DNA of 64,000 nt, from NCBI GenBank assembly GCA_964600575.1, contig CAZRJH010000004.1, positions 6,711 to 70,710 of the forward strand, in the 5' to 3' direction. This stretch comes from an uncultured Gammaproteobacteria bacterium (GTDB lineage Bacteria > Patescibacteriota > Microgenomatia > UBA8517). The position numbers and the translations under genes are program-made. Positions 1 through 64,000 of the stretch are shown here, piece by piece. Below the pieces are notes generated by a model. That model did no database searches. It saw nothing but the letters and a program-made list of their open reading frames with translations, and was not told the origin of the DNA. Position 1 is the first letter of the stretch. The number at the start of each line of letters is the position of its first letter.

Positions 1-2
1 TG

Positions 3-557
3 GTTGCAGTTGGAGCACAGTGTGATCTCATTAACGCAAAAAATGAGCTTATTGGAAGCAAAAGGTTCCCTGTTTCAGACGACTCAATTCGCAAAATGAT
101 TTTTAGCAGTGTTCCTTTGCAGCAACCGGCAATGATGGTCAACAGACTTCTTCTTCCAAAAGATTTTGTTTGGTATGACGAGACTTTTTCTTCTGCAGAA
201 GAGCTTGAGCTTTTGTTTAAGTTTTTCCAAATTGGTAAAGTTAGAAATTTACCTGAAGTGCTTTTGAAATACAGAATTCACGGATCAAACACATCTTTAG
301 TGAATCCTAAAAAGACGTTCAAATTAACTTTAAAGACTAGGTTTAGAGCAATATCTAGGTATGGTTACAGGCCAACAATTAAAGGCCTAGCCGTCACCCT
401 CGCACAATTTTCTGTGATATCACTCATTCCAAATAAATGGATATACCCGCTTTATGTTTTTACTAGGGGAATGAATAAACTAAAAGCTACCAATGTTACA
501 ATTAAAAACAATGAACAGTTCGTTTTTGAAGAAAAGCTTCAGTTGGTTAAAGCATAA
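3..557 (+). CDS. Glycosyltransferase family 2 protein, C-terminal part (5' end lies outside the window)
   Basis: The reading frame is open from the window edge to the stop at 557. The tail motif ...LLKYRIHGSNTSL... and a C-terminal hydrophobic helix are typical of GT2 polyprenol-phosphate glycosyltransferases. Confidence 0.5.
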   Translation, partial: VAVGAQCDLINAKNELIGSKRFPVSDDSIRKMIFSSVPLQQPAMMVNRLLLPKDFVWYDETFSSAEELELLFKFFQIGKVRNLPEVLLKYRIHGSNTSLVNPKKTFKLTLKTRFRAISRYGYRPTIKGLAVTLAQFSVISLIPNKWIYPLYVFTRGMNKLKATNVTIKNNEQFVFEEKLQLVKA

Positions 558-3177
558 CTCTTTAAGTATTTTTCTACCTCTATGTATTTTGGCTATAGTC
601 TCCTTTATTTCTTATAAAAGTTACATTCCTGAAACGTGGCTGTTGGGATGGGATGATTTGGCTCCCGAGCTCAACTTTGGATTAAACATAGAAAGAAGCT
701 TGTCTTCTCCTTGGCAAGAATACCAAGGGCTTGGTCTTTTGGGTGGCATGGGTCACGCTTCTGATTTAATCAGACAGATTTTTTTGCTAATTGCTTCGTT
801 TGCTTTTAAAACCTCTTTTATTAGGTACCTTTGGACGTTTTTAATGCTTGCGCTTGGGCCCTTGGGTGTATTTTTTTTCTTTAGGAAACAGGGAGAAGGG
901 AGTAGTTACAAGTTTGCAGCCTTTGCTTCATCTATATTTTATGTATTTAATTATTCCACTCTACAAACTTTTTTTACCCCTTTCGAAACCTTTGTAACCT
1001 TTTATGGTTTCTTTCCTTGGTTAGTTCTTTTTGCTCAAGAATATCTGAACAAGGGTAGAAAGTCTTCACTTTTTATATATTTAATAATATTAATTTTGGG
1101 AAGTACTTCTTTCTATGTTCAAACTTTATTTGTTGTTTATGTCATCTTTTTGGCTGTTTTTTGTTTAGAAGCTATATTTTTAAGAAAGAATGGATTTTTA
1201 AGGTCTTTAATTCTCGGTGTTGCAACTTTTGTTGTTTCGGCCTACTGGTTATTACCAGTTGGTTACTACGCTATCAAAAACTCGAGTGTTCCCACCGACT
1301 CTCATATAAATTCGATTGCCACCCCAGAGACTCAACTTATGAATAAGGCTAGGGGTGACTTTTCAAGCATAGCCTCACTAAAAGGGTATTGGTTTGATTA
1401 TTACGACTGGGACGCTCTGGGTAACTACGACCTAATGTATAAAGACTATATTTCTTACACATCTCAAAATATAGTTCTTAACACACTAATTGTACTTTTT
1501 GCGGTGTCGGTTTTGGGAATACTTACAAATCTTTTTGTTAAAAACAAAGATAAACAATTTAAAGTGTCGTATCTCTTTTTGCTTTTTGTTTGTTACTTTA
1601 TGTTGGCGGGTGACAACAAACCGTTTGGTCAGATCTATTTACTTCTACAAAACAATTTTCCGGTTTTTGCAGAAATATTTAGAAACTCGTTTACAAAATG
1701 GTCCATACCGACAAGTTTTTTGTACGCTGTGGGCGTTGGTTACTTTGTGTCACATTTTTCTGGTATTTTCAAAGGTAAGACTAAAGTTTTTTTTGCTATT
1801 GCTTTAGCATTGTTGTTTGCATGCGTTTCGATGTTCACATTGTTACCTGTCGCTAAGGATGGATTGATTTCAAAAACAATGAAAATTGACTTGCCAAGTG
1901 ACTATGAGCAAGTGATTAAATACTTTAAAAATCAGCCAATTGACGGAAGAATTGCCAGTTTCCCGTTGACCGACTTTTGGGGATGGAAATTTAACAGTTG
2001 GGGATACAGGGGGAGCGGCTTCTTGTGGTACGGAGTACAGCAACCGATTTTAGATAGAGCCTTTGATGTATGGAGCAAAAAGAACGAAACTGCTTATGAG
2101 GAAATAAATTATGTTTTTAATTACGGAACCAGTGGGGACACAGAAAGAGAGTTGGCTAAGTACAAAATTAAATACATTTTATTTGATCAGAGTATCTATA
2201 TTCCAGGCAATCCGAACTTTTTAGATTTTTTGGAAAAGCAAAGAAATAAAATTGAATCTTTACCAGGGGTCACAAAGGAAGAAACTTTTGGCAAAATAAT
2301 AATCTACAAAATGGACCTAGTAGAAACCAACAACTTTGTTTCTGCTCCCAAAGTATCTTATCCTACACTTTTGGAATTTTCTCAAACAGGTAGACCAGAA
2401 ATAACTGAAAGTTTCTCGGGGGAGCAGGGGTACAAAGATGCAGAGAACTGTAGCATTGGAGAAGTCGGAAAAGTGACAAAAAGTGTGCAAAGTCATTCTT
2501 ATGTATACAAGGCACAAAATGACGGCGTTTCTTGTGATTATTTTTATTATCCAAGTTTAGATTACTCCAAGGGATACATACTTAGGATAAAAGGTAACAA
2601 TATCCAAGGCAGATCGCTTAAATTCTATTTATTTAATGTTAAAAGTGGACAGGTCGATATTGAAAGACTTTTGCCTGCAGGTGATTTTGATGAATATTAC
2701 AAAATTTATCCAACATCATTTACTAAGTCTGTTGGGGAGGGATTCACATTGAATGTGGAGACACGGTCTTTTGGTAACTTTACATCTGAAAATGTGATAA
2801 ATGTGATAGAGTTTTATCCGGTAGATACCACCAGGTCACAACCTCAGCAAATTTTAAACAATCTTGATATAGTGTCTGTATCTAAATTTGGTACTTGGGG
2901 ATATAAGATCGCAAAAGAAGGCAAAGGCTTATTGGAATTAGATCAAGGTTACGAAGACGGGTGGATTGCTTTTAGTATTGACTCTCCAACTTGGCAAATG
3001 CGTATATATGATCACAAAATATATAATTCCTGGTCCAACTCGTGGAATATAGATAACGATGCTAAGGTTATTTATATATTTTTCTGGCCACAGCTTCTGG
3101 AGTGGGGTGGACTGATTTTGGCGCTAGGAAGCCTTGTTTTTATATTCAAAAAGACTTCAAAACTTGACACCCCATAG
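493..3177 (+). CDS. Polytopic membrane protein with a large C-terminal extracytoplasmic domain; candidate YfhO-like/GT-C-type glycosyltransferase
   Basis: 894 aa ORF with about 12 predicted TM helices in the first 450 aa followed by a soluble domain. It is adjacent to the GT2 gene, like the CsbB/YfhO pair. The start is ambiguous (493 or 511), and 493 would overlap the upstream gene by 65 nt. Confidence 0.5.
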   Translation: MLQLKTMNSSFLKKSFSWLKHNSLSIFLPLCILAIVSFISYKSYIPETWLLGWDDLAPELNFGLNIERSLSSPWQEYQGLGLLGGMGHASDLIRQIFLLIASFAFKTSFIRYLWTFLMLALGPLGVFFFFRKQGEGSSYKFAAFASSIFYVFNYSTLQTFFTPFETFVTFYGFFPWLVLFAQEYLNKGRKSSLFIYLIILILGSTSFYVQTLFVVYVIFLAVFCLEAIFLRKNGFLRSLILGVATFVVSAYWLLPVGYYAIKNSSVPTDSHINSIATPETQLMNKARGDFSSIASLKGYWFDYYDWDALGNYDLMYKDYISYTSQNIVLNTLIVLFAVSVLGILTNLFVKNKDKQFKVSYLFLLFVCYFMLAGDNKPFGQIYLLLQNNFPVFAEIFRNSFTKWSIPTSFLYAVGVGYFVSHFSGIFKGKTKVFFAIALALLFACVSMFTLLPVAKDGLISKTMKIDLPSDYEQVIKYFKNQPIDGRIASFPLTDFWGWKFNSWGYRGSGFLWYGVQQPILDRAFDVWSKKNETAYEEINYVFNYGTSGDTERELAKYKIKYILFDQSIYIPGNPNFLDFLEKQRNKIESLPGVTKEETFGKIIIYKMDLVETNNFVSAPKVSYPTLLEFSQTGRPEITESFSGEQGYKDAENCSIGEVGKVTKSVQSHSYVYKAQNDGVSCDYFYYPSLDYSKGYILRIKGNNIQGRSLKFYLFNVKSGQVDIERLLPAGDFDEYYKIYPTSFTKSVGEGFTLNVETRSFGNFTSENVINVIEFYPVDTTRSQPQQILNNLDIVSVSKFGTWGYKIAKEGKGLLELDQGYEDGWIAFSIDSPTWQMRIYDHKIYNSWSNSWNIDNDAKVIYIFFWPQLLEWGGLILALGSLVFIFKKTSKLDTP

Positions 3178-3203
3178 TTTTTGTGATATAGTATAGTTCT
3201 ACT

Positions 3204-3229
3204 TCGGAGGGTTTAGACCTCCATTTTTG
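3204..3229 (+). terminator. Intrinsic terminator hairpin (CGGAGG-GTTTAGA-CCTCC) followed by ATTTTTG
   Basis: GC-rich stem and T-run about 30 nt after the stop of the 493..3177 gene. Confidence 0.45.
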
Positions 3230-3352
3230 CGGAGCCTTTAAGCCCTCCGGAGAGAAATTTTTAAATACGAAGTAAAACAAGTTTTGGCTTTGCGTTCAAT
3301 TCATCCTCGTCATGAGATGACAAGGATTCCTTGAAATGCATAGTAGAAAAAT

Positions 3353-3411
3353 ACGGTAAATCCGAGTACTTGTGCTTTTAGGCACGATTACTCAGGTTTA
3401 CCGTTTTTTTT
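3353..3411. terminator. Bidirectional terminator-like hairpin: 16-bp imperfect stem with a nested GTGC/GCAC mini-stem, T8 on the + side and A/T-rich run on the - side
   Basis: ACGGTAAATCCGAGTA...TACTCAGGTTTACCGT followed by TTTTTTTT. Its reverse complement precedes ATTTTTCT. It lies between the convergent genes ending at 3177 (+) and 3416 (-). Confidence 0.5.
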
Positions 3412-3415
3412 GGCC

Positions 3416-3772
3416 TCAATTCCCGGAGAAGCTTCTTTGAAGATCTATCTTTTGGGCTATCTCTTTAAGCTCTTCCCAGATAGTTTCCTCCTCTTCGTAT
3501 CTACCCGATTGGTTTGAGCCTCTAAGCATCTTCCAGGTTCTATCCCAGAGCCCCCACAACGGGTTTTCGCGCCTGGGATCCGGTATTCCTATGTTCGTAG
3601 CTATCTCTTGGGCAAGTTCTGTAAGGCGGTCTTCTAGAAGGTCTATTTGGGTGTTAACCTCGCGGCTTTCGGGGTCGCCCTGCCTGGTTTCTCTCAAAAG
3701 TCGGATGGTGGCCTCATATTCACCTGAAAGGGGGTGTTTATTAAGTTGTTCTTTAAAGCTCTCTTTGGACAT
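3416..3772 (-). CDS. Hypothetical protein (118 aa, acidic, helical)
   Basis: ORF in a co-directional three-gene block of higher GC. No recognisable motif. Confidence 0.55.
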   Translation of the reverse strand: MSKESFKEQLNKHPLSGEYEATIRLLRETRQGDPESREVNTQIDLLEDRLTELAQEIATNIGIPDPRRENPLWGLWDRTWKMLRGSNQSGRYEEEETIWEELKEIAQKIDLQRSFSGN

Positions 3773-3939
3773 GTTTAATTATATCACCCATAGTCTAGAC
3801 TCAGAAAAAGTGTTTAAGGCAAAAAACAGCCCCCGGGTGTTAACAACATCTTGCGATGTGCAACAACCACGGGGGCGAGTCGGAATCAGTAGGGCACTAA
3901 GAATCCCATTAAACTTAGGCTTAATCTGACCCTGACAAA

Positions 3940-4752
3940 TTACCTGCTTTCAAGCTCACGCTTGAGATGTTCGATCTCGGCAAAGAGATCTGCAACGGGA
4001 ACGGGTGACACATGACCATGATTCTGGGCATAATCCCAAAGGCTGGCTTTAACCAGGCTATCTTTGGTGTCCGGAAACTGGTCGATTCGGTGTGCACCGC
4101 CGCGCATGATGATGTCGTCGTCGAGGACTACTATCGTGTTTTCGCCTGCAAAAGGCACTGACACGGTGGGGAAAGCGGTTTCCACCCATTGGCGGTTACC
4201 AACTTGCCAGCCTTCGACTTGGGGCATCACGCTGTCCGGGACTGAAAATCCGGATTTTTTGAGAGCGCGTACTGCCGCATCGGTCATTTTTTCGCCTGCG
4301 TTTGCCCATGTGCCGGGGATCGATTCTTCGATCTCATTTCCGGCTTTCCCTGTTTCGGGATTCACTATCACGGGGCGCAGTTCCTTGACCGAACGAACAT
4401 AGATTCCATCCTTGCCTTCACCTGTGACCACGACCATAACCGAGGGAGTCGCATGACCCCAGAATTCGGCGGTGGGACCGTCGCTGATGACGATTGCATC
4501 AAAGTTGTATTCGACAACATTACCGTTATCATCAACCTTAACATATGCCATGTGGCGGCGGGTTCCCCAAGGATTCCAAAACCCTGCAAAGTCGACGAGT
4601 ACCGTCAACCAAAGCGGGATCTGCACCTTGATGGTGTACTTGCGGAAAAGTGTAACGACGGCGTGCCAGCCATTTTTGCCGATGGTGGCGCGGTTCTTCC
4701 AGAGAAGGTTAAAAGGGACCTTATGGAAGGGGATTACGATTTGCTTGTTCAT
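3940..4752 (-). CDS. Hypothetical protein (270 aa)
   Basis: Long ORF with higher GC (about 50-57% locally) than surrounding genes. No recognisable family. Confidence 0.6.
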   Translation of the reverse strand: MNKQIVIPFHKVPFNLLWKNRATIGKNGWHAVVTLFRKYTIKVQIPLWLTVLVDFAGFWNPWGTRRHMAYVKVDDNGNVVEYNFDAIVISDGPTAEFWGHATPSVMVVVTGEGKDGIYVRSVKELRPVIVNPETGKAGNEIEESIPGTWANAGEKMTDAAVRALKKSGFSVPDSVMPQVEGWQVGNRQWVETAFPTVSVPFAGENTIVVLDDDIIMRGGAHRIDQFPDTKDSLVKASLWDYAQNHGHVSPVPVADLFAEIEHLKRELESR

Positions 4753-4874
4753 TTTACTAGCTCCTGTTTTAGACAGGGCATAAGTGGAATCTTCAATTCC
4801 TACTTAGACCAAAAGCTAGAATCATCGGACTTCAACCGATGAATGGGATTTTTCTTATCCGGCCTTTAAAAAGG

Positions 4875-5771
4875 CTAGATTGTTACGGCCTGTTTCGGTA
4901 AAAGGTGAGGGAATTGTGAGCCCCAGAGGGAGAGGAATCTCGACCAGATTGAGATCGAATAATTTTCTCCGAAAAAGGCTAGTTTGTCCTCATCATTTTT
5001 GAGGTGGGCGTTCAGGTGTTTGGCAACTTCTTCGATATCATAGACCATAGGACTGCTTTGTAAATCGTGCCCGTTGAAATCCTCGGTTTTCTCTCCGGGG
5101 TATTCTTGCGCGATTTTTGAGTCCGTCAAAAGTTTCTGAATCTCTGAATTTTCCATTTCCTGACTAAGCTCAACCACAACCAGGTGGTAGGAGATTTTAT
5201 TCGCATACTGCGCATTATTCTCCCAAACAGGTTTGCCCATACTATGTTCGGTAACTTTGGCAACCTGTGAGCTTTCGACCAAACCGGGGAAGTCGCGTTT
5301 AAAAAGTGCCACTCCCGGATTATCAGTCGAATCTTTTATCCAACCTCTTGAGAATTCGATAAAGAGGTCTTTGCCTGCAAACTGATACTTTCTGCGTGCA
5401 AGCGCAAGCCACTTAAACGAAGTTCCCCGAGGAACTTTCACCAAAACCATACATATTGCTGTGTCGGGCCCAAAACGCACAACTTGTGTTGTGTCTTCTT
5501 TTTTCTGGGGCGACAGAACTCTGAACTGTACCCATTTGAGGTTTAACTCTTTAAAGCTGAACTGAGCATTGATAGGCTCGACAAAACGGATTTGCATCTC
5601 GTTTTTACCTGTACCAACCTTGTCAGCCCAACTCTTCCAGCTACCCAGGGCTCCCCGGATATCAGAAAGTAAGTGTTCACGCCACTGGGCATCTTCTGCC
5701 GTTTGGCGCATTTCCTCGGCCAGGTAGGGCCTTGGATAATTGCTTCGCATTTTGTCCTCCTCCGTCGTCAA
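4875..5771 (-). CDS. Hypothetical protein (298 aa)
   Basis: Long ORF, co-directional with 3940..4752. No recognisable family. Confidence 0.6.
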   Translation of the reverse strand: MTTEEDKMRSNYPRPYLAEEMRQTAEDAQWREHLLSDIRGALGSWKSWADKVGTGKNEMQIRFVEPINAQFSFKELNLKWVQFRVLSPQKKEDTTQVVRFGPDTAICMVLVKVPRGTSFKWLALARRKYQFAGKDLFIEFSRGWIKDSTDNPGVALFKRDFPGLVESSQVAKVTEHSMGKPVWENNAQYANKISYHLVVVELSQEMENSEIQKLLTDSKIAQEYPGEKTEDFNGHDLQSSPMVYDIEEVAKHLNAHLKNDEDKLAFFGENYSISIWSRFLSLWGSQFPHLLPKQAVTI

Positions 5772-5916
5772 CGGATGGATTTAATAATTCTCTACGCAGG
5801 GCTTCATTCCTGTCGCAGAGTGAATGTGAACGTGCACGAACCCAAAAAGGTCCGAGGCGGAATTGTATCAAAATTCAGGCACAAAGTCAATATTATGGGC
5901 TTAAATTACAAAACAG

Positions 5917-5944
5917 TTGACACGGTTACAAATTAAGCTATACT
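5917..5944 (+). promoter_or_regulatory. Sigma70-like promoter (TTGACA-16 nt-TATACT) upstream of rho
   Basis: Near-consensus -35 and -10 hexamers, about 65 nt upstream of the rho start. Confidence 0.4.
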
Positions 5945-6010
5945 AATACAAGTACTTACAAGAAAGTAACTCTTCCGTTTTTTCCGAACAGTTTAGTTAA
6001 ACAAAAAATC

Positions 6011-7324
6011 ATGGCTTTGAAAAAAACCACCACAGATACTCCCGACGAGAACGTTCAATCGTTAGTCGGTGCACCTCAAGACGCCGGGTCTTTGCCCGCT
6101 CCTCCTGTTGCAATTACCGAAGTAACTCCTAATCCTTTAGTTGTTGATGACAGAATGATTCCCGACGCAGGACTCCCTACGGATTTTGTAGAAGGAGTAC
6201 TCGATATTGCCAACGAAGGGTCGGGACTACTACGACCTTCTCATTTTGCTCCCAGCGATCATGATGTTTATATTTCATCTTCCCAAATAAGAAGATTCAA
6301 TCTTAGAGTGGGGGATGTTGTCGGCGGACAAGCAAGACGACCCAAAGAAAACGAAAGATATTGGGGGCTTCTAAAAGTAGAAACCGTTAACGGTGAAGCG
6401 GTAGAAAAAATCGGTAACCGTGCCAATTTTGACGATATGATTGCAATTTATCCAGACGAACAAATCAATTTATCGACCGACAAAGATACATTAACTACCA
6501 GAATGATAGATTTAGTATCACCTGTAGGATTTGGACAGAGAGCTTTGATTGTTGCTCCGCCTAAAGCAGGAAAAACATGGCTTATTAAAGATATTATTGC
6601 CGGAATTGCCAACAACTATCCCGAAGACGGCGATGGAAAAGCCAGAAAAGTTCATGTTATGGCGGTTTTGATTGGTGAGCGCCCAGAAGAAGTTACCGAC
6701 ATTCAAAGAAAAATGAGAGATGTTACAAACGGACACGGAGAAGTTGCCGCATCCAATTTTGACGAAGCACCCCAAGACCAAACCAGAGTCGGCGAACTTG
6801 CTTTGGAACGCGCAAAAAGACTTGTAGAAATGGGACACGATGTTGTAATTGTTTTGGATTCTATTACCAGAATGGCAAGAGCATATAACTTAGCACTTCC
6901 CACAAGTGGAAGAACACTCTCTGGTGGATTTGATCCCATGGCGCTTTTCCCTGCAAAGAAATTCTTTGGAGCAGCCAGAAAAATAGAAGACGGCGGAAGT
7001 TTAACAATTGTCGGAACATGTTTGATTGATACCGGTTCCAGAATGGACGATCTTATTTACGAAGAGTTTAAAGGAACAGGTAATATGGAACTTCATTTAA
7101 GCAGAAAACTTGCCGAGCGCAGAATTTACCCTGCAATTGATATCGGCAAATCGGGAACAAGACAAGATGAACTTTTATTTGGAATGCCAAAACTCAAAAA
7201 AGTTAATACCTTAAGAAGAATGTTGGACTTAATGGGGGAGGACGAAAGAACAGAAGCGCTAACATCCAGATTGGAAAAGACGGAAAACAACGACGAGTTT
7301 TTGGATACCCTCAAAACTGCTTAA
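6011..7324 (+). CDS. rho: Transcription termination factor Rho
   Basis: Walker A motif VAPPKAGKT, the Q- and R-loop region, and the RIYPAIDIGKSGTRQDELL motif. The OB-fold region (SSSQIRRFNLRVGDVV) is present. The N-terminal helical domain is replaced by a Pro/Thr-rich segment. Confidence 0.95.
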   Translation: MALKKTTTDTPDENVQSLVGAPQDAGSLPAPPVAITEVTPNPLVVDDRMIPDAGLPTDFVEGVLDIANEGSGLLRPSHFAPSDHDVYISSSQIRRFNLRVGDVVGGQARRPKENERYWGLLKVETVNGEAVEKIGNRANFDDMIAIYPDEQINLSTDKDTLTTRMIDLVSPVGFGQRALIVAPPKAGKTWLIKDIIAGIANNYPEDGDGKARKVHVMAVLIGERPEEVTDIQRKMRDVTNGHGEVAASNFDEAPQDQTRVGELALERAKRLVEMGHDVVIVLDSITRMARAYNLALPTSGRTLSGGFDPMALFPAKKFFGAARKIEDGGSLTIVGTCLIDTGSRMDDLIYEEFKGTGNMELHLSRKLAERRIYPAIDIGKSGTRQDELLFGMPKLKKVNTLRRMLDLMGEDERTEALTSRLEKTENNDEFLDTLKTA

Positions 7325-7342
7325 TATTATCTTCTTTTAATT

Positions 7343-8254
7343 TTACTTTCTCACCTCGAGTATTTTGAGTGAAGAACCACGTATACCAACATAGAAATAA
7401 ACTTTATCTAGGATTACAAAATAAGAAAATGGCAAAAGTGTCGTTTCCCCAGAAATGCTTTTAGCTTTTGTTTCACCCTCAGCCTTTGTCCAAACAGACC
7501 CTTTTAGCGGTTTAATTGCGACTTTGTCTTGTGAGTCTTGTGGTGATAAAAACCTAAGAACTGCAAATTGTTCCGGGTTTCCCTTTTTTTGTATTTTTAC
7601 TTGAGATAAATCATCGGTGCCAAAAGAAATACTTGTTAAAACACCCGTGTCCTTTTGCGGTTCAGTGTTCCAAACAACATCGACATCTTGATTATCGGAG
7701 TCTTGGCTGTCCGATTCTTGGATTATACCGTCAAAGTTTGCGTTTGCTTTTGAAATTGCGGCGGTTTTTATAACGGTTTGACCCTCTTGATTTGCATATA
7801 TTTTTAAATAATTATTTTGCCCGATCATTGCATAGATTGTTCCAAGTTCTCCGTTTGTAAACGGCGCATATTCAAAGGAATCTTTAGTAAAAACCTCTAG
7901 TTTGCCACCTGCCTCCAGTTTTGTTTCTTGCCCTTGTATCCAAAAAGACAATGATACCTTTGGATATGGATTGTATATGTTGAATGAATATTTTCCCGAG
8001 TTTTGCGGAGCAATCTCAACATCTATATAGGTATCTTTGGGTAGACTTTCGGATTTTTCGTCTGTTATTTCAACCCTGGTTTTTGTATCCGAATTTATTT
8101 TTTCTCTACTTCCGGCATGTAAATATATTTTTTCTTGATAATCGCCTGCGGAAAGGGTAAGTCCTTCTCCTATTTTTATATAAGCAATATTTCCCTCGGG
8201 AGATTTTGCTGCAATTGCAGAAAAGTTTGCTGGTGTTTCATTTATATTTGCCAT
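7343..8254 (-). CDS. Hypothetical protein (303 aa, no signal peptide)
   Basis: Long ORF. No recognisable motifs. Confidence 0.55.
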   Translation of the reverse strand: MANINETPANFSAIAAKSPEGNIAYIKIGEGLTLSAGDYQEKIYLHAGSREKINSDTKTRVEITDEKSESLPKDTYIDVEIAPQNSGKYSFNIYNPYPKVSLSFWIQGQETKLEAGGKLEVFTKDSFEYAPFTNGELGTIYAMIGQNNYLKIYANQEGQTVIKTAAISKANANFDGIIQESDSQDSDNQDVDVVWNTEPQKDTGVLTSISFGTDDLSQVKIQKKGNPEQFAVLRFLSPQDSQDKVAIKPLKGSVWTKAEGETKAKSISGETTLLPFSYFVILDKVYFYVGIRGSSLKILEVRK

Positions 8255-8411
8255 TTAGACAATTTTTATATAAGACAAACATATTTGCAAGTGAAATGTA
8301 TACATTTTTTGAACTCCGCTTTTATTTGATTAGCTTTCTTGTCTATGGTATTGTCTGTTCTGGACAAAATAATAAAAAGATAGCCATCTGATTCGCCACT
8401 TTGAATAAAAA

Positions 8412-9503
8412 ATGGATGACACATTCGAAATATTTATAGCGTTGTGGGAAGACATTAAAGAGTTCTTTTATGAACTTGTTAAATATGTTTTCAAAAGTCT
8501 TCATATTAGTTTTTTAAGATTCGAAGAAAAGAAGGGGATATTTGTAACTGCACTTTATAGACAGCGGGGAAAACTTTCGCGAAGGTTAACTCATTCGGGA
8601 ATGGCGGCTATTACAGCACTTGGTGTTGTTATGGCACCAATGATTGCACAGGAATTTCCCGGTAGAAGTGTTAATCCCTGGGAAATAACTTCTGCACCCG
8701 TAGTTTTATCTGCATCAACAGATGACCCAGGAATTGATACACAAATATCTAGTAAAGTAAGGGATAGTATCATAGATTATATTGTTCAGGATGGAGACAC
8801 GATAAAATCCATTGCCAAAAAATTTGATATTTCCGAGGCTACCGTAAAATGGCAAAACGGATTAACCAGTGACAAAATAAAAGTCGGGCAAACAATAAAA
8901 ATCCTTCCCGTTACCGGCATTGCTCATAAAGTTTCTAAAGGAGATACCGTTTACTCTATCGCCAAAAGATATACCTCCGACTCTCAGGCAATAGTAGATT
9001 TTCCTTTTAATGCTTTTTCTAACGATGAAACATTTGAGTTGGCAGTTGGACAGACGGTAATTGTTCCTGACGGCGAAATGCCGACCCAAGCATCTGCGCC
9101 CAGAATCAGGCAAATTACTCCTGATGCTGGAACTGTTGTTGCCTCCGGTCAGTTTGTGTGGCCAACTCAGGGAACGATCACACAAAGGTTTGCCTGGTAC
9201 CATCCGGGATTGGATATTGCTAACCCCTCCGGCCCTGGAGTGGTAGCAGCGGACTCCGGTAAGGTTATTTATGCAGGTTGGGATTCAACCGGATACGGAA
9301 ACATGGTTCTTATTGATCATGGCAACGGATATAAAACCAGGTACGGACACATGAGCCAGATATTTGTGGTTAACGGCCAGAGCGTTGGTAGAGGTTCTGC
9401 AGTAGGAAGGATGGGAAGTACAGGAAGATCTACGGGAACCCACTTACATTTTGAGATTTACCTCAATGCGGGAAGGCTAAGTCCGCTTAACTTTCTAAAG
9501 TAA
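8412..9503 (+). CDS. LysM-domain M23 family metallopeptidase (peptidoglycan hydrolase)
   Basis: N-terminal TM segment, two LysM repeats (YIVQDGDTIKSIAKKF..., HKVSKGDTVYSIAKRY...) and a C-terminal M23 domain with the HxxxD and THLHFEI motifs. Confidence 0.85.
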   Translation: MDDTFEIFIALWEDIKEFFYELVKYVFKSLHISFLRFEEKKGIFVTALYRQRGKLSRRLTHSGMAAITALGVVMAPMIAQEFPGRSVNPWEITSAPVVLSASTDDPGIDTQISSKVRDSIIDYIVQDGDTIKSIAKKFDISEATVKWQNGLTSDKIKVGQTIKILPVTGIAHKVSKGDTVYSIAKRYTSDSQAIVDFPFNAFSNDETFELAVGQTVIVPDGEMPTQASAPRIRQITPDAGTVVASGQFVWPTQGTITQRFAWYHPGLDIANPSGPGVVAADSGKVIYAGWDSTGYGNMVLIDHGNGYKTRYGHMSQIFVVNGQSVGRGSAVGRMGSTGRSTGTHLHFEIYLNAGRLSPLNFLK

Positions 9504-9506
9504 TAA

Positions 9507-10256
9507 TTAATCTTCGGGCAGAAAAGTGAAACCTATTGCGGTCAAAAATCCGGAAACAGCAAACAAAAGATCGCTTATATCTCCGTTCCAATATGTGCCA
9601 ACGGCAGAGTTGTAAGAAAAGATGGTGTCCGCGGTTGCAAGCATAATAAAACCAAAAACAAAATAAAGAATGTAAGGATGTTTTGATATACCCTCTTCTG
9701 TTCTTAAAACTATTAGGGCTGCCGCGGTTAACAAAGAATCGGCCATCAAATATATAAAGTTCAGCATATTTGTAGGGTCAAAAAAGCTAATTCCTGCACT
9801 ATTTTGATATATAAATTGATATAAAAGACCAAAAAATATCAGAAAAACAATAAGTCCTTCTAAAAGCATCTTTCTTGTTATCTTTTCCCCCACTGCTTTA
9901 ATTAGAAAGATGATTCCTGCAATTATTCCCGGATAAAAAACTAAAAAGGAGGCATCGGCCCAGGAAGGGTAGGGCATATCTACTTTTAAGACAATGTTGT
10001 AGTAGGACCAAATTAGAAGTCCGATACCGTAAAAACTGTTTCCTATACCAAAAAACAAAGCTGACTTTTTAAGATTTTTATTGTTTTCTATTTTTGAAGA
10101 TTTTATAAACGCAGTAATCGCGCCTATAAAAAAGAAAAGTGAATAAAGAAGGTTAATAGAATAGTTTGCATCTGTTGTGTGGTCGGGATTCATAAACAGT
10201 TGAATATCCACCACTATTACGGCAGCCATTATTAATACCAGAAGCCATCTTGTCAT
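9507..10256 (-). CDS. Polytopic membrane protein, hypothetical
   Basis: 249 aa with about 7 hydrophobic helices. No family recognised. Confidence 0.55.
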   Translation of the reverse strand: MTRWLLVLIMAAVIVVDIQLFMNPDHTTDANYSINLLYSLFFFIGAITAFIKSSKIENNKNLKKSALFFGIGNSFYGIGLLIWSYYNIVLKVDMPYPSWADASFLVFYPGIIAGIIFLIKAVGEKITRKMLLEGLIVFLIFFGLLYQFIYQNSAGISFFDPTNMLNFIYLMADSLLTAAALIVLRTEEGISKHPYILYFVFGFIMLATADTIFSYNSAVGTYWNGDISDLLFAVSGFLTAIGFTFLPED

Positions 10257-10399
10257 TTCTTAATATATCTTTTTGATTTCACTTTAGTCAATTTTAGGTG
10301 ATGTTATGACACACTCATTTGGGAGGGTGTCTCACCAGATTCAACTTGTCTCGGCTCCAAGAATAGGGTGTTTTTAAATACTGGTATACTTTTTTAAGT

Positions 10400-10945
10400 A
10401 TGAAAAAGTCACTTTTCTCTTTGGATATTATTGTCTTGTGTATATCACTTGCAGTTACTTATACAGCCTGGAGGATTACATATATTTTTCCTAAAGATCA
10501 AATTCCGCTTTATGTTTTTATTGTGGGTATAACCGCAAGCTTTCTGCTTTTTGGAATGGTATTTTTTTTGACCAGGGCACAGGCAAAGTCCCAGGAGCTT
10601 GATATAGAGAGGGCGAGACTTTTGGCGGCTATAGAAATAATTCCTATAGGAATTGCAATTACGGATGTAAACGGAAACATTGTTCAATCGAATTTTGGTT
10701 TATCGGAAGTATTGGGGGAAGTGGGAGTAACCTGGACTTTGCAGAGAATGAACGAAAGATTGTCATCCGCCTTGCCTTTGATGGATTCCTATAAGACTGC
10801 ATTGGAAGAACGCCGTACCGTTAGTTGGAAAAAAATTAATTTTGAGGGCAGAAAATTGGATGTCCATTTGATCCCTATATATTCTTCCCAGGAAAAGGGT
10901 GTGTTTGGGGTTTTGATTTGTATTACGGATGTAACCAAAGGCTAG
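10400..10945 (+). CDS. Small membrane-anchored PAS-domain protein
   Basis: Two N-terminal TM helices followed by a PAS-like fold (LLAAIEIIPIGIAITDVNGNIVQSN...). No output domain. Confidence 0.5.
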   Translation: MKKSLFSLDIIVLCISLAVTYTAWRITYIFPKDQIPLYVFIVGITASFLLFGMVFFLTRAQAKSQELDIERARLLAAIEIIPIGIAITDVNGNIVQSNFGLSEVLGEVGVTWTLQRMNERLSSALPLMDSYKTALEERRTVSWKKINFEGRKLDVHLIPIYSSQEKGVFGVLICITDVTKG

Positions 10946-10970
10946 GGAGGTTAAATTCTTCAAATTTTAG

Positions 10971-10976
10971 TATAAT
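10971..10976 (+). promoter_or_regulatory. Candidate -10 element (TATAAT) for the tRNA transcript
   Basis: Perfect TATAAT about 50 nt upstream of the tRNA. The -35 element is weak. Confidence 0.3.
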
Positions 10977-11028
10977 TCTGTGGCTTGGGCCGTTGGTATA
11001 AATAAATTTGTACCAACTTTCCATAATT

Positions 11029-11102
11029 GGGCCGTTGGTATAGTGGTAGCACATAGCATTCGCATTGCTAGGACGCCGGTTCGATTCCGGCACGGTCCAC
11101 CA
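11029..11102 (+). tRNA. tRNA, probably tRNA-Ala (anticodon CGC), CCA encoded
   Basis: 7-bp acceptor stem with a G3:U70 pair, T-arm GCCGG-TTCGATT-CCGGC, anticodon stem TAGCA/TGCTA with loop TTCGCAT, and a 3' CCA. The D-arm is atypical (one mismatch). Confidence 0.7.
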
Positions 11103-11158
11103 GGTTCGATGACACCCTTCACGGCTTTCGAAAAAATTGAGAAACTAAGTGAAGTAAG

Positions 11159-11179
11159 TCATATGAACTGCAGGTTCAT
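11159..11179. repeat. Perfect 21-nt palindrome ATATGAAC-TGCAG-GTTCATAT downstream of the tRNA
   Basis: Read directly from the sequence. Confidence 0.6.
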
Positions 11180-11202
11180 ATTCCGCCGGAGTCCACCCGG
11201 AG

Positions 11203-11302
11203 ATAGGGAATAGGGATTAGGTTTTAGGGAATAGAGGATAGAGTACAGTGTATAGGTTGTGGTTTTCGAACTAACACCTAAACGCTAATCCCTATACCCT
11301 AT
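11203..11302. repeat. Imperfect inverted repeat: ATAGGGAATAGGGATTAG ... CTAATCCCTATACCCTAT (18 nt arms, 1 mismatch, about 64-nt spacer), TAGGG-rich
   Basis: Arms at 11203-11220 and 11285-11302. The right arm overlaps the stop codon of the Fic-like gene. Confidence 0.55.
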
Positions 11303-12252
11303 CAAACTTTCGTGTAAAACACCGATCTTCCCTTGCCTTTGGAGAGAACTAGTCCGAGTGAGTTAAGTTTTGTAAGGTCCCTACTGGCCGTAATCTGAGA
11401 AACGCCAAACATTTTTTGATATTCTTTATTTGTTATTTTGCTCCCGGGCACTTCTAGGTTTTTTAAAACATCGTTTTGGCGTCTATTAAGCTTTAGGAGC
11501 TTTCTTTGGCCAAAAGGTGTAGGGGATTGAGAGATCGTTTGATAGGAGGCCTCTAAGGCTTCCAGAATAACTTGAGAATAATATTCTAACCAGGTTGTGG
11601 CATTTGTAATACCCGAAGAATTTTCTACAAATTTTTTATATGTTTCTTCTTGTGCTTTATGAAATTTATCAAGGCTATACATTCCGTTTATGTCGTAGCC
11701 GTTTTTGTAAAGCATAAGATAGGCAATAATGCGGGCACATTCATGGTTGCCGTATTCAAAAACTCGTGCCGAAATAAATTCTATGTATGCAATTCCCGAA
11801 AGAATTATCGGGTGTTCTTTGCCTTGGTTTAAAAAATTAAATGAGTCTTCGACCATTTTAGATGACATCTGAGTAATCCCTGTCATCTTCCCAAGATAAG
11901 GTTTGCAACCAAACTCATATATTTTTTGAACCGTTTTAAACTGGATCGGGTTTGGGTTAACTGTCCAGCCCTCGCTTAGATATTCAAAAACTTTTTTGGA
12001 GGCAAATACTTTTTTTTCTATCAGATTTGGTTTTTTGGGATAGGGTTTAAGAAGTATTTCGGATACCTGATGACTTTCGATCGGGGGAGAGTCCCAAACC
12101 AAAAGTCCGGAAACTCTTTCTACCAAAAAATACCAGTCCAAATGCCTTTTTGTTTTGGGGTTCATGGGGGTTAGTAAAATTTTTGCTCTTAATCTGTCAC
12201 AAGCTGCAATATTATCTTTAATCTTTTGTGTTATGGCATATGCTGTGTTCAT
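11302..12252 (-). CDS. Fic/DOC family protein with degenerate active-site motif and C-terminal winged HTH
   Basis: Fic fold-like core with FEYGNHECARII in place of HPFx(D/E)GNGR. The C-terminal ...ITNKEYQKMFGVSQITASRDLTKL... is an HTH. Confidence 0.55.
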   Translation of the reverse strand: MNTAYAITQKIKDNIAACDRLRAKILLTPMNPKTKRHLDWYFLVERVSGLLVWDSPPIESHQVSEILLKPYPKKPNLIEKKVFASKKVFEYLSEGWTVNPNPIQFKTVQKIYEFGCKPYLGKMTGITQMSSKMVEDSFNFLNQGKEHPIILSGIAYIEFISARVFEYGNHECARIIAYLMLYKNGYDINGMYSLDKFHKAQEETYKKFVENSSGITNATTWLEYYSQVILEALEASYQTISQSPTPFGQRKLLKLNRRQNDVLKNLEVPGSKITNKEYQKMFGVSQITASRDLTKLNSLGLVLSKGKGRSVFYTKV

Positions 12253-12489
12253 AGTTTTATTGAATAATTAATTTGTATCATATTCATATCATAGCGTCAA
12301 ATAATTACTACATTTATAAAATCGAAGCTAAATCATAAAAATATGATAAGATTATGATAAGATTAAATATATCACCAACTACCCCTTGACATAACTATTC
12401 GTATAGATACATACTGATATTAGATTATTAGCTGCCCGCTTCTTAAATCGTCGGACATCTAATAAAACATAGAATGGAGGTGATCCGAC

Positions 12490-12630
12490 TTGTTTAATAA
12501 CATTGGCACATCAGAATTGGTAGTAATAGCGCTTGTACTTTTGCTGCTCTTTGGTGGCAAGAAACTTCCCGAACTCGCAAGAGGGATTGGGGATTCAATT
12601 AGAGAATTCAAAAAGGCCGTTAAAAGTTAA
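12490..12630 (+). CDS. tatA: Twin-arginine translocase subunit TatA (46 aa, TTG start)
   Basis: GGAGGTGA ribosome-binding site 6 nt upstream. The translation [46 protein letters not shown] matches the TatA TM and amphipathic-helix signature. It is below the length cutoff of the ORF track. Confidence 0.8.
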   Translation: MFNNIGTSELVVIALVLLLLFGGKKLPELARGIGDSIREFKKAVKS

Positions 12631-12639
12631 GTCAGACAA

Positions 12640-15183
12640 ATGAAAAAAGCCAGTCCTGCTCAAAAAATATTTATACTGGCATTGACGCTCTACCTAGCTG
12701 CCGCTTTTTCAGGTGTAGCTGAGATAAAAGCTGCAGCAGGTGGGGTTCAATCGTGTACAGTCGGATCAACCTGCAAGATAGGGGAGTTTCTTTATGACGA
12801 TTCTTCTGCTCCGATTTCTGGTGCAACTTGTACCATTACTTCTAAATACCCCGATAACTCAAGCTTTTTATCGTCTCAGGCAATGAGTGGCGGAGGGGCA
12901 GACGGTTGGTATTATCATGAATTTACAACCCCATCTTCCACGGGTGTTTACGCCACTAATGTTTGTTGCACCACAAACGGTGACACATTATGTATAGATA
13001 AGGGTTTCGAATCAAAGGCTGCCTCAACTACAGATACTGCAAGTATTGCTTCAGCCGTTTGGTCTTATTCGGGTAGAACTGTGAGTTCGTTTGGGTCATT
13101 AATTTCGGATGTTTGGAGTAGTGCAACAAGAACCCTAACCGGGGCAGGGCTTTCCAGCGGACAACTTGCAACACAAGATGATGTTGTCTCCGTTAGAAAC
13201 AATATAAACAATCTTTCTACAGACACCGGGGATTTGTCCTCTATAAAAAAGAAAGTAGATGAAAACAGGCTTTTGTTGGAAAGAATTGTAAATAAGCCGA
13301 TTATAGAAAATGTTTTGGAAGACACAACGCCGGACCTTACCCAAAAAACAAGCGACACAAGAGCGATTGTCAATCAACTTTATATAAATAACCAATTTTT
13401 AACTGCTCAGGCAGCTATTTTTAATTCAAAACTTTCAAAAATGACAGGGAAAGAAGCTCTGGATTATGTAATTACTCTTTCCGGAATAATAGGGGAGTCG
13501 GCGGACTCGTCGAGTTCTACGACGCTTTTTGCACAGGCCAACTATCTTAAAGATTCGTGGAATTGGGACGAGTCGGCACAGGTTTATTCCAAGCTAAGTC
13601 TTTTGCAAAAAAGCATTGTTGAGATGCAGGAGGAGTTGGTTGACTACGAAAAAAGCCCATTACTTGCCACTAAAGCCAGAAAATTAGTTACCGATTCGTT
13701 GGCTTTGGAAAAAACCGTAGGTTTAACAACCGATACTGCAAATCAAAAAACAGTCTTTGCAAGACTCTTGGCTACGGAAGTGCTTGTAGGCAAGCTCAAC
13801 GAAAAAAGCAATCAGCTTGCCGATTTATTGAATGATTACAAAACAACGGGTGATACTACCGATACCGTTTCCAAAATAGGCGGTCTTAGGAGTCAGGTAA
13901 TTGCACTTAACAAGGTTCCATCGGCAAATTCTATGGTACTTGGTGCATCCACTTTGTCGGACGGTAAGGCCATACAAAATTCCATATTGGGCCTTATGGG
14001 TGTTGTAAATTCCAATAAAAAACTTCTTGCATTGGCAACGGGTAAAACTTTAATTAATACCTGGTTGGAGCTTGGGAGCATAGTTTTTAAGACAATTGCT
14101 ACAAATCCGTCAACCTTAATAACTCAGGATGTAGAAATTAAATATTATTTGCCGGCCGAAATAAAATCGGAAGACATTATTAAGGTGGCGGCGGGGCTTG
14201 AAGCTAAATATGATGCAGAAAAGGGGCAAATGTATGTAGAAGGCAAATTTAGTTTGACCCCCGGGCAAACCAGAACATTCGAAATAGAGACAAAAGATAT
14301 TTGGGAGGTAACTCAAGAAGAAGTGGCAAGTCTAAGAACAGAGATAGAAGATCTTTCTAAGCCTCTGGAAAAAACTGCATATTTTGCTCAAAGCGTAAGT
14401 CTTAAAAGTGCTGCTATAAGCGAACTCGATAAAATAGTTGCCGTTCAAAAAGCTGCTATAACACCCGAAGATAAAATCAGAGCCTACAGAGAAGCTGACA
14501 TATTAAAGAAATCTGTCGAGACAAAAATCCAAGGCCTAAGAGAACTTGTAGGGCAAGCCAGCTCCGCAGGAAGCCTCTTGGGTTTTGTGGGGGGTTCACA
14601 AACAATCGCGGTTTGGGGAATCGTAATAGTAGTAATCGCGGGTTTTGTAATACTTCTTACATATATGAAATCACTGGCCGGAACAAAGAAAGTCGGTAGG
14701 CCCGAAACAGAAGCTAAAACTGAAGTTGTCAAAAAAACAGCCGCAAAACATAAAGGGCTTCACCCGCTTGGTTTTGCCGTTATTGTTATAGCAACCAGTG
14801 TGATTACAGCAGGTGCAACAACATACATTGTTACAGGCAGGATTACAAAACTTTACGAAGATAAGATCAAAGTTTTGGGAACTCAAACAGAAAACAAACA
14901 GCCGGCAGAACCAGACAAACTAAACGACGCTTCCTCCTCTGTGCCGACAGATAAAGCGGTGGTAAAAGTAGAAGAGGCCGTGGGGGGACCATATATCTTA
15001 ACCGTACAGGAGACACCTACCGGCTTTTTAAGGTTAAGAGAAACGCCGAACGGTAAGGAAATAGGCCAACTTAATCCGGGGGAAGAGCTGGTGCTTATCG
15101 AAGAAAAAAACGGTTGGTACAAGGTGGAGGTTAAAACCGGCGAGTCAGGGTGGGTTTCTTCTAAATATGTAAGCAAGAACTAA
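12640..15183 (+). CDS. Large exported protein (847 aa) with signal peptide, two C-proximal TM helices and a C-terminal SH3b-like domain
   Basis: N-terminal Sec-type signal peptide. A hydrophobic pair around aa 640-720. C-terminal GWYKVEVKTGESGWVSSKYV. It starts 10 nt after tatA. Confidence 0.65.
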   Translation: MKKASPAQKIFILALTLYLAAAFSGVAEIKAAAGGVQSCTVGSTCKIGEFLYDDSSAPISGATCTITSKYPDNSSFLSSQAMSGGGADGWYYHEFTTPSSTGVYATNVCCTTNGDTLCIDKGFESKAASTTDTASIASAVWSYSGRTVSSFGSLISDVWSSATRTLTGAGLSSGQLATQDDVVSVRNNINNLSTDTGDLSSIKKKVDENRLLLERIVNKPIIENVLEDTTPDLTQKTSDTRAIVNQLYINNQFLTAQAAIFNSKLSKMTGKEALDYVITLSGIIGESADSSSSTTLFAQANYLKDSWNWDESAQVYSKLSLLQKSIVEMQEELVDYEKSPLLATKARKLVTDSLALEKTVGLTTDTANQKTVFARLLATEVLVGKLNEKSNQLADLLNDYKTTGDTTDTVSKIGGLRSQVIALNKVPSANSMVLGASTLSDGKAIQNSILGLMGVVNSNKKLLALATGKTLINTWLELGSIVFKTIATNPSTLITQDVEIKYYLPAEIKSEDIIKVAAGLEAKYDAEKGQMYVEGKFSLTPGQTRTFEIETKDIWEVTQEEVASLRTEIEDLSKPLEKTAYFAQSVSLKSAAISELDKIVAVQKAAITPEDKIRAYREADILKKSVETKIQGLRELVGQASSAGSLLGFVGGSQTIAVWGIVIVVIAGFVILLTYMKSLAGTKKVGRPETEAKTEVVKKTAAKHKGLHPLGFAVIVIATSVITAGATTYIVTGRITKLYEDKIKVLGTQTENKQPAEPDKLNDASSSVPTDKAVVKVEEAVGGPYILTVQETPTGFLRLRETPNGKEIGQLNPGEELVLIEEKNGWYKVEVKTGESGWVSSKYVSKN

Positions 15184-15186
15184 TAC

Positions 15187-15576
15187 TTAAATATACACAT
15201 TATATAAAAAGTGTATAAGCATTGCTCCAAAAAGACCTAGGAATTTTATTTTCTTCTTTGTTGACAATAAATATATCAATACAAAAGTAAAAGAGTGGAG
15301 TAGGGATGTGAGAATGAATCTTGTAAAAATCAAACCAGAATTGCCGTACATATTAATCTTAAATATATAAAGCGCGGTTTCTGATAGAGCAAATAAGATC
15401 CCGGTCGTAACAACGAGCTTAAAGCCCTCTAGCGAGGTTTTTTGGTGTTTTAAAAGATAAACCACTACCAAGTACTTGTATATCTCCTCGACTACAAACG
15501 GATAGGGTACAACAAGTTCTACAGGCCAAACCAAAAAAGGACCGATAAGGCCGTAAAGGGTAATAGGAAGATCCAT
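15187..15576 (-). CDS. Small polytopic membrane protein, possibly CPBP (CAAX protease)-like
   Basis: 129 aa with EExxxK/R-like, FxxxH-like and IHFLYN (HxxxN) motifs. This is a tentative call. Confidence 0.35.
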   Translation of the reverse strand: MDLPITLYGLIGPFLVWPVELVVPYPFVVEEIYKYLVVVYLLKHQKTSLEGFKLVVTTGILFALSETALYIFKINMYGNSGLIFTRFILTSLLHSFTFVLIYLLSTKKKIKFLGLFGAMLIHFLYNVYI

Positions 15577-15577
15577 C

Positions 15578-15721
15578 TTACTTGCTTTTTATTGATTTCT
15601 TGAATTCGCGGATTGCGTCTCCGATACCTTTTCCAAGTTCGGGGAGTTTTTTGCCTCCAAAAAGAACAAGGAGGATAACAAAAATTATAATTAGTTCCGT
15701 TGTGCCTATATTTCTAAACAT
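15578..15721 (-). CDS. tatA: Twin-arginine translocase subunit TatA (47 aa)
   Basis: Translation [47 protein letters not shown]. Located immediately downstream of tatC. Confidence 0.75.
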
Positions 15722-15726
15722 ATTGT

Positions 15727-16512
15727 TTACACCTCCTTTCTTGTGCGCTCGCTTGCTGTAGAAAGCTTAGCGGTGTCACCGCCTGTAATCTTATGCAATA
15801 TTAATGTAACCTCGAATAGGATTACAAGAGGAAGTGCCAAAAGAATATCTGCAAGTATGGAATCAATCGGGAGAAGTATTGCAAATATCAAGGCCCCAAA
15901 ATAAACCCACACACGCTGTTTAACTATTTGTTTGTGAGTTAAAACTTTAAATTTCATAAGTAGCAAAAGAACGATGGGAAATTGGAATCCGGCACCCATA
16001 ACGGATGATGTAAGAAGAACAACTGAGAGTAGCCTACTTATATCTAGGATATTGCCTATACCTAATGATGTTGATTGATGCAAAAAGATCTCTATTTGCC
16101 ACTTCATTATAAAAGCGCCAAATCCAAAACCTATTAAAAAAAGTATTATCGAAAAAGGCAAATAATATAAAAGTGTTTTGTATTCGCTGTTTTTTAGAGC
16201 CGGTCTCAAAAAAGAAAGTACCTGGGAAATAATAAGCGGGAACGCAAGAACAAGCCCTACCATAAATCCGCAGGAAAAAGCCAAGTTCAAAAATTGAAAA
16301 GGAGAGGTAAAAACTATATTTATACCGTTAAGACTAAAAATATTTATTACAAAGCCGATTATTTTTTCGTAAAAAACAAAACCTCCTATTATTCCAACCA
16401 TAAATATAGAAGCGATAAACATTACTCTTTTACGGGCCTCCAAAAGAAGGGGATAGTACTTATTTATTGTGTCCTGCAGGGTTTGCCCGCCCAAGATTCC
16501 TTTTTCGTCCAT
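15727..16512 (-). CDS. tatC: Sec-independent protein translocase TatC
   Basis: 261 aa with six TM helices in a typical TatC arrangement and conserved N-terminal region. Confidence 0.85.
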
Positions 16513-16558
16513 ATCAAAAATAGTTTAACAATCAAAATAGGGGTTCGCAACAAAAAAG

Positions 16559-16726
16559 TTATTTGTCTTTATCTTCGCTTTCACCGTCTTCGGTTTTTGA
16601 GGCTTTTTTGAATTCGGTTATGGATTGCCCAAGACCCTTAAAAAACTCGGGAATCTTTTTTCCGCCAAAAAAGAGGATTAAAATTAAAGCTATTATTACT
16701 ATTTCTCCTAGTCCGATTCTTGACAT
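16559..16726 (-). CDS. tatA: Twin-arginine translocase subunit TatA/E paralogue (55 aa)
   Basis: Translation MSRIGLGEIVIIALILILFFGGKKIPEFFKGLGQSITEFKKASKTEDGESEDKDK. Confidence 0.75.
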   Translation of the reverse strand: MSRIGLGEIVIIALILILFFGGKKIPEFFKGLGQSITEFKKASKTEDGESEDKDK

Positions 16727-16763
16727 AATTTATATATACTCTGCCTAAAAAATAAAATCAACC

Positions 16764-16973
16764 TTAAACTTCGTCGTCGTCATCCAAGTCGGAATCCTTT
16801 TGGACTTCGTTCTTGGCATCTGTAAAATCTTTTTTGATCTTTTTGAATTCTTTTGTGGTTTCTCCTGCGGCTTTGCCTAGTTCAACTATTTTTTTGCTAC
16901 CAAAAAATACTATTACAACTATAGCAATTACAATGAGTTCTCCCATTCCGATGTTCCTGAAGAAGTTAAGCAT
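16764..16973 (-). CDS. tatA: Twin-arginine translocase subunit TatA/B paralogue (69 aa)
   Basis: Translation MLNFFRNIGMGELIVIAIVVIVFFGSKKIVELGKAAGETTKEFKKIKKDF... with an acidic tail. Confidence 0.75.
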   Translation of the reverse strand: MLNFFRNIGMGELIVIAIVVIVFFGSKKIVELGKAAGETTKEFKKIKKDFTDAKNEVQKDSDLDDDDEV

Positions 16974-17028
16974 ACAACAGCATACTATGACTTAGTAAAT
17001 CAAAATGCAAGTGGGAATTTTGGGGAAA

Positions 17029-17057
17029 GGGTCTAGATTTTAGGGGTTAGGGTTTAG
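17029..17057. repeat. Left inverted-repeat arm (GGGTCTAGATTTTA) plus GGGGTTAGGGTTTAG tract
   Basis: Pairs with 17443-17456 (TAAAATCTAGTCCC; 13 of 14 complementary). Contains telomere-like TTAGGG. Confidence 0.55.
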
Positions 17058-17402
17058 TTTGTGGAGTAAAACATTAAGCATTTTCATTATTTCCGTCAGT
17101 AATCCAAAGGCTTTATTAAATTCTGATTTATTTAATAGTCGCAGCTCGTTTGCAAGTAAAAGCTGGGTTTCCAGTTCTGCTCCGGCGCCATAGGCTATGC
17201 GTAGAAATTGAATATATTCTTGTTTATGACCACGGGAATTACCTTCTGCAATGTTTGACGGTATCGACACGGCGGCTCATTGCATTTGGGATGCTAATCC
17301 GTATATTTCTGATTTTGGAAAACTTCTGGTTATTTTGTAAGTGAGTTTGGTCAATTCGAATGATTTCTGCCAAACTATTAACTCTTTGTAGCTACTAATC
17401 AT
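17040..17402 (-). pseudogene. Four-helix-bundle protein of the '23S rRNA intervening-sequence protein' family, interrupted by an in-frame TGA at a conserved Arg codon
   Basis: The upstream frame reads MISSYKELIVWQKSFELTKLTYKITRSFPKSEIYGLASQMQ*AAVSIPSNIAEG.... The family consensus has ...SQ(I/L)RRAAVSIPSNIAEG, so this is CGA->TGA at 17277-17279. The downstream 76-aa ORF restarts at GTG. Confidence 0.7.
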
Positions 17403-17442
17403 GTTCTTTGATTCCCAGTTCTAATTCCTGACCTTTAGTCTT

Positions 17443-17470
17443 TAAAATCTAGTCCCTAGTCCCTAAAACC
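17443..17470. repeat. Right inverted-repeat arm (TAAAATCTAGTCCC) plus TAGTCCCTAAAACC
   Basis: Reverse complement GGTTTTAGGGACTAGGGACTAGATTTTA. Pairs with 17029-17042. Confidence 0.55.
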
Positions 17471-17476
17471 TATAAG

Positions 17477-18775
17477 CTAACGTAGGGATGCAATTGTTGC
17501 TTTGACTTTGGCGTCTTTGAGGTTTCTTCCTGCTGTTCCCGGGGTAACATGACCCGAGATAACTTCGTCCCAAACTGCATCCGCAATTGCGCTTGCGGAT
17601 TCGCCGCCTGCTTGTGTTTCTATGAATGTACCGGTACCTAAGTCTCGGGTGGGTGCTACAGTGTTTCCAGAGAATGTGTGATTAAGTCTAACGCCCGTTC
17701 TTGTTACACTGCTACCTACATCTATACCGTAGCCTGTATTGTTGAAAATAAGATTTGTTTCAAAAATATTATCCGAGACACCGGACCCGGAAAGGTCAAC
17801 CCCGTCGGCGCCGTTACCGGACAATATACACTGCCTCACATTTAACTTGGTTGTAGATGCACCTATTTTTATTCCGGTTCCCGCAGTGTCTTCTATGGCA
17901 CAGGTGTCTATTTGGGTTCTCGAAGAACTCGAGATGTCGATTCCGTTGCCTGTGGTGGATTTTACCCAACAATTTTTGATTAAACAGTTATCTCCGGTGA
18001 TTGTTATTCCGTTATCTGTGCCTCCCGCTGCAGTTTGTACATAAAAACCTTCGAACTCTACCGTATCTGCACTAATGTTTACTGTGGCCGCTCCGCTTGT
18101 TGTGGGCACAAGTTGGAATTGGTAACCTGCACCTCTAACTTTTAGACCGGCTTTTGTAATTGTAAGTTTTTCGGTGGTTGTTGTTATTCCTCCGCTTGCT
18201 GTTGCCAGTGCAAAAATAATATCACCAGCACCCGCTGTTGCCAGAGTTTGTGCTTGTGCAAAAGTTGCGACTGCTTTTGCGGGAGTCAGGCCGTCACTGG
18301 CGTCGGAGCCGCTTGTCGGGTTCCAATAGTAAATTGTTCCAACGCTTCTGCTTCTGCCCCTTAAACTTTCGAGCATAAAGAGTGTCGCATAATCGGAGTC
18401 TGCCTGAATAATAGACGGGGAAGTGGACTGGGCAATGTTTACTTGAGTAAAAGCGGTTGGTTTAATGGGGTTGTTTGAATATTGATTTACGGCAACCAAA
18501 TTTCCACCCGATACGGTACAAAGAATTGTATCGGGGCCGGACCTTGCCTCGAATGCTATTCTCCAATCGTTGATTAGCTCTAAAGTTATTCCGATGTAAG
18601 CTCCGCCTCCTAGTGATTGTTTACCGTAGGCGTTTGCAATGTGTCCGTAGTCCATGTTGGTTATTGTTGCTTCGTATACGCGTATTTGATTCACAAGGTC
18701 CTGGATTGTTACGGTTGTTTGGGGTGCGTCAACCTGAATAACTTTTTCGTATTTAAAAAATGTAAGATTTGCCAT
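17477..18775 (-). CDS. Right-handed beta-helix (pectin-lyase-fold) protein, phage tail-fibre/tailspike-like
   Basis: 432 aa with no signal peptide. It has repeated GNGIDISSSS, GTGIKIGAS, GADGVDLSGSG and GYGIDVGSS beta-helix rungs and an N-terminal about 110-aa domain. Confidence 0.55.
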   Translation of the reverse strand: MANLTFFKYEKVIQVDAPQTTVTIQDLVNQIRVYEATITNMDYGHIANAYGKQSLGGGAYIGITLELINDWRIAFEARSGPDTILCTVSGGNLVAVNQYSNNPIKPTAFTQVNIAQSTSPSIIQADSDYATLFMLESLRGRSRSVGTIYYWNPTSGSDASDGLTPAKAVATFAQAQTLATAGAGDIIFALATASGGITTTTEKLTITKAGLKVRGAGYQFQLVPTTSGAATVNISADTVEFEGFYVQTAAGGTDNGITITGDNCLIKNCWVKSTTGNGIDISSSSRTQIDTCAIEDTAGTGIKIGASTTKLNVRQCILSGNGADGVDLSGSGVSDNIFETNLIFNNTGYGIDVGSSVTRTGVRLNHTFSGNTVAPTRDLGTGTFIETQAGGESASAIADAVWDEVISGHVTPGTAGRNLKDAKVKATIASLR

Positions 18776-18780
18776 TTTGT

Positions 18781-19701
18781 TTAGTCTGCAAAAGCCGATA
18801 CTTTAACTGTCGGTATCAGATGTCCAAGTTCGTTTTTGTAGGAAATATCCGGATGTACCTTAAGAGCAAGAAAATCGGTGATGCCGATTTTATCTAGCAA
18901 AGATTCTCCCTTATCCATTTTAATTTCAGTTGAGTTTTCTTGTACAAAAGCTTGCTTACCTGCTTCATATCTAAAGTATATTCTTTCGATTATGGTTTGT
19001 TGCTTTAGCTTTTTTAAGTTAAAACCGGACATATTTATTACATTAACTTTAGACGATTGTGTGCCGTAGAAAGACAAAGGAATAAGGCCTTTGTCAAAAA
19101 GTGCTACAAAGTGTCCGATATGCTTGGCTATGGGGAGTGCAAATTCTTTTTGATCAATACTTGTTTGCGGGTTTTCTTTTAGATATTCCATAAGATGTCT
19201 GTTTATCAAATAAATTTGTCCGTTTTTATCTTGTGCAAAAAACACAAAGCTGTTGTTTAGTTGGAAAAGGGGAGTAAGTTTGTATCTACTAAAGATCCTA
19301 AGTGTTGGTGAATCGAGGTCGTTAACATTGATAGTTAAAAGGTTAGCATCGTTTACCAAAAAAGATTGTGTTTGGGGGTCGAATATCCTGAGTCCTATAT
19401 TTTTGGTTACATTTTTGAGGAGGTTTAGAGAAATACCGTCGTTCCAATCACAAGTCAAAGTGATGTGATTTGAGATACTGGTATCTGTTAAATCATGTTT
19501 AATATTAGTGTTTAGTGACGCTGTTAACGGGGTGCCTAGGTAAAAAATCGTTGCAAAATCGTCCCCCGATTTTTTTACCTCAATCTCTCCCGTAAAGGTA
19601 ATAAGGTAATCGATTATCTTTTGCAAGTTCTCTTTTGGGCTTACCTCCATTCTGTCCACCATAAGGTGGTACTTTACCTGTTTGTCTAAATTGTAGAGCA
19701 T
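18781..19701 (-). CDS. Hypothetical protein (306 aa)
   Basis: ORF co-directional and nearly abutting neighbours (5-nt gap). No motif recognised. Confidence 0.55.
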   Translation of the reverse strand: MLYNLDKQVKYHLMVDRMEVSPKENLQKIIDYLITFTGEIEVKKSGDDFATIFYLGTPLTASLNTNIKHDLTDTSISNHITLTCDWNDGISLNLLKNVTKNIGLRIFDPQTQSFLVNDANLLTINVNDLDSPTLRIFSRYKLTPLFQLNNSFVFFAQDKNGQIYLINRHLMEYLKENPQTSIDQKEFALPIAKHIGHFVALFDKGLIPLSFYGTQSSKVNVINMSGFNLKKLKQQTIIERIYFRYEAGKQAFVQENSTEIKMDKGESLLDKIGITDFLALKVHPDISYKNELGHLIPTVKVSAFAD

Positions 19702-20067
19702 TTAATTTAGGGTTCGTTTTAGTTTTTTGTAGTATCTGGCTTCTTTTATGTCAGCCTTTAGGGCGTTTATCATTCCCTGAACACGCTTTTTTTCGGTTAA
19801 TTCTTTAGCGATCGCCTCTTTAAATATTTGGATGTTGGCGTCGATTTTCTTTTTGTAGTTTACAAGGTCTTTGACCCCAAAACTTCTATCTATTATTACT
19901 TTATTCGGGTCGTAATTGGGACTAAAAATAATTTTACTTTTTCTTTCGCCGTCTTTTTTTGCAATAACCTTAGAAATATCTCCTTGGTTGGGTGGTGATT
20001 TTTTGCCTTTGGGGGATTTTGCTCCCGAAGAAACCCGGGAAGATTTATTTTTTTTACTTGTTGGCAT
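19702..20067 (-). CDS. Lysine-rich small basic protein (121 aa), hypothetical
   Basis: About 25% Lys or Arg. Its stop abuts the start of the next gene. Confidence 0.5.
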   Translation of the reverse strand: MPTSKKNKSSRVSSGAKSPKGKKSPPNQGDISKVIAKKDGERKSKIIFSPNYDPNKVIIDRSFGVKDLVNYKKKIDANIQIFKEAIAKELTEKKRVQGMINALKADIKEARYYKKLKRTLN

Positions 20068-20233
20068 CTATTATTGCAATTATCTGGTAAAGCCTTTGAA
20101 TTTCGCGTTCCTCTTGCATAATCTGATCCTGAAAAATTTTTAGATTTTTCTTTCTTCTTTCTACTTCTGCCACAACCGAGTCTTTGTCGTACCGCATAGC
20201 TTCTTCTTTGGTAACGGGTTTATAGGGGTCCAT
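20054..20233 (-). CDS. Small hypothetical protein (59 aa), translationally coupled to 19702..20067
   Basis: ATG-initiated ORF MDPYKPVTKEEAMRYDKDSVVAEVERRKKNLKIFQDQIMQEEREIQRLYQIIAIIDANK overlaps the downstream start by 14 nt. It is below the ORF-track cutoff. Confidence 0.3.
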   Translation of the reverse strand: MDPYKPVTKEEAMRYDKDSVVAEVERRKKNLKIFQDQIMQEEREIQRLYQIIAIIDANK

Positions 20234-20287
20234 AACAAGAACATATTAACATATGGGTAAAATATTCAAAAGAAGTTTACGGTGAAG

Positions 20288-20713
20288 TTATTTGAATCTG
20301 TCCCAAAATCCCTTTTTCTTTTCTTCGTCGATTTCTTCTTGGGTTTTTTTGCTTACAAATCTACCACCGGGGCCGCGTGTAACTCTGGTCTGGGGGGTAG
20401 ACGGATCTCCTTTTGATTCTTCCTGGGCCAGTTCTTCGGCGGCTTCTCCCGCATCCTCTACCTCTTTTTGGTACTCTTCTTTGTCTTGAAACAAATCGCG
20501 TTCCTCCGCTTTATCGATTTTTGCCAGTTTGTCCTTTTTTGCCTGAGCTAAATTTTTCTCAAGATTTGCCAAGTGGTTGTCTATAGCGCTCTTAAGCTTA
20601 TTTTCGGAAGATTCACGGAATATAACAACCTCGGCTCGGTTTCTGGCGATATAAATAATTTTATTGCCGTTAAGGGATTGGGATATGCTGTAACCTTTAT
20701 ATGTATTGGCCAT
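20288..20713 (-). CDS. Hypothetical acidic coiled-coil protein (141 aa)
   Basis: ORF 7 nt downstream of the giant gene. Confidence 0.5.
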   Translation of the reverse strand: MANTYKGYSISQSLNGNKIIYIARNRAEVVIFRESSENKLKSAIDNHLANLEKNLAQAKKDKLAKIDKAEERDLFQDKEEYQKEVEDAGEAAEELAQEESKGDPSTPQTRVTRGPGGRFVSKKTQEEIDEEKKKGFWDRFK

Positions 20714-20719
20714 CTAAGT

Positions 20720-23665
20720 TTAAGTAATGATTGTATCAGATGTTCTAACGATACTAACCGTCATACCTGTTGTGGTGACGGTTGAGTCTGATTCGTAAGG
20801 CAAAATAGGGGAGCTGCCTGCGGTTGATCTTCTGGCACGGACTCTAACAGGAATATCCGCACTGTAAGTAATAGTTGCCTGTTCCGTTCCGGGTGTACCG
20901 TCGGAACCGGTTATTTCATAAGAGTCTATCATTGGCACATACCAGGTGTCTTGCGGGGATGTTGTTGTAGCAACGGGGAGTACATTTAATTTTATATTGT
21001 CTGCCGTTGTTTGCGAGGCAATGGCGGGGGAGATTGTGACAGTGTTGTTGTCTGTGACAACCGTAATATAAGAAACTGCATTACCTCTGGTTACATTAAC
21101 TACCAAGTCGCCTACTTTAGAGCTTGCAAAAGCGCCGGTCTCTACGATTGTTGTGGTGTTTGTTCCTGAATCGGCAGATGCAATGTCGCTACTCGCAAGA
21201 GTAAATGTTGTTCCTGTCCAGCTCGAAAATCTTATACGGTACTCTGCATTTGCAGAGGTATCAACAAGTCTTATAACTCCACCCGCGTTTCTTCCAGGTT
21301 CGTCAACTGTTATAGAAGATCCCATTACGGCGGTTGTTGCCAAGGCGGATTGAACTGTGGCGTTGTATCTGTTTTTGATAATGTTTCCGCCCGAACCATC
21401 CAGTCTAAAGACGGCAATTTTATCGCCGCTTCTGGTGTTGCTTACGGTAATGGTAACTTTGGTAGGTGCAACCACCACATTGTTGTTGTCGTCTGTCAGC
21501 TGGAAGTTGTTAAGGTCTGAGCTAAGATAATCGGTAAGAACCAAACCCGGAGCACAGAAAAACTTTCCTCCTGCGAATGTACCCATGGGTGCGGCTGCTA
21601 CCGGTGTAATTGACGCAACGGGTGTGGCGCCGGTTATCGTTACATAGTTTGAACCGTCTACTTGAATGTTATTTACCTGGTTAAAAGTTCCCCTGGCGTT
21701 TCTAAGGATAAGAATTTTGTCCGTGGTGTTGTGGTTAACCACTGTTCCTGTAAATCCGGAAGAAACCTGTGTAACAGTTGCACCGTCTGCAATGGAACCT
21801 GTGATTGTATCGTAGATAATACGGGTGTCGTTTCCCAGGTAAAACTGCCCTTCAATGGTTTGTGAACCGGAATCAATGTCTGCAGTAGAACCCCGCCTGG
21901 TTACATACTTTGTCCACTGATAAACCTTGCCTAGGGAATTTTGATTACAGTCAAGAGTAATGGAGTAGTTTTCTGCGGTCCCGTTTTCGTCAATGTCGTT
22001 TGAGCCTCCCGTTGCTAGACCTCCAAATGTAAGAGTAGGGGGTGTGCCGCTTTCGAAGAAGGTTGTACCCGAAGTCGTTGCAGGCCCTGCATCTGCGGGA
22101 GTTCCTGCCGTACAAGTAGCATCACCATCTGCGGTTCCTGTGTATTCTACAATTGCGTCGGAATTTGCAAAGTCGGTGACAGGGTCTCCAATTAAATAGT
22201 AGGTGAGTACAGGAGATGCACCAGTGCCTCCCACGGCAGTAAGCTTGCCTCTCTTTGTTGCTGTTGCCCATGTGCCGCCAACATAAATATAGTTACCCGA
22301 GTTAAAAGTTCCGGATCCCGACGATCCAGTGAAGGATCTATATCCTGTTTGATTATCAAGGTCGTTACCCGTCTGCAAAGGAATAGGGTTACGTCCTCCC
22401 GAGGTTAAATCCACCGAGTAGTACGAATAAGTCTTGCTGTACTGGCGGGCGTAAACATAAATGTAGCCTTCGTCTGTTTCTGTACCCAACTCTTTAACAT
22501 TTACCAAAATATCTATGTGGTCGGTTGTAAGGCCTGTTGTTTGATCGCTCCACCAATCGGTTGTGCCTTTGTAAGCCACCATGTTCGCAGCGTTTTGCCT
22601 AATGTAAATGTGGGTGTAAGTTTCGATTGTACCGATGGAGTAGATGTTGGCCCAGAGTGATTCTCCGCCGGATACCGCTGCTGCGGATTGAGTGGCCGAT
22701 CCGATTCCGCCGATAAAACCCTGATCTAAAACGGGGTTGGTGGAATAAGTTCCCGCTACAAGTGCCCTGATATAAAACAAACTTTGCGATCCGTTTAAGG
22801 ATGTTGCAACCCAATCGCTTGGTACTGTAAAAGTTAGTACTTTGCCGTCGCCAACCGATGCGGTAAATCCGCTTGTTGCGTCCGAAACTCCGGACAAAGC
22901 CGTCCAGGAACCGTTCCAATACTGCCAGGTCACGCTTCCTCCCACTCCCGCTGTTCCGTTTGCGTAATCAAAAATAACTTTTTTGAATTTTTGTGTAAAA
23001 CCGATTGCACAATAATCGGAGGTATCCTCCGAAGCGGGGAAGACCTGCCAGTCAGCGTTACCCGCACTATTTGCATCGGTTGATTCGTCAACAAATGTTG
23101 TATTGTCCACCTGCCAAACTTGGCTCATAGTGGAGTTAGAAATTGCGATTGTCCCGCTCGTGGAATCCCAGTCGTTTCCTGACGCGCTGTCTGCCGGTCT
23201 TATCCAGGCAACCTTTGTGCCAAGAACAGTGTTAAAGTCTAAAAGTGTGCCGGAATCAAGTCCTGTGGCATTTGTAATTGTTCTACCAATATCTGTTGTA
23301 TCAAAATCAGTTCCACCTACGGTGTAGTTTATTTTTACAACACCAACATTTGTTCCTGTAACACGGTCCCAAGAAGCAGTTTTGAGAGCACCGCCCGTAA
23401 GATGTTCAACTGTGGTTCTGTCTATAAACCAGGGATCTTTATCTCCCGCATCGATAATTCCGATTGTGTACTCTGTAGGTGTCTGGGCGCTCATGGGAAC
23501 ACCGTCGTCCATCTGTCCGAGTTCGTCAAAGAGTTCTTGGAGAGCAGAGTAAAGTTGGTTAACAGTTCTTGTACCGGTAGAAGAACCGGTCCACTCAATT
23601 CTTTTCTGCCTGTTTTCGGCAGAATAATATACGGTAAAATCCCCGCTCAAGATTGTGTCAGACAT
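20720..23665 (-). CDS. Giant Gly/Thr/Ser-rich protein (981 aa), no signal peptide; tail-fibre/surface-like
   Basis: Uninterrupted 2.9 kb ORF. The N-terminal region is weakly similar to the N-terminus of 17477..18775. Confidence 0.65.
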   Translation of the reverse strand: MSDTILSGDFTVYYSAENRQKRIEWTGSSTGTRTVNQLYSALQELFDELGQMDDGVPMSAQTPTEYTIGIIDAGDKDPWFIDRTTVEHLTGGALKTASWDRVTGTNVGVVKINYTVGGTDFDTTDIGRTITNATGLDSGTLLDFNTVLGTKVAWIRPADSASGNDWDSTSGTIAISNSTMSQVWQVDNTTFVDESTDANSAGNADWQVFPASEDTSDYCAIGFTQKFKKVIFDYANGTAGVGGSVTWQYWNGSWTALSGVSDATSGFTASVGDGKVLTFTVPSDWVATSLNGSQSLFYIRALVAGTYSTNPVLDQGFIGGIGSATQSAAAVSGGESLWANIYSIGTIETYTHIYIRQNAANMVAYKGTTDWWSDQTTGLTTDHIDILVNVKELGTETDEGYIYVYARQYSKTYSYYSVDLTSGGRNPIPLQTGNDLDNQTGYRSFTGSSGSGTFNSGNYIYVGGTWATATKRGKLTAVGGTGASPVLTYYLIGDPVTDFANSDAIVEYTGTADGDATCTAGTPADAGPATTSGTTFFESGTPPTLTFGGLATGGSNDIDENGTAENYSITLDCNQNSLGKVYQWTKYVTRRGSTADIDSGSQTIEGQFYLGNDTRIIYDTITGSIADGATVTQVSSGFTGTVVNHNTTDKILILRNARGTFNQVNNIQVDGSNYVTITGATPVASITPVAAAPMGTFAGGKFFCAPGLVLTDYLSSDLNNFQLTDDNNNVVVAPTKVTITVSNTRSGDKIAVFRLDGSGGNIIKNRYNATVQSALATTAVMGSSITVDEPGRNAGGVIRLVDTSANAEYRIRFSSWTGTTFTLASSDIASADSGTNTTTIVETGAFASSKVGDLVVNVTRGNAVSYITVVTDNNTVTISPAIASQTTADNIKLNVLPVATTTSPQDTWYVPMIDSYEITGSDGTPGTEQATITYSADIPVRVRARRSTAGSSPILPYESDSTVTTTGMTVSIVRTSDTIIT

Positions 23666-23712
23666 AATACTTAGAACTTACCGCCTGTGTAGTGGCAGTG
23701 AAGTCTAAAATG

Positions 23713-23742
23713 AGTATAAGTAGGCCGTTCTTGGGGTGTCAA
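23713..23742 (-). promoter_or_regulatory. Sigma70-like promoter (TTGACA-18 nt-TATACT on the minus strand) upstream of the 981-aa gene, preceded by a tandem AATTGATATATTT direct repeat
   Basis: The reverse complement reads TTGACACCCCAAGAACGGCCTACTTATACT. The direct repeats lie at about 23763-23800. Confidence 0.35.
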
Positions 23743-23801
23743 TAGGGTTTATTTATTAACGCCGAAATTGATATATTTGAGTCGGAATTGATATATTTTT
23801 C

Positions 23802-26252
23802 TTAGGCAGTTGTGTCTTCTATTAGTGTTATAGTTGCAGAAAAACCCGAAGAAGAAATGGTTCCTGTTGTGGATGCTGGGTAATATTTTGTTGATCCGGT
23901 AGATGATTTTCTTACGCGTATATAAATATCGGTATCAGACGAATAGTTGAAGGTTGTTTTTGCTGTCCCGTTGGATGCTGTTCCGTTTCCCGAACCCACA
24001 CCTGTTGCTGTAAAAACTTCACCAACCGTATTACTTGCAGCACCAACTGCTGTAAAATCGGTCGTTCCAACACTAAGTATTATATATTTTGTTCCCACCA
24101 CAAAATTTCCTGCGGTTACCGTCTCTGTGTCCATGTTCATTAGTTGGGTATTGTCGCTAGACTTGTAAATTGCAGTTTGAGCATTTTCTACAGGGTAGTT
24201 TGTACTGTCTACAACGGTTACAGTGAGATAAACCGTATTATTAACTGTGGTTGATGCATTTGTACCGTTTCTGATTGTGGGGGTCGTGCCCCCATTCGTG
24301 ACATTAATTGTTACTAACCCTCCCGAATTGTTATAAACATCAGCAGTAGAACTGCCTTGGGCACCGCCTCCGCTAAAGTCTATATTGTCGAAAGTGTAGG
24401 TACCGGTTGCGGTGATTTCTATTGAATGTCCATTTGTATTATTTATGAAACTGCAATTAGATATCCTTTCCATTTCCGTCGTAGAGGTAACCGTCAAGGC
24501 TGTTGTTGAGTTACTGCTTACAATCGAACAGTTATCAAGGTATGTACCCGAAGCCAAAAAACCGTCGCAGTTCGACCAGACAATATCACTTAGATGAATG
24601 TCTGATACAAGTGTAACTGTTCCTGCACCTATTACAGTTAGTCCCGAAAAATCATATGTTGCAGAAGAGGACGAGCCTTCATTAAATCCCCAATGATATT
24701 TACTGGCACTGGAAACCAGAGAGTTCCTGTGTTTAATCGTATCGCCACTACCGGCGTAGTAGGTAATACCGGTGACATTATCAATAGAGTTGTAGGAAAC
24801 AAGTTTTGCATCGGCGTCATATTGTTTGGGGAATTCTAAAGCGGTGTCGTTAAAGTCCATATATAAAGGATTTGTTCCTCCGTCGCCAAATTGAACTGGC
24901 CCCAGAATTAAGGCCTGATTTGCGCCCTGCTGGATTATCGACCTTCTTTCGTGACCGTTGGATCCCGCCAACCTCATACCTGCTATGTTTAGCGGTTCGG
25001 AGGAATTACCGCCAGCTATGGTGACCGTATCCAGCATCCACAACGAATAAAAGTCCCAGATTGTAGTTGAAACACCAATTCCTGAAACCCAGAAACCAAA
25101 TGCTGCAATAGATGAAGGGTCTAGTGTTCCCGCAGTTGCTTTTGTATTTCCCGCAGCCTCGTTTATAACCAGAGGCAGGTCACGTGCGGTGTATTCCGGG
25201 CTGTCAACTCCTCTTACTTGCCAAATCTTATAATCGGTTGCAGAGCCTGATCTCATACCTGCCCAAATTCCCCGGCCTGACGCGATTCCTGAAAAGCGTT
25301 GGATTTGTCCTGCCGTACTTGGGCCGTTGTGAACTAAAATATTTTTGCCGGTAACATCTGGTTTGTTGCCCGTTGCAAGTACAAGCTCTGCACCGCTCAT
25401 GTTTTTTGTTGCCGAGGTGGTTGTAAGTCTACCAACAGAATGGAACGAATTTAAACCTACGTCAGCAGCAGCTGCGGTTGTAGCATCATCAGCAGTTTTT
25501 CCGCCAAGGCTTGTCCCAAAACCTGTATCGGCCGTTGCTGCAAGGGCAGTATCTCCGTTAAATGCAGTAACTCCATTAATTGGGTTTATATAAGTTGAGG
25601 AGTCAGCTGTACAATAAACGGGAATTACAGTTGCGCCCCCCGAAGGTGCTGCTATTTGAATAGTGGCGTCGACCCCTGTAACGCTTGCAGTGTTTGAACA
25701 GACCACATTTGACGGAGTTGTTCCGGATGTGGGTTGAAACCCCCAACCAACTCCGTCTGCGTGCGCCGATCCGTCGGCGCCATAAAGCAAAGTAACAGGA
25801 CCTTCTATCAATGAGGGTATAGATGCTGTGGTGTTCGATACTACATATAAAACCAAGGAATTATCTACTGTTGTAGAAATTGTTTGCATGCTGAATTTGT
25901 ATGATCCGGAATGGTTGTGGGTTGTATATGTTGGTGTGCTGCCGAATGGGTTTGTTGTATCGATATCCCTTACGGAAATAAGTGAGCAATTGAAAGTTTC
26001 AGAGCTTGTTCTAGTGAAGGTAGGGTCGGACTCACTTGAACCCGCAATCTTGTACATAACCGTTAGTTGAGTTGTGTTTGCAACGGAAAAAAGCTGAGTC
26101 CATCCGCTTGATGACCAGGTTCCTGTACCAGTATCGGCAGATAGGATTGCCAACAATAAATCATTTTGTACAAAATCAGGCATTGGTGGAGTAATGGTTG
26201 TTCCTGAAGTAGTGGTGGTATAGGTCCAAGACCAGTCTCTTATTGCAGGCAT
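23802..26252 (-). CDS. Giant Thr/Gly/Ser-rich protein (816 aa), paralogue of 28405..32118
   Basis: Shares the N-terminus MPA(I/L)RD(W/F)xW, the central ASGRG(I/F)W(A/F)GMRS motif and a conserved C-terminal domain of about 120 aa (...TETVTAGxFVxGxxYxIxxVGTTDFT...IYIRVRKSS...) with the 1237-aa protein. Confidence 0.7.
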   Translation of the reverse strand: MPAIRDWSWTYTTTTSGTTITPPMPDFVQNDLLLAILSADTGTGTWSSSGWTQLFSVANTTQLTVMYKIAGSSESDPTFTRTSSETFNCSLISVRDIDTTNPFGSTPTYTTHNHSGSYKFSMQTISTTVDNSLVLYVVSNTTASIPSLIEGPVTLLYGADGSAHADGVGWGFQPTSGTTPSNVVCSNTASVTGVDATIQIAAPSGGATVIPVYCTADSSTYINPINGVTAFNGDTALAATADTGFGTSLGGKTADDATTAAAADVGLNSFHSVGRLTTTSATKNMSGAELVLATGNKPDVTGKNILVHNGPSTAGQIQRFSGIASGRGIWAGMRSGSATDYKIWQVRGVDSPEYTARDLPLVINEAAGNTKATAGTLDPSSIAAFGFWVSGIGVSTTIWDFYSLWMLDTVTIAGGNSSEPLNIAGMRLAGSNGHERRSIIQQGANQALILGPVQFGDGGTNPLYMDFNDTALEFPKQYDADAKLVSYNSIDNVTGITYYAGSGDTIKHRNSLVSSASKYHWGFNEGSSSSATYDFSGLTVIGAGTVTLVSDIHLSDIVWSNCDGFLASGTYLDNCSIVSSNSTTALTVTSTTEMERISNCSFINNTNGHSIEITATGTYTFDNIDFSGGGAQGSSTADVYNNSGGLVTINVTNGGTTPTIRNGTNASTTVNNTVYLTVTVVDSTNYPVENAQTAIYKSSDNTQLMNMDTETVTAGNFVVGTKYIILSVGTTDFTAVGAASNTVGEVFTATGVGSGNGTASNGTAKTTFNYSSDTDIYIRVRKSSTGSTKYYPASTTGTISSSGFSATITLIEDTTA

Positions 26253-26283
26253 ATTAAAAAAATGATATCACAGCCGAAGTTTG

Positions 26284-26646
26284 TCAGGACTTAACGTTCT
26301 TAAGAGTTTTCTTAACCAAAGCATCTAAATCCAAATCGCTTTTAACAATGTAGTCAGTTGCACCTCTTGTACCACCTTCTTCTTCAGGTAGATTGCTTGC
26401 AACAATAACAGGGATATTTTTTACGCTTTCGTCATTCTTTACCTTTCTCAGAAACTCGTAGCCGTCTATACCGGGAAGTAGAATGTCTAATACTATTACA
26501 TCAGGGATCCATTTTTTAAGGTTTTCTAGACCTTCTTCTGCAGTTCTAAATGATCTCACAACGAAGCCGGCTTCCTCAAATTTATATCTCATAGCTTTAC
26601 TTATAAACTTGTCGTCTTCGATAACCATTACTTTTGGTTTTTTCAT
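26284..26646 (-). CDS. Response regulator, stand-alone receiver (CheY-like) domain
   Basis: 120 aa with acidic pocket residues (IEDD..., VLDILLPGIDG) and a conserved Lys. Confidence 0.85.
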   Translation of the reverse strand: MKKPKVMVIEDDKFISKAMRYKFEEAGFVVRSFRTAEEGLENLKKWIPDVIVLDILLPGIDGYEFLRKVKNDESVKNIPVIVASNLPEEEGGTRGATDYIVKSDLDLDALVKKTLKNVKS

Positions 26647-26649
26647 TTT

Positions 26650-28278
26650 TTAAATATTACCATTCGGTTGGGGTATTGTGAAATAAATTTTTGTTCCCGA
26701 CCGTGCAGAAGCTAATCTGATATTACCCCCATGGGCTTCTACAATTAGTTTAGCAAGATATAATCCAAGCCCGGCCCCTTCTGTATCTTTTAATTTTGCA
26801 TTGGAAGCTCGGGAGAATTTTTGAAATAAAGTTTCCAATTCATTTTTAGGTATCCCTATACCCGTGTCCGATATAGAGACAACAATCTCTTTCTTGTTTC
26901 CGTCAATCTTAACCAGAACTTTGCCTCCTGGATGATTGTATTTAAATGCGTTGTCGATCAAATTGAGGAATACCTGACTAATCAATTTTTCATCAATATT
27001 TATTTTATTTGGAACGTTCTTGGATGTTTTTATGGTCAAGTGAATTTTTTTGTTTTTATAGACTTTTCTGACATCACGAGAAGAGTTTTTTATTAAATTG
27101 TGAATACTTGTCGGTTTGGGGTCTATTAATATTCTTTTTGACTCCAGTTTGGAAACACTTAATATTGTTGATATAAGTTCTATCATTCGTTTGGCGGATA
27201 GGTGGGTGTCTTTTACTATTTTTTCCTGTTTTGAGGTTAGGCTCCCCGGAGATTTGGATAAAAGTATTTCACTAAACCATTTTATTGCAGTAACAGGAGT
27301 TCTTATTTGGTGTGATGCTAATGATATAAAATCACGCTTCAAACTTTCGAGTTCTTTAATCTTTTCTATTGACTTAGCAATTAAAGAATTGCCTAATTTC
27401 ACACCTGCATATATTGAGACAAGTGTTGCAATAAGAAGGAAAAGTAGAGTTTTTCTAAAGTTGACAATTGGAGTAGCAAACACCTCGGATTCGGTTTTTC
27501 CAGCCAAGACAAAAATCTCATTTTCACCGTCTCCGGCTTGTTCATAAGCATAAATTCTATTTATTCCGTCTATTCCTTTTGTCTCAAAAATTCCTTCCGA
27601 GTCATTTTGAAAATAGTCGTTAATAGGAAAGATTTGCCCGATCCAATTTTCTATACTGGGATTTCTTGCCAGGATCACCCCTTTTCTGTCTAGAACAAGT
27701 ATTGTTACGTCTTTGTCTAATTCTAGGTTAGATATAAACTTACCTAGCCAATCCAGGTTCAAGGTTGCGTAAACTACTCCGCCGTTTGTCAAGGGATATC
27801 CAAAATTTAAACTAGCCAAGTTGGTAGATCTACTTACAACGTACTCACCGACAGTAAAACTGTTTGTTTTTTTAGTTTGAATATAAAAATATCTGTCAGA
27901 TAAATTTTGCGGCTCTCTAAGTTGGACACCTGAACAGATAACATTACCGGTCTTGTCAGTAACTCCAAAATTGCCGTATCTTTGGTAACTACCTAGCACT
28001 TCGGAAATATAAATTGAACACTCACGGCCGCCTAGGTTTATCTTTTGAGTTGCAGAAAGCGCGATCAATAGTTGCCTTGCACCTTCCGTAATTTGCTTGT
28101 TTTCGAGGGCAACCAAGGTGGCGATATTTCTTAGTTCTGTTACTTTTGCCTGCTTTTCTTGATCTAGTTGGGACCTGTTTACCAGATACGCTAAGACTAC
28201 AAAAGGAACTAGTGTAAATGCGGTTAGGAGCAAAATCTTTATACGTATATTAGAAATGTTGAGTTTTTCGGAGAACAT
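26650..28278 (-). CDS. Sensor histidine kinase with extracytoplasmic Cache-like sensor domain
   Basis: Two TM helices flank a domain of about 250 aa. H-box SHQIRTPV, N-box LIDNAFKY, G1 DTGIGI and G2 GAGLGL. Confidence 0.85.
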   Translation of the reverse strand: MFSEKLNISNIRIKILLLTAFTLVPFVVLAYLVNRSQLDQEKQAKVTELRNIATLVALENKQITEGARQLLIALSATQKINLGGRECSIYISEVLGSYQRYGNFGVTDKTGNVICSGVQLREPQNLSDRYFYIQTKKTNSFTVGEYVVSRSTNLASLNFGYPLTNGGVVYATLNLDWLGKFISNLELDKDVTILVLDRKGVILARNPSIENWIGQIFPINDYFQNDSEGIFETKGIDGINRIYAYEQAGDGENEIFVLAGKTESEVFATPIVNFRKTLLFLLIATLVSIYAGVKLGNSLIAKSIEKIKELESLKRDFISLASHQIRTPVTAIKWFSEILLSKSPGSLTSKQEKIVKDTHLSAKRMIELISTILSVSKLESKRILIDPKPTSIHNLIKNSSRDVRKVYKNKKIHLTIKTSKNVPNKINIDEKLISQVFLNLIDNAFKYNHPGGKVLVKIDGNKKEIVVSISDTGIGIPKNELETLFQKFSRASNAKLKDTEGAGLGLYLAKLIVEAHGGNIRLASARSGTKIYFTIPQPNGNI

Positions 28279-28404
28279 TAATTTATAGCTATAGTATCCA
28301 AAGTTAGACTAGCGGTCAAACTCGGCGATAACCGACAATCTCTGTAAGACGATAACTTTACGCCGAGAAAGATATGTTTATAGTATTGATCTTAGGAGAA
28401 ATCT

Positions 28405-31400
28405 TTAGGCGTTAGTGTCTTGGGTCATGGATACAGTTACGCTAAACCCGGACGATGTAACAGTGCCTGTTGTGGATGAAGGGATATATTTGGTGGCCCC
28501 TGCGGATGATTTTCTGACACGTATATAAATAGGTGTGTCGGCGGTGTAGTTGAATGATTCCACAGCAATTCCGTTTGTTGCCGTTCCCGTTCCAGAACCG
28601 ACACCTGTTGCAGTGAACACCACCCCTATGGTGTTAGATGATGCTCCAATGAGTGTAAAGTCTGTAGTTCCGACAGTAACTATTCTGTAGTTTACCCCTG
28701 CGACAAAACTTCCCGCGGTTACTGTTTCCGTATCTTCGTTCATTAGCTGCGTGTCATCACTGGTTTTATATATAGCAACTTGTGCTAGCTCGATAGGGCC
28801 GTTGTCTGCTTTGTCTAGTACGGTAACGGTGAGGTTTACTGCATTGTTAACAGTTGTCGATGAGCCGTCGGAATTTCTTATACTTGGCGTAGAGCCATTT
28901 ACGACATTTATAGTTACTGAGCCGCCTGAATTGTTATAAATTGCAGCTGCGGCGGAATAAATGTACTGCGTACCCGAACCGGCAACCGTAATGTCGGCCC
29001 TTCCCGTTGCCCCGCCTGCAATTGCGTGGTCTGAGGTGTCGTAAAGTGTAATAGTTGTAGAAGATTCACTTCTTACATAATAAAGATTGCCGTCGGTTAA
29101 CCCTGTTGGTGCTGTTCCACCTTGGTCCTGGAAGTAAGCGGGTTCACCATTGCTGTAACCGTGAGATGCATCTAGTGTTATTACATCCGTAGTTGTATTT
29201 ACCCCTGAGGCAGCATTAAAACTTCTAGCTGCAGGGCCGTAATTTGTAAAAGTGTTTCCGGTTATTGTCACGGTACCTGTAGATGTCAGTCTTAAAGCAT
29301 GGCCGGAGGTGTGTGATCCTGTAAAGGTATTATTAGAAAACATATCAAGGTCGGCCGTGGCTACCGAGGCCCATCTGTTGCCGGCGGTAACTGTAGTTGT
29401 TGTGATGCTACTTTCGGAGATGACAGTGCTCGAAGTTGTAGTTACCGAGTCGTTGGTTGCAGGCATATTTTTAATTGTTCCGCCGGTAAAAGTCAGGCCG
29501 CTTATATCAAGTGTTGAGTAGTCATTGATTGTGAGATCCGTTATTGTGATCGCCTTATTCAAAGTAACGGTTCCGGCACCAATTACCTGCAGTCCGGAAA
29601 AGTCATATGTGGCAGTGGTGGAGGCACTTGTATGAAGCCCCCATTTGTATCTGGAAGGGGAGGAAACTACGGAGTTTTTGTGGATTATTGTATCGCTAGA
29701 ACCCGGGTAATAGGTGATACCTATTACATTGTCGGTTGAATTGTAATTAATCTTTTTAGTGCTTTCGTTGTATTGGCTGGGTAGCTCTATGGCTGTTGAG
29801 TCCAAATTCAGATAAACAGGGTTCGTGCCGCCGTCACCAATTTGTAAATCTTGCAACAGAAGCATCTGTTTGGCTCCTTGCAAAATTGCGCTCATTCTTT
29901 CTTTTCCGTTGGCAATTACTTTAATAATACCCTCGATGCCCATGGGTTCTGCGGAATTTCCCCCTGAAATTACTGTTGAATCCATTACCCATAACGAACC
30001 CACACCCATTTGCACCGTATTTGTTCCTGTAATTCCTCCCACCCAAAATCCAAAAGCGGTGATAGCGGAAGTGGTCAAAGATCCCGCACTATCAACCGTA
30101 TTCCCTGCGCCCGAGTTGATAATAATAGGCACATGAGCGCCAGATCCCCACGGTGCATCAACCGCGTGAACCCTCCATATTTTATGGTCACTGGTTCCTG
30201 TTGTATTGGATCTCATTCCAAACCAAAATCCGCGACCCGACGCAATATTGGTAAAACGCTGCAAGTTGGCGGGGGTGGAGGCACGTACGTGGCAAAGTAT
30301 ATTTTTTGTACCCACATTTGGCCTGTTGGCAACCGCAAGAACAAGCTCAGCACCGCTGATTTGGTTTGTTGTCGTTGCATTGGTCATACCTCCCATGGAG
30401 TGGAAGGTATTAATTCCCACGTCTGCAATTGCGGCGGCTGTCGCATCATTGGCAGTGGTTCCCGAGAAAGGCCCTGTGCCAAAGTTTGTATCCGCTGTTG
30501 CCGCAAGCGCGGTGTTTGTATTAAAAGCAGTGACTCCATGGATCGGATCCACATACGAACAGTTGTCGGTGGTTATATATGCAGGTATTACCGTTGCGCC
30601 CGTGAGCGGTGGTTGAACGGCAATTGTGGACTGGCCGCCGTTACCTGATGCATAAGAATCACAAACAACATTGTTTGCGGTTGTGCCTGCAGTTTTCAGG
30701 AAACCCCATCCTGCACCCATGGATTCTGCTGATCCGTCTGCTCCAAATATGTAATTAACAGGTCCTTCCAAAAAAGTTGGTGCTGCGGCTGATGCAGAAG
30801 AAAGACGATAGAGAATAAGTGAGTTGTCCCTGTCGGTGGTTGTTGTTCCCATTGTAAACCTGGCAGCACCTGTTGCAGCAGCTTCGTTGTAGTTGAATCT
30901 GTATACATAAAAACATGAATCGGTTCCTGAAACTGCGGACCAAGAACCGTTATATGTAGACAAATTTCCCGCATGCCCTGGGGAGGATGTATCCACACCG
31001 ACATTTACAAAATTGCTGCCGTCTCCACCTGAATATTCAAGTGTTACAACATAATCAACCGCCGCCATAGTGAACCACCAACTGGGGAAATAAAAATCAG
31101 TTAGAGCAAGTGAGCCCGTTAGGGTTGAAGCGTCTACGGGGTTGGAAACTGCCAAAGCGGATCCTGTTGGGGTAGATGATGTTCCAAGTGTTCCTGTTTC
31201 CAGGTAAAGTTTTGCCACAATATTGCCAGTTGGGGATCCGGTTTTACTTAAATAAAAAGTAGTTTTAGAAAGTACAGTTGCCGTTCCCGTAAAAGATTGT
31301 CCCACGCCTGTTATGGTTCCATTTCCAAGAGCCTGGGTAGCATTTTGATTTGATTCCGAATAGCTGGAAACGGAAACGGACGGAAAAGGCGAGGAGGTGT

Positions 31401-32118
31401 CTATGTCGCGAACGGATATTACGCTGCCGTTGTATGTTTCGTTTGTTGCGGTAACTACCGTGACATCATCTTCTAGACTTGTTGCAAGTTTGAAAAAGGT
31501 AATATTGGCAGTTGTGTTATTTCTTGTAAAAAGAGTCTTCCAATCACGGACCCAGGCTTGTGTACCAAGCGGGCGGGTTGTTAGAGACGTAAACGAAATA
31601 ACTCTGGAACGCACCCAATAGGCTGTTATTGAATTTATTGATGTGGTAGCCCAGTCTGTTGGTACCGTAAAGGTTACATCCCTGTTTCCTGTGCCTGCCG
31701 TAAAGTTTGTTGTTCCGTCTGAAAGTCCTGGCAAAGTTGCCCAGGTACTACCGTTATAGTATTCCCATTCTATATCCCAAGTTGCAGAGCCGTTTGTTCC
31801 GATATTTATTCTCAATAATTCAAATTTATTGAGACATCCATAGTAATAGGCATCGTTTACTGCAGGTGCAGCGGGAACTAATTCCATGTCATTCGCAGTT
31901 GTAGAATTTGCGTCGGTTGTGTCGGTCGCCATTGCACCTCCGTCGTCTGATACTGCAGCATAAAGTGCAGACAGAAGTGTCCATGTGGGGGTTCCCGTAT
32001 CTGCCATGGCGTAGCCAACCAGCAAATCTCCCGAAGCATAACCACACATGGGGATTGTAACTCCCGCATCGGCAGTAGAAGATTCAAAGGCCCAAGCAAA
32101 ATCTCTTAAAGCTGGCAT
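28405..32118 (-). CDS. Giant Thr/Gly/Ser-rich protein (1237 aa), paralogue of 23802..26252
   Basis: Same N-terminal, central and C-terminal signatures as the 816-aa protein, with a large extra central region. Confidence 0.7.
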   Translation of the reverse strand: MPALRDFAWAFESSTADAGVTIPMCGYASGDLLVGYAMADTGTPTWTLLSALYAAVSDDGGAMATDTTDANSTTANDMELVPAAPAVNDAYYYGCLNKFELLRINIGTNGSATWDIEWEYYNGSTWATLPGLSDGTTNFTAGTGNRDVTFTVPTDWATTSINSITAYWVRSRVISFTSLTTRPLGTQAWVRDWKTLFTRNNTTANITFFKLATSLEDDVTVVTATNETYNGSVISVRDIDTSSPFPSVSVSSYSESNQNATQALGNGTITGVGQSFTGTATVLSKTTFYLSKTGSPTGNIVAKLYLETGTLGTSSTPTGSALAVSNPVDASTLTGSLALTDFYFPSWWFTMAAVDYVVTLEYSGGDGSNFVNVGVDTSSPGHAGNLSTYNGSWSAVSGTDSCFYVYRFNYNEAAATGAARFTMGTTTTDRDNSLILYRLSSASAAAPTFLEGPVNYIFGADGSAESMGAGWGFLKTAGTTANNVVCDSYASGNGGQSTIAVQPPLTGATVIPAYITTDNCSYVDPIHGVTAFNTNTALAATADTNFGTGPFSGTTANDATAAAIADVGINTFHSMGGMTNATTTNQISGAELVLAVANRPNVGTKNILCHVRASTPANLQRFTNIASGRGFWFGMRSNTTGTSDHKIWRVHAVDAPWGSGAHVPIIINSGAGNTVDSAGSLTTSAITAFGFWVGGITGTNTVQMGVGSLWVMDSTVISGGNSAEPMGIEGIIKVIANGKERMSAILQGAKQMLLLQDLQIGDGGTNPVYLNLDSTAIELPSQYNESTKKINYNSTDNVIGITYYPGSSDTIIHKNSVVSSPSRYKWGLHTSASTTATYDFSGLQVIGAGTVTLNKAITITDLTINDYSTLDISGLTFTGGTIKNMPATNDSVTTTSSTVISESSITTTTVTAGNRWASVATADLDMFSNNTFTGSHTSGHALRLTSTGTVTITGNTFTNYGPAARSFNAASGVNTTTDVITLDASHGYSNGEPAYFQDQGGTAPTGLTDGNLYYVRSESSTTITLYDTSDHAIAGGATGRADITVAGSGTQYIYSAAAAIYNNSGGSVTINVVNGSTPSIRNSDGSSTTVNNAVNLTVTVLDKADNGPIELAQVAIYKTSDDTQLMNEDTETVTAGSFVAGVNYRIVTVGTTDFTLIGASSNTIGVVFTATGVGSGTGTATNGIAVESFNYTADTPIYIRVRKSSAGATKYIPSSTTGTVTSSGFSVTVSMTQDTNA

Positions 32119-32192
32119 ACATCATCATATTAAAATGAAGAGACTAAATTGCCAAGTCCTTTCATGGTAGCACCCTGTGATATTATTGAGGC

Positions 32193-33323
32193 ATGAACAA
32201 TATTAATGGTAAACTTGTTCCCAACTATTTGCCGTTTGTTCCAAAAGAATCGATAGAATTGGTTACAAAAACTCTCAAAAGCGGATGGATAGGTGGGGAC
32301 GGACCGAGAGTTAAGGAATTCGAAACAAAAATCGGCAAGGTAATCAAAAATCCGAACGTTGCTGCGGTTAATAGTGCCACATCCGGGCTTGAACTTGCTC
32401 TCAAAATGGCGGGGGTAAGCGGTGGAGAAGTGATTTCTACCCCAATGACCTGTTTTGCCACCAATGCAGCAATTGTTAACCAGGGGGCGACTCCTGTGTG
32501 GGTAGATGTAGACCCGGAAAGCGGAAACATAGATTTTGCCAAAATCGAGGCTAAAATAACCAAAAAAACACGGGCAATTATGGTTGTAGACTGGGGAGGG
32601 ACCCCGCCGGAACTCGACGGAATTAATAAAATAGCTAGGAAACATAAATTACCCATAATAGAAGATTCTGCCCAATCTTTAGGCTCTTTTTATAAAAGAA
32701 AAATGATAGGAAATCATGCCGACTATGTAGTTTTTTCTACCCAGGCCATAAAAATAATTACCACGGGGGATGGTGGTATGGTAGCTCTCGGGTCAAAAGA
32801 GGGGCTTTCTAGGGCAAAACGCTTAAGATGGTATGGGATTGATCGGGAAAAACGCAAATACGGGCCTCTTTTTTGGAGCTATCCAATTACAGAAGTCGGC
32901 GGAAAACTGCAAATGAACGACATTTTAGCCTCGGTTGGATTAGGACAACTGCCTAAACTTAAAAGCTTGCTTGCTCACCACAGACGGATTGCAGTTATCT
33001 ACAACAAGGCCCTTTCTGCCCAAACCAAGCTCAAACCCCAAAAAATTCCTGCGGGTGCAACTCCAAACTACTGGATTTATACTGTTCTTTGTGGGAGTGT
33101 CAAAAACCGCAATAAACTCCAAAAAGAGCTTTTAAAAATAGGTGTAAAAAGTGAACAGGCCCATAGACGTAACGACTTGTATCCGGTTTTTAAAAAATAC
33201 CAAAACGGCGCTCTGCCCGGTGTTGCTAAATTCGACAAGGAACATTTGATTATTCCGATCGGATATTGGGTTAACTTGGAAACCGCTAAAAAAATTGCTA
33301 AAGTCCTATCGGAATTTAAATGA
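32193..33323 (+). CDS. DegT/DnrJ/EryC1/StrS-family PLP-dependent sugar aminotransferase
   Basis: 376 aa with fold-type I aminotransferase architecture, including ...DGPRVKEFE..., IIEDSAQSLGS and a conserved Lys region. Confidence 0.8.
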   Translation: MNNINGKLVPNYLPFVPKESIELVTKTLKSGWIGGDGPRVKEFETKIGKVIKNPNVAAVNSATSGLELALKMAGVSGGEVISTPMTCFATNAAIVNQGATPVWVDVDPESGNIDFAKIEAKITKKTRAIMVVDWGGTPPELDGINKIARKHKLPIIEDSAQSLGSFYKRKMIGNHADYVVFSTQAIKIITTGDGGMVALGSKEGLSRAKRLRWYGIDREKRKYGPLFWSYPITEVGGKLQMNDILASVGLGQLPKLKSLLAHHRRIAVIYNKALSAQTKLKPQKIPAGATPNYWIYTVLCGSVKNRNKLQKELLKIGVKSEQAHRRNDLYPVFKKYQNGALPGVAKFDKEHLIIPIGYWVNLETAKKIAKVLSEFK

Positions 33324-33835
33324 AAAATATTTTTGAAAAGTTGGAAATAAAAACGGAAAAAATATTGCTCCGGCCAATGACAAAAAATGATTTAGAATTT
33401 TTTACGAATCTCAGAAACAAGTCCCTCAAATTTTTGCATACGGGTAAAAGATACACTTTGGAAGAAGCCAAAATCTGGTTTCGGAAAAACAGACCTGCAT
33501 TTTTCATTATCCAAAAAGAAGGCAAATCTGTCGGGTATATTAGAACATCCGACTGGGATCATCATAATAAAAATGTTTATGTGGGGGCAGATATTTTGCC
33601 GAACGAACAAGGAAAAGGCATAGGTTATTTCGCCCTTAAACTTTTTATAGATTATCTTTTTAAAAAAGAAAAAATGAATAAAGTTAGCTTGGAAGTTTTA
33701 GATTTTAATAAACCAGCACAAGCGCTCTATAAAAAACTCGGTTTTAAGATAGAAGGAACTAGAAAAGACCATGTTAAAAAAGGCAAAAATTATGTGGACT
33801 CAATTATTATGGCTTTGCGAAATAGTGACCGGTGA
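33320..33835 (+). CDS. GNAT-family N-acetyltransferase
   Basis: 171 aa with acetyl-CoA binding motif QGKGIGYFAL. The start overlaps the DegT stop by 4 nt. Confidence 0.7.
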   Translation: MKNIFEKLEIKTEKILLRPMTKNDLEFFTNLRNKSLKFLHTGKRYTLEEAKIWFRKNRPAFFIIQKEGKSVGYIRTSDWDHHNKNVYVGADILPNEQGKGIGYFALKLFIDYLFKKEKMNKVSLEVLDFNKPAQALYKKLGFKIEGTRKDHVKKGKNYVDSIIMALRNSDR

Positions 33836-35581
33836 ATTGCCCTTAAGATAATTTTTCCAAACTTCTTTATATGCGCTTTCTATTTCTTGAGTCTTGGATT
33901 TTGTATCAAAAATATTTTGTATAAGTCTTTTGGCTGAGATTTTGTTTTTTATGTTTTCGTAAAATGTTTTATTTGTTGCAAGGTTAACGGCGATTTGTTT
34001 GTATTGCTTTTTATTTTTTGCTATTAAATCTTTAGCATTTGCCGCATCCAAAACACTTGCAGAAAATCTTGATGCGGGATGTTTACCGAGCATTGTTACA
34101 ACCGGGACTTCGTTTTGCAGCGTTAAATATGTAGTTGTACCCCCGCCATATATAAAAGTGTCCAAAGCGGCATCCGCCAATTTCATTCTGGAAACAAACA
34201 TTTCGGTAGGCGTTTGCTCGGCAAAAATAATTCTGTCTTCCTTAACTCCTTTTTCTTTTGCGTATTTCAAAAGGTTATTTTTGGCATCTTCGTTTTGGCT
34301 TAACATCCAAAGGACACTTCTTGGGGAGGATTTTAGAATATCAATCCATATATCAAAGCTGGTTTTTTCTATTTTGTAAGTTTGATTAAAACAACCAAAA
34401 ACAAAGGCGTCTTTAGGTAGGCCAAAGTCTTTCCTTGTAAAATCAAAATCTTTGGCTTCTACTATTTTAAAAGGGCAAAAACAGGGGGACAAATATATTA
34501 GTTTTTCCGCATAATGTTTTTGGCTTTTTTTGGGAACTACAATGTCGTCAACAAACATATAGTCAAAAAAATCCGATCCGGTTGATGCCGACAAACCGGC
34601 CCAAGTTACCTGGATTGGACAAGGTTTGTACGCAAAGATTTCCGATCTGGTGCCTTCCGTGTATCCCGTTAAATCAACCAAAATATCAACATCGTCTGCG
34701 TTAATTTTTTGGGCCGCTTCCAAATTGTTTAAACCGTTTAGGTCGGTAAAATGATCGACACTTTTTTCTATGTTTTTTCTAACCTTACTGTTGTCGTTCT
34801 TTCCGTATGAATAGGCAAAAATTTCGAAATCTTTTTTGTTGTGATACTCAAATATAGATGCCATTGTGTAGGAAACTGCGTGATTGCCAAAGTTTCCCGA
34901 AACATAACCTATCTTAATTTTATTAGGTTTTTTGTCCCTGTCGTTTTTAAAAGTAAAACCGGACTTTGTGGCATTCTTTTTGTATTGCATACTTCTTAGG
35001 GCCCCTGCTATCAAGTTTTGTTCTTCGTCTTCTGTTCTTACAACCGAAGCCCAAGGGGTTTCTTTGTGGGTTTTTTGCAGATAGTCATCAACTTTGTCCA
35101 GATCCTCCCAATCACATATTTTTCTTTTGGAGATATAAAAGTTAGAGGCGGACATCTCGTATCCGGGAGAAATATTAAATATTTCTCCGTAGAATTCGGC
35201 AGCCGCTTTGGTGTCGCCGTTTAGGTTGGCCACATGCCCCAGTCCATACAATGCTGGAGGGAATTCGGGAATAAGTTCCAAAGATTTTTTAAAACAACTT
35301 TGTGCACTTTTACCCTGCCCGCTTCCTAAATAGGTATAACCCAAATCTGCCAGAGTTTCGGCATCGGCCTTGATAGAAAGCGAGTCTTGGTAATGTTTTA
35401 TGGCATCCTCTGTTTTTCCAAGAATCCTCTCCGTATTGGCGAGGTTTTTTAAAACATATGGATTTTTGGGGAAAAGGCTATCGGCTTTTTGATATATCTT
35501 AAAAGCTTTTTTAAAGTTGCTCACCTGAACAAAACCGATGGCTTTTTTATTTAAACTAAGAAGGTCGGAAAGTTTCTTCAT
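33800..35581 (-). CDS. TPR-repeat glycosyltransferase, GT41 (O-GlcNAc transferase/SPINDLY-like) candidate
   Basis: N-terminal TPR repeats (about 200 aa) followed by a two-lobed C-terminal domain resembling bacterial OGT homologues. Confidence 0.5.
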   Translation of the reverse strand: MKKLSDLLSLNKKAIGFVQVSNFKKAFKIYQKADSLFPKNPYVLKNLANTERILGKTEDAIKHYQDSLSIKADAETLADLGYTYLGSGQGKSAQSCFKKSLELIPEFPPALYGLGHVANLNGDTKAAAEFYGEIFNISPGYEMSASNFYISKRKICDWEDLDKVDDYLQKTHKETPWASVVRTEDEEQNLIAGALRSMQYKKNATKSGFTFKNDRDKKPNKIKIGYVSGNFGNHAVSYTMASIFEYHNKKDFEIFAYSYGKNDNSKVRKNIEKSVDHFTDLNGLNNLEAAQKINADDVDILVDLTGYTEGTRSEIFAYKPCPIQVTWAGLSASTGSDFFDYMFVDDIVVPKKSQKHYAEKLIYLSPCFCPFKIVEAKDFDFTRKDFGLPKDAFVFGCFNQTYKIEKTSFDIWIDILKSSPRSVLWMLSQNEDAKNNLLKYAKEKGVKEDRIIFAEQTPTEMFVSRMKLADAALDTFIYGGGTTTYLTLQNEVPVVTMLGKHPASRFSASVLDAANAKDLIAKNKKQYKQIAVNLATNKTFYENIKNKISAKRLIQNIFDTKSKTQEIESAYKEVWKNYLKGNSPVTISQSHNN

Positions 35582-35615
35582 ATGATTTTTCTGAGTATAT
35601 TATACTTAAATAAGC

Positions 35616-37478
35616 ATGACCCGCCCAAAGCTATTTTCACTTTTTGTTGTATTAGGTGCCTTGTTCTTTTTTAATACAAAAGCCGCTTTTGCAATGGCTT
35701 GTGACATTGTTCCCGCAACTGCAACTTTAACTGTAGGACAGAGTGGCACTGCAACTGTCAGCATATCCAATGTAGGTGACGAAATAATTACCTATGCCCG
35801 GTTTATTAATCCGGATTCGGCTTATATGACTTTTACATCCGGCTCTTCAACTGGATTTTCTGCGAGTACGGATGGGCAAACAATCACTTTTTCTGGCGGT
35901 AGCGTCTTGCCTTCGGCAGGAGCAAGTTTTGCCGTTACCGTAACACCTCTGGCTGCCACAAGCGAAGAGTTGCAAATAGACGGATTTGTGTCGGCCGACG
36001 GTGGGGATTATACACAGTGTTATTCCAGTAGCGGTATAACCATTGTAGAACCTAGTGCAACAACTGCTCCTGCGGCAACGCCTACAACAATTACTGTTAC
36101 CAATACCGTTACAACGGTTACTACAACCACAAATACGGTTACGAAAGTTCTTAAAGACGAAACTCCTCCCTCTGTAAAAATACAAACCGAAATCAAAAAA
36201 ATATACGAGGAAGCCCCTTTGATTAAAGCGGTTGCTACAGACGGTAGCGGGATTTCCAAAATTGAATATTCAAACGATGCTGGCGCCAACTGGATACCCG
36301 TGGATATAGAAGACAATATAGGAAACAAAACAGTTACTTTTGGTTTTACTTCTGATATTACTGAAGACGGTGATTATAACCTAAAAATAAGAGCGACAGA
36401 TACTTCCGGAAACAAAACACTCTCTAAAGAGATAAAATTTACAATCGACAGACTCCCGCCTCGTACCGGTCCAATTTTAATAATGACCGGCCCGACAATT
36501 ATTTATCCCGATTCAAGCGGAATAACCAGACTGTTGGCGGGTGTGGATTATAAATTTATAGTGTCGGCCGCGGGCGGGCCCAACAAAATATCCATATTTT
36601 GTAACGATAAGTCGGTTGATTTTACTAAAAATTCTGACTCCGGATTTTGGTATTCTATGGGTAAATTCGATGAGGGTTTGGAATGCACAGCAAAACTAAA
36701 AGCCGAAGACGGAGCGGGCAATGTTCAAGAAGTAGAAAAAGGAAACATAAAAGTGAGCCCTTTGGGTAAATTTGAAAACGGAACAATCACGGTATATTGG
36801 TACGACGATTTTTTGAACAAGTTTATTAAATGGGACGGGGAAGCGTTTGGCCAGGAAAACCCGATAAAAACCGGGAAAAGTGGCGGTTACGGATTTGTCT
36901 TGCCTGCAGGTGGTAAGTACTATTTGGAGGCAAAATCTTTTGGCAAAAAGACGGGTATTTCGAATATTATAACCACAACCGAGACCGTATATATAAACGA
37001 TAATTGGACACTTTCACCCTTTTACACTTTTTGGCAAAAAAATGAGATAAAAAACTTGTCTCCTAAAGCAATCGGTGGCGGTGCTTGGCGACAAACGAAT
37101 ACAGATTTGCCTAATGTGGTTTTATCCGGATTTTCTACCTTGGAAGCTAGGGGAAAATTCACCGTCTTTGGCCTAGTAAGTTCCTGGCATCCACTTGCAA
37201 ACGACTACCTAAAAGTTGCGGATGAGCTTTCAAAAAACAAGGTTACTTTTATTCCCGTTTTGATCCAAGAAAAAGACGCGGCGGCAGGTTTTTTAAAAAG
37301 ACGCGGCGGATATAACCTTGATATTCTAGCCGATCCCGACGGAGAGCTTTTGAAAGATATTTCGGTTAACGGTTTGCCTACAACTTGGATAGTCAATAGA
37401 TTTGGAAAAATAATCCAAGAAAAAACAGGTAGCATTGACGCTCAGGAAATATTAAAAATGTTAACTTCCACGGAATAG
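35616..37478 (+). CDS. Exported protein with Thr-rich linker, Ig-like middle and C-terminal thioredoxin/redoxin-like domain lacking CxxC
   Basis: Signal peptide, a TTAPAATPTTITVTNTVTTVTTTTNTVT linker, and a C-terminal TlpA/ResA-like fold with SSWHPLAN in place of WCxxC. Confidence 0.45.
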   Translation: MTRPKLFSLFVVLGALFFFNTKAAFAMACDIVPATATLTVGQSGTATVSISNVGDEIITYARFINPDSAYMTFTSGSSTGFSASTDGQTITFSGGSVLPSAGASFAVTVTPLAATSEELQIDGFVSADGGDYTQCYSSSGITIVEPSATTAPAATPTTITVTNTVTTVTTTTNTVTKVLKDETPPSVKIQTEIKKIYEEAPLIKAVATDGSGISKIEYSNDAGANWIPVDIEDNIGNKTVTFGFTSDITEDGDYNLKIRATDTSGNKTLSKEIKFTIDRLPPRTGPILIMTGPTIIYPDSSGITRLLAGVDYKFIVSAAGGPNKISIFCNDKSVDFTKNSDSGFWYSMGKFDEGLECTAKLKAEDGAGNVQEVEKGNIKVSPLGKFENGTITVYWYDDFLNKFIKWDGEAFGQENPIKTGKSGGYGFVLPAGGKYYLEAKSFGKKTGISNIITTTETVYINDNWTLSPFYTFWQKNEIKNLSPKAIGGGAWRQTNTDLPNVVLSGFSTLEARGKFTVFGLVSSWHPLANDYLKVADELSKNKVTFIPVLIQEKDAAAGFLKRRGGYNLDILADPDGELLKDISVNGLPTTWIVNRFGKIIQEKTGSIDAQEILKMLTSTE

Positions 37479-37508
37479 AACAAAAGTTGTATTATTTAGT
37501 TACCTGCC

Positions 37509-38990
37509 ATGTGGACTATTTTTTCACTTTCTAATTTATATTTTGCTCTCAATGTCTTTAGTTCCCTGACGCTTTTTGCTGTTGCCTGGCTATATCTTGA
37601 CGCCTACAGGGCGCTCGACCAAAAGAAGGAACTATGGAAGGTTGCCGGGTTTGTGGTATTGGGAACGGCGTTTTTGTTTAGGGGGATGGACTTAACAGGG
37701 ATAGTGGGAACAAATCTAAGCGAATATCAATCGCTTTTTAAAAGCCTTGATTTATATATAAGAACGCTTGGATATTTACTGCTGGTTACAGGACTTTTGG
37801 TGGATCCTTTACAGCCAAAGCCGTCTGTTTCTATGGTATTTTTGATTGCGATCCCTTCTCTTTATTTTATCCAACCATTTTTGGCGGTTGTTGTTGCAAT
37901 CCTTTACCTTAGAAGGGCAAGTCTAGGACTAGAAAGACATATATATCCGCCAGCCTTCGCCTTTTTCTTTTTGGCTGTTTACGAAACCCTTTTTAGCCTT
38001 AATCTTTTTAGAGAAACCACAAACCTTGCTTATTTTAATCTTCTTACTCCGTTTGGAGTGGTCTGGTATTTGCAAATTATATTTTTAGCTTTTGGAATAT
38101 TCTTTTTGGCGAGATGGGTGTTTAGGTATCTCCTTAAACAGTTTGAGTCTCAGCTATTTATGATTCAAATGTCTCTAGTTTTGGCCATTTACCTAATCGT
38201 AACGGTTGGATTTACGGGTCTTTTAATAAACAATCTTAAAAACCAGATTCTCTTAGAACTAACATCTCAGGCCAAAGTCTTGGACTATGTATTCGAAACA
38301 AAACGAGGTCAACTCTTAAGCGATGCAAAATTAATTGCAAGACAGGGAAAGGTGGAAGATGATTTAACTCACGATAGTGTAGTTATTTTTGATTCTGACG
38401 GGGTTGTAACTTTTAGAGCCGAGGATGAAGAGCGTAAAGGCGATTCCGTTTCCGGAGACTCTTTGGTTAAAAAAATAATTGAAGGCAAGGAGGGCTCAAA
38501 TATTGTAGTTAAAGATGGAGCAGCCTCGCCTTTGGTGTATGTGGTATCCGGGGCTCCTTTGATATCAGACGGCAAGGTTACGGGCGGGGTTGTTGTCGGG
38601 GATATTGTCGACAATGCGTATTTGGAGGGTTTTGGTAAATTAACAGGTCTTTCGGCAGCTATCTATGGCGGAAATATTTTAGCGGCAGGGGGAACTTTGG
38701 GTGTTAAAGAAAGCGCCAAGGAGGTAAAAGAAAAAGTTTTGATAAAAGGGGAAACTTTGTCGGTAGAAAGCAGATGGTTAAACAGATCCTATTTGAGCGT
38801 CTACTCACCCATGAAAGATGTCGACGGTAACACTGTCGGGATGTTCTTTGTGGGTAGGCCTTCTGTTGATGTTTTATCACTAGCAAGTAGAACTCTCGAG
38901 GCCGTATTTTTGGGAACGATACTTTTACTGTTTTTGTCTATGATACCGGCGAAACTTATTGCAATTAGCATTTCTAGACAAATCAAATAG
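37509..38990 (+). CDS. Integral membrane sensor-like protein (N-terminal multi-TM bundle, soluble domain, C-terminal TM)
   Basis: 493 aa with about 8 TM helices followed by a domain of about 200 aa and a final TM. No output domain. Confidence 0.45.
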   Translation: MWTIFSLSNLYFALNVFSSLTLFAVAWLYLDAYRALDQKKELWKVAGFVVLGTAFLFRGMDLTGIVGTNLSEYQSLFKSLDLYIRTLGYLLLVTGLLVDPLQPKPSVSMVFLIAIPSLYFIQPFLAVVVAILYLRRASLGLERHIYPPAFAFFFLAVYETLFSLNLFRETTNLAYFNLLTPFGVVWYLQIIFLAFGIFFLARWVFRYLLKQFESQLFMIQMSLVLAIYLIVTVGFTGLLINNLKNQILLELTSQAKVLDYVFETKRGQLLSDAKLIARQGKVEDDLTHDSVVIFDSDGVVTFRAEDEERKGDSVSGDSLVKKIIEGKEGSNIVVKDGAASPLVYVVSGAPLISDGKVTGGVVVGDIVDNAYLEGFGKLTGLSAAIYGGNILAAGGTLGVKESAKEVKEKVLIKGETLSVESRWLNRSYLSVYSPMKDVDGNTVGMFFVGRPSVDVLSLASRTLEAVFLGTILLLFLSMIPAKLIAISISRQIK

Positions 38991-38991
38991 T

Positions 38992-39432
38992 ATGGAAGAC
39001 TCTGATATATCAAAAAAAGATAAATTAATATTCGGACTTGGTACTTTTGTTTTTGTTTTGGTTTTGGCGACCTCCGGCTGGCTCTTTTATTTTTATAATT
39101 TTGAATTTAATAAACAAAAAGCAAATGCGCCCGTTTCTCAAGAAACGGTGACAGAAACAAAAGAAAAGACGGTAGTGCAGGATTATAAAAATACCAATAT
39201 CGAGATATTAAACGGTTCGGGTAAACCCGGTGTTGCGGCCAAACTTGCCGAGAAGCTAAAAGCTAAAGGCTATACGGATATTGCCACGGGCAATTATGAC
39301 TCGGTGGTAATAGGTAACCTGCTTTTTGCTCCAAAAGAGATAGTTGGTTTTATAAATGATCTTAAAGATTCAGGTTTTGATGATTATAAATTTGCAAGCG
39401 CTTCGGCCATAAAAATTGTAATCGGAAAATGA
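38992..39432 (+). CDS. LytR_C (LytR/CpsA/Psr C-terminal) domain protein, membrane-anchored
   Basis: N-terminal TM segment, then IEILNGSGKPGVAAKLAEKLKAKGYTDIATGN...VVIGNLLFAP.... I chose the start at the ATG just after the upstream stop. Confidence 0.55.
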   Translation: MEDSDISKKDKLIFGLGTFVFVLVLATSGWLFYFYNFEFNKQKANAPVSQETVTETKEKTVVQDYKNTNIEILNGSGKPGVAAKLAEKLKAKGYTDIATGNYDSVVIGNLLFAPKEIVGFINDLKDSGFDDYKFASASAIKIVIGK

Positions 39433-39445
39433 CAACTTACTAAAT

Positions 39446-40555
39446 ATGAAAAATTGGTCTATACAAAAAAGATTCAGTTTTACCTTTGCAGTTACAGGAC
39501 TCTTTTTGGTTGTCGGGCTTTTGGTGGCTATTCAAATCTCGCTCTGGTCAAGGTTTAATAAAGTAGACGAGTTGACTGTTGCAGATAATTTGGCGAGGGT
39601 AGAAAAAACATATCAATATTTTTTAGATTCATTTCATGCGAAAGTTGCAGACTGGGGGCAGTGGGATGACACATATGAATTTGTTTCTGACTTAAACAGT
39701 GACTACATAGAAAGTAACTTGGTAGAGGCAACGCTTGTTAATTTAAAAACAGATGAACTTTTGTTTTTTAATTCCGATAAGGAGTTGGTCTACGCAACTG
39801 CCTCGTCTGCAATCTTTAAAAAAGAAAGTAACTTTCCCGGGGATGTGGAGTCTATTTTTTTGGAACACTCTGAAATATGGGATTCGATCCAAAAAAACGG
39901 ACACTTTTCTGGTCTCGTTAAAACGGAAGACGGAGTTTTAATTTACTCTGCTAGCCAGATTGTTAAAAGTGATGCTACCGGTCCGGCAAGAGGTGTGATT
40001 GTTTTTGGCAGATATATTGGTAAGTGGTTAACCGACGAATTAAGCAACATTTCCCGAATTCCCGTTTATCTTGATACCCAAAATACAGGCAAGAAAACTA
40101 AAGATGTTATTTATACAAACTACTCAATTCCGGTGCACGGAAGTGATAGTGTTGATCTTGTATTTGAAACAAAAAGAGACATTAGAAATCAGGTAGTTAG
40201 CGGTATGTATATTTTACTCACTGCAACAATACTCCTGGTTACGATATCTATTGCCTTTAACTATTACTCGATCTACAACTATATTATTCTTGATTTGCAG
40301 AACTTAAAGAGAGAGCTTTCGGTTATCACAGAGCGCGAAGGAAATGGCCGAATGAAAAGAGGTGGAATAACCTCTGATATAGACGAGATAAGAGACGATC
40401 TTAATTATCTTTTGGAAAATTTGGATAAGGCAAAAATGTCTCATCAACAAAAAGCGGAAGAGCTTAAGATGTTAAATGATTTAATGGTTGATCGAGAAAT
40501 AAAAATGACCGAACTAAAAGCTGTAATTGCGGATCTCAAAAAGAAAATATTATAA
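39446..40555 (+). CDS. Membrane-anchored periplasmic sensor-domain protein (CHASE4-like pattern, unverified) with C-terminal coiled coil
   Basis: N-terminal TM, an extracytoplasmic domain of about 230 aa, a second TM and a cytoplasmic helix of about 80 aa. No kinase or output domain. Confidence 0.4.
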   Translation: MKNWSIQKRFSFTFAVTGLFLVVGLLVAIQISLWSRFNKVDELTVADNLARVEKTYQYFLDSFHAKVADWGQWDDTYEFVSDLNSDYIESNLVEATLVNLKTDELLFFNSDKELVYATASSAIFKKESNFPGDVESIFLEHSEIWDSIQKNGHFSGLVKTEDGVLIYSASQIVKSDATGPARGVIVFGRYIGKWLTDELSNISRIPVYLDTQNTGKKTKDVIYTNYSIPVHGSDSVDLVFETKRDIRNQVVSGMYILLTATILLVTISIAFNYYSIYNYIILDLQNLKRELSVITEREGNGRMKRGGITSDIDEIRDDLNYLLENLDKAKMSHQQKAEELKMLNDLMVDREIKMTELKAVIADLKKKIL

Positions 40556-40560
40556 AAAAC

Positions 40561-41670
40561 ATGATTTTTAACGCCGAAATATCAAACCGTCGGATAATTG
40601 GAAACGGTACATGGGAAATCACTTTTACACACACAAGGGATGATTTTTATTTTAATGCCGGGCAATATATATGGCTCATTTCTCCTACGGCACGAAAAGC
40701 GTTTTCAATTACATCCTCTTCGGCAGACCCGCTTAAGTTGCAGGTTGTTTTTAGAGAAAATCCTGGAAGCAATCTAAAGAAATTTATCCTTGATGGAGAA
40801 AATAGAAATCTCAAGATCAAAGGCGCGTGCGGTTTTCTGCGCTCTCCCGCAAAAGGAGATAAAACTGTTTACATTGTAGGCGGAGTCGGAATTGCCCCTG
40901 TTCTCAGTATTGTCAGAAGCCTCAGGGATAAAAACGAATCCCGTGATATCGAGATAATTTTTGCAAACCACTCCTCTCAACACCAGTTCTATGTTGATGA
41001 GTTACAAGCCTACCCATTTGTTAGATTGACAAACATAGTAGGAAGATTCACTGGAAACGAGTTTTCCCCCAAACCCGATTCAAAATATTATATTTTTGGA
41101 AAACAGGATTTTGTGGACTCAGTTTACAAAATTCTTTGCGGTAAGGGAGTTTTGGAGAACAATATATTTTTTGAAGAAAATTATCCAAGCAGGATTCCTT
41201 TTGAGTTAAATTTGGCGGAGGATACCTATTTTAAACATGCCGTGGACCAGTCGATTAACCACATTGTAATGACCGACATCAACGGAAGGATTTGTTATGC
41301 AAACCAGGCTGCAACGGAAACAACAGGTTATTCTTTTGAAGAAATGAAAGGGCAAACTCCAAGACTCTGGGGAGGACTTATGCCCGAGTCGGTTTATAAG
41401 GAGTTTTGGAAGACTCTGCTTGTCGACAAAAAACCTTTTAGGGGAGAGTTTAAAAATCAGCGTAAGAACGGGGATTTGTATGACGCGCTAGCAATGATTT
41501 CTCCGATTACAAATAAAAATAGTGATATAGTCGGGTTTTTGGGAATAGAGCAGAACATTACGCAGACAAAAGCTTCAGAAGAAAACTTGAAAAGACTTAC
41601 GGAGCTCATGGTTGGCAGGGAGCTGGAAATGATTGAGCTAAAAAAACAACTAAAAAATGGAAAACAATAA
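40561..41670 (+). CDS. FNR-like FAD/NAD(P)-binding reductase domain fused to a PAS domain
   Basis: RKAFSITSS (RxYS-type FAD motif) and GGVGIAPVLS (GGxGxxP), followed by a PAS fold (INHIVMTDINGRICYANQAATETTGYSFEEMKGQ...) and a C-terminal coiled coil. Confidence 0.5.
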   Translation: MIFNAEISNRRIIGNGTWEITFTHTRDDFYFNAGQYIWLISPTARKAFSITSSSADPLKLQVVFRENPGSNLKKFILDGENRNLKIKGACGFLRSPAKGDKTVYIVGGVGIAPVLSIVRSLRDKNESRDIEIIFANHSSQHQFYVDELQAYPFVRLTNIVGRFTGNEFSPKPDSKYYIFGKQDFVDSVYKILCGKGVLENNIFFEENYPSRIPFELNLAEDTYFKHAVDQSINHIVMTDINGRICYANQAATETTGYSFEEMKGQTPRLWGGLMPESVYKEFWKTLLVDKKPFRGEFKNQRKNGDLYDALAMISPITNKNSDIVGFLGIEQNITQTKASEENLKRLTELMVGRELEMIELKKQLKNGKQ

Positions 41671-43399
41671 TTGGCGGAAAACATTACTGTCATCGATTCT
41701 TGTAATCGGATCGACCACTTTAACAATCTTCTCTATTGTTTATTTTAGTCGCGGACATTACATGCTTGGTATTATCGAAGGCGTTGCGTCATTGGGTATG
41801 ATCTGTGCGATATTTTTATCGAAAAAGTATTTTCAGGCGGCAGGAATGCTGGGTTGGTTTGGTGTATTTGTGGTGCTTACCACAATCCTGTTTACTGGTG
41901 GAATTGAGGGAAGTGGAATTGTCTGGTGGGGACTTTTACCCGTTATAAACTTTGCTATATTCGGGCTTTCGGGCGGGTTGGTAACCACAATCTTTTCGGT
42001 GGTGGCTTTGCTGTCGCTTACTTTATTGAAGTCTTTTGGCTATGCCGACACTTTTTTCGAGGGAGGTATTCTGAGGCAGGCGGCCGTTGTGGTATCGGTA
42101 ATAGGATTCATTATGTACTACTTCGAAAAAATCGCAGGGGAAGCCAGAAACGAAGCTTTCGCAAAATCAAAGCTTTTGCAGGAAACCAATCTAAAAGTGG
42201 AAGAAAGCTTGCACAACCTTTCGGAAGAAAAAATTAATCAGGACAGAATCAGAAAAGCCGTTTTAAATATTTTGGAAGATACCAAGCAGGCAGATATTGA
42301 TCTCAAAAAGGAAAAGGAGGGTATCGAAGATAAAGTTCTTATTAGAACCAAAGAACTCAGCGAAGAAAAATCTAAATTATTGGCATCTATAAACGCGTTT
42401 GCAAAAGGCTTGGTTATGGTAGACACCGAAGGTAAAGTTATTCTTTCTAACTCACGGCTTTCTCAAATACTGGGTGGTAGCGATGAAGTTTGGGATTTTC
42501 AGAAAATCAAAAATGCTATTTCCGGTATTTACGATATTGGTTCGGCTTACAAGACGGTTCTCGAAACTAAAAAAAACATAACGGCAAAAGAGTTGCAGTA
42601 TAAAGACAAATACATAGACCTTCATGTTTCTCCTGTAACCAACAACAAGACTCTTATTGGTGTGTTGATAACAATTGGTGATATAACCGAAGAGAAGATA
42701 GTTGACAGATCAAGAGATGAATTTTTCTCTATTGCCAGCCACGAACTTAGAACCCCGCTTACGACAATTAGGGGCAATACCGCCTTAATTCAGCAGGTGT
42801 ATCTTAACAAATTTAATGATGCCGATTTAACAGAAATGGTTAGTGACATCCATGAATCTGCCATTAGACTTATCGGGATAGTTAACGACTTTTTGAATGT
42901 AAGCAGGCTGGAAATGGGGAGAATGCAGTTTAAAACAGAAGATTTTGACATTATTGCTTTAGCTAAAAAAACAGCCGAAGAAATTGACGACAAAAACGAT
43001 AAAGTTGATATAAAAATTTTGGCAACAAGCCCAGCGTTAAAAGTTTTTGCGGACGAAGGAAAGACGAAAGAAGTTCTTGTGAATTTAATCGGGAACGGGG
43101 TTAAGTATACCGGCCAGGGAACAGTCGAGGTATCTTTTAAACAAGAAGGGAGTAAAACCAATGTATATATTAGCGATAACGGTAAAGGTATAGCACCCGA
43201 AAATCAAAAGCTTTTGTTCCATAAATTCCAGCAAGCGGAAGACAGTTTACTGACTCGTGATACTACCAAAAGTACAGGGTTAGGGCTTTACATAAGCAAG
43301 ATGATGTTGGAAGGAATGTCGGGTAAGCTCTGGCTTGAAAAGTCCGAATTTGGAAAAGGATCTGTTTTTGCATTTAGTTTACCTACCTCAAAAGCCTAA
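41657..43399 (+). CDS. Sensor histidine kinase (multi-TM N-terminus, coiled coil, PAS, HisKA, HATPase_c)
   Basis: H-box SHELRTPLTTI, N-box LIGNGVKYT and G-boxes DNGKGI and GLGLYISK. Confidence 0.85.
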   Translation: MENNNWRKTLLSSILVIGSTTLTIFSIVYFSRGHYMLGIIEGVASLGMICAIFLSKKYFQAAGMLGWFGVFVVLTTILFTGGIEGSGIVWWGLLPVINFAIFGLSGGLVTTIFSVVALLSLTLLKSFGYADTFFEGGILRQAAVVVSVIGFIMYYFEKIAGEARNEAFAKSKLLQETNLKVEESLHNLSEEKINQDRIRKAVLNILEDTKQADIDLKKEKEGIEDKVLIRTKELSEEKSKLLASINAFAKGLVMVDTEGKVILSNSRLSQILGGSDEVWDFQKIKNAISGIYDIGSAYKTVLETKKNITAKELQYKDKYIDLHVSPVTNNKTLIGVLITIGDITEEKIVDRSRDEFFSIASHELRTPLTTIRGNTALIQQVYLNKFNDADLTEMVSDIHESAIRLIGIVNDFLNVSRLEMGRMQFKTEDFDIIALAKKTAEEIDDKNDKVDIKILATSPALKVFADEGKTKEVLVNLIGNGVKYTGQGTVEVSFKQEGSKTNVYISDNGKGIAPENQKLLFHKFQQAEDSLLTRDTTKSTGLGLYISKMMLEGMSGKLWLEKSEFGKGSVFAFSLPTSKA

Positions 43400-43439
43400 G
43401 TATTGTAATTTGATACATATATCTGCTATATAATAAATT

Positions 43440-43838
43440 ATGGCAAAAGTTTTAATTGTTGAAGACGACCCCTTGATAAGCAGGATGTATCAAAAGATAT
43501 TTAAGTTCGAAGGCTACGAAGTAGAAACCGCCGCCGACGGTGAGGAAGGGGTAGATAAAGTTAGAACGGCAAAGCCTACAATTGTCATTTTAGATGTCAT
43601 GATGCCTAAAATGAACGGACTCCAGGTGCTTGCAAAACTAAAGTCGGATCCTGAAACCAAAAAAATCCCCGTTGTAATGCTTACCAACTTGGCAGGACAA
43701 TCCGATGCCGAGAAAGCGCTGTCTATGGGTGCTATCAAATATATAATCAAGTCCGAGTATGAGCCTAAACAGGTAACAGACATGATCAAAGAAGTTTTGG
43801 CGGGTTATACCAGGGATAGCATTCCCGGGTCGAATTAA
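43440..43838 (+). CDS. Response regulator, stand-alone receiver domain
   Basis: 132 aa with the motifs VEDD, VILDVMMPKMNG and a conserved Lys. Confidence 0.85.
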   Translation: MAKVLIVEDDPLISRMYQKIFKFEGYEVETAADGEEGVDKVRTAKPTIVILDVMMPKMNGLQVLAKLKSDPETKKIPVVMLTNLAGQSDAEKALSMGAIKYIIKSEYEPKQVTDMIKEVLAGYTRDSIPGSN

Positions 43839-43839
43839 A

Positions 43840-44226
43840 ATGTACAATCATTTACTTTACTTCTCTTATTGGTTGGTAAACGCATTGGTAATTTATTTGT
43901 TTAACAATTTCTTTGGATCGGATGTTGTTTTGGGTAACTGGAAATTTGGAGTAGTGGAAGCAAGCTTGTATGCATCATTTTGGGTGACTTTTGTTATTTG
44001 GTGTTTTTGGGACTTTGCCATTGCCAAAGGTTTACAATTTGATTCTCCTGTTGTGGTTTTTGGATATTTCTGGGTCGTTAACCTCTTTGCTTTCTGGCTT
44101 GTGTCCAGATTCTCAAGTTATTTTGGCTTTGGAGTAACAAGTTATTTTTGGCCTGCAGTGATCGCTTTGGTTGCCCATGCACTCCAAAGATGGGTAAGGA
44201 GATTTTTTGTAAGTGCTTCGGTTTAG
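43840..44226 (+). CDS. Small polytopic membrane protein, hypothetical
   Basis: 128 aa with four hydrophobic helices. Confidence 0.45.
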   Translation: MYNHLLYFSYWLVNALVIYLFNNFFGSDVVLGNWKFGVVEASLYASFWVTFVIWCFWDFAIAKGLQFDSPVVVFGYFWVVNLFAFWLVSRFSSYFGFGVTSYFWPAVIALVAHALQRWVRRFFVSASV

Positions 44227-44706
44227 TTAGGGATCAAGAACAGATTTATCGTCATCTTCTTCTGAATTATCTGCCTGTACTTCCTTTTTGTTAAACATAG
44301 ACCAAACACCTTTGAGTGCAAAAATGACTACTCCAACGGCCAAAAGCACACTCCCATATGCAATAGACAATGTCCATTGTATTGTCGTCATTTTAAAACC
44401 GTTTGCAAGCTGCTGTATTGAGTAGAATTCGGCCAATACACCGATAAACGATATGATAGCGATCTTTGCAATGTATTGACCTTCTATGAGGCTTACAATA
44501 AGCATGACAGATAAAAACAGGGCAAAACTTCTTATTGCTATAGCTGCGGCCGTAAATGGATATGTGTTTAAAAGGACCGGGGATGTTAGAAAGGCAACAG
44601 GATTTCCAACGGTTATTGTGACTGCGCCTGCGATTTTATCTATACCAAATGCTAATAAAAACCCTACTATGGCTACACCTAGCCACGTTTCTTTTGTAAT
44701 TTTCAT
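44227..44706 (-). CDS. Small polytopic membrane protein, hypothetical
   Basis: 159 aa with four to five hydrophobic helices and an acidic tail. Confidence 0.45.
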   Translation of the reverse strand: MKITKETWLGVAIVGFLLAFGIDKIAGAVTITVGNPVAFLTSPVLLNTYPFTAAAIAIRSFALFLSVMLIVSLIEGQYIAKIAIISFIGVLAEFYSIQQLANGFKMTTIQWTLSIAYGSVLLAVGVVIFALKGVWSMFNKKEVQADNSEEDDDKSVLDP

Positions 44707-44785
44707 TTCAACTGTTTTTACACTTTGAGGGTTAATAAATCAAGATGTTCTTGCAGAATTTTGCAAATGATTCAATATTTTTTTA

Positions 44786-45406
44786 TTAGAAGACATTGTC
44801 AAAGTAGTCGTAGCTGAGCCCGGCTCTACCTGTCCAGTTTGATGAATAGCTGGAGGTTCCTTTGGTGTATCTATAGGCACCGGACGAGTCCTCTTTCATT
44901 ATGTACCAGTTTCCAGCTTTGTTCATATAGCCATAATATGCAGGAGAAGAATCGTCTAAATCGGTGATATTGTAGCCGTCGGTGGGGTGTTTTTCAGCCG
45001 GATCAATCTTGTTGCCCGCGGTATCTTTGATAGAGACTGTACCTGGGCCAGGAACGCTACCAAAGAAGGCAGCTTCGGCTCTTTTGGTAAAAAGGGAAAA
45101 CAAGAACAAGGTGAGGCCTGCTGTCCCTATGAGTTTTAGAAAAGCTCTTCTGTCGGTGTCGACCCCTTCTTTTTTAAGCTTTTCAACCTCCGGCTCTTTC
45201 TTGCTTTGAAGGACGACGACTTCCACTTCTTCGGGAGCTTTAATAGCTTTGCTTTTTCTGGGGTATATTTTTACGCCAAAGTAAAAAAGGAGCGGGAAAA
45301 AAGCCGAAGCAACGGCAAGTTGTGTCGGGTTTTGGGCAGTAAGCATCCCGGCAATTACTATCAGGCTTACTATGACAAAGTTGTAATATACGAGCAGTTT
45401 TTTCAT
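44786..45406 (-). CDS. Membrane-anchored exported protein with internal twin-arginine-like motif (DRRAFLKLIG...AEA)
   Basis: N-terminal 2-TM domain shared with the two downstream paralogues, then a charged linker, TDRRAFLK, a hydrophobic stretch, AEAAFFG and a Tyr/Ser/Gly-rich domain. Confidence 0.5.
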   Translation of the reverse strand: MKKLLVYYNFVIVSLIVIAGMLTAQNPTQLAVASAFFPLLFYFGVKIYPRKSKAIKAPEEVEVVVLQSKKEPEVEKLKKEGVDTDRRAFLKLIGTAGLTLFLFSLFTKRAEAAFFGSVPGPGTVSIKDTAGNKIDPAEKHPTDGYNITDLDDSSPAYYGYMNKAGNWYIMKEDSSGAYRYTKGTSSYSSNWTGRAGLSYDYFDNVF

Positions 45407-45428
45407 TTATTGATTTTAATATATAAAA

Positions 45429-46013
45429 CTAAAGTTTCGTCTCGTCTATATATTTAAACGAGATATAACCAAATACACCCTCCGAAACAATCACCTCATA
45501 CCATTCGCCGTCTTTTTGAGTATATTCAAATATTTGACCGTCTTTGGCTGTTCCAAGTTTTTCCGAGTAAATTGACGGTTTGGACCTGATATTCACCTCG
45601 GGTACTCCGTCGTTTATTTTAATAGTTAATGTTTTATTGGGCATAGGTGTTTCTTTAGCTTTTGGCATAACAAGGCCGTTTGTTTCGGCTATTTCTGGAG
45701 CAGGATTGGGTTTTGGTTGAAAAAATACATTTTTTACACCCACGCCTACAAATATTAAGAAAAACAAACTCGCCCATAAAACATCCTTTGTTCTAACTTG
45801 GGGAAAAGTATCGGGGTTGGGAATAAAGTTAGGGTTAAGTATCGATCTTAAGTTCCCAAAAATTTCTAGAACAAAATATGCAACTACGGGTAAAAATAAT
45901 GTTGCAAATATCAAAGGTCCTCCTGATTGAGTTGTAAGGATTGTAGAGATTGCAATAAAAAAAGATGCCGCTGCGGAGTAAAAAAATAATGCTTTGGGTA
46001 GGAGATTTTTCAT
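45429..46013 (-). CDS. Membrane-anchored protein with C-terminal SH3b-like domain
   Basis: Conserved N-terminal 2-TM module (FFYS...LP...YF) and a C-terminal ...GQIFEYTQKDGEWYEVIVSEGVFGYISFKYI. Confidence 0.5.
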   Translation of the reverse strand: MKNLLPKALFFYSAAASFFIAISTILTTQSGGPLIFATLFLPVVAYFVLEIFGNLRSILNPNFIPNPDTFPQVRTKDVLWASLFFLIFVGVGVKNVFFQPKPNPAPEIAETNGLVMPKAKETPMPNKTLTIKINDGVPEVNIRSKPSIYSEKLGTAKDGQIFEYTQKDGEWYEVIVSEGVFGYISFKYIDETKL

Positions 46014-46050
46014 TCGACCCTTATAATTTACCAGATGAGGCGGGTAGATG

Positions 46051-46686
46051 TCACTCCAACTCGTTTACATCTTTGGAGTTAACCCAACCAGATTTGTTCT
46101 CGGAAACGGCTACTTTGTACCAGCCTTCTGCCTTTTCTATAAACGGATAGTTAACACCTTTTATTATCGTGTCCAGTTTTTGGGAATTGGGGTTTTTATC
46201 CAGGTATATGTATCCGGACTCAACTCCTTGTTTAAGTGTAATCCTTGTTCCGCCTTCTTCTACCACTTTGCCGATTATAATATCTGCAACCGTTTCACCT
46301 TCGGGGTCGGGGGTTTCCAACGGTTCCGGAGTTTTATTTGTGGCGTTAAGTTTTTGAACAAGCTCTTCATTTTTTCTTAAGGCCTCCGAAAGTTGTGATT
46401 TTAGGGTCGAGTTATATCTGGAGGGGTCAAGTTGCGCCGCTAATTTATAGCCGTATATACCCAAGAAAGATAAAACTGCCAAAGAAATAATGAATCGTAC
46501 CGACCATCTTTCAAAATTTGTTCCACTGGGATTGGTGAGCTTGATCCAAAAATAAAACAACATGGGTAGCAGAAGTACGCCCGAAATAAAGTTCAGAGGT
46601 TGTGGGGAAAATAAACCAAAAGATATAAAAAAGACAGTTACTGCAACTATCGAATAAAAGAATAAAAACTTTTCCAACTTATGCAT
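46051..46686 (-). CDS. Membrane-anchored protein with C-terminal SH3b-like domain (paralogue)
   Basis: Same N-terminal 2-TM module. C-terminal GWYKVAVSENKSGWVNSKDV. Confidence 0.5.
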   Translation of the reverse strand: MHKLEKFLFFYSIVAVTVFFISFGLFSPQPLNFISGVLLLPMLFYFWIKLTNPSGTNFERWSVRFIISLAVLSFLGIYGYKLAAQLDPSRYNSTLKSQLSEALRKNEELVQKLNATNKTPEPLETPDPEGETVADIIIGKVVEEGGTRITLKQGVESGYIYLDKNPNSQKLDTIIKGVNYPFIEKAEGWYKVAVSENKSGWVNSKDVNELE

Positions 46687-46716
46687 AGGCTGATTTTAAC
46701 AAATATATCCTAAAAG

Positions 46717-48693
46717 TTAAGGTTGTGCAGGGGGATTGGCTTCTTGAGGTAAAACAATAGGAGGTTTTACGTTTGATGGGGCCACTGTAGGAGGTGGAGT
46801 AAGATTGTCGGAACCTTCTGCTGTTTTTGCTGCAGGTTTGTTCTTCTCGATCTGCTCTAGGCCCGACTTTGCAAGTTTTTCATCGTCCGATCCTGGCTTA
46901 ACTAAAGATAGTACTTTATTCATTTCTGTAATGGCCTTGTCAAAATCCTTCTTTTGGTTGTAAGCCAAAGCCAAGTTGTAATGAGCATTTGCCAGATCGG
47001 GTTTAGCAGTTACTGCAAGGCCAAAAGCGTTTATTGCGTCGTCATATTTGCCGAGTGCGTAGTAAACTCCACCTTGGGCAATTCTAAGGTTGGGGGAAAT
47101 AGGATCCAGTGCAATTGCTTGGTTAAAGCTTACTATTGTAAAGTTGTCCGCACCTTGAGCAAAAGGAATAATAGATTGGTAAGTTCTCGCTAAAAGTTCC
47201 CAGTTTGCGGATCTTTGAGGATTGAGGGCGACTGCTGCTTTAGCTTCTGCAATTGACTGTTGAACCAGTTGTGCAATTGTATTTTTGTCTGCATCTGTAA
47301 TATCTTTCTTTTGAGCCAAACCGCGGGCCAAGGCAAGATCCAGCTGATCAAAAGTTGCGTGATATCTGTCAACTTGAGAGTTTGTGCTAATTGCAGCCCT
47401 AAGCTCATCATATGCAAGTTTGGCGTTATTGGACAAGATGGCATCTATGGCTTTTTTGTAATGAAGTTCACCCTTAAAAACTTTTACTCCGACAACTGTA
47501 GGGTAGACTGTTAGTAAGACTAATATCAAAGAAACAACTATTGCCGGGATCTTGGATGCAAACTCTCCGCCGTTTCTTACTGCCGTAGCCGAAAGATTCA
47601 TTGTTACTTCGTGGTCTTGTGTGTTTAGAGCGGCAATCAGGAAAAACAAAACCAATACAACTATGTTTGCGGGAAGTGTTAAAAGTGCCAATGCAACCAA
47701 TATTAAGGATAGTGAATAACCTGCATCAGTTTTTATAGAAGAAGGGTTGAAATTTCTAATATTTTTGAATACCCCCTTAACCATAGTAAATAATGCAAAT
47801 ACAAAGGCGGCGAGTCCCAATATGCCAACCTCGGTTACTAAAGTAAGTACATAACTGCTTGCAGAGAAGAATCTATTGGCCCACAGCTCGGTTGAGTTGT
47901 AAGACAAGGGAAGATATTTGGTGAAAGCACTAAGATAGTTTGCAGGACCGATTCCAAAAAGCGGACTTGCTTTAAGTGTATCGATAGCAACAGACCAACT
48001 TGTTTGCATATCTACAATTACGGGTGCGCCTGGTCTGCCCGGTAGCATTTGATATATAGAGAGTATCGAAGAAAGCGCAACTATTGCGGATGCCAAAAAG
48101 AAGAACATTTTTCTGAATTTGTCTTTCTCGGAAAAAGCCATCGAAACACCGATGGGTAAAAGTGATACCAATAATATTACTTCGGGCAACTTGCCGCCTA
48201 CGGCGGAAAAATTAGCGTCTCTTAGAACTGCAGGTAGTTGGGGAATGCTTGCTAAAAGTCCCGTAAATGCAAATATAGAAATTAAAGAGGCGAGTACGCC
48301 TGATAAAAATAATGCCAAGGCATAGTTTTCTTTTTCTCCCTTAAAAACTGTTTTAGCTAAAAAGTAAACCAAAAAGCCGCCAACAATTATGGTAACGGTA
48401 CCGGGAATGGCAAAAGCCTCCATTTTGTTGGGAGTCCTTAAAACCCCCGAAACCACATACGCAAGAGCAAGTAGTAAGAGGGGAAGGTCTGATACGGAAA
48501 CATTAAAAGTAATCTTTCCGTCGTTGAAAATCTTTACTGCCCAAATAACCAAAGACAAAAGTACTACAAAAGAAAGAAGCATAACTTTAGGTAGATCAAA
48601 GAAGCTTGCAAGATTCGTTAACAAAAAAGAAGGGAATAAAACTACAAAACCGAGGAGTAAATATTTTAAAGTTTGATTTAAAGTTTTAGTCAT
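46717..48693 (-). CDS. O-antigen ligase (Wzy_C)-like polytopic membrane protein with C-terminal TPR repeats
   Basis: About 12 TM helices with a large loop, then TPR units (AHYNLALAYNQKKDFDKAITEMNKVL etc.). Confidence 0.55.
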   Translation of the reverse strand: MTKTLNQTLKYLLLGFVVLFPSFLLTNLASFFDLPKVMLLSFVVLLSLVIWAVKIFNDGKITFNVSVSDLPLLLLALAYVVSGVLRTPNKMEAFAIPGTVTIIVGGFLVYFLAKTVFKGEKENYALALFLSGVLASLISIFAFTGLLASIPQLPAVLRDANFSAVGGKLPEVILLVSLLPIGVSMAFSEKDKFRKMFFFLASAIVALSSILSIYQMLPGRPGAPVIVDMQTSWSVAIDTLKASPLFGIGPANYLSAFTKYLPLSYNSTELWANRFFSASSYVLTLVTEVGILGLAAFVFALFTMVKGVFKNIRNFNPSSIKTDAGYSLSLILVALALLTLPANIVVLVLFFLIAALNTQDHEVTMNLSATAVRNGGEFASKIPAIVVSLILVLLTVYPTVVGVKVFKGELHYKKAIDAILSNNAKLAYDELRAAISTNSQVDRYHATFDQLDLALARGLAQKKDITDADKNTIAQLVQQSIAEAKAAVALNPQRSANWELLARTYQSIIPFAQGADNFTIVSFNQAIALDPISPNLRIAQGGVYYALGKYDDAINAFGLAVTAKPDLANAHYNLALAYNQKKDFDKAITEMNKVLSLVKPGSDDEKLAKSGLEQIEKNKPAAKTAEGSDNLTPPPTVAPSNVKPPIVLPQEANPPAQP

Positions 48694-48745
48694 AACAATG
48701 TATCATTTTATGTTCCAAAAAACGCAACTGTCAATCACTAAATTT

Positions 48746-49174
48746 TTACTTAAAGAGTCCTGAAACTATAACAAAATTTACAAATATAGCAATGTTTATA
48801 AATATCGCTATAAGGCACCATGAACAAAATGTTTTGATAACTTTGGCCTGAAGATAAAGTAAATAAAAACTAAATAAGGTAGCAGAAGAAACAGCAACAA
48901 GCATTATCTGGCTCAAGATTCTGGTTGGTCCAAAATTTTGCACAAGAATAGAAAAAACAAATACGGAGATATAATAGGCTATACCGTAAATTTCGTTTTT
49001 TATACCAAAGTGGTTTCCATACTTTGAACCTACCACTTTTGAACAATCCTCCCCCATAAAACAAAACATCTTTTTACCTTCCTTAACCTCCCTTTTATAT
49101 TGCCAATGAAGAAAATATGCATTTAGAAGGCCCAGAAATGACAGTATCCAAAGTGTGAACATGTTTGTAAACAT
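48746..49174 (-). CDS. Vitamin K epoxide reductase (VKOR) family / DsbB-like thiol oxidoreductase
   Basis: TM1 (LSFLGLLNAYFLHW), loop cysteine pair CFMGEDC, SKYGNHFGIKNEIYGIAYY, and the CSWC (CxxC) active site in the last TM. Confidence 0.65.
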   Translation of the reverse strand: MFTNMFTLWILSFLGLLNAYFLHWQYKREVKEGKKMFCFMGEDCSKVVGSKYGNHFGIKNEIYGIAYYISVFVFSILVQNFGPTRILSQIMLVAVSSATLFSFYLLYLQAKVIKTFCSWCLIAIFINIAIFVNFVIVSGLFK

Positions 49175-49212
49175 TATATATAATTTCTTGGGTATAATTA
49201 ACTAATCAAAAT

Positions 49213-49659
49213 ATGACATATAAAAGCTCAAAAATTTTAGTAATTGCTTTTGTATTGTCTATTTTAATAGGAGGAATTTGGGCGGACCATTTGCCTCATC
49301 ACGATTTCTATCCTTTCTTTTCCTGGAGTTTGTTTTCTAACTCTTCTGATAACGACACCTCTTACTTTATAAAATTAAAGACTTTTGACGGTAGACCCGA
49401 CAATACGGTTTTGTATGGGGGTAAAGTATCCGATTATGTAGGCGGATATTTCTTGCCGGACTTTTATTGGGATGTTCAGGAAGCAGGTAAGACTGCTTTA
49501 TCTGGTAGTAAGTCTGATCTGTTAGAAAAAATCGAATCGAGATTTAAGTCCGGAAATGTTGACTATCAAATAGTTCTTGCAGACTACGATGCTGTAGTAT
49601 TAAAAAAAACCGGCTCTTTCAAAAACATAAATGTAATTGCCGAGTATAAAACTGAATGA
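49213..49659 (+). CDS. Hypothetical exported protein (148 aa)
   Basis: N-terminal signal anchor. No motif recognised. Confidence 0.45.
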   Translation: MTYKSSKILVIAFVLSILIGGIWADHLPHHDFYPFFSWSLFSNSSDNDTSYFIKLKTFDGRPDNTVLYGGKVSDYVGGYFLPDFYWDVQEAGKTALSGSKSDLLEKIESRFKSGNVDYQIVLADYDAVVLKKTGSFKNINVIAEYKTE

Positions 49660-50603
49660 AGAAGATATTTAATCTGGAATTTATAGAAAAGGCGGCGGAA
49701 AATAAACAAGCAGTTTTTAAAGCAGTCAACGCTGTCGCAACTTTTTATTTTCTTCAGATTGCTTTGGCTTTTATTAATCTAATGAAGATCGGAGCGGTGG
49801 ATCCCGAACGAAGCGGATTTCTTCCGATCTGGCCAATGAGCTGGGCGGGTAGTCTACCTTACTCCTTTACATCGCAACTCCTCGCGATGTTTTATGTGGC
49901 TGCTTCTTTTGTTGCAATATTTTTTTGGAGGAATAGATTTGCTAGACTTTTGGTTTTTGTAAGTTTTTGGCAGGTTCATGCTCTAGACAGCTCGTTTGGC
50001 TTTATTAATCATTTTTACTACCTTATTTTTTATACGCTCTTTATTTTCACCTTCTTACCGGACACTAGCGAAAGTAAAGATTTGACCAATGACCAATCAA
50101 AGAAGTTTTTGTTGGTTTATTGGGGGGCAATAGCCGGGATATTTGCTACATATACTTTGTCGGGTTTTTGGAAAGTGTATTGGGGAATTCTGGCAATTAT
50201 TGACGGTAGGCTTAGTTCTTTTTCTATGATGGCCTTTCCCGAGCATGTAGCCAGAAAAACCATATTCGAAAGTCGAGAATACTTTTATAGCGGCATAGTT
50301 ATTTCTAACTCAATTCTTTCCTGGATTGCTTATCTTGGGACAATATATATAGAAGTAGTCGCAGTTCTGGTTGCTTTTAAGCCGAGCCTTCATAAAATTT
50401 GGGCTTTTATTTTTATTTTTATGCATGTGGGAATTCTTCTGGTTATCGGAATTCCTTTTTTTGAATCACTGTTTGTGCTGTGTATCATTGTATTGAACTC
50501 TCCATTTTCCGGTAGTCTGCAGTTAGGTAAGATGTTTTCCGACCTTCCCATATTCGGATATTTTTTAAAGAAAATATTTAGAACAAACGGAGTTGATTAT
50601 TAG
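49656..50603 (+). CDS. Polytopic membrane protein (315 aa), possibly HTTM-like
   Basis: 8-9 hydrophobic helices and overlapping start/stop with the upstream gene. The family call is speculative. Confidence 0.4.
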   Translation: MKKIFNLEFIEKAAENKQAVFKAVNAVATFYFLQIALAFINLMKIGAVDPERSGFLPIWPMSWAGSLPYSFTSQLLAMFYVAASFVAIFFWRNRFARLLVFVSFWQVHALDSSFGFINHFYYLIFYTLFIFTFLPDTSESKDLTNDQSKKFLLVYWGAIAGIFATYTLSGFWKVYWGILAIIDGRLSSFSMMAFPEHVARKTIFESREYFYSGIVISNSILSWIAYLGTIYIEVVAVLVAFKPSLHKIWAFIFIFMHVGILLVIGIPFFESLFVLCIIVLNSPFSGSLQLGKMFSDLPIFGYFLKKIFRTNGVDY

Positions 50604-51361
50604 AAGTAAATTAGAGTATTAGGAAGCATCCCGGAAATTTTCGCCTGTTCTTCTTTTGTAATGTTGTTATCTCCTAGATACAAAAACTTAAGCTGGCTAA
50701 GATTTGCAATACCGGGAGGAAGAGACTTTAAACGATTGCCGTGAAGATCTAGTGAGACTAAGGAGTTTAGGTTACCTATCTCCTGGGGAAGGACGGAAAC
50801 TTTGTTGTTGGCCAGTGACAGATTTTTGAGTGAGGAAAGGCCCCCAATTGACGCGGGAACGGATTTAATTTTGTTTCCCGACAAATCAAGCGTTTCTAGA
50901 TTGTTTAAGTTGGAAATGGCAGAATCTACTTTATTTAGTCTGCTGTCTTTTACTTGCAGCCTTGTTAGAGATCCCATTTTGTAAACTTCTTTAGGGATTG
51001 CGCCTATGTGGCTGTATTCAATTACAAGCACGTTTATCTGTGCGGAATTTTCGAATACTTTCTTTGGAATCTTGTAGATATCGCTAATGTAGTCAAAACC
51101 AACCCCTGTACCCGAAACATTTTCTTCCTTTTGTGCAACCAGCCTCAATATTAGTCCCGGAATAATATATTTACCTTTGTATAAAAAAGAACCTAATACC
51201 GAAACTAAAATTCCAGCAAATATTGCAGATATCAAAAGACCTTTGTTGACTTCCGGTTGTGCTTCTACTTCTTGGACGGGAACCTCTGCTATTGTCGTTT
51301 GTTCTGGGGCGGGGGTCTCTTGTGGTGTTTGCTGTTGAGTCTGGGGGTTGTCGGGGTTCAT
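50600..51361 (-). CDS. Leucine-rich-repeat (LRR) protein with N-terminal Pro/Gln/Thr-rich region and TM anchor
   Basis: Tandem LxxLxLxxNxL units (LETLDLSGNKIKSVP, LKNLSLANNKVSVLP, LVSLDLHGNRLKSLP, LKFLYLGDNNI). Confidence 0.75.
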   Translation of the reverse strand: MNPDNPQTQQQTPQETPAPEQTTIAEVPVQEVEAQPEVNKGLLISAIFAGILVSVLGSFLYKGKYIIPGLILRLVAQKEENVSGTGVGFDYISDIYKIPKKVFENSAQINVLVIEYSHIGAIPKEVYKMGSLTRLQVKDSRLNKVDSAISNLNNLETLDLSGNKIKSVPASIGGLSSLKNLSLANNKVSVLPQEIGNLNSLVSLDLHGNRLKSLPPGIANLSQLKFLYLGDNNITKEEQAKISGMLPNTLIYF

Positions 51362-51460
51362 GGATTAATTTATTCTAACAAATCTTAAAATCAAGTGTAT
51401 TAAGTTGGTCATTTTTTTGAAGAATGAAAAGAAATACATTGAAGTTTATACTGATATAAT

Positions 51461-51922
51461 ATGGTGTCTTTAATAATGAAATACATTAAATATGTTTTGT
51501 TTTTTTTGGCCTCTTTTGTTATTTCTTTCTTAGTTCTAAACTCTTTGCCGGTTAGTTATTTGAATGTAAAGGATCAAGCAAAGGGAACGACCATTGAGGT
51601 TGGTTTTGTTAGGTTATCAAAATTATCGTTCTTGGTAGTTCAAACAATCGACCCTGTAAGCGGTTTAACCGACAAAGGTGGATTTTTAAATAATCCCAGT
51701 CCATTGCCCCCGGGAATATATAGGAATGTAAATCTTTCGTTAACAAACGTAAGCGGCGAAATCCCGGACAAAGTGGCCGTGACTTTATACGAAGATACAA
51801 ATAAGAACGACTCATTCGACGGTTACTACGACCACGAAGACGGGGTGATTATAGAGGAAGACAAACCAATTTTTAATCTAGTTAACAAAAAGATAATTAG
51901 AAAAGTAATTCTTTTAAAATGA
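51461..51922 (+). CDS. Hypothetical exported protein (153 aa)
   Basis: N-terminal hydrophobic anchor. Confidence 0.45.
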   Translation: MVSLIMKYIKYVLFFLASFVISFLVLNSLPVSYLNVKDQAKGTTIEVGFVRLSKLSFLVVQTIDPVSGLTDKGGFLNNPSPLPPGIYRNVNLSLTNVSGEIPDKVAVTLYEDTNKNDSFDGYYDHEDGVIIEEDKPIFNLVNKKIIRKVILLK

Positions 51923-51923
51923 A

Positions 51924-53153
51924 ATGAATATTTATAAAAAGGTAAATAAAAGAATTGCCATAATGTCGTTTATAATTGCGGTTCCCGTTCTCATTTATTT
52001 ATCGGGACATTTCAACAAAAATAACTCATTAGATAAGTCATTTTTGAGGTCAAAAGTTGCTTCAGTGTTAAAAAAATGTAACAAGGGGACCAACACCCTT
52101 AATTCGATAGATCAAAGATGCGTATATAAAGAGTTTCATAAGTTTGTTAACAAAAAGAATGTTTCCTTAGTTGTCGCCTCTTTAATGGATATTTTTTCCA
52201 AAGAAGATAACTCCAGAAATTTGGGTACCAATAATTGTCATATTCCTGCTCACATTGCGGGTGAGATTGCTTATCAGGACGGTGCGAATTTAGATGAGCT
52301 TTGGCAAAAGTGTTCCAATAACTGTACCTTTGGTTGTTTGCACGGCGGTTTTCAGGGAATGTTTAAAGAAAAGGGGCCGGCACTTTTGGATAATCTGGAA
52401 ACTGCCTGTAAAGTTTTAAATAATCCGGATGACGCCGATCTTAGAAGTTGTTGGCACATCATAGGCCATGGTTTGGCTGAATACTTTGGGTCCAATCTTG
52501 ATGCGGCGGTTAACAAATGCCTAAGTCTCCCTAACGAAAAACAGCAACGCCACTGCATAATGGGTGTTAGGATGGAGTTTATTGTTGCCTCTGTTGATAA
52601 CACTAGCCCCATGCCGCCACTAAAAGGTTTTGAGTATTTGGATTTTTGTAAAAAATTTCCATCAAAGTTTGTTGAGGACTGTTATGCCGAAGCAGCTTAT
52701 TATCAGATTCGTATAACAGACGATGTTAATCAGATGGTTGATGTTTGCAAGCTGGTTCCTAACATTGGCGATTCAATAATACGCTGCGTAACGGGGTCGG
52801 GGTCCGTATTCTTTTTTACGAATAAAGCCAATGCCCAGGTAATTCACGATTTTTGCGCCAGATACGAAAACAAGAAATATGAGAATGAATGTGCAATAGG
52901 ATCCGCAGACTTGTCGTCTTCGGAATGGGACCATCTTCAAACTGGTGCCAATATTTGTCTTTTAACAACCCCGGACTTTGTAGGTGAGTGTTTGGCTTTC
53001 TATGGCGGTAGAGTCCAATTCTACAATGGTTTAGCAAAGCGTAAAGAAATTTGTTCCGAGTTATCCGCTAAAGACGAAAAAAGCTGTATGGGTAGTCCCA
53101 AGATGGATAGGGAATACCTAACTCCGGTTACATTCACTCTTCAGGAAAGATAA
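51924..53153 (+). CDS. Exported Cys/His-rich repeat protein, paralogue 1 of 8 (no N-terminal His-rich beta domain)
   Basis: Signal anchor plus ordered motifs CHIPAHIAGEIA, CWHIIGHGLAEYFG, CxxGxx.... 22 Cys. Confidence 0.6.
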   Translation: MNIYKKVNKRIAIMSFIIAVPVLIYLSGHFNKNNSLDKSFLRSKVASVLKKCNKGTNTLNSIDQRCVYKEFHKFVNKKNVSLVVASLMDIFSKEDNSRNLGTNNCHIPAHIAGEIAYQDGANLDELWQKCSNNCTFGCLHGGFQGMFKEKGPALLDNLETACKVLNNPDDADLRSCWHIIGHGLAEYFGSNLDAAVNKCLSLPNEKQQRHCIMGVRMEFIVASVDNTSPMPPLKGFEYLDFCKKFPSKFVEDCYAEAAYYQIRITDDVNQMVDVCKLVPNIGDSIIRCVTGSGSVFFFTNKANAQVIHDFCARYENKKYENECAIGSADLSSSEWDHLQTGANICLLTTPDFVGECLAFYGGRVQFYNGLAKRKEICSELSAKDEKSCMGSPKMDREYLTPVTFTLQER

Positions 53154-53328
53154 TATGCTTATCGTAATGAGCTGTGTATAAAACCGCCCATGGCTTGGTT
53201 GGTCTTTTATCAATAAACCCGATTCTAACATTTAGCATTACATTCTTTTAGACAGTCAGCGCGAACAAAACCTAAATCCACTCGTCTGGTAAATTTGTGA
53301 TTATTAAAATGAGGAACTAACAGGCTTT

Positions 53329-54435
53329 TTATATTTTTTCGTTATGTACCAAGACACCGCCTGCAAAGTAAGCGTGGTAAGGGCCGGGGAGAGACAAGTT
53401 GTAAACAGTGTTGGTTTCGTTGACATTCTCGATAGATTCGATAGCGTAGGCACTTCCGTCGGAATTCATTAGAGTGTCTCCGATAACGAGAGTGTCGGCG
53501 TGTACCCAAGCGTTTTTACTCGGAGACCAGACAAGATGGTTGCCCGTAACTTTTAGACTATCGTTTACGAGTAAGTAGCCACTAACATTTTCGTGTACCA
53601 AAAGTCTACTAACCACTTGGGGGAAAGTTCTTTTGTTTGCTAAATCATAAGATAGAACTATGTCTCCAGTTTTGATGTCTTCAATAGACTTTGTAGAACC
53701 GTCGGCAAGTGTCACTTGAGTTCCTGCTAAGAAACAACTGGAATAGTAAAGTTGGGAATATGAGTAGGCGGCATAGCTGGATTGACCGTAACCGTAGTAC
53801 GTGCCCTGTGAATAGCTGTAGTAAATACTTTGACCGTAACCGTAGTAGGCTGACTGAGCGTATGCGTAGTAAGTTGATTGTGAGTAAGAGTAACAAGTAT
53901 TTGTTAAAGAGAAAGACGATGCACCACAGTCTACAGTCGAGTAAGAATCAAAAAGACCAAGCCTTCTGTAGCCTGATGCCGTAGCTGTTCTGAAGTTGGT
54001 TAGAGTAAAGTTGTCTGCCCATCCATCTGCGTCCGTATCTTGCAAATATATTGGGCTTCCGGATTTGATAGAGCCTCCCGCCTGAACAGACAAACTCCCT
54101 GTACCGATGGTTAAAGAACCAAATGCCAGTGTTCCACCGTTATTTATTGTTATGTTTCCACCTGTCGTAAGTGATAATTGTGCAGAATTAGTGGTTGAAG
54201 CGTCTGTTGTTCCATTATCCACACCTTCGACATTGCTTGCAGCGATAGAACAAGTGGTTGCCCAATTAAGCACATTCTTGGTAGTGGCAGTCATGGAAGA
54301 ATAAAAGTTACAAGCTGCTTTAGCGGAAGAGGGTGTTAAAAGTAGAACCAAAAAAGCGAATACTACTGCGCTTAATGATTTTGTATATGTTTTTGAGGTT
54401 AACATTATTTTTTGCTGCTTAGGACCTTGGAGCAA
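53329..54435 (-). CDS. Exported Tyr/Ser-rich repeat protein ending in a Hint (Hedgehog/intein-like, BIL-type) domain
   Basis: Signal peptide, a (YY/YG/QS) low-complexity tract, then CFLAGTQVTLADGSTKSIEDIKTGDIVLS ... VLVHNEKI, with the N-terminal Cys and C-terminal His-Asn signatures of a Hint domain. Confidence 0.6.
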   Translation of the reverse strand: MLQGPKQQKIMLTSKTYTKSLSAVVFAFLVLLLTPSSAKAACNFYSSMTATTKNVLNWATTCSIAASNVEGVDNGTTDASTTNSAQLSLTTGGNITINNGGTLAFGSLTIGTGSLSVQAGGSIKSGSPIYLQDTDADGWADNFTLTNFRTATASGYRRLGLFDSYSTVDCGASSFSLTNTCYSYSQSTYYAYAQSAYYGYGQSIYYSYSQGTYYGYGQSSYAAYSYSQLYYSSCFLAGTQVTLADGSTKSIEDIKTGDIVLSYDLANKRTFPQVVSRLLVHENVSGYLLVNDSLKVTGNHLVWSPSKNAWVHADTLVIGDTLMNSDGSAYAIESIENVNETNTVYNLSLPGPYHAYFAGGVLVHNEKI

Positions 54436-55000
54436 CCGTAACCGTTGATGTTTTACCGTTTGATGACTTTGCCGTTAGAGTTAAGATGTATTTGTAGTCT
54501 ACAGTGTCGTTTAGACTGGCACTGCCGGACCAAACCCCGTCTGCTGCCGATCCCGATTTAAGACTAAGTTCAATGTTAACCGATCCACGATCCGTAGTTA
54601 AAACTCCGGTCAAAGTAGACACTCCTGCCGTGTCGTTGGCTTTGACTGTTAAGTTAAGTGTCTGTCCTTTTTTGACATCCAAGGGATCAAAAACAACTTG
54701 GGTAACAGTAGGGCCTTCGTGTTGACCCATGCCCACCTGGTAAGTTCCCTTAACGCCATCATCCGGTCTTAAGGGGATTGGTGTAGGAGTTGGTGTTGCT
54801 TTTGGCTTTGCTGTTGCCGATTTTGTTATATCCGTGACTTTAATGTCTTTTGGTAAATCCGCTGTTTGATTTGTAGTGTCTACGGAAGCTGGCGGGGTAA
54901 TGCTTTTCCAAACAAAATAAAAAGAGGCACCAAGAACGACAGCAATAAAGAGTAAAATTACTACAATCGAAACACCGCTATTGTCAGATTTTCTTTTCAC
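54419..55000 (-). CDS. Exported protein with Thr/Pro linker and Ig-like beta domain, hypothetical
   Basis: N-terminal TM or signal anchor, a KPKATPTPTPIP linker and a beta-rich C-terminal domain. Confidence 0.45.
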   Translation of the reverse strand: MKRKSDNSGVSIVVILLFIAVVLGASFYFVWKSITPPASVDTTNQTADLPKDIKVTDITKSATAKPKATPTPTPIPLRPDDGVKGTYQVGMGQHEGPTVTQVVFDPLDVKKGQTLNLTVKANDTAGVSTLTGVLTTDRGSVNIELSLKSGSAADGVWSGSASLNDTVDYKYILTLTAKSSNGKTSTVTVAPRS

Positions 55001-55090
55001 TGTGTAATAGTAGTATTAATGATGTATTTTATTAAAGTCTTTGTCAAGCCCTGGATTTAAGCGTTTTTTAAGTTTAACAATACTCAAATA

Positions 55091-56353
55091 ATGTGTGGAA
55101 GTTTTTTAGGAAGTGATAAAGTATTATATTCGAAAGTACGAATGCATAAACAATTTATTTACAACTTTTTGTTCGTAATTTTTGCCTCGGTTTTAATATT
55201 TGGAGGATTGGTTCAAACTTTTGGCGGTAGCTTTTACCCGGAATTGTCTTATCTAAATAAAAAAAATCTTCAGTTTTCGGATTTACAAAAATTTTTTAAA
55301 CAAATGGCAGACAAAAAAGGAGCATTGTATGCCTTCAGTGCTTTAAAAATTGCAAAACTACCTCCAAATACAGATGTTCACCTTTTGGGCCATACGATTG
55401 GGGACATTCTTTACAAACAAAAAGGTCTCGACGGGATAAAGTACTGTACCCAGGATTTTAGGAACTCTTGCTCTCACTCAATAGTTGTAGGTCTTTTTGT
55501 AGAAAGAGGATCGTCTGCACTGGATGATATTGCAGAAGTTTGCCGTACCGCACCGGGTGGGACTGGGGCATATGGTATGTGTTTCCATGGTTTAGGGCAC
55601 GGAATACTCGCCTTTGCCGGGTATAATATGGAAAAGGCTGTAGAACTTTGCAGAAAGGCGGGCACAGAACAAACAGGTTATATAGAAACTGCAGAGTGTG
55701 TTGGGGGTGTCGTTATGGAGATGGTTGCTGGTGTTCATGACAAATCTGCTTGGGAGAAGGAGCGCGGAAAATACCTTTTGTCGACCAAACCTCTATCTCC
55801 TTGTACAGAGCCTTTTGTACCTGCGGTTGCCAAGCCAAACTGCTTCCTTTATATAACCCCTCATCTTTGGGAGGCTGCCGGTGGAGATTTGGGTAATCCT
55901 ACGGATGCTGTCTTTTCAAAATCCTTTGCATACTGTGAACAACTCAAAGGCGAAAACGCGGTTTATAAAGAACTATGTTATGGCGGTTTTGGAAAAGAGT
56001 TTGTCGGTCTTGCGCAGTCGCGTGACATTAGAAATATCGGGGCAATGGGAGAAGCGGAGCTTGGCCTTGTTTATAAATGGTGTAATCTGGCGGGTAATAT
56101 GTTTGGTATAAAGAGTTGTGTTAAGCAAGCAATAAACTCACTATATTGGGGCGGGGAAAACGAGTTGGGTGCCACAATAAAATTTTGTGGTATTGTGACG
56201 GATGAAGAGATCAAAGAGTCCTGCTTTAATCATGTTATTGGTTCTTTTAGGTTTTATCAAAGGTCGAACCCTAAGAAACTAGAACAAAGTTGTAAAAATC
56301 TTCCGGAACCATACAACTTGAGATGTGTTGATCCGGGTTTTATTGAAAAATGA
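55091..56353 (+). CDS. Exported Cys/His-rich repeat protein, paralogue 2 of 8
   Basis: Motifs MCFHGLGHGILAFAG and ECVGGVVMEMVAG. The likely true start is the internal Met at about 55142 (MHKQFIYNFLF...). Confidence 0.6.
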   Translation: MCGSFLGSDKVLYSKVRMHKQFIYNFLFVIFASVLIFGGLVQTFGGSFYPELSYLNKKNLQFSDLQKFFKQMADKKGALYAFSALKIAKLPPNTDVHLLGHTIGDILYKQKGLDGIKYCTQDFRNSCSHSIVVGLFVERGSSALDDIAEVCRTAPGGTGAYGMCFHGLGHGILAFAGYNMEKAVELCRKAGTEQTGYIETAECVGGVVMEMVAGVHDKSAWEKERGKYLLSTKPLSPCTEPFVPAVAKPNCFLYITPHLWEAAGGDLGNPTDAVFSKSFAYCEQLKGENAVYKELCYGGFGKEFVGLAQSRDIRNIGAMGEAELGLVYKWCNLAGNMFGIKSCVKQAINSLYWGGENELGATIKFCGIVTDEEIKESCFNHVIGSFRFYQRSNPKKLEQSCKNLPEPYNLRCVDPGFIEK

Positions 56354-57519
56354 AGATTAAAACGGTTAGCGGATTGTTGCTCCTGACATTTTTTTATTTT
56401 GCCTTTTGGAGCAAGCCATTGACGGGAAATATTGATCGTAGATTACAACAATGCAAAAAAAGTGACCAAATCTGTTACAAGAATATGATTGTAGAGGCCT
56501 TTGATAAATATGGTCTCAGCAGGTCTTTAGATTTGGTGGATAAAATTTACTCTAGAGATTCAACGTTTGGTTCTACTTGTCACGATATTGGCCATCTTTT
56601 GGGGTCCAAAACATTTAAACTTTTTAAACAAGGAAAAGATTTTGAGATTACGTCAAAGGTAGCTTTCTGCTCCTACGGCTTTTATCACGGATTTATGGAA
56701 ATCTTAGCATCGGAAGGAGATGTCAAAAGGGCCAGAGATTTTTGTAAATATGTGGACAGCCGAGTTTCCAAAGAGACACCCGACGCCACTTTGCAATGCT
56801 TTCATGGGATAGGGCATGGTTGGGTGAATATTCACGGTGATAAAGCTTTGGTTGGTAACGATTTAGGAATAGCTAAAAAAGGCTTAAGCTTATGTCGGGA
56901 GGTTGCATCCACCGATTCGGAATTAAGCCGTTGTGCAACGGGAGTTTTCAACGGACTGTCGGTTTTTTACGCAAACGAAGAATATGGTTTAAAAATCAAC
57001 AAAAGCGACCCTATGTGGATTTGTAAAAAAGTTGAAAAAGAATTTCAAGACCCTTGTTATGTGAGTATGAATGCTATTTTATTTTCAATAACCGGCGGCG
57101 ATTTTAGAAGCTCTGCAAAATATATCGAATCGATAGATGACGATGTTGTAGCATCACACGCCATGATAAATTTGTCATTGCCCTTTAGTCTTTCGGAGAT
57201 CAACAATAACGACCATTCTAAAAGCGTGGCCGTTTGTAAAAGTCTTCAGGATCGTTTGATTATCCCTTGTTTTCAAGGGTTTGCATTTGCCTTTATGGAA
57301 CACGGAGAACCCGGCAAAGAATATGTTAGAGCGGTTGAGTTTTGTAAGGTAAACGGTTTGACGGATAAAGAAGAAAAAGGATGTCTGTCCTATATCTATT
57401 CTTATATGGCCCAATGGTATCCAAAGGAAAAGGCTTATTCTATATGCCGGTCAGAAAACGGGTATGAACAATTGTGTAAAGAAAAATTGGAAGAAGGAAT
57501 TAATGGACTCCCTAAATGA
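56350..57519 (+). CDS. Exported Cys/His-rich repeat protein, paralogue 3 of 8
   Basis: Motifs CHDIGHLLG, FCSYGFYHGFM, CFHGIGHGWV and CATGVFNGLSVFY. Start overlaps the upstream stop by 4 nt. Confidence 0.65.
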   Translation: MKIKTVSGLLLLTFFYFAFWSKPLTGNIDRRLQQCKKSDQICYKNMIVEAFDKYGLSRSLDLVDKIYSRDSTFGSTCHDIGHLLGSKTFKLFKQGKDFEITSKVAFCSYGFYHGFMEILASEGDVKRARDFCKYVDSRVSKETPDATLQCFHGIGHGWVNIHGDKALVGNDLGIAKKGLSLCREVASTDSELSRCATGVFNGLSVFYANEEYGLKINKSDPMWICKKVEKEFQDPCYVSMNAILFSITGGDFRSSAKYIESIDDDVVASHAMINLSLPFSLSEINNNDHSKSVAVCKSLQDRLIIPCFQGFAFAFMEHGEPGKEYVRAVEFCKVNGLTDKEEKGCLSYIYSYMAQWYPKEKAYSICRSENGYEQLCKEKLEEGINGLPK

Positions 57520-58676
57520 AAAAAATAATGGTCGTTCTCAGTTTAATAATTTTATTAGGGTATTTTGCTGTATCAAAAGAATGGCCAAAGGTTAATCTTT
57601 CCTTGGACAAAATATCCAAAGCAATCATCTACAAATGTGCAGACGCTAATACTAAAAGCGTTTGTTACGAAGAAGAGATTCCGAAATTAACAAATGTCTT
57701 AACAATGGAACAGACATTTGATGTTACTGGAGTTATTCAATCAAAAGTTGCCGATTTTCCTTACTGTCATGTTTTGGGTCATAAGTTGGCGAGCATTGAG
57801 ACAAAAAAGGATCCCTCTCAATGGAAAAGTGTTATGGCACGTTGCCCGGCAGGGACTTGTTCCAATGGCTGTGTTCACGGAGCATTTCAGGAAAGATACA
57901 AATACGAAGACCTTTCCAAAGCGGAGTTCGTCTTAGCTAAAAAAGACTTTGAAACAGTTTGCGAAAAAAGCGATTCGTTTAATCCCACAGGTCTTGAACA
58001 AGGCAGTTGTTATCATGCCCTTGGGCATTTGATGATGTATCTTACCAACGCAGACATAAAAGAATCGGTAATTGCCTGCGACGAAGTGGCTCTTAAAAGT
58101 GACGGAAGAGATTTTAGGAATGTTTGTTATGCCGGGGCATTTATGCAGATATATCAACCCCTAGACACAGACGATAAATCTCTTGTAAGTAAGTTTAACT
58201 TAAACTCGGAAAACTCCTGGCAATTTTGCTCAACTTTTGAAGAGTCAAAAAGAAACGCCTGCTGGGAAGAGTCCTGGCCGGTTTTTCTTCAACAAATTAG
58301 TGTCGGGCGGGGGCTATTGGATTTTTGTGGGATGCTTGGAACGGGAAGTGAAAAGTGCGTAAGAGACCTATTGTATATAATGCCGATTCAATTTAGATTT
58401 GACTACAAATCAATTTGGACTTTCTGCAAGGGCCTTACTCAAAAATACCAAGGACAGTGTTTTGCTATGACAGCCTCAAGAATTTTGGAAATCGATAAAA
58501 GAAACGGGCAAAAAACCATCGACTTTTGTATGTCTCTAGATACTACAGATAAAGATGTTTGTCTAAATCAGCTACTTACCGATTTGCGTTTTGATTTCAC
58601 TTTTGGTTCTCCGGGATACAATTCTGTTTGCGACAAATTACCGGAACCTTGGAAATCTAGATGTTTTTCAAAATGA
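57516..58676 (+). CDS. Exported Cys/His-rich repeat protein, paralogue 4 of 8
   Basis: Motifs CHVLGHKLA, CVHGAFQERY and CYHALGHLMMYL. Start overlaps the upstream stop by 4 nt. Confidence 0.65.
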   Translation: MKKIMVVLSLIILLGYFAVSKEWPKVNLSLDKISKAIIYKCADANTKSVCYEEEIPKLTNVLTMEQTFDVTGVIQSKVADFPYCHVLGHKLASIETKKDPSQWKSVMARCPAGTCSNGCVHGAFQERYKYEDLSKAEFVLAKKDFETVCEKSDSFNPTGLEQGSCYHALGHLMMYLTNADIKESVIACDEVALKSDGRDFRNVCYAGAFMQIYQPLDTDDKSLVSKFNLNSENSWQFCSTFEESKRNACWEESWPVFLQQISVGRGLLDFCGMLGTGSEKCVRDLLYIMPIQFRFDYKSIWTFCKGLTQKYQGQCFAMTASRILEIDKRNGQKTIDFCMSLDTTDKDVCLNQLLTDLRFDFTFGSPGYNSVCDKLPEPWKSRCFSK

Positions 58677-60088
58677 GTAGGCGAAACATTTTTATTTTCT
58701 TCATCACAATCTTCGTTTTAGCTTTAAATGTAAAACTCAAATACAGAGTGGAATTGAAATCTAATGGATATCAACCTTCTGAAATAACTATAAAAAAAGG
58801 AGATAGTGTTAAATTCTTTTCCGAATATTCATCTTTCTGGCCTGCATCCAACCCCCACCCAAATCATACGCAGAGTCCGGATTTTGATCCCAAAAGGGCA
58901 ACAGCAAAAGACAAAAGCTGGGATTTTACCTTTGATAAAGCCGGAGTATATACATATCACGATCATTTGAACCCTTTTTATAAAGGCAAAATCAAAGTTG
59001 TCGAAACTAATCTATTTGTTTATTTAAAAAACAAATTCGCAAATTTTACGAGAGTTAGTTTTGAAAAACACGATTCGCAATACATAAACAAAGTTTCCGT
59101 TTTGTGCAAAGGCGAAGAATGGGAGGAACGAAAAAATCTTATTGATTGTTGGAATTCATATTTTTCGGAACTTGTTAAAGACTTTGGTCCAAATGAAAGT
59201 TTACGGATACTTGATGCACTTACCACAGGAGGTTTTGTATCGTTATCTGATTGCCACAACTTTGCAGATCAGATTGGTTCAGACTCATATTGGCAGAAGG
59301 TGTCGGGTAAATCTTTTACTTTCGATGATACTTTTGGAATTTGCAGTTACGGTTTTTTCCACGGCTTTATGTTGGAAGATGTAAGCCACGGCCAAGATTT
59401 TGAAGCTTCATTCAAACTTTGTAACAAGTTGGCAAATTATGGGGAAAATATGGTTAATGAATGTTTTGTAGGGGTGGGCAACGGGTTGGCATATTATTTT
59501 TGGAATACTTTGGGCGAAGATGTGGTGTCGATAGTTGGTAAATCAAAAAGCGTCTGTGAGTCGGTGGGTAAATATAAAGATTCATGTGTTTACGGTGTAT
59601 ACGGCGGCATGGAGCACTTGTATCTTAAGATACACGGGTCCAGTTTGTCTATCGATCAGACGAACCCTTATTTTGTGTGTTCTAAGGAATTGGGTGATAA
59701 GTATTTGCCATATTGTTACGAAAAGATAGACAGGCCTCTTTTTTCCGATTTAAATTTTGATATTGTCAAGATCGCGTCTTGGATAAACAAGATTCCGAAC
59801 CAAGAAATAAGAAAAGCAGAGGCAAAAAGCATCGGAAACTTTGTCAGCCAGTTTTGGATCTATAAGGACGAAGCTGATTTTGTACTTGCCAAGAGCAAAT
59901 GTTATGAATTTAGAGGTATTCTTTATTCCAGCTGTTTGGAAGGTGTTTTTGAAGGAATTTTGTCTAATTTAAATGAGTCCGGGAGGGCGGATGAGTTTAA
60001 GTGTTTAGGCAAAAGTCTCACGAGTTCTGAGATAAATATTTGCTTATTAAAAAAGAAAGAAACTATCGAAGCTGTCAAAACGTTTTAA
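58661..60088 (+). CDS. Exported protein: N-terminal His-rich cupredoxin-like beta domain plus Cys/His-rich repeat domain, paralogue 5 of 8
   Basis: N-terminal domain KKGDSVKFFSEYSSFWPASNPHPNHT...YTYHDHLNPFYKGKIKVV, then CHNFADQIG, CSYGFFHGFM, CFVGVGNGLAYYFW and CVYGVYGGMEHLY. Confidence 0.65.
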   Translation: MFFKMSRRNIFIFFITIFVLALNVKLKYRVELKSNGYQPSEITIKKGDSVKFFSEYSSFWPASNPHPNHTQSPDFDPKRATAKDKSWDFTFDKAGVYTYHDHLNPFYKGKIKVVETNLFVYLKNKFANFTRVSFEKHDSQYINKVSVLCKGEEWEERKNLIDCWNSYFSELVKDFGPNESLRILDALTTGGFVSLSDCHNFADQIGSDSYWQKVSGKSFTFDDTFGICSYGFFHGFMLEDVSHGQDFEASFKLCNKLANYGENMVNECFVGVGNGLAYYFWNTLGEDVVSIVGKSKSVCESVGKYKDSCVYGVYGGMEHLYLKIHGSSLSIDQTNPYFVCSKELGDKYLPYCYEKIDRPLFSDLNFDIVKIASWINKIPNQEIRKAEAKSIGNFVSQFWIYKDEADFVLAKSKCYEFRGILYSSCLEGVFEGILSNLNESGRADEFKCLGKSLTSSEINICLLKKKETIEAVKTF

Positions 60089-60091
60089 ATC

Positions 60092-61516
60092 ATGGCAAAA
60101 AAAATACTAACATCTTTTTTGATTGTGTGTGCTGTTGTTTTCGCGGTAATTATTGTTTACCAACCTCGTTTAGAGGTGGTTCGAATGACTCCTTCCGGGT
60201 TTGCCCCTTCGTACTTAACAGTCATCAAAGGACAGTCTGTTAAATTTGTTTCGGATGGTGCTTTGTTTTGGCCCGCCAGCGATCCGCACCCAAATCATAC
60301 GAATTTTTCGGAATTTGACCCCAAAAGTCCGATAAAAGACGGCGATTCCTGGACATTCAAATTTAGTAAGTCCGGTTTCTTTGAATATCACAACCATTTA
60401 GAACCAAGCTCAAGGGGTGCGGTTAAGGTTATCGAGACGAACCCTGTTGACTACGCTTTAATACACATCAAAGATTTATATAATAAGTTTTTTGTAAAAC
60501 ACGATATTAAATATGCGATCTCGCTAGAAGAAATGTGCTCGAAATTAAGAGAAGATAGGGTTAAATATATAGAATGTTGGTCGGAAACCTTTACTAACAT
60601 TACTCGTGACTTTGGTGTTACGGAGGCAGTTAAGACTCTGAGTCTTGTTAATTCTTCGTCCGGAATAACATTGGGCGATTGTCACTTGATAGCAGACCAA
60701 ATAGGCACAGATGCTTATTGGCAGTTTTCTTCCGGAAAAAAATTTGAATTTACAAAAGATTTCGCCTTATGTGATTTTGGATTTTTCCATCACTTTATGT
60801 CGGAACATGTGAGTCATGGCCAAGACTTTTTGGGATCGGAGACTTTGTGTTCATCTCTCGACGAAACTCTGGTTGATCAATGTTTTTTTGGTTTAGGTAA
60901 CGGTCTGGCCTATTATTTTTGGGGGATTTATCCGACAAGTTCTGATTTAATAGTTTCTAAAGGTCTTGGGGTTTGTAAAAAACTGCAAACGAACGGCAGA
61001 ACATGTGCTTTAGGTGTATATAGCGGGATTGATCACTTGTTCGAGGGTAAACATGGGTCGGAGTTGGTGGTAGATATCAAAGATCCGTTCTCTTTTTGCA
61101 GGATGCAACCTGATCGCGATCTGGCTATATCCTGTTACGAAAGAATGATTCCTTCGATATCTCATGTTTTAGGTAAAGAATCTAGCCAAAATGCAAAAGT
61201 GCTAATTTCTTGGGTTTACAAGATGCCATATTTTGCAAGACAGGCTTCTATGAGACGATTGGGAATAATGTTATCCGAGGAAGAATCGGTAAAAGTTAAT
61301 CCGATCCCAAATAAGGCGTTAGATATTTGCAGAAACCAAGCGGGTGTATATTCGGGTGAATGTGAATGGGGGGTGTTTTATAATGTATTTCTAAATGGAG
61401 CTTCGGCAACAAGCGAATTTTACGGAAAAGATTGTGAAAGTTTTGGAAGCTTGAAGGATGAGGAAAAAACGAGATGTCAGGACGCCTATGATTCAACTGT
61501 AGATTTTAGAAAATGA
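60092..61516 (+). CDS. Exported protein: His-rich cupredoxin-like domain plus Cys/His-rich repeat domain, paralogue 6 of 8
   Basis: N-terminal domain KGQSVKFVSDGALFWPASDPHPNHT...FEYHNHLEPSSRGAVKVI, then CHLIADQIG, CDFGFFHHFM, CFFGLGNGLAYYFW and CALGVYSGIDHLF. Confidence 0.65.
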   Translation: MAKKILTSFLIVCAVVFAVIIVYQPRLEVVRMTPSGFAPSYLTVIKGQSVKFVSDGALFWPASDPHPNHTNFSEFDPKSPIKDGDSWTFKFSKSGFFEYHNHLEPSSRGAVKVIETNPVDYALIHIKDLYNKFFVKHDIKYAISLEEMCSKLREDRVKYIECWSETFTNITRDFGVTEAVKTLSLVNSSSGITLGDCHLIADQIGTDAYWQFSSGKKFEFTKDFALCDFGFFHHFMSEHVSHGQDFLGSETLCSSLDETLVDQCFFGLGNGLAYYFWGIYPTSSDLIVSKGLGVCKKLQTNGRTCALGVYSGIDHLFEGKHGSELVVDIKDPFSFCRMQPDRDLAISCYERMIPSISHVLGKESSQNAKVLISWVYKMPYFARQASMRRLGIMLSEEESVKVNPIPNKALDICRNQAGVYSGECEWGVFYNVFLNGASATSEFYGKDCESFGSLKDEEKTRCQDAYDSTVDFRK

Positions 61517-62790
61517 ATAACCGCAATAAAATTATATTAATATCAATTGCAACCCTTGGCGTCTTATTGGGGATTTTAATCACCAACTACAAAGCAGGTA
61601 GCGGAAAGGCAAAAACACATATTGTCACTTATAATTCCAAAGGTTTTAACCCCAGCACCCTAACCGTTGCTAAAGGAGATAGGATTGAGTTTAAAAACGA
61701 GACGAAAGAATTGTTTTGGCCCGCCAGCGATCCTCACCCTTTACATAGTTTATATCCGGAATTCGATCCGAAGGAGCCGGTGGATGCAGGATCTAATTGG
61801 ACGTTTAAACCTGTTAAAACCGGGGTTTGGAAATTTCACGATCACCTGTTTCCGAGCAACCGCGGAGTTTTGACTGTTCTTTCAAGTGAGAACGCCGATA
61901 TTGCAGGAAGGGTGTTAAAAAGGGACGAGATAAAGTCGTTGATAAGTAAAAAAGGTACAGAAGACGCATATAGCTATCTAAAATCTATTTATGATCCTTC
62001 CACATCTTTTGCTCATTCCACATTTCATTTATTTGGTGAATTGCTTTTTGATAAGCTTGGAACAAGAGGAATAGAGCTTTGTGATAATTTTGGGGGCTTT
62101 GGTTGTTACCATGGGCTTTTTGTAAAGGCAGTTGCCCAAAGGGGGATAGAAACAGCCGTCGAGTTAGATAGGATTTGTGTGGAAAAATTCGGCGTACAAG
62201 GTTTGGGATGCCCTCATGGTATAGGACACGGCCTGGTTGAATACTTTGGCCTTGGAAAAGTAAATGAGGCTCTTAGTGTTTGCCAAAAACTTTCTTGGAA
62301 AGGGATGTTATTTGGCTGTCAAGGCGGCGTATTTATGGAAAACAATTTTCCTACGATTTTTGACAAAGAAGGGATAGGAAATGTTCAAACAAGAGAGGCA
62401 CATGGAAATTTACTACAACCTTGTTTGGATGTTGACCCCGTCTTTCGCCCTGCTTGCTATTTTGAACAAGCTTCATGGTGGAACAACGTACTAAAGCATG
62501 ACTTTCAAAAGATTGGAAACTTTTGCAACTCACTTAAAAATCAAAATGAATACGAAAGCTGTTTGATGGGAGCTGGTAATACCGCAGCCGAAACCTCGCA
62601 TTACAACAAAGAGTCGGTTGTCGACTCCTGCAAACAAGTATATGGAACCAAATCTCAGGCGCTTTGTAGGGCAGGCGGATCCTGGGCATTTTTTGCAAAT
62701 CCGGAGAAAAGAAACGAATCTGAATCTTTGTGTACAGACTTGGGTATCTATTCTGATTTGTGTTTGTCAAAACGGGTAATTGTTAAATAG
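61513..62790 (+). CDS. Exported protein: His-rich cupredoxin-like domain plus Cys/His-rich repeat domain, paralogue 7 of 8
   Basis: N-terminal domain KGDRIEFKNETKELFWPASDPHPLHS...WKFHDHLFPSNRGVLTV, then CYHGLF, CPHGIGHGLVEYFG and CQGGVFMENNFP. Confidence 0.65.
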   Translation: MNNRNKIILISIATLGVLLGILITNYKAGSGKAKTHIVTYNSKGFNPSTLTVAKGDRIEFKNETKELFWPASDPHPLHSLYPEFDPKEPVDAGSNWTFKPVKTGVWKFHDHLFPSNRGVLTVLSSENADIAGRVLKRDEIKSLISKKGTEDAYSYLKSIYDPSTSFAHSTFHLFGELLFDKLGTRGIELCDNFGGFGCYHGLFVKAVAQRGIETAVELDRICVEKFGVQGLGCPHGIGHGLVEYFGLGKVNEALSVCQKLSWKGMLFGCQGGVFMENNFPTIFDKEGIGNVQTREAHGNLLQPCLDVDPVFRPACYFEQASWWNNVLKHDFQKIGNFCNSLKNQNEYESCLMGAGNTAAETSHYNKESVVDSCKQVYGTKSQALCRAGGSWAFFANPEKRNESESLCTDLGIYSDLCLSKRVIVK

Positions 62791-62791
62791 G

Positions 62792-64000
62792 ATGAATTCT
62801 TCTAAAAAGTTGATTTTTTTCTTCGTGTTGGTGATTCTTTTGTCGATGTTATATGTTTTTTTGGGAACAAAAAAAACAAGAAATTATGAAGTTAAATACA
62901 CGAATAGAGGCTTCATGCCTGCAAAGCTAGATTTAAAAAACGGCGATGTTGTTACTTTTGTAAACAATTCCGATTTGTACTTCTGGCCTGCAAGTGATCT
63001 TCATCCATCTCATCTTTTATATCCGGAATTTGATCCCAAAAAGGCTTTGGAAAAAGGTGAAACTTGGAAGTTTGTTTTTAGAAAAAGTGGTACTTGGGGA
63101 TTTCATGATCACTTAGACCCAACAAAAAGGGGTGAAATAAAAATAGGTGATGATTTTATAATCAAATTTTTTGTTAATTCGGTAGACTCGCTGAAAAGAG
63201 CCAAAGTTTTCCTAACTGGCAGGAAAACTTTTTTTGACGGAAAGATAAAAAGTTGTCCAAGTGGGGTGGATTTTGAAACTGGGAGAAGATGTTGGGAAGC
63301 AGCAATATCGGAAGTTAAAAGACTTTTTGGAGTTCAAGCCTCATTTGATTTTTTGAAAGAAGCAATTTCTAAAAATCCTGAAATTATGGGTACCTGCCAT
63401 TATTATTCTGAGTATATCGGGTTTTTGGTTTACGAAGACTATTTTAAAGGTGATAGCCCCAAAGTTTACGAGTCGGCGGAAATTTGCGGCTACGGTTTCT
63501 ATCATGCGTTGTTGCAGGAATGGGTTAGCCATAACAAAAACATTTCGGAGTCTAAAGACTATTGCGAAAGCTTAGAAAAAATTCCCAATCTAAATTTTAG
63601 TAAAGGAAACTGTATTCAAGGAGTTGGTATAGGCTTGACCTTTATGAATGCATCAAGCTTTTACGGGGAGGACGAAAAAATCATATCTAAGTCACTGGAA
63701 GATTGTAGTTTGGCATTCAAAGATGCCGTTTACAACAGCTTGTGTAGCGATGGTGTTTTTTCGGGACTTGCTCATTTGTATTTTGGAGACCATGGCATTT
63801 CGTTGTCAACCGACGATAATAATCCTTTTTGGGTCTGTAATAAATTTAAAGGCGACATTAAGACAAAGTGCTATTTATATAACACCGAGGTAGTTTATTA
63901 CAGATTAAACAAAGATTTTAACAGGACAGTAGATTTTATAATCAAGTCAGCGAATAGAGAGGTTATAAACAAGTCGTTGGAAAGATTGGGCACGACATTG
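62792..64000 (+). CDS. Exported protein: His-rich cupredoxin-like domain plus Cys/His-rich repeat domain, paralogue 8 of 8 (3' end outside window)
   Basis: Open frame from the ATG at 62792 to the window end (403 codons, no stop). Motifs FWPASDLHPSH...FHDHLDPTKRGEIKI, then CHYYSEYIG, CGYGFYHALL, CIQGVGIGL and CSDGVFSGLAHLY. Not in the ORF track because it lacks a stop. Confidence 0.6.
   Translation, partial: MNSSKKLIFFFVLVILLSMLYVFLGTKKTRNYEVKYTNRGFMPAKLDLKNGDVVTFVNNSDLYFWPASDLHPSHLLYPEFDPKKALEKGETWKFVFRKSGTWGFHDHLDPTKRGEIKIGDDFIIKFFVNSVDSLKRAKVFLTGRKTFFDGKIKSCPSGVDFETGRRCWEAAISEVKRLFGVQASFDFLKEAISKNPEIMGTCHYYSEYIGFLVYEDYFKGDSPKVYESAEICGYGFYHALLQEWVSHNKNISESKDYCESLEKIPNLNFSKGNCIQGVGIGLTFMNASSFYGEDEKIISKSLEDCSLAFKDAVYNSLCSDGVFSGLAHLYFGDHGISLSTDDNNPFWVCNKFKGDIKTKCYLYNTEVVYYRLNKDFNRTVDFIIKSANREVINKSLERLGTTL

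Follow-up and report, generated by a model that had tools for sequence, protein, structure and literature searches.

A tat-linked Microgenomates gene cluster related to a fibre/spike cassette of uncultured phages, a candidate device for binding or cutting surface sugars

The minus-strand block at 17477-32118 of the window (the whole 64-kb stretch of DNA analysed here) had been described in an earlier note as nine consecutive co-directional genes. All nine ORFs are present where they had been placed, but the true count is ten, because a 59-aa ORF had been overlooked. All ten are intact. The bounds given for the co-directional block did not hold either, as the minus-strand run continues past 17477 down to 15187. 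The features are as follows.

28405-32118, minus strand: 1237-aa variable beta-helix protein, paralogous to the 816-aa protein (BLASTP) but carrying additional inserted domains
26650-28278, minus strand: sensor histidine kinase, 542 aa, with an N-terminal TM segment, extracellular dCache_1, HisKA and HATPase_c (Pfam, NCBIfam, hydropathy)
26284-26646, minus strand: single-domain CheY-like response regulator, 120 aa (Pfam Response_reg, E=2.5e-18)
23802-26252, minus strand: 816-aa variable right-handed beta-helix protein, tailspike- or polysaccharide-lyase/epimerase-like
23713-23742, minus strand: sigma-70-like promoter match, TTGACA-18-TATACT (11/12), in the 816/981 intergenic gap
20720-23665, minus strand: 981-aa conserved all-beta protein, the putative platform
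20288-20713, minus strand: 141-aa small protein, found in cellular versions of the cluster only (tblastn), without a family match
20054-20233, minus strand: 59-aa conserved ORF, aligned by eye over its full length with the 61-aa ORF that cellular locus L022 has in this place
19702-20067, minus strand: 121-aa basic protein, its C-terminal ~85 aa kept in cellular loci
18781-19701, minus strand: 306-aa cellular-cluster-specific protein, without a PDB or family match
17477-18775, minus strand: 432-aa conserved spike-like protein with an N-terminal ~125-aa putative anchor, a beta-helix (Pfam Beta_helix/NosD) and a conserved C-terminal ~35 aa
17040-17402, minus strand: four-helix-bundle gene (23S rRNA IVS / bAvd-like) with one in-frame stop
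16764-16973, minus strand: tatA (Pfam, ORFs)
16559-16726, minus strand: tatA (Pfam, ORFs)
15727-16512, minus strand: tatC (Pfam, ORFs)
15578-15721, minus strand: third tatA (Pfam, ORFs)
15187-15576, minus strand: prsW-like gene, the last of the co-directional run (Pfam, ORFs)
12640-15183, plus strand: 847-aa signal-peptide/TM protein with a C-terminal SH3_3 domain, a convergent neighbour

The extension of the run beyond 17477 thus consists of the four-helix-bundle gene, three tatA genes, tatC and prsW, and the scanned flanks carry ordinary chromosomal genes (Rho, an M23 peptidase, tRNA-Ala). The GC rise of the block lies in codon position 2, reflecting amino-acid composition, and not in position 3, where GC is host-like; recent horizontal transfer, considered because of the rise, was therefore rejected. 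The best sigma-70-like match of the region falls in the 816/981 gap and is a candidate promoter, a lead only, as the total of promoter-like sites was not above chance.

The three giant proteins (981, 816 and 1237 aa) are rich in Gly, Thr and Ser, as had been reported (10.3-10.5%, 15.0-15.4% and 9.4-11.9%, respectively), and acidic (pI 4.3-4.6). The small proteins include the basic 121-aa protein (pI 10.2, 21.5% Lys) and the 141-aa protein, which has a pI of 6.0 and an acidic stretch. Pfam recovered the embedded two-component pair, with dCache_1, HisKA and HATPase_c in the kinase and an adjoining stand-alone receiver lacking an output domain. It also bore out the beta-helix assignment of the 432-aa protein (Beta_helix PF13229, E=3e-13, residues 253-371).

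The 432-, 816- and 1237-aa proteins are right-handed beta-helices of the tailspike or polysaccharide-lyase kind. The 816-aa structure model (pLDDT 87.8) is a beta-helix resembling CBA120 TSP2/TSP4 and phage depolymerases, and the protein is conserved at its N-terminus and over its C-terminal ~215 aa. Its 1237-aa paralogue carries inserts at residues ~48-185, resembling an insert of the 981-aa protein, and ~265-410. The C-terminus of the 1237-aa orthologue in L022 is 85% identical, and none of the 113 homologues of this protein has a Pfam name. The 981-aa model is all-beta and multidomain, and its top structural neighbours are an LME-1 tail-complex chain and injection-system baseplate wedge proteins; residues ~185-320 form a clade-specific inserted domain that is missing in ~810-aa versions. 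These structure predictions support the phage fibre- or tailspike-like character proposed earlier for the large proteins. The beta-helices, however, resemble tailspikes no more closely than they do bacterial epimerases and lyases, and the fold is just as characteristic of ordinary polysaccharide lyases and epimerases of bacteria. Sequence-level searches against PDB, together with profile searches, returned nothing for the 981-, 1237-, 816- and 306-aa proteins and only weak beta-helix matches for the 432-aa protein; PHROGs, NCBIfam and PADLOC gave no match for the large and small cluster proteins. A docking domain common to the 432-, 981- and 816-aa proteins was considered and dropped, because profile-profile comparison gave only weak beta-helix similarity. 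The 816/1237 paralogy, the beta-helix nature of the giants and the related cassette family of uncultured phages had been missed by the earlier note.

The absence of Sec and Tat signals from the large proteins was confirmed by a hydropathy check (12-residue Kyte-Doolittle maximum in the first 60 residues) used in place of SignalP. The 432-, 981-, 816- and 1237-aa proteins have no RR motif and no hydrophobic N-terminal segment, with maxima of at most 1.43, whereas the kinase TM segment reaches 2.43 and the signal peptide of the neighbouring SH3 protein 2.53. Mis-called N-termini were ruled out as an explanation: the listed ORFs are already maximal, and therefore no upstream extension can supply a signal. 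Nor do ordinary S-layer or adhesin families with cleavable signals account for these proteins, since hydropathy found no Sec signal and the 981-, 816- and 1237-aa proteins matched no Pfam, NCBIfam or PDB-sequence family. A twin-arginine signal was absent from every cluster protein by RR motif and hydropathy, and the lone Tat-like signal among window ORFs of at least 80 aa belongs to 58661-60088, outside the cluster. The tight, conserved tatA/tatC/prsW linkage had been overlooked before. Of the 32 cellular loci, 27 carry TatC at a distance of no more than 10 kb and 21 have an SH3_3 neighbour of the 847-aa type beside the cluster; TatC adjoins none of the 79 second-scan and none of the 14 mapped first-scan viral loci. 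The conserved linkage makes a Tat-connected route our lead candidate for export. Because the cluster carries no RR signal and an ordinary Tat-type signal occurs elsewhere, the linkage may instead be regulatory or historical.

Microgenomates are tiny, uncultured bacteria that account for a large share of the Candidate Phyla Radiation (CPR); we know of no cultured member and of no host-contact machinery in them. The cluster is strongly conserved and is present in nearly all Microgenomates genomes sampled (GC 0.36-0.52 at the cellular loci). It occupies one chromosomal position in Levy-, Woese-, Roizman-, Beckwith- and Daviesbacteria and in WWE3, including the complete genome CP011210.1, with the tat, prsW and SH3 neighbours shared across these lineages. 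The 981- and 432-aa proteins are under purifying selection, tighter than that on tatC (dN/dS 0.031, 0.027 and 0.067, respectively, with synonymous sites saturated). Compared with L022, both are 93% identical and tatC is 81% identical, whereas the 816-aa paralogues reach only 32-34%. Turnover affects the 816-type paralogues together with their kinase/receiver pairs, and a pair of this kind is also embedded in L001, L020, L022, L035 and L048. Homologues of the 432-aa protein number 367; among the 120 listed, identity ranges from 58 to 84% and most lengths fall within 428-445 aa. Attachment to a host cell had been suggested as a possible purpose of the cluster; the near-invariance of the 432-aa protein across the group argues that at least this protein addresses a conserved target that is not host-specific. 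The 141-, 121- and 306-aa genes occur in cellular loci only and in none of the viral loci scanned; counterparts of the 306-aa protein are 34-73% identical in L020, L022, L034-L039 and L049 and are found in 0 of 79 viral loci. DegT, GNAT and GT41 sugar-modifying genes adjoin the cluster in several genomes. The four-helix-bundle gene is intact in L022 (130 aa). A diversity-generating retroelement, considered because of this Avd-like neighbour, was rejected: no reverse transcriptase was found and the repeats were short and at chance level.

A gene similar to that of the 981-aa protein was found in 13 and then in 79 IMG/VR loci, about 80 distinct contigs in all, as the second scan re-found most of the first. 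The viral cassette contains the same three families in the same order as the cellular cluster: an 816-like C-terminus, a 981-like protein and a 432-like N-terminus. The 432 N-terminus is kept in 65 of the 79 loci, most of which match only the N-terminal ~75-190 residues. The contigs span GC 0.30-0.67 and carry at least three unrelated head-gene sets next to the cassette; the closest viral homologues have 44-56% identity and GC 0.33-0.44. In several contigs head genes could be identified, and there the viral cassette has terminase, portal or capsid genes at its side, as in L018 (major capsid protein phrog_2522, E=3e-78), L095 (TerL and portal) and L119 (TerL 2.8e-165, portal 1.8e-107, protease-capsid 8.7e-188, head decoration 1.6e-23). 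These IMG/VR homologues lie in structural modules beside TerL, portal or capsid, and the window's own copy lies in no such module. In L119 the cassette stands between the capsid/decoration and the connector/tape-measure genes, with head-closure, tail-terminator and tape-measure genes following it. A head, neck or tail-fibre role would fit this placement, so the label "tail fibre" may be wrong. The genes that follow the cassette also led us to reject a head-less podovirus tail, in which the three proteins would make up the whole short tail, with the 981-aa protein as a T7-type nozzle; no T7-type nozzle or fibre protein was named among the viral fold hits, many of which are nameless. Among 50,697 phage records searched by tblastn, the 981-aa protein and two high-GC viral homologues had no match, and the 1237-aa protein had only a marginal 72-residue match.

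The phage genes that accompany the viral cassette do not accompany the block. No capsid, portal, terminase or integrase gene was found in it or in the scanned flanks (Pfam and PHROG scans, with ~43.4-64 kb outside the scanned region), in agreement with the earlier conclusion that this is not an intact prophage. BLAST with three head-gene sets gave no match in the 64-kb window or in ~48 cellular loci; the head-gene queries matched 19 of 93 viral loci and no cellular locus. The block could in principle be what is left of a prophage host-recognition module, as had also been suggested, now decaying and functionless. The missing head, packaging and integrase genes and the adjacent four-helix-bundle gene with its in-frame stop would fit such decay. 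However, all ten ORFs are intact, the same locus recurs in dozens of species-level genomes from phylum-level lineages, dN/dS is ~0.03 (synonymous sites saturated) and GC3 is host-like. We consider a remnant barely credible, and the synteny, selection and GC3 speak instead for the other reading offered at the time, a domesticated cluster.

We therefore regard the block, with somewhat better than even confidence, as a fibre/spike cassette captured from phages, domesticated and still recombining, which now belongs to the cell. It would be the local copy of a Microgenomates cluster kept at one position, directly upstream of tatA-tatA-tatC-tatA-prsW on the same strand. The cluster is made up of variable beta-helix proteins of the 816/1237 type, a putative all-beta platform of ~800-980 aa and a spike-like protein with a conserved N-terminal anchor of ~125 aa. 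After capture every head and packaging gene may have been lost, and the cell may have added four small genes of its own (141, 59, 121 and 306 aa), further beta-helix paralogues and pairs of a dCache histidine kinase and a receiver. The proteins, made without signal peptides, would fold and oligomerise in the cytoplasm, with the 981-aa protein as a trunk on which the beta-helix spikes dock via their conserved termini. That they assemble into one complex is suggested by the order of the genes, which is conserved, and by the analogy of branched tailspikes in phages. The beta-helix domains are predicted to bind or cut polysaccharide: the near-invariant 432-aa spike may address a target common to the whole lineage, and the fast-changing 816/1237 paralogues variable glycans on the surfaces of partner, competitor or own cells. 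The kinase could sense an external ligand and the single-domain receiver could tune production or deployment. In this reading the cluster is a candidate for a device of phage origin, owned by the cell, that binds or cuts surface sugars. A bolder version, in which it is a Microgenomates cell-contact organelle built from a captured phage cassette, with its signal-less, pre-folded proteins leaving by a dedicated route tied to the neighbouring tatA/tatC genes and with alleles swapped with environmental phages, seems to us unlikely in that full form.

Transfer may have run the other way, from cell to phage, if phages repeatedly copied from their hosts what had been native envelope or glycan-processing machinery of Microgenomates. 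The cellular copies are indeed extremely conserved and syntenic, and for the beta-helix proteins the match to bacterial epimerases and lyases is as good as that to tailspikes. A tree that included few viral sequences placed the viral clade within a set of Tat-linked cellular ones; once 65 viral sequences were used, clades of the two kinds were interleaved, which is also compatible with copying by phages. The idea of one phage clade nested inside cellular ones was dropped, as it was lost on this wider viral sampling. The trees are neighbour-joining and midpoint-rooted, weak at this depth, and with cellular and viral sequences interleaved they do not settle the direction of transfer. What weighs against a cellular origin is that the viral cassette spans GC 0.30-0.67 and no fewer than three unrelated head-gene sets, much more breadth than the cellular loci sampled show (GC 0.36-0.52), that the large proteins lack signal peptides, like virion proteins, and that the top structural neighbours of the 981-aa protein are phage tail and injection-system baseplate proteins. 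We consider it an unlikely origin.

The lack of signal peptides would also suit structural proteins of a particle-forming element (GTA-like, tailocin-like or a split prophage) whose fibre locus lies here and whose head and tail genes lie elsewhere. The kinase and receiver would then control induction, and variable receptor-binding paralogues beside a conserved core are what tailocin fibre loci contain. However, BLAST found no head, connector, tube, sheath or tape-measure gene in the window or within 10 kb of the cluster in ~48 cellular loci, profile scans of the block and the flanks examined were likewise empty, no lysis cassette was recognised, and CPR genomes are small. Such an element appears quite unlikely. 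An anti-phage device, in which the cell makes copies of phage receptor-binding or depolymerase proteins that trim or mask its own receptor or poison phage assembly, could account for the rapid turnover of the 816-type paralogues and for the adjoining DegT, GNAT and GT41 genes. The closest viral homologues plausibly come from Microgenomates phages, and the interleaved cellular and viral alleles suggest ongoing exchange. We nevertheless judge it improbable: PADLOC assigned no family to the large proteins and gave only generic hits for the kinase and receiver, and the near-invariance of the 981- and 432-aa proteins across phylum-level lineages is the opposite of an arms-race signature.

We found no description of the cluster in the open-access literature. 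As a domesticated cassette, it provides a concrete candidate set of proteins for how Microgenomates contact, recognise or feed on cells. The analysis also defines a new fibre/spike cassette in ~80 contigs of uncultured phages with GC 0.30-0.67, and the linkage of signal-less beta-helix proteins to several tatA genes and tatC raises a testable question of non-canonical export.

The gene-transfer agent RcGTA offers a comparison at the level of gene arrangement and control. Its head-spike and tail-fibre genes lie apart from its head genes, under the CckA-ChpT-CtrA phosphorelay, and the Microgenomates cluster may resemble it in both respects, with fibre genes away from head genes and possible phosphorelay control. 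In contrast to RcGTA, no head/tail cluster was found for Microgenomates, nor is one known to us, and the receiver has no DNA-binding domain. Tailocins (R-/F-type pyocins) and the contractile injection systems PVC, Afp and AlgoCIS are likewise phage-derived structures that cells have retained; they combine a conserved core with diversifying fibres and have no signal peptides. However, the cluster and the flanks examined lack sheath, tube, tape-measure, spike and lysis genes, so that Microgenomates keep the fibre/spike cassette alone, and the likeness is limited to a domain-level fold resemblance of the 981-aa protein to wedge proteins. The match of this protein to "orf18" of the Legionella phage LME-1 tail complex (PDB 9efk chain M; PMC12407071) similarly covers one domain, with no sequence-level hit.

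The branched tailspikes of CBA120 (TSP1-4) are also several beta-helix spikes encoded side by side, with conserved anchor regions and variable remaining parts. Those assemblies are virion parts of isolated phages, whereas the genes described here are chromosomal and head-less; there is no sequence similarity to CBA120-type phages, and the docking domains are unrelated at the profile level. Among cellular systems, the MAT fibres of Bdellovibrio bacteriovorus, which have a signal peptide followed by a conserved N-terminal domain of ~130 aa and many of which end in an S74 chaperone-protease (PMC10769870), are comparable. In both cases a cell, in Bdellovibrio one living on cells, encodes proteins of ~1000 aa that are related to phage fibres or tailspikes, with one end conserved and the glycan-binding parts variable. 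MAT fibres are displayed for recognition of glycans on the target-cell surface (PMC10769870), and a similar glycan role may be envisaged here. Unlike MAT fibres, the cluster proteins lack a signal peptide (hydropathy) and Peptidase_S74 (Pfam), and whereas the MAT genes are dispersed, those of Microgenomates form one fixed cluster, with a putative platform protein, beside the tat genes.

The nine minus-strand ORFs that an earlier note on this DNA had placed between 17477 and 32118 were all found at those positions; a conserved 59-aa ORF had been overlooked. The run does not end at 17477, as that note had it, and reaches down to 15187, with a four-helix-bundle gene carrying one in-frame stop, three tatA genes, tatC and a prsW-like gene on the same strand. 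The features discussed here are as follows.

17477-32118, minus strand: block of nine ORFs
20054-20233: conserved 59-aa ORF
17040-17402, minus strand: four-helix-bundle (23S rRNA IVS / bAvd-like) gene, directly downstream of the 432-aa gene
15578-16973, minus strand: three tatA paralogues around one tatC
15578-15721: third tatA, 47 aa, under ordinary ORF cut-offs
29252-30648, plus strand: long antisense ORFs within the 1237-aa gene, the longest 212 aa

The in-frame stop in the four-helix-bundle gene lies where the intact 130-aa homologue in L022, the closest relative locus, has Arg; it marks the gene as a recent pseudogene or else reflects a sequencing error. The antisense ORFs are by-products of biased composition, not genes.

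Pfam searches confirmed a right-handed beta-helix in the 432-aa protein, as well as the embedded dCache_1/HisKA/HATPase_c histidine kinase and a stand-alone receiver domain. The three giant proteins (981, 816 and 1237 aa) are Gly/Thr/Ser-rich, as had been described, and also acidic. The GC rise of the block is located at codon position 2, i.e., it reflects amino-acid composition, and its GC3 (0.36-0.42) is similar to that of neighbouring genes. The 432-, 981-, 816- and 1237-aa proteins have neither a hydrophobic N-terminus nor a twin-arginine motif, in agreement with the reported lack of signal peptides. Mis-called N-termini cannot be hiding such signals because the ORFs cannot be extended upstream; the N-terminus of the 816-aa protein is a confidently predicted beta-strand in the AF2 model.

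The 816-aa protein was modelled as a right-handed beta-helix (pLDDT 87.8, pTM 0.82). Its best structural matches were AlgG epimerase, CBA120 tailspikes 2 and 4, Klebsiella and Acinetobacter phage depolymerases, and PL6 lyases, so the proposed tail-fibre-like character is borne out by resemblance to phage tailspikes and depolymerases, a resemblance that extends to the epimerase and the lyases. The 1237-aa protein is a paralogue of the 816-aa protein with additional inserts, one of which also occurs as a clade-specific insert of the 981-aa protein, and the final ~55 residues are similar among all three. The model of the 981-aa protein, built from an 84-sequence alignment, was confident, multidomain and almost all-beta (pLDDT 83.5). 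Confident matches among predicted viral structures were domains of ~160-175 residues in unnamed proteins, together with a loose resemblance to proteins annotated as "baseplate wedge subunit". No T7-type nozzle or fibre was named among its best 50 viral structure matches, many of which are unnamed. The published account of LME-1 (PMC12407071) names a portal, an adaptor, a nozzle and a fibre without assigning orf18, a structural neighbour of one 981 domain, to any one of them.

The whole block, including the embedded kinase/receiver pair, recurs in two Levybacteria-type genomes, one of which shares the DegT/GNAT/GT41 genes upstream. A distant genome of 841 kb shows the same order, as do Woese-, Roizman- and Beckwithbacteria and WWE3, so synteny is kept across Microgenomates lineages. 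The common cellular order is an 816-type gene (with or without the kinase/receiver pair), the 981-type gene, small ORFs, the 306-aa gene, the 432-type gene, tatA, tatA, tatC, tatA, prsW and a convergent SH3 protein gene. Of the 32 cellular loci whose downstream sequence extends for 5 kb or more, 27 have TatC, 28 have a 432-like gene and none has a capsid gene. Three of the five loci lacking TatC are possible phage contigs, coming from bins that bear the names of unrelated taxa. 981-like genes that have diverged and lack tat neighbours were also seen in L059, L060, L064 and L065 (bins labelled Desulfarculales, Woesearchaeota, Nitrososphaerota and Bacteroidales), which are probably phage contigs that were binned with these taxa. 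Five further loci (L030, L040, L050, L052 and L054) carry a tandem second 981-like copy, much diverged from the first copy of the same genome.

Homologues were found almost exclusively in Microgenomates bins (Levy-, Woese-, Roizman-, Beckwith- and Daviesbacteria, WWE3). Many TPA metagenome assemblies (L023-L063) bear the title "uncultured Gammaproteobacteria" or "Pseudomonadales" and contain the cluster and neighbours typical of Microgenomates; because they agree in gene content with the named Microgenomates bins, we took these titles as placeholder taxonomy. The scanned parts of the window contain ordinary chromosomal genes, i.e., Rho, an M23/LysM peptidase, tRNA-Ala and sensor proteins, and no phage genes were found among them. 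A run of sensor genes at 37509-43399 (plus strand; Cache, CHASE4, PAS and MASE6 histidine kinase) adds to the embedded kinase, making the surroundings rich in signalling genes for a reduced genome. Another GC-rich stretch (0.47), at 3000-6000, holds two minus-strand ORFs, 3940-4752 and 4875-5771, which have no Pfam match and no relative in any compared locus. The number of tatA genes beside the cluster, rising to four in L020 (15504-19662), is unusual for genomes so small. A 475-aa ORF at 58661-60088 (plus strand), which begins MFFKMSRRNIFIFFITIFVLALNV, carries the sole twin-arginine-type signal found among window ORFs of at least 80 aa and is therefore a candidate ordinary Tat substrate.

Amino-acid identity and dN/dS of window genes against L022; the ratios are approximate because of saturation at synonymous sites
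981-aa protein: identity 93%, dN/dS 0.031
432-aa protein: identity 93%, dN/dS 0.027
tatC: identity 81%, dN/dS 0.067
SH3 protein: identity 66-67%, dN/dS 0.082
Histidine kinase: identity 47%, dN/dS 0.147

Between phyla, the 432-type protein retains 56-75% identity, whereas TatC retains 38-53%. The 816-aa gene has no orthologue in the closest genome, which instead carries two other 816 paralogues (32-34% identical) and a second, inverted kinase/receiver pair. Because L022 1-9741 holds three 816-type paralogues and two such pairs, one of them inverted, the beta-helix gene, kinase and receiver appear to be duplicated and replaced as one cassette. With the 981- and 432-type genes conserved and the 816-type genes replaced, the cluster thus combines an almost frozen core with a fast-changing periphery. 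The earlier note had offered two readings of the block, a remnant of a phage host-recognition module and a domesticated cluster. The data exclude a decaying remnant and support derivation of the block from a phage fibre/spike cassette that the cell now owns.

Full-length relatives of the 981-aa protein were found in 13 IMG/VR contigs using it as a single query, and a second scan with an alignment query gave 79 IMG/VR loci (GC 0.30-0.67), most of the first 13 included. None of the 79 has TatC, and the 141-, 121- and 306-aa genes occur in cellular loci only. The viral gene order is that of the window: a large protein with an 816-type C-terminus, a 981-like protein, and a protein sharing the N-terminal ~125 residues of the 432 type, which was detected in 65 of the 79 loci. 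In L018 and its relatives, the cassette adjoins a capsid gene assigned to phrog_2522 (E=3e-78), whose product shares 53% identity with the capsid protein of Bacillus phage G. Viral contigs L008, L017 and L019 (349-452 kb), noted with a GIY-YIG/NUMOD3 homing endonuclease (L019 15217-15951), have such a capsid and may be huge phages. The cassette is accompanied by TerL and portal genes in viral locus L095, and by TerL, portal, protease-capsid and head decoration genes in L119, where head-closure, tail-terminator and tape-measure genes follow it. The L119 phage is therefore long-tailed; because the cassette lies between capsid and connector genes, its virion place (head, neck or tail) is not fixed by order. 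No 981-type homologue was detectable among isolated phages in a 50,697-record collection. In the IMG/VR contig L110, a hybrid histidine kinase/receiver (3160-5397; phrog_5982, E=1e-73) lies directly upstream of the cassette, so the kinase association may predate capture, or L110 may be cellular.

In a neighbour-joining tree with few viral sequences, the viral clade falls within the cellular ones. When 65 viral sequences are included, viral clades are interspersed with at least five Tat-linked cellular clades; the window falls in the main cellular clade, whose sister is the viral clade with the phage-G-type capsid. We read this interleaving, from crude neighbour-joining trees, as suggesting that the chromosomal locus and phage cassettes have exchanged sequences repeatedly. 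A phage origin is favoured because the cassette is widespread in phages across GC and head types, with the trees too crude to settle direction.

In a working model drawn by analogy with branched phage tailspike systems and Bdellovibrio MAT fibres, and from the conserved gene order, the platform protein would carry beta-helix spikes that would bind or cut polysaccharide, the dCache kinase would tune the system, and the export route might be tied to Tat. The invariance of the 432-aa protein is suggestive of a target shared throughout the lineage, perhaps an envelope glycan of the producer itself or some universal polymer. Strain-specific targets would fit the variable paralogues. Genes for a DegT aminotransferase, GNAT and a TPR-GT41 glycosyltransferase adjoin the cluster in the window (32193-35581) and in L001, L027, L029, L030, L039 and L050. 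Such frequent neighbours, with the Ser/Thr/Asn-rich composition, hint that the cluster proteins may themselves be glycosylated, and the giants could be substrates of the DegT/GNAT/GT41 products.

Our search of open-access literature found no published description of this cluster. Known phage-derived structures kept by cells include tailocins, injection systems, gene transfer agents and MAT fibres. In contrast to these, the present cluster is a fibre/spike-only cassette, keeps one position throughout a lineage of superphylum level, lacks signal peptides, is linked to tat genes and has a large uncultured-phage family as its counterpart.

Follow-up and report, generated by a model that had tools for sequence, protein, structure and literature searches.

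Two giant genes, with a histidine kinase and a receiver between them, lie in the 64-kb stretch of DNA analysed here (the window), raising the question of what these proteins are, where they come from and why a signalling pair should sit between them. An earlier note had described them as paralogues with constant termini and divergent cores, resembling receptor-binding proteins in the course of diversification.

The two giant genes are paralogues of one large family

We compared the shorter protein (816 aa; 23802–26252, minus strand; delineated from the ORF, AlphaFold2, Foldseek and a family conservation profile) with the longer one (1237 aa; 28405–32118, minus strand; from the ORF, block alignment and relatives' copies) by BLASTP with composition-based statistics. 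Four blocks were returned, all colinear, which establishes the two as true homologues: residues 1–47 of both proteins (43% identity), 42–99 of the 816-aa protein against 185–241 of the 1237-aa protein (47%), 109–654 against 410–987 (47% over 578 aa, E 6e-152) and 605–816 against 1027–1237 (62%, E 4e-61). The motifs quoted in the earlier note, MPA(I/L)RD..., IASGRG(I/F)W(A/F)GMRS and a C-terminal TETVTAG...IYIRVRKSS... block, are all present. Although Thr, Ser, Gly and Ala make up ~46% of residues in the giant proteins, their similarity is no artefact of composition; a family alignment of 51 sequences holds 36 invariant columns.

The colinear identity of the two ORFs amounts to 47–57% over ~450–580 aa, and the middle, said to differ greatly, is instead their longest conserved stretch (residues 103–548 against 404–853, 51–57% identity). 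The proposed pattern of constant termini around a variable middle does not describe this pair, in which the cores are conserved and the difference consists of inserted domains. The 421 additional residues of the longer protein are due to three insertions, and its layout, with approximate boundaries and on the minus strand throughout, is an N-terminal anchor-like motif (aa 1–47, 31978–32118), insertion 1 (aa ~48–184, 31567–31977), insertion 2 (aa ~242–409, 30892–31395), the conserved core (aa 410–853, 29560–30891), an extended beta-helix or insertion 3 (aa ~854–1054, 28957–29559) and the shared C-terminal domain (aa 1055–1237, 28408–28956). Over their last 134 aa the two proteins are 68% identical, and the 3′ 400 nt of the two genes are 67.5% identical, lower than the previous estimate of about 75%.

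Both proteins belong to a family, here called c0, that comprises 746 clusters at E ≤ 1e-30, rising to 2617 when the threshold is relaxed to E ≤ 1e-10, with all named members labelled "hypothetical" and without a match in Pfam, PHROG or PDB sequences. The window holds no c0 copy beyond these two, which are non-sister paralogues; in an NJ tree without support values they do not pair, and phage and cellular c0 proteins are intermixed.

Predicted fold of the c0 proteins

The AlphaFold2 model of the 816-aa protein (mean pLDDT 93.8) predicts an all-beta architecture, with two N-terminal CBM-like beta-sandwiches (aa 1–200, 25653–26252; aa 205–415, 25008–25640), a right-handed beta-helix-like region (aa 420–660, 24273–24995) and a C-terminal beta-sandwich (aa 665–816, 23805–24260), all on the minus strand. 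The last of these contains an inserted 45-aa mini-domain (aa 716–760, 23973–24107, minus strand) that just 11% of the family possess. Across the family, conservation is even over the N-terminal 680 aa, and variation is greatest in the C-terminal domain; all c0 copies within this lineage have a common C-terminal domain.

Foldseek matched the model to a protein of 904 aa from an uncultured member of the Caudovirales (E 9e-55, TM 0.64) and to a protein of Virus Rctr197k. Domain-level matches comprise minor tail proteins, CBM11, agarase CBMs and the beta-helices of phage capsule lyase and GH87; those to solved structures are at the domain level only, with low TM scores. The c0 proteins thereby resemble tailspikes, fibres and depolymerases such as the Klebsiella phage K1 capsule lyase (7W1C) and the HK620 tailspike (4XKW), which are likewise large, all-beta, built from a right-handed beta-helix and beta-sandwiches, modular, recombining and encoded in structural modules, and the predicted N-terminal-domain fold recurs in annotated actinophage minor tail proteins. 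However, c0 belongs to no tail-fibre or tailspike family by sequence (Pfam, PHROGs), and full-chain TM scores are only 0.12–0.15.

Partner genes and a module shared with phages

Beside the 816-aa gene lies a conserved c0 partner, c3 (981 aa; 20720–23665, minus strand), homologous to phage c3 and to c2, the family of Syn5 gp53 (hhalign c3 versus c2, probability 98.8%). Its identity is 55–93% across Microgenomates and, over 676 aa, 45% with the c3 protein of a viral contig (L017). Its residues 194–318 are related to insertion 1 of the 1237-aa protein (36–39% identity, E 2e-15), and its C-terminal 55 aa to the c0 C-terminal domain. Foldseek found weak resemblances between an AlphaFold2 model of c3 (pLDDT 76) and baseplate proteins of PVC and Streptomyces CIS, as well as one chain of the LME-1 portal-tail complex. 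Upstream of the gene, TTGACA-18-TATACT (11/12; 23713–23742, minus strand) is the best sigma-70-like match in the block by consensus scan, a lead only because matches of this kind are, in total, no more frequent than expected by chance.

The 432-aa protein (17477–18775, minus strand; Pfam Beta_helix, hhalign) combines a c1-like N-domain (~aa 1–108, Syn5 gp55 family; this domain, c10, against c1 by hhalign: probability 97.3%, E 2.5e-11) with a right-handed beta-helix (aa 249–371; Pfam Beta_helix E 3e-13, NosD also matching) and a short C-terminal motif common to Woesebacteria c1. Between it and c3 are three minus-strand ORFs of 141 aa (20288–20713), 121 aa (19702–20067) and 306 aa (18781–19701) without a family match, the first two charged and coiled-coil-like in look; their counterparts in a close relative (142, 89 and 307 aa) are 72–77% identical, and the set is conserved in Levybacteria too (134 aa). 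The three large proteins contain no signal peptide or hydrophobic segment, and the searches revealed neither a catalytic family nor an active site.

In tailed phages, c0 has c2/c3 and c1 genes as neighbours. Forty IMG/VR loci carry c0, with c1 as a neighbour in 31–33, c2 in 23–24 and c3 in 12–22; most phage c0 loci are predicted viral contigs. Upstream comes a T4-type major capsid protein, and downstream an adaptor, a sheath stabiliser and a sheath. The G+C content of these phages ranges from 28 to 67%, and some contigs reach 509 and 597 kb, the largest being about the size of a Patescibacteria genome. In cultured phages, the trio occurs as Syn5 gp53-gp54-gp55, Maribacter phage Panino CDS0100-0098-0097 and Virus Rctr197k _178-_180.

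The c2 HMM matches Syn5 gp53 at E 5e-159 (39% identity to metagenomic c2 over the full length), the c1 HMM matches gp55 at E 9e-37, and gp54 matches phage c0 in the C-terminal domain (phmmer, E 2e-15) and at 96.7% probability over 420 columns (hhalign). Direct profile comparisons of the cellular proteins with single Syn5 sequences reach only 61% probability for c3 with gp53, 89% over only 83 columns for c0 with gp54 and only 64% for c10 with gp55; the link between the cellular locus and Syn5 rests on transitive homology through metagenomic phage proteins and on conserved gene order. The three genes occur in the same order in both, with gp53 in the c2 family and gp55 in the c1 family, and gp54 has the C-terminal beta-sandwich in common with c0, and probably the beta-helix half too. 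The settings differ, Syn5 being a podovirus virion and the window a piece of cellular chromosome without capsid genes. The two N-terminal sandwich domains of c0 are missing from gp54, cellular c3 is double gp53 in size and matches it only weakly in direct profile comparison, cellular c1 is fused to a beta-helix, and cellular loci have extra c0 copies and kinase–receiver pairs.

In GenBank, gp53 and gp54 are annotated as structural proteins, and gp55 may tentatively be assigned to the capsid knob. Antibodies against the Syn5 "horn" proteins reportedly do not block infection; gp53 and gp54 are reported to form this horn (Raytcheva et al. 2014, J Virol 88:2047). The suggested likeness to receptor-binding proteins is borne out in part: the giant proteins have homologues in a phage virion module, are modular, show breakpoints and intermix with phage copies in the tree, but their nearest characterised relatives form the Syn5 horn module rather than a demonstrated receptor-binding protein. 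The genes also differ from tail genes in placement, lying between capsid and neck genes in myovirus contigs and apart from the tail fibre gp46 in Syn5.

These data bear on an alternative in which c0 and the 432-aa protein would be ordinary carbohydrate-active enzymes or lectins that bind or depolymerise glycans under a ligand-sensing two-component system, phages carrying homologues only because they also use depolymerases. The CBM-like sandwiches and beta-helix with their Foldseek matches (CBM11, agarase CBMs, GH87, capsule lyase), the Pfam matches of the 432-aa protein, the adjoining sugar-modifying genes and the dCache domain of the kinase would fit; nevertheless, we consider it unlikely, given the absence of a signal peptide, the lack of any CAZyme or Pfam family match to c0 even at E ≤ 1, the strict three-gene order in common with phage structural modules between capsid and neck genes, and c3, which is without enzyme-like features yet is the most conserved member.

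The module resides in a Microgenomates chromosome

The window is part of the chromosome of an ultra-small Microgenomates (Patescibacteria) bacterium, in which the whole trio is present as c0 twice, c3 and c1 fused to a beta-helix. It is not a prophage: Rho, whose best matches are in Patescibacteria, Microgenomates and Woesebacteria, occurs along with TatC, an M23 peptidase and a tRNA, phage hallmark genes are absent, and the 64 kb contain no phage genes besides the trio homologues. The locus adjoins tatC; the same neighbour is found in Levybacteria and Woesebacteria. Synteny was seen with a close relative, with Levybacteria and with a Woesebacteria chromosome that is complete.

Identity to the close relative is 93% for Rho, c3 and the 432-aa protein, 81% for TatC, 75% for the receiver and 46% for the kinase. 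The 816-aa protein has no orthologue there (best ≤34%), and the 1237-aa protein is a mosaic relative to the 1158-aa copy, with 12–58% identity over aa 1–800 and 76–96% over aa 800–1237, placing recombination breakpoints within the gene; its 1251-aa orthologue in Levybacteria is 46–92% identical along its length. In conservation, c3 and the 432-aa protein equal Rho. Between close relatives, c0 and its kinase have been replaced or have recombined, and there has been exchange with phages as well.

The phage origin of the genes and the G+C content of the giant genes (44–47%, against 36–40% around them) would suit a decaying prophage remnant without cellular function. This reading, already disfavoured, is very improbable, as every ORF is intact, c3 and the 432-aa protein equal Rho and exceed TatC in identity between relatives, synteny is kept across Levybacteria and Woesebacteria, and the G+C excess is accounted for by the Thr/Ser/Gly/Ala-rich composition. 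The trio might also belong to a virus-like particle, either GTA-like or from a defective prophage, that has its capsid and packaging genes elsewhere in the genome, c3, c0 and c1 still being a capsid appendage. Homology to a capsid-associated module, including the Syn5 horn and knobs, the place of the phage module near the major capsid gene and the absence of secretion signals, as in virion proteins, agree with this; it is nonetheless improbable, since neither the 64-kb window nor the examined syntenic loci contain a capsid, portal, terminase or tail gene, and a fixed place beside tatC across classes with embedded two-component systems is atypical of prophages.

Beside the long paralogue are sugar-modification genes identified by Pfam, a DegT-type aminotransferase (32193–33323, plus strand), a GNAT acetyltransferase (33320–33835, plus strand) and a TPR-GT41 glycosyltransferase (33800–35581, minus strand), linked to c0 by position only; the arrangement recurs in Levybacteria, and GT41 is near c0 in five cellular loci. 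A set of small membrane proteins (c147, c8, c7, c47 and c146; 43840–46686; tblastn and locus maps), 50–75% identical to the set in L053 (tblastn), includes a DRRAFLK twin-arginine-like motif at aa 86 of c7 and a TM segment with SH3 (SH3_3) in c146; in other Microgenomates this set directly adjoins the c0, kinase and receiver genes.

A recurring kinase–receiver–c0 cassette

In the 542-aa sensor histidine kinase (26650–28278, minus strand; Pfam and hydrophobicity), a dCache_1 domain lies between two hydrophobic segments (~aa 10–35 and 271–297), with HisKA and HATPase_c after the second. The 120-aa protein beside it (26284–26646, minus strand) is a stand-alone CheY-like receiver (Pfam Response_reg, aa 6–111, E 2.5e-18) with no output or DNA-binding domain in Pfam. 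The receiver starts 3 nt past the kinase stop and itself stops 31 nt ahead of the 816-aa gene. The pair does lie between the two giant genes, as had been observed, but is really the upstream part, with the kinase first, of a cassette with the 816-aa gene. A kinase and/or receiver adjoins c0 in 9 of 12 cellular loci, other Microgenomates among them, and in none of ~43 phage loci; the order kinase, receiver, c0 recurs as a cassette in cells and is not seen in phages. Since the receiver is without a DNA-binding domain and precedes c0 by 31 nt in the same orientation, control through protein–protein contact or a phosphorelay is likelier than direct control of transcription.

The appendage homologues might instead be a defence decoy, disturbing assembly or adsorption of phages with the same module, while the kinase senses infection cues. 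The intermixed phage and cellular c0 proteins, their fast allele turnover and the several gene copies point that way, but no evidence ties the c0 phages, with their wide G+C range and 509- and 597-kb contigs, to Microgenomates hosts, and the extreme conservation of c3 ill suits an arms-race protein, which leaves this reading highly improbable.

Discussion

We propose, at a probability of roughly one half, that the cell has domesticated a phage appendage, with exchangeable subunits that probably bind glycans, and pairs it with a sensor kinase and receiver of its own. As in tailocins, extracellular contractile injection systems, T6SS and gene transfer agents, phage structural genes occupy a fixed chromosomal locus, are maintained by purifying selection and include variable subunits for target recognition; unlike those systems, this locus lacks genes for a sheath, tube, baseplate hub, capsid or portal, holds a three-protein appendage module only, and its source appears to be a head-associated appendage, not a tail. 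In operation, with no homology claimed, it recalls Bacteroides PUL logic, in which an extracytoplasmic ligand sensor gene lies beside CBM-like or beta-helix proteins and a genome holds several divergent cassettes; here, however, SusC/D and a hybrid two-component system are missing, the receiver lacks a DNA-binding output and the proteins lack export signals.

In the proposed domesticated appendage kept in the Microgenomates chromosome, c3 and the c1–beta-helix protein would form a constant frame, and the c0 proteins would serve as exchangeable subunits for binding, and perhaps cleaving, glycan-type ligands outside the cell, the giant subunit being swapped by recombination. With several c0 alleles, and a matching dCache kinase and CheY-like receiver for each, the cell would be able to fit the subunit in use to an external cue; a plausible setting is an encounter with partner cells, host cells or particles.

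Two homologous giant proteins in a nine-gene cluster

ORF calling of the window placed nine genes in one direction on the minus strand between 17477 and 32118. From the 1237-aa protein (28405–32118), the cluster continues with a 542-aa histidine kinase carrying dCache_1, HisKA and HATPase_c domains (26650–28278), a 120-aa protein consisting of a receiver domain only (26284–26646), the 816-aa paralogue of the first protein (23802–26252) and a 981-aa protein (20720–23665), followed by three genes of 141, 121 and 306 aa and a 432-aa beta-helix protein (17477–18775). BLASTP aligned the 816-aa and 1237-aa proteins, here called the c0 family, over their whole length in four colinear blocks: residues 1–47 with 1–47 (43% identity), 42–99 with 185–241 (47%), 109–654 with 410–987 (47% over 578 aa, E 6e-152) and 605–816 with 1027–1237 (62%). 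This bears out the paralogy and shared termini proposed in an earlier note, which had also rightly placed the two-component system between the two copies. The "divergent cores" it described have to be revised, as global alignment shows the middle to be the best-conserved long stretch (51–57%), the longer gene carrying three insertions at about aa 48–184, 242–409 and 854–1054; the first is a domain common to the 981-aa protein (36–39% identity). The DNA identity of the 3' ends, put at ~75%, is 67.5% over the last 400 nt.

Both giants are rich in Thr, Ser, Gly and Ala, which accounts for a locally higher G+C. Low-complexity or compositional similarity, the circumstance that the same note named as fatal to its proposal, does not explain the alignment: the similarity lies in ordered blocks, composition-corrected E-values are very low, and the c0 family has 36 invariant columns. 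A recent tandem duplication was likewise rejected, since the tree does not group the two copies as sisters and Levybacteria have the same pair.

The remaining genes of the window are cellular, including Rho, TatC with three TatA genes, an M23/LysM peptidase, tRNA-Ala, sugar-modification genes and further sensory proteins, and Pfam and PHROG scans of the window ORFs detected no phage hallmark genes. Window Rho is 80–84% identical to proteins named Patescibacteria, Microgenomates and Woesebacteria, and the organism is therefore a Microgenomates-type Patescibacterium. Promoter and terminator scans gave matches not above chance.

Several further features of the window were recorded. Three TatA paralogues (47, 55 and 69 aa) flank tatC at 15578–16973 on the minus strand, and a membrane protein (c7, 44786–45406) has a twin-arginine-like DRRAFLK at aa 86, past its N-terminal transmembrane segment. 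Separate sensory ORFs stand in series on the plus strand at 37509–43399, with dCache_3/sCache (493 aa), CHASE4 (369 aa), PAS (369 aa) and a MASE6-HisKA-HATPase kinase (580 aa), an unusually high sensor density for a small genome. A 253-aa LRR protein (LRR_8, E 1.5e-22) is encoded at 50600–51361 on the minus strand. Seven diverged tandem paralogues of ~390–475 aa (22–36% identity), each with a hydrophobic N-terminal segment, occupy 51924–53153 and 55091–62790 on the plus strand, two of them (58661–60088 and 61513–62790) with Cupredoxin_1 matches. A protein of 368 aa encoded at 53329–54435 on the minus strand has a pretoxin-HINT/Hint domain at its C-terminus (PF07591, E 2e-12) and may represent an element of the polymorphic-toxin or intein-like type; its ORF overlaps the beginning of another, of 193 aa (54419–55000).

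A large unannotated family with a predicted beta-sandwich and beta-helix fold

At least 294 relatives of the 816-aa protein were found, all unnamed or "hypothetical" and none with a Pfam domain. A c0 profile run against 1.84 billion cluster representatives matched 746 of them at E≤1e-30 and, with the cut-off relaxed to E≤1e-10, 2617, the latter counted as clusters defined at 50% identity. Neither c0 nor its neighbouring families c1, c2 and c3, described below, matched any Pfam or PHROG family, including curated tail fibre and tailspike families; ten sub-domains had no Pfam match even at E≤1, and PDB sequence and profile searches with the module proteins returned none. In the literature, we found no description of the c0 family or of its presence in Patescibacteria.

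An AlphaFold2 model of c0, built on 51 sequences, was very confident (pLDDT 93.8) and predicts a pair of beta-sandwiches at the N-terminus, then a beta-helix-like region and, at the C-terminus, a further beta-sandwich, combining the beta-helix and carbohydrate-binding-type domains expected of a tailspike-like protein. Foldseek matches to solved structures were at the level of single domains, comprising CBM11, agarase CBMs, GH87, beta-helices of phage capsule lyases and tailspikes, SlaB and an archaeal virus turret. The enzyme-associated matches are consistent with a less likely rival reading in which c0 and the 432-aa beta-helix protein are plain carbohydrate-active proteins. Among predicted viral structures, Foldseek matched a 904-aa protein of an uncultured Caudovirales (E 9e-55, TM 0.64) and a Virus Rctr197k protein; one domain of c0 also recurs in many other phage proteins, either ~220 aa long or minor tail proteins.

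Residues 1–680 of c0 are evenly conserved family-wide, and the C-terminal domain, common to all c0 copies in this lineage and present more weakly in c3, is the most variable part. Inserted in its sandwich, in 11% of c0 members, is a mini-domain of about 45 aa with the pattern AGxFxxGxxYxIxxxGTTDFTxxGAxxNTxGxxFTATG (aa 716–760 of the 816-aa protein, 23973–24107; equivalent in the 1237-aa protein, 28567–28707). The mini-domain recurs at 48–70% identity in phage proteins otherwise unrelated to c0, annotated as "virion structural protein" (cyanophage S-TIM54), "phage stabilization protein" or "b-glycanase", and is also present in viral loci L041–L044 and in family c11 (phrog_1645). Another giant Thr/Ser-rich Microgenomates family, c141 (1196 aa; locus L048 4381–7971, locus L047 13373–15046), ends in the same "IRVRKS...KYxP" domain as c0 and c3, and this domain may therefore be a module serving several large proteins of these genomes.

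A three-gene phage module related to the Syn5 horn genes

An IMG/VR scan identified 40 loci encoding c0, and clustering of neighbouring ORFs showed that it is accompanied by c1 (~180 aa) in 31–33 loci, and also by either c2 (~500 aa; 23–24 loci) or c3 (12–22 loci). The last two are related (hhalign probability 98.8%, E 6e-17), and the window encodes counterparts of both companions: its 981-aa protein and the c3 protein of a viral contig (L017) share 45% identity over 676 aa, and the first 108 aa of its 432-aa protein match c1 (hhalign probability 97.3%). c0, c2/c3 and c1 constitute a three-gene module found in both phages and cells. In myovirus contigs, it lies between capsid and neck/sheath genes: the gene for a major capsid protein of T4 type (phrog_138, E 7e-100) is a few kb upstream, and those for a head-tail adaptor, a sheath stabiliser and a tail sheath are downstream; another viral contig has Phage_capsid_4 ~2.6 kb upstream of c0. 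The viral contigs carrying c0 are real tailed phages. Their G+C ranges from 28 to 67%, and many different hosts are therefore likely.

Carriers of c0 include contigs of 509 kb and 597 kb. The former (L002, GCA_040384025) is huge and phage-like and also encodes TerD, TelA and vWA genes; the latter (L004/L009, IMG 3300020045), likewise huge and phage-like, has c0 together with c2 and c1 in L004, which also contains many small repeat-protein genes. On a further contig of at least 144 kb (L061), two aminoacyl-tRNA synthetase genes lie beside c0.

Searches of cultured phages with c0 and c3 queries found almost nothing. The c2 and c1 queries matched Syn5 (gp53 and gp55), S-TIP28, Maribacter phage Panino and Virus Rctr197k, all of which encode a large protein between the c2 and c1 homologues; for Syn5, HMM E-values were 5e-159 (c2 with gp53) and 9e-37 (c1 with gp55). 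Rctr197k_179 corresponds to the C-terminal half of c0 (HMM, E 2e-57), Panino CDS0098 has the N-terminal and C-terminal domains of c0 around a different middle, and Syn5 gp54, which differs in lacking the c0 N-terminal domains, is similar to the C-terminal domains of phage c0 proteins (phmmer, E 2e-15 and 2e-13) and aligns with a c0 alignment over 420 columns (probability 96.7%). When cell-weighted profiles are compared directly with individual Syn5 proteins, the matches are weaker, with probabilities of 61–89%: the c0 profile A1 aligned with gp54 over 83 C-terminal columns only (89%), and cellular c3 against gp53 (61%) is the weakest homology link of the module. The relationship to Syn5 is therefore transitive and supported by gene order, c2/c3, c0 and c1 being held in this order in phage and cellular loci.

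As in Syn5, the window encodes a gp53-family protein adjacent to c0 and a gp55-family protein downstream, in the same gene order; it differs in that the window and the syntenic cellular loci lack capsid, portal, terminase and tail genes. In Syn5, gp53 and gp54 are structural proteins according to GenBank annotation, and the module is separate from the tail fibre gp46. Raytcheva and colleagues are said to have placed gp53 and gp54, in 2014, at the "horn", on the vertex opposite the tail, by immunogold labelling, with antibodies that reportedly did not block infection. gp55 has been assigned, tentatively, to the knob-like capsid proteins (Gipson et al. 2014, PMC4102127).

An old chromosomal locus with a conserved frame and variable c0 genes

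Surveying one genome per species, we found c0 in Roizmanbacteria, Levybacteria, Woesebacteria (including a complete 1.08-Mb chromosome) and unclassified Microgenomates. It also occurs, with typical Microgenomates neighbours, in some MAGs labelled Pseudomonadales or Gammaproteobacteria (contigs L047–L050, L053/L058 and L055, from GTDB genomes, titled "uncultured Pseudomonadales" or "Gammaproteobacteria"), which look like mislabelled or mis-binned Patescibacteria; on a 225-kb "Gammaproteobacteria" contig, Rho is 93% identical to window Rho. The Levybacteria locus has the gene order of the window, namely GT41, GNAT, DegT, 1251 aa, kinase, receiver, 855 aa, 959 aa, two small genes, a 434-aa beta-helix protein and TatA/TatC, and the Woesebacteria chromosome has c0-c2-c1 adjoining tatC with the same downstream genes. 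This shared order indicates that the locus is old and chromosomal. c3 is 55–93% identical across Levy-, Roizman-, Woese- and Beckwithbacteria and WWE3.

These observations also bear on whether the module is a prophage. Its kinship with phage genes would suit an inert prophage remnant, an unlikely rival reading. A prophage was rejected: Pfam and PHROG scans of the window ORFs found no integrase, terminase, portal or capsid genes, and the locus is syntenic in three Microgenomates lineages.

In a close relative (GCA_964599625; locus L058/L053), the order is c0 (1158 aa), kinase, receiver, c0 (782 aa), an inverted receiver-kinase pair, c0 (767 aa), c3, small genes, the 432-aa protein, a four-helix-bundle protein and TatA/TatC. 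Between the window and this relative, Rho, c3 and the 432-aa protein are each 93% identical, TatC 81%, the receiver 75%, the small proteins 72–77% and the kinase 46%, with the 816-aa protein at 32–34% to the 782- and 767-aa copies. Against the 1158-aa copy, the 1237-aa protein is mosaic, with 12–58% identity over aa 1–800 and 76–96% over aa 800–1237; against its Levybacteria orthologue, similarity is more uniform (46–92%). The locus sets a conserved frame against variable c0 genes. In a neighbour-joining tree of the c0 core, calculated without support values, phage and cellular copies are mixed and the two window copies lie apart.

Diversification driven by a diversity-generating retroelement (DGR) was rejected, there being no template/variable repeat pair and no reverse transcriptase hit; the sole direct repeat of at least 40 nt within 15000–37000 is a paralogous 53-nt stretch (77% identity). 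The only DGR-related feature near the locus is a four-helix-bundle gene (23S rRNA intervening-sequence protein/bAvd-like; 17040–17402, minus strand), split into ORFs of 41 and 76 aa and intact at the same position in the close relative (130 aa; L058 16222–16614); the split probably reflects either a frameshift that made the gene a pseudogene or an error in sequencing.

A two-component system beside cellular c0 genes

The kinase (Pfam HATPase_c 1.7e-27, HisKA 1.4e-13, dCache_1 2.2e-11) and the receiver (Response_reg 2.5e-18, aa 6–111 of 120) resemble a classical two-component system in their domains, but the regulator differs in lacking a DNA-binding output domain. Gaps of 3 nt between kinase and receiver genes and of 31 nt between the receiver and 816-aa genes indicate that the pair belongs with the 816-aa gene. 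Of 12 distinct cellular loci, 9 have a kinase, a receiver or both immediately next to c0, usually as kinase, receiver and c0 on one strand; the close relative has two such pairs, and none of the phage c0 loci has one. Divergence confined to the sensor part of the kinase was not seen; it is distributed along the protein.

A possible phage-derived contact structure

We infer that the module is a domesticated phage appendage. The constant part would be c3 and the c1-type beta-helix protein, the c0 proteins would act as exchangeable ligand-binding subunits, with predicted CBM-like and beta-helix domains, and the dCache kinases and CheY-like receivers would tie the use of these subunits to external cues. 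A more specific proposal, to which we assign a probability of only about one in five, is that Microgenomates turned a capsid appendage of phages, of the "horn" type, into an organelle for cellular contact. On this reading, a frame conserved as strongly as Rho would carry c0 subunits traded by recombination with phages and other cells. Each c0 would have its own dCache sensor kinase and CheY-like receiver, through which external cues might let an ultra-small cell pick its binding specificity for a partner organism or substrate.

The three large module proteins have no export signals, a main weakness of this interpretation. N-glycosylation, hinted at by the adjacent GT41 gene, was not supported, as N-X-S/T sequons are not enriched beyond composition (z 0.9–1.9).

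In its operation, the locus appears closest to those phage structural modules that cells have domesticated and that carry variable subunits for recognition, a pattern known from tailocins, extracellular contractile injection systems, type VI secretion systems and gene transfer agents (GTAs), although it lacks every defining gene of these; it is homologous to the Syn5 horn module but lacks the virion membership that defines it. A less likely rival reading, that the module is part of a GTA-like particle encoded elsewhere, would draw on its relationship to virion proteins and would place the missing particle genes outside the locus. A defence decoy, less likely still, would fit its phage relatives. 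The combination of a conserved frame, hypervariable exchangeable subunits and dedicated sensors is a layout typical of specificity-determining surface machinery.

A large part of bacterial diversity belongs to the Patescibacteria, whose means of contacting partners are, to our knowledge, mostly undescribed outside Saccharibacteria. The c0 family is very large and unannotated (>2600 clusters at 50% identity, E≤1e-10), is common to phages of many hosts and Microgenomates chromosomes, and has the Syn5 horn proteins as its only experimentally touched relatives. Even if the inference of a domesticated appendage is wrong, the definitions of c0, c2/c3 and c1 and their link to Syn5 annotate thousands of "hypothetical" proteins of phages and CPR bacteria. 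The contact-organelle proposal, if true, would represent a new class of phage-derived cellular structure and a first function for the Syn5 horn family. If the broader inference is right, the locus would add a new example to the already known recruitment of phage structural genes by cells, and would offer a candidate, open to testing, for the way in which Microgenomates recognise hosts or particles.

Follow-up and report, generated by a model that had tools for sequence, protein, structure and literature searches.

How does a sensor protein that carries no output domain hand on its signal? The question is raised by two adjacent genes in the window (the whole 64,000-nucleotide stretch of DNA that was analysed), whose products end in similar helices and which lie upstream of a histidine kinase and a stand-alone receiver. 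A sequence-only reading had seen here a multi-input two-component system, and that proposal is examined below.

A conserved same-strand gene block

All the open reading frames were found at the coordinates given here in an ORF check of the window, and the genes described lie on the + strand. The block opens with a gene (35616..37478) for an Ig-like secreted or surface protein with a C-terminal redoxin-like region (Pfam Redoxin, E = 1.8e-6; weak Big_13), whose counterpart in the syntenic loci L001 and L003 is an fn3/Big protein at the same position; whether it belongs to the signalling unit is uncertain. The LytR_C protein and the membrane sensor that had been placed upstream of the cluster were both found. 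The sensor (37509..38990) is a multi-TM protein with an extracytoplasmic double-Cache region (Pfam dCache_3, E = 1.2e-10; sCache_3_3, E = 1e-10), which stops directly after its last TM helix, without the terminal helix motif, and is a membrane sensor without cytoplasmic output; the other is a small TM-anchored LytR_C-domain protein (38959..39432; Pfam LytR_C, E = 1.7e-8). The sensor gene is kept at the same position, and the LytR_C gene is syntenic, in L001–L004.

After the two helix-bearing proteins and the kinase comes a stand-alone, REC-only response regulator (43440..43838; Pfam Response_reg, E = 4.7e-27), presumably the phosphoacceptor of the system; in most related loci the REC gene likewise comes after the kinase. 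A conserved 128-aa multi-TM protein (43840..44226), for which no Pfam family was matched, closes the block, and a 129-aa gene occupies its position in L001, L003 and L004. The whole operon is syntenic in L001–L004, at about 50% identity. The multi-input two-component operon first proposed is supported, and on balance we favour a single operon of this kind at 37.5–44.2 kb.

Two output-less sensors with a common terminal helix

Carrier 1 (39446..40555), named, like carrier 2, for the helix at its C-terminus, is composed of a first TM segment, a periplasmic CHASE4 domain (Pfam, E = 3.9e-31), a second TM segment, a HAMP-like helix-loop-helix and the terminal helix. Its TM/HAMP region matches NCBIfam DgcN (E = 1.3e-5), its AlphaFold2 model has helices at residues 245–300 and 308–368, and no output domain was found with Pfam or NCBIfam. 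The terminal helix module (40445..40552; aa 334–369; E = 2e-11 against the helix profile) is an Asp-type variant, with the core motif LMVDREIKMTELK at aa 346–358 (nt 40481–40519); 11 residues remain between the end of the motif and the stop codon.

Carrier 2 (40561..41670) consists of an FNR-type reductase (aa 1–215), a flavin-type PAS domain (aa 223–332) and the terminal helix, as assigned by Pfam, NCBIfam and structure matches. The first part shows the FNR motifs KAFS (flavin) and GGVGIAP (NAD(P)H) and a FEENYP end, with N-terminal matches to NAD_binding_1 (E = 2.5e-6) and, over residues 3–150, to the NCBIfam MmoC reductase (E = 2.2e-15). In the AlphaFold2 model (pLDDT 86.5), this region was matched by Foldseek to flavohemoglobin 1GVH (E = 8e-15) and to Fre 1QFJ (target TM-score 0.75), and residues 3–215 match T4moF 4WQM. 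The FNR-like region both matches flavoprotein-reductase profiles and folds as a flavoprotein reductase. The FNR-reductase/PAS fusion had been called unusual, and it is real and rare: 5.8 billion proteins yielded about 50 clusters, practically all of them from candidate-phyla (Patescibacteria-type) bacteria. The PAS domain (E = 5.6e-14, Pfam/NCBIfam) is nearest to those of FAD-binding MmoS (3EWK, 4e-17), NifL (2GJ3, 6.6e-14) and Aer (8DIK, 7e-12), and its invariant Asn299 corresponds to the conserved flavin-contacting Asn (Aer N85). No output domain was found by Pfam or NCBIfam here either. The terminal helix module (41569..41667; aa 337–369; E = 1.3e-9 against the helix profile) has its core motif LMVGRELEMIELK at aa 349–361 (nt 41605–41643), which leaves 8 residues to the stop codon.

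We infer that carrier 2 is a cytoplasmic redox sensor binding flavin and NAD(P)H. Three observations speak against a redox reading: Lys takes the place of the Arg in canonical R-x-[YF]-S; the pocket of the PAS domain contains Pro267 and Glu330 and has neither the His and Arg of Aer/MmoS nor the Cys of LOV domains; and the FNR and PAS-helix parts are split from each other in L003 and L004.

Relatives of carrier 1 of 557–567 aa and relatives of carrier 2 of about 600 aa have HisKA-HATPase where the carriers have the terminal helix, the DHp standing at its place in these CHASE4-HK and FNR-PAS-HK fusions. Because both sensor modules occur fused to HisKA-HATPase, the carriers are kinase-less versions of sensor kinases.

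Specificity and spread of the terminal helix

The close relationship of the two C-terminal segments, noticed from the letters alone, was confirmed. Their C-terminal 50-mers gave a local BLOSUM62 score of 67, versus shuffle means of 25.3 ± 4.9 (composition) and 25.4 ± 4.9 (heptad-position-preserving), and since neither kind of shuffle attained that score in 5000 trials, generic heptad composition does not account for the likeness. The profile of the helix, about 35 residues long with the consensus ELE+[FM]N.LMV[GD]RELKM.ELKKEI, matches 8,895 protein clusters (representatives at 50% identity, E ≤ 1e-3), and in the best 150 of these matches the helix is nearly always at the extreme C-terminus. 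A GTDB sample covered 153 species genomes, which belong to many classes of Patescibacteria, to Bacteroidales, to Gamma- and Deltaproteobacteria, to Delongbacteria and to Omnitrophota. Within it, the motif ends 7–31 aa ahead of the stop codon in 107 of 109 carriers.

The sensor parts are diverse (in 99 carriers: PAS 62, HAMP 18, GAF 11, CHASE4 9, 5TMR-LYT 6, dCache 5, CHASE 3, and further domains). None of the 25 Pfam families listed for them is an output family, and none of 110 carriers has a kinase core. Two to four carriers occur together in 21 of 80 loci, and helix identity was higher within one operon (0.47 vs. 0.36), a difference that may stem from lineage. The terminal helix common to both carriers is a genuine and specific module, and the arrangement in the window is not local but one case of a very large, widespread class.

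The partner kinase and its gene order

The partner histidine kinase (41657..43399), whose first 14 nt overlap the end of the carrier 2 gene, has a multi-TM region that is MASE6-like (26.8 bits, slightly under the 27.4 cutoff), a long coiled coil, PAS, HisKA and HATPase_c (Pfam, NCBIfam), with the HisKA motif SHELRTPL, which includes His362, at aa 361–368. The idea that the carrier helices might align with its coiled coil or DHp region failed: alignment scores were at or below the shuffle means, hhalign gave probabilities of 0.5% and 2%, and no resemblance was seen. What the kinase bears is another helix motif, K.A.LN.LED, which co-occurs with the carrier helix and reads RIRKAVLNILEDTKQADIDLKKEKEG in the window (42245..42358; motif aa 197–222), with LNILED at aa 203–208 (nt 42263–42280). 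It lies ahead of the last PAS domain, 158 residues upstream of His362, and is followed after 26 residues by an ERT-like IRTKEL.

By regular expression, K.A.LN.LED was found in 34 of 44 partner kinases, compared with 6 of the 26 other kinases (Fisher p = 1.4e-5); by HMM it was found in 40/44 partner kinases, 0/109 carriers and 2/845 other genes, and of the six other kinases with an HMM match, five lie at +3 to +5. Counted by locus, the LN.LED type is present in 40 of the 44 that have a kinase downstream. Conversely, when the kinase motif alone served as seed, all 7 loci with upstream DNA had an adjacent carrier, a small sample of about 5 independent lineages. Neither the terminal helix motif nor the kinase motif had a match in Pfam, NCBIfam, PDB or the literature.

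Gene order was studied in 80 unrelated genomic loci, with 45–50 carrier/kinase operon pairs, and was polar, from carrier(s) to kinase to receiver. The kinase was at +1 in 28 of 78 loci (36%) and at +2 in 12 of 73, compared with 3–8% of loci at −1 to −4, and overlaps of start and stop codons were frequent. In about 45% of carrier loci, no kinase lies among the first five genes downstream, so that either coupling is optional or the partner genes are located elsewhere. Comparative genomics strongly links the carrier helix proteins to the kinase gene immediately downstream, pointing to a sensor plug-in route to two-component systems that is undescribed so far.

Register and packing of the two motifs

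The distance from the PAS DIT to the carrier Gly/Asp was 20+7n residues in 141 of 155 carriers, and that from DIT to the phospho-acceptor His was 20+7n in 48 of 60 PAS-kinases; counted from ERT(R), both the Gly and the His distances peak at 20. The Asn of LN.LED falls at 20+7n from ERT in 10/10 cases and from DIT in 5/6. In the window, N(IT)-to-Gly in carrier 2, whose N-I-T is the DIT-equivalent of its PAS, and D(IT)-to-His in the kinase are both 20. In both motifs the hydrophobic face spreads past the a/d positions, and it does so at one and the same level, where invariant opposite charges are found (R+1 and K+4 in the carrier, E+3 and D+4 in the kinase). Complementarity is restricted to these invariant positions; taken over their whole length, the two helices have uncorrelated charge profiles (r about 0).

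Discussion

The account that we find somewhat probable is that the carrier helices dock onto the kinase stalk and signal in trans. The terminal helix would be a portable C-terminal 'transmitter' module, prolonging the coiled coil that leaves PAS or HAMP in the register of DHp helix 1, with Gly or Asp replacing the phosphorylatable His and with no second helix or ATPase domain after it. Dimers of this helix would dock laterally, in register, on the K.A.LN.LED segment of the kinase's coiled-coil stalk, just before its last PAS-DHp unit, for which reason RIRKAVLNILEDTKQADIDLKKEKEG is proposed as the docking site. Ligand- or redox-driven rotation or scissoring of helices in the accessory sensors could then be transmitted to the kinase, which would phosphorylate the REC-only regulator. 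That the carriers dock onto the kinase or onto each other, that the two helices are in contact, and in which direction regulation runs are points that we infer. If docking is true, extra sensors are plugged into a two-component system via matching helix motifs.

A rather unlikely alternative is that the helix is a homo-oligomerisation cap (dimer or tetramer) stabilising the sensor, with any signal reaching the kinase via PAS-PAS or transmembrane contacts and with LN.LED as a kinase-subfamily hallmark. Outside its core the helix is indeed a canonical a/d coiled coil, AlphaFold2 predicts it as one straight helix, the extra hydrophobic positions would equally fit carrier-carrier tetramerisation, and both the frequent tandem carriers and those without a kinase nearby agree with a cap. 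However, a cap would need neither the R, E, M, E and K that are invariant over thousands of clusters and many phyla nor the DHp register, and it leaves aside a kinase motif in the same register, with matching hydrophobic widening and opposite invariant charges, as well as the fact that each motif predicts the presence of the other in both directions.

The Gly/Asp in the exact His register relative to DIT and ERT, the DHp at the helix place in fused relatives and, on direct reading of the letters, an upstream ELE.[FM] resembling the ELE.F before many H-boxes would suit a His-less mimic of DHp helix 1, entering or competing with the kinase's DHp four-helix bundle, the carriers being signal-dependent anti-kinases like RetS on GacS or Sda on KinA. 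We give this joint reading little credence, as profile comparison shows no homology to DHp helix 1 and LN.LED in partner kinases, 150–170 residues upstream of the His, is left unexplained. That the output-less proteins are decaying or fissioned sensor-kinase fragments without concerted function, their ends alike by common descent of linkers, is very improbable and largely refuted by the conservation data: although both sensor modules occur fused to HisKA-HATPase and the FNR part itself is split in two loci, the helix differs from DHp sequence, keeps invariant residues in 8,895 clusters and its place near the stop codon, and is shared by the window's two proteins despite unrelated sensor domains, while the operon is conserved and partner kinases have complete N-terminal sensor regions of their own.

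The carriers and their helix can be compared with several known systems. The S-helix is a sensor-to-output connector with an E-R-T signature, and terminal or solo versions are not described in that work (Anantharaman, Balaji & Aravind 2006, PMC1592074). Both elements are parallel coiled coils leaving PAS, HAMP or GAF modules, in which a polar Arg is conserved at a 'd' position of the core, and many carriers have a bona fide ERT.EL S-helix motif in phase with the Gly, 13, 20 or 27 residues ahead of it; the carrier element differs in being G/D-R-E plus LKM.ELK, at the C-terminus with nothing after it. With DHp (HisKA) helix 1 it shares position and heptad register relative to DIT and ERT (20+7n), and it directly replaces DHp in the kinase-less FNR-PAS and CHASE4 members, but it lacks the phospho-acceptor His, helix 2, the CA domain and any Pfam HisKA match (hhalign probability 0.5%).

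NifL, MmoS and Aer are flavin-PAS redox sensors (PMC9668731, PMC12540587). Like NifL and short LOV proteins, carrier 2 has no enzymatic output and must act via protein contacts. Unlike NifL, MmoS and Aer, it has a complete FNR-type NAD(P)H-flavin reductase module joined to its N-terminal side, a predicted built-in reductase that could reduce the sensor flavin. In its pocket, Pro267 and Glu330 take the places that are occupied by His and Arg in Aer/MmoS and by Cys and Gln in LOV domains.

In RetS-GacS, Sda/KipI-KinA, LuxP-LuxQ and YycHI-WalK, contact with a third protein modulates a histidine kinase, and this, as proposed for the carriers, widens the input range of the two-component system. To our knowledge, these auxiliary regulators and kinase-kinase heteromers are idiosyncratic pairs, none with a shared, portable C-terminal helix borne by many types of sensor and a matching kinase-stalk motif. 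Auxiliary regulators of histidine kinases have been reviewed (PMC8534201, PMC12471899). Multi-input control through a common C-terminal module that joins sensors to one signalling hub is also a likeness to the stressosome. There, the RsbR paralogues and YtvA of Bacillus subtilis combine varied N-terminal input domains with one conserved C-terminal module, a globular STAS domain, in a large icosahedral complex controlling a serine kinase, whereas the carriers use a single helix of about 35 residues linked to two-component histidine kinases.

Organization of the signalling operon

The signalling genes of the window form a dense block on a single strand, running from 35.6 or 37.5 kb to 44.2 kb, and the ORF positions claimed in the sequence-only reading proved exact in every case. 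Domain scans assigned to the forward strand a multi-TM protein with a double-Cache sensor that ends past its last TM helix (37509-38990), a LytR_C protein (38959-39432), a protein with a CHASE4 domain (E = 3.9e-31) between two TM helices followed by a HAMP-like hairpin (39446-40555), and a protein composed of an FNR-like reductase module and a PAS domain (40561-41670), the last two without output domain. These are followed by a histidine kinase with a MASE6-like TM region, a coiled coil, PAS, HisKA and HATPase_c (41657-43399), a REC-only protein (43440-43838) and a conserved 128-aa membrane protein (43840-44226). The intergenic distances in the block are +13, +5, -14, +40 and +1 nt, and no convincing terminator was found inside the operon, where both promoter and terminator scans were uninformative. 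The entire block is syntenic in four metagenomic contigs (L001-L004), with around 50% protein identity. The kinase and the receiver are of the classical two-component type, with HisKA (E = 9.7e-16), HATPase_c (E = 8.4e-21) and REC (E = 4.7e-27) matches and an H-box, SHELRTPL, at residues 361-368 of the kinase.

The TM-dCache protein has neither a cytoplasmic domain nor the terminal helix described below, in such a way that any signal from it to the kinase would have to pass inside the membrane, for instance by way of the MASE6-like region of the kinase, and would constitute a third, different input in the operon.

Beyond the block, three tandem paralogous genes of 206, 194 and 211 aa are encoded on the reverse strand (44786-46686), each with a TM region at the N-terminus and, at the C-terminus, a domain that is annotated as SH3_3 in syntenic loci, and after them comes an O-antigen-ligase-like/TPR membrane protein (46717-48693). 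In L003 and L004, too, the trio and the O-antigen-ligase-like gene adjoin the signalling operon. A metagenome-assembled genome labelled 'uncultured Gammaproteobacteria' encodes the CHASE4-helix protein, FNR-PAS, the kinase with its stalk motif (see below) and REC in the same order as in the window (L005:5996-10010), which points to a cassette that spread horizontally as a whole or else to a bin with the wrong label.

A conserved C-terminal helix in sensors without output domain

The CHASE4 and FNR-PAS proteins were proposed from the sequence to share a terminal helix, and this similarity turned out to be specific: their C-terminal 50-mers align with a BLOSUM62 score of 67, a value reached by none of 5000 shuffles of either kind, with means of 25.3 ± 4.9 when composition was preserved and 25.4 ± 4.9 when heptad positions were also kept. 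A resemblance of either helix to the coiled coil or the DHp of the kinase was not borne out, the alignment scores being equal to or lower than the shuffle means. Sensors without output domain that end in this helix are called carriers here.

The proteins listed by a word-indexed homologue search with the helix profile did not exceed 86 aa, and many were fragments at contig ends; this search shows breadth and not architecture, so an exhaustive search against 1.84 billion cluster representatives was used. The profile of 36 columns matched 8,895 proteins at E ≤ 1e-3, and among the best 150 of these the helix lies almost always a few residues from the C-terminus, with the consensus ELE+[FM]N.LMV[GD]RELKM[IV]ELKKEI. 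It is at times tandemly duplicated, and internal copies are rare. A strict DNA-pattern scan of the GTDB species representatives located the helix in 153 genomes from many classes of Patescibacteria, Bacteroidales, Gamma- and Deltaproteobacteria, Delongbacteria and Omnitrophota.

The 13-residue core of the helix stops 7-31 residues ahead of the stop codon in 107 of 109 carrier ORFs, and a kinase core was found in none of 110 carriers. The Pfam modules detected on 99 carriers were PAS (62), HAMP (18), GAF (11), CHASE4 (9), 5TMR-LYT (6), dCache (5), REC (4), CHASE (3), HTCS-type Reg_prop/Y_Y_Y (3) and FNR (3), all of them of input or transmitter type. No model of Pfam (2025 copy) or NCBIfam (2026) covers the terminal helix, and a PDB search gave no meaningful match, the best one (E = 0.029) being a chance RE.DM.ELK match in HisF. 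Searching the literature for the motif strings gave only irrelevant matches, and what is searchable there on output-less sensors, accessory proteins and the S-helix held no account of a class defined by this terminal helix.

Several variants of the helix were detected. A subfamily with the sequence ..FNKLFVDREFRIKELKDRIKELE, also strictly C-terminal, adjoins canonical carriers (L064:3-1979, L025:2664-4076) and escaped the first regular expression. Many carriers from Bacteroidetes and from archaea (ANME-2) carry a conserved extension of the helix, ..ELKKEVN.LL...G.p.[RK]Y.I.. (homologous proteins P0061, P0067, P0122 and P0139; L066:2785-3882), that is missing from Patescibacteria carriers, those of the window included. 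In P0181 (3391 aa), the RELKM.ELKKEI half of the profile was matched in 36 separate stretches (E = 1.6e-24), and this is probably a repetitive coiled-coil protein made of that unit. Bacteroidales carriers of around 1,090 aa (L029:7149-10412, L059:7149-10415, L066:3866-7138) have a periplasmic Reg_prop/Y_Y_Y sensor, as hybrid two-component systems typically do, with the terminal helix in place of HK-REC-AraC, and lie 3-4 in a row upstream of a hybrid kinase.

A CheR-type methyltransferase gene lies immediately downstream of a carrier in three loci, which recalls the RsbM-RsbK pair of Bacillus cereus, where RsbM reportedly methylates the signaling helix of RsbK (PMC4574943); in the terminal helix, methylation could occur at the conserved Glu residues.

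The CHASE4 protein

In the CHASE4 protein (39446-40555), the Pfam match covers residues 60-207, and its relatives include short forms ending in the helix as well as CHASE4-HisKA-HATPase forms of 557-567 aa. In the AlphaFold2 model, built on 8 sequences (pLDDT 76), the alpha/beta domain of CHASE4 is flanked by TM1 and by TM2, which extends as far as residue 300; a disordered connector (301-307) and a helix (308-368) follow. The model thus presents the C-terminus as a predicted HAMP-like hairpin, the second helix of which continues without a break into the terminal motif.

The FNR-PAS protein

Homologues of the FNR-PAS protein (40561-41670) carry only Patescibacteria and Candidatus Uhrbacteria as organism names, and exist as around 25 short forms (365-400 aa) with the carrier helix at the C-terminus and around 15 long forms (~600 aa) with HisKA-HATPase after the PAS domain. 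When aligned, DHp helix 1 of the long forms and the terminal helix of the short forms share their starting point. The AlphaFold2 model, from a 27-sequence alignment (pLDDT 86.5, pTM 0.76), places a beta-barrel at residues 1-95, a Rossmann-like domain at 100-205 and PAS at 223-332, and ends in a single unbroken helix (334-368). The FNR-like identity assigned from the sequence alone was upheld by this two-domain reductase fold of the FAD_binding_6/NAD_binding_1 superfamily, for which Foldseek found the flavohemoglobin reductase 1GVH (E = 8e-15) and Fre 1QFJ (target TM-score 0.75), with further matches to BenC (1KRH), T4moF (4WQM), GcoB and the SpNOX dehydrogenase domain. The pyridine-nucleotide motif G-G-x-G-x-x-P is present as GGVGIAP at residues 107-113 and does not vary within the family. 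The flavin motif R-x-[YF]-S, which is RPFS in Fre, reads likewise R-A-F-S in most homologues and K-A-F-S at residues 46-49 in the window, where Lys for Arg is a minor deviation.

The nearest solved relatives of the PAS domain are FAD-binding, namely MmoS (3EWK, 4e-17), NifL (2GJ3, 6.6e-14) and Aer (8DIK, 7e-12), with LOV domains next. The pocket was compared through the residue roles described in PMC9668731 (N85, H53 and R115 of Aer; Cys and Gln of LOV domains). The flavin-contacting Asn is kept as Asn299, the counterpart of Aer N85, whereas Pro267 occupies the position of the Aer His and the LOV Cys, and Glu330 that of the Aer Arg and the LOV Gln, the three residues being invariant in the family. 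Pro267 and Glu330 rule out both a LOV photoreceptor and a typical Aer/MmoS pocket. The most economical reading is that of a putative flavin redox sensor, in which the NAD(P)H-dependent reductase module of the protein itself would reduce the putative flavin. In vitro, NADH can reduce the NifL protein of A. vinelandii by way of FNR-type enzymes, Hmp among them.

In one lineage, sampled twice (L003:9110-10211, L004:2575-3676), the FNR-PAS gene appears as two ORFs of 125 aa and 254 aa, the latter with PAS and helix, reflecting either a real frameshift or fission with loss of the reductase module or a recurrent assembly error.

Carriers frequently precede kinases with a stalk motif

The position of the histidine kinase relative to the carrier was examined in 80 unrelated loci: it lies at +1 in 36%, at +2 in 16%, and at each of the positions from -1 to -4 in 3-8%. 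The next gene after the kinase is usually a receiver, giving the pattern C(C)KR, and the carrier stop frequently overlaps with the kinase start. Two to four carriers are present in 21 of the 80 loci, so the pair in the window is typical.

These partner kinases have a helix motif of their own, ..tK.A.LN[ILV][LM]ED..eLe.qLK.EK.., usually located 150-170 residues upstream of the H-box His and before the last PAS. With a regular expression, the LN.LED motif was found in 34 of 44 partner kinases versus 6 of 26 other kinases from the same loci (Fisher p = 1.4e-5). An HMM raised the recovery to 40 of 44 partner kinases, with no match in 109 carriers and 2 in 845 other genes; among the "other" kinases positive with the HMM, five of six lie at +3 to +5, also downstream of carriers. 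A carrier followed by an LN.LED kinase was found in 40 of 78 independent loci. The window has this arrangement too, with carrier cores at residues 346-358 and 349-361 of the two sensors and then, on the same strand, a kinase (41657-43399) with RIRKAVLNILEDTKQ at residues 197-211, in which LNILED spans residues 203-208, 158 residues before His362.

The association was also followed in reverse, by recovering metagenome loci seeded only on [KRQ]xA[VMI]LN[LI]LED, of which at least nine were confirmed. Among these listed loci, all seven that include upstream DNA have an adjacent carrier, directly upstream and on the same strand in six and convergent in one; they correspond to about five independent lineages, and L088 has two carriers. 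Literature searches with the kinase-motif strings retrieved only irrelevant matches.

Multi-carrier operons often combine an Asp-type helix (MVDRE or MM[IV]DRE, frequently in the first carrier) with Gly-type ones (MVGRE), as seen in the window, L006, L013, L021, L029, L064 and L066. By inspection, this pairing within operons shows no clear excess over random expectation; the stoichiometry of a hetero-oligomer could be its cause.

Shared register of carriers and kinases

In 155 non-redundant carriers, the distance from the Asp of the PAS motif D[IV][TS] to the Gly/Asp of MV[GD]RE is 27 residues in 118 cases, 20 in 17, 34 in 4 and 41 in 2, in such a way that 141 of the 155 follow a 20+7n spacing. 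The corresponding spacing to the phospho-acceptor His in the PAS-kinases of that data set is 20 in 43 cases, 27 in 3 and 34 in 2. Counting from the Arg of the S-helix ERT, the carrier Gly and the kinase His both peak at +20, and the Asn of LN.LED falls at 20+7n from ERT in 10 of 10 and from DIT in 5 of 6 cases. In the window, the spacing is 20 both from N(IT) to Gly in the FNR-PAS protein and from D(IT) to His in the kinase. The shared 20+7n spacings place the terminal helix in the same coiled-coil phase as DHp helix 1, with no His of its own.

The two helices are equivalent in position and register despite no detected homology. An origin of the terminal helix from a degenerate DHp helix 1 found no support, since its comparison by hhalign with the DHp region in fused relatives had a probability of 0.5%. 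The terminal helix lacks the HisKA/DHp hallmark, having Gly or Asp at the His-equivalent register, Pfam gave no HisKA match in either window carrier, and AlphaFold2 models it as a single helix and not a hairpin in both. The carrier helix and the LN.LED helix of the kinase were rejected as mutual homologues (hhalign probability 2%).

When the carrier and kinase motifs are aligned by register, the hydrophobic face of both widens past a/d at an equal level (L-M-V...L.M-I in the carrier, A-m-L.L-L in the kinase), where invariant charges are opposite, R+1 and K+4 in the carrier and E+3 and D+4 in the kinase. The charge profiles of the two helices have a correlation of ~0 overall, and the complementarity is restricted to the invariant positions. 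Widened faces and opposite charges are what lateral, in-register packing of two coiled coils as a four-helix bundle would require, and from these patterns we infer such a packing. Two other explanations for the same helix remain: it may be a mere oligomerisation cap, or the carriers may act as anti-kinases that mimic the DHp with which they share position and register. That the carriers are decayed kinase fragments is very unlikely, as the conservation data count against it.

Discussion

The sequence-only reading had proposed a multi-input two-component system in which accessory sensors dock onto the kinase or each other, and the best-supported reading of the window operon is a three-tier system of helix-ended sensors, a stalk-motif kinase and a REC-only regulator. 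In the first tier, the CHASE4/HAMP sensor would respond to an extracytoplasmic cue and FNR-PAS to redox or NAD(P)H, both ending in a portable transmitter helix; in the second, the kinase would add its own membrane (MASE6-like) and PAS inputs; the REC-only regulator would form the third. The strongest support is comparative, namely the breadth of the helix, its terminal position, the absent outputs, the polar gene order, the reciprocal co-occurrence of the motifs and the shared register. Physical docking of the carrier helix on the stalk, which the sequence patterns suggest, is the weakest link.

As a general proposal, the terminal helix and K.A.LN.LED would act as plug and socket that attach separate sensors to the coiled-coil stalk of a histidine kinase in trans, with FNR-PAS as a flavin redox input that is self-contained and driven by NAD(P)H; we put this forward tentatively, its chances being in our judgement slightly short of even. 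The system would be used by bacteria and some archaea, with interchangeable, separately encoded sensor modules (PAS, GAF, HAMP, CHASE4, Cache, 5TMR-LYT, HTCS-type propellers, FNR-PAS), and this would amount to a signaling helix that acts in trans and builds a hetero-oligomeric helical bundle. If true, this would be an unrecognised and very widespread way of integrating multiple inputs, with around 9,000 protein clusters at 50% identity.

Many bacterial genomes encode numerous "sensor-only" PAS, GAF and HAMP proteins whose outputs are unknown, and how kinases integrate multiple signals is a long-standing question. If the helix docks on the stalk motif, thousands of orphan sensors could be assigned to specific kinases by sequence alone, two-component systems would gain a simple, modular and engineerable way of adding inputs, and the almost uncharacterised signalling of Patescibacteria would be opened to experiment. 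The FNR-PAS fusion is a compact candidate sensor of the NAD(P)H/NAD(P)+ ratio. The two motifs, the fixed register and the operon rule lead to directly testable predictions.

Neither auxiliary sensors of histidine kinases nor signaling helices of the coiled-coil type are new as concepts. The terminal-helix sensor class and the cognate stalk motif are absent from Pfam (2025 copy), NCBIfam (2026), the PDB and the searchable literature, and there is a substantial chance that the pair represents a general, previously unrecognised docking code. A close comparison is with the S-helix, a coiled coil of ~40 residues with E-R-T at heptad positions c-d-e, where the carrier core has G/D-R-E: the Arg at 'd' is kept, but not the Glu and the Thr. 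Whereas the S-helix sits between an N-terminal sensor and a C-terminal output, the carrier helix is itself terminal (107/109), in proteins with a kinase core in 0/110 cases.
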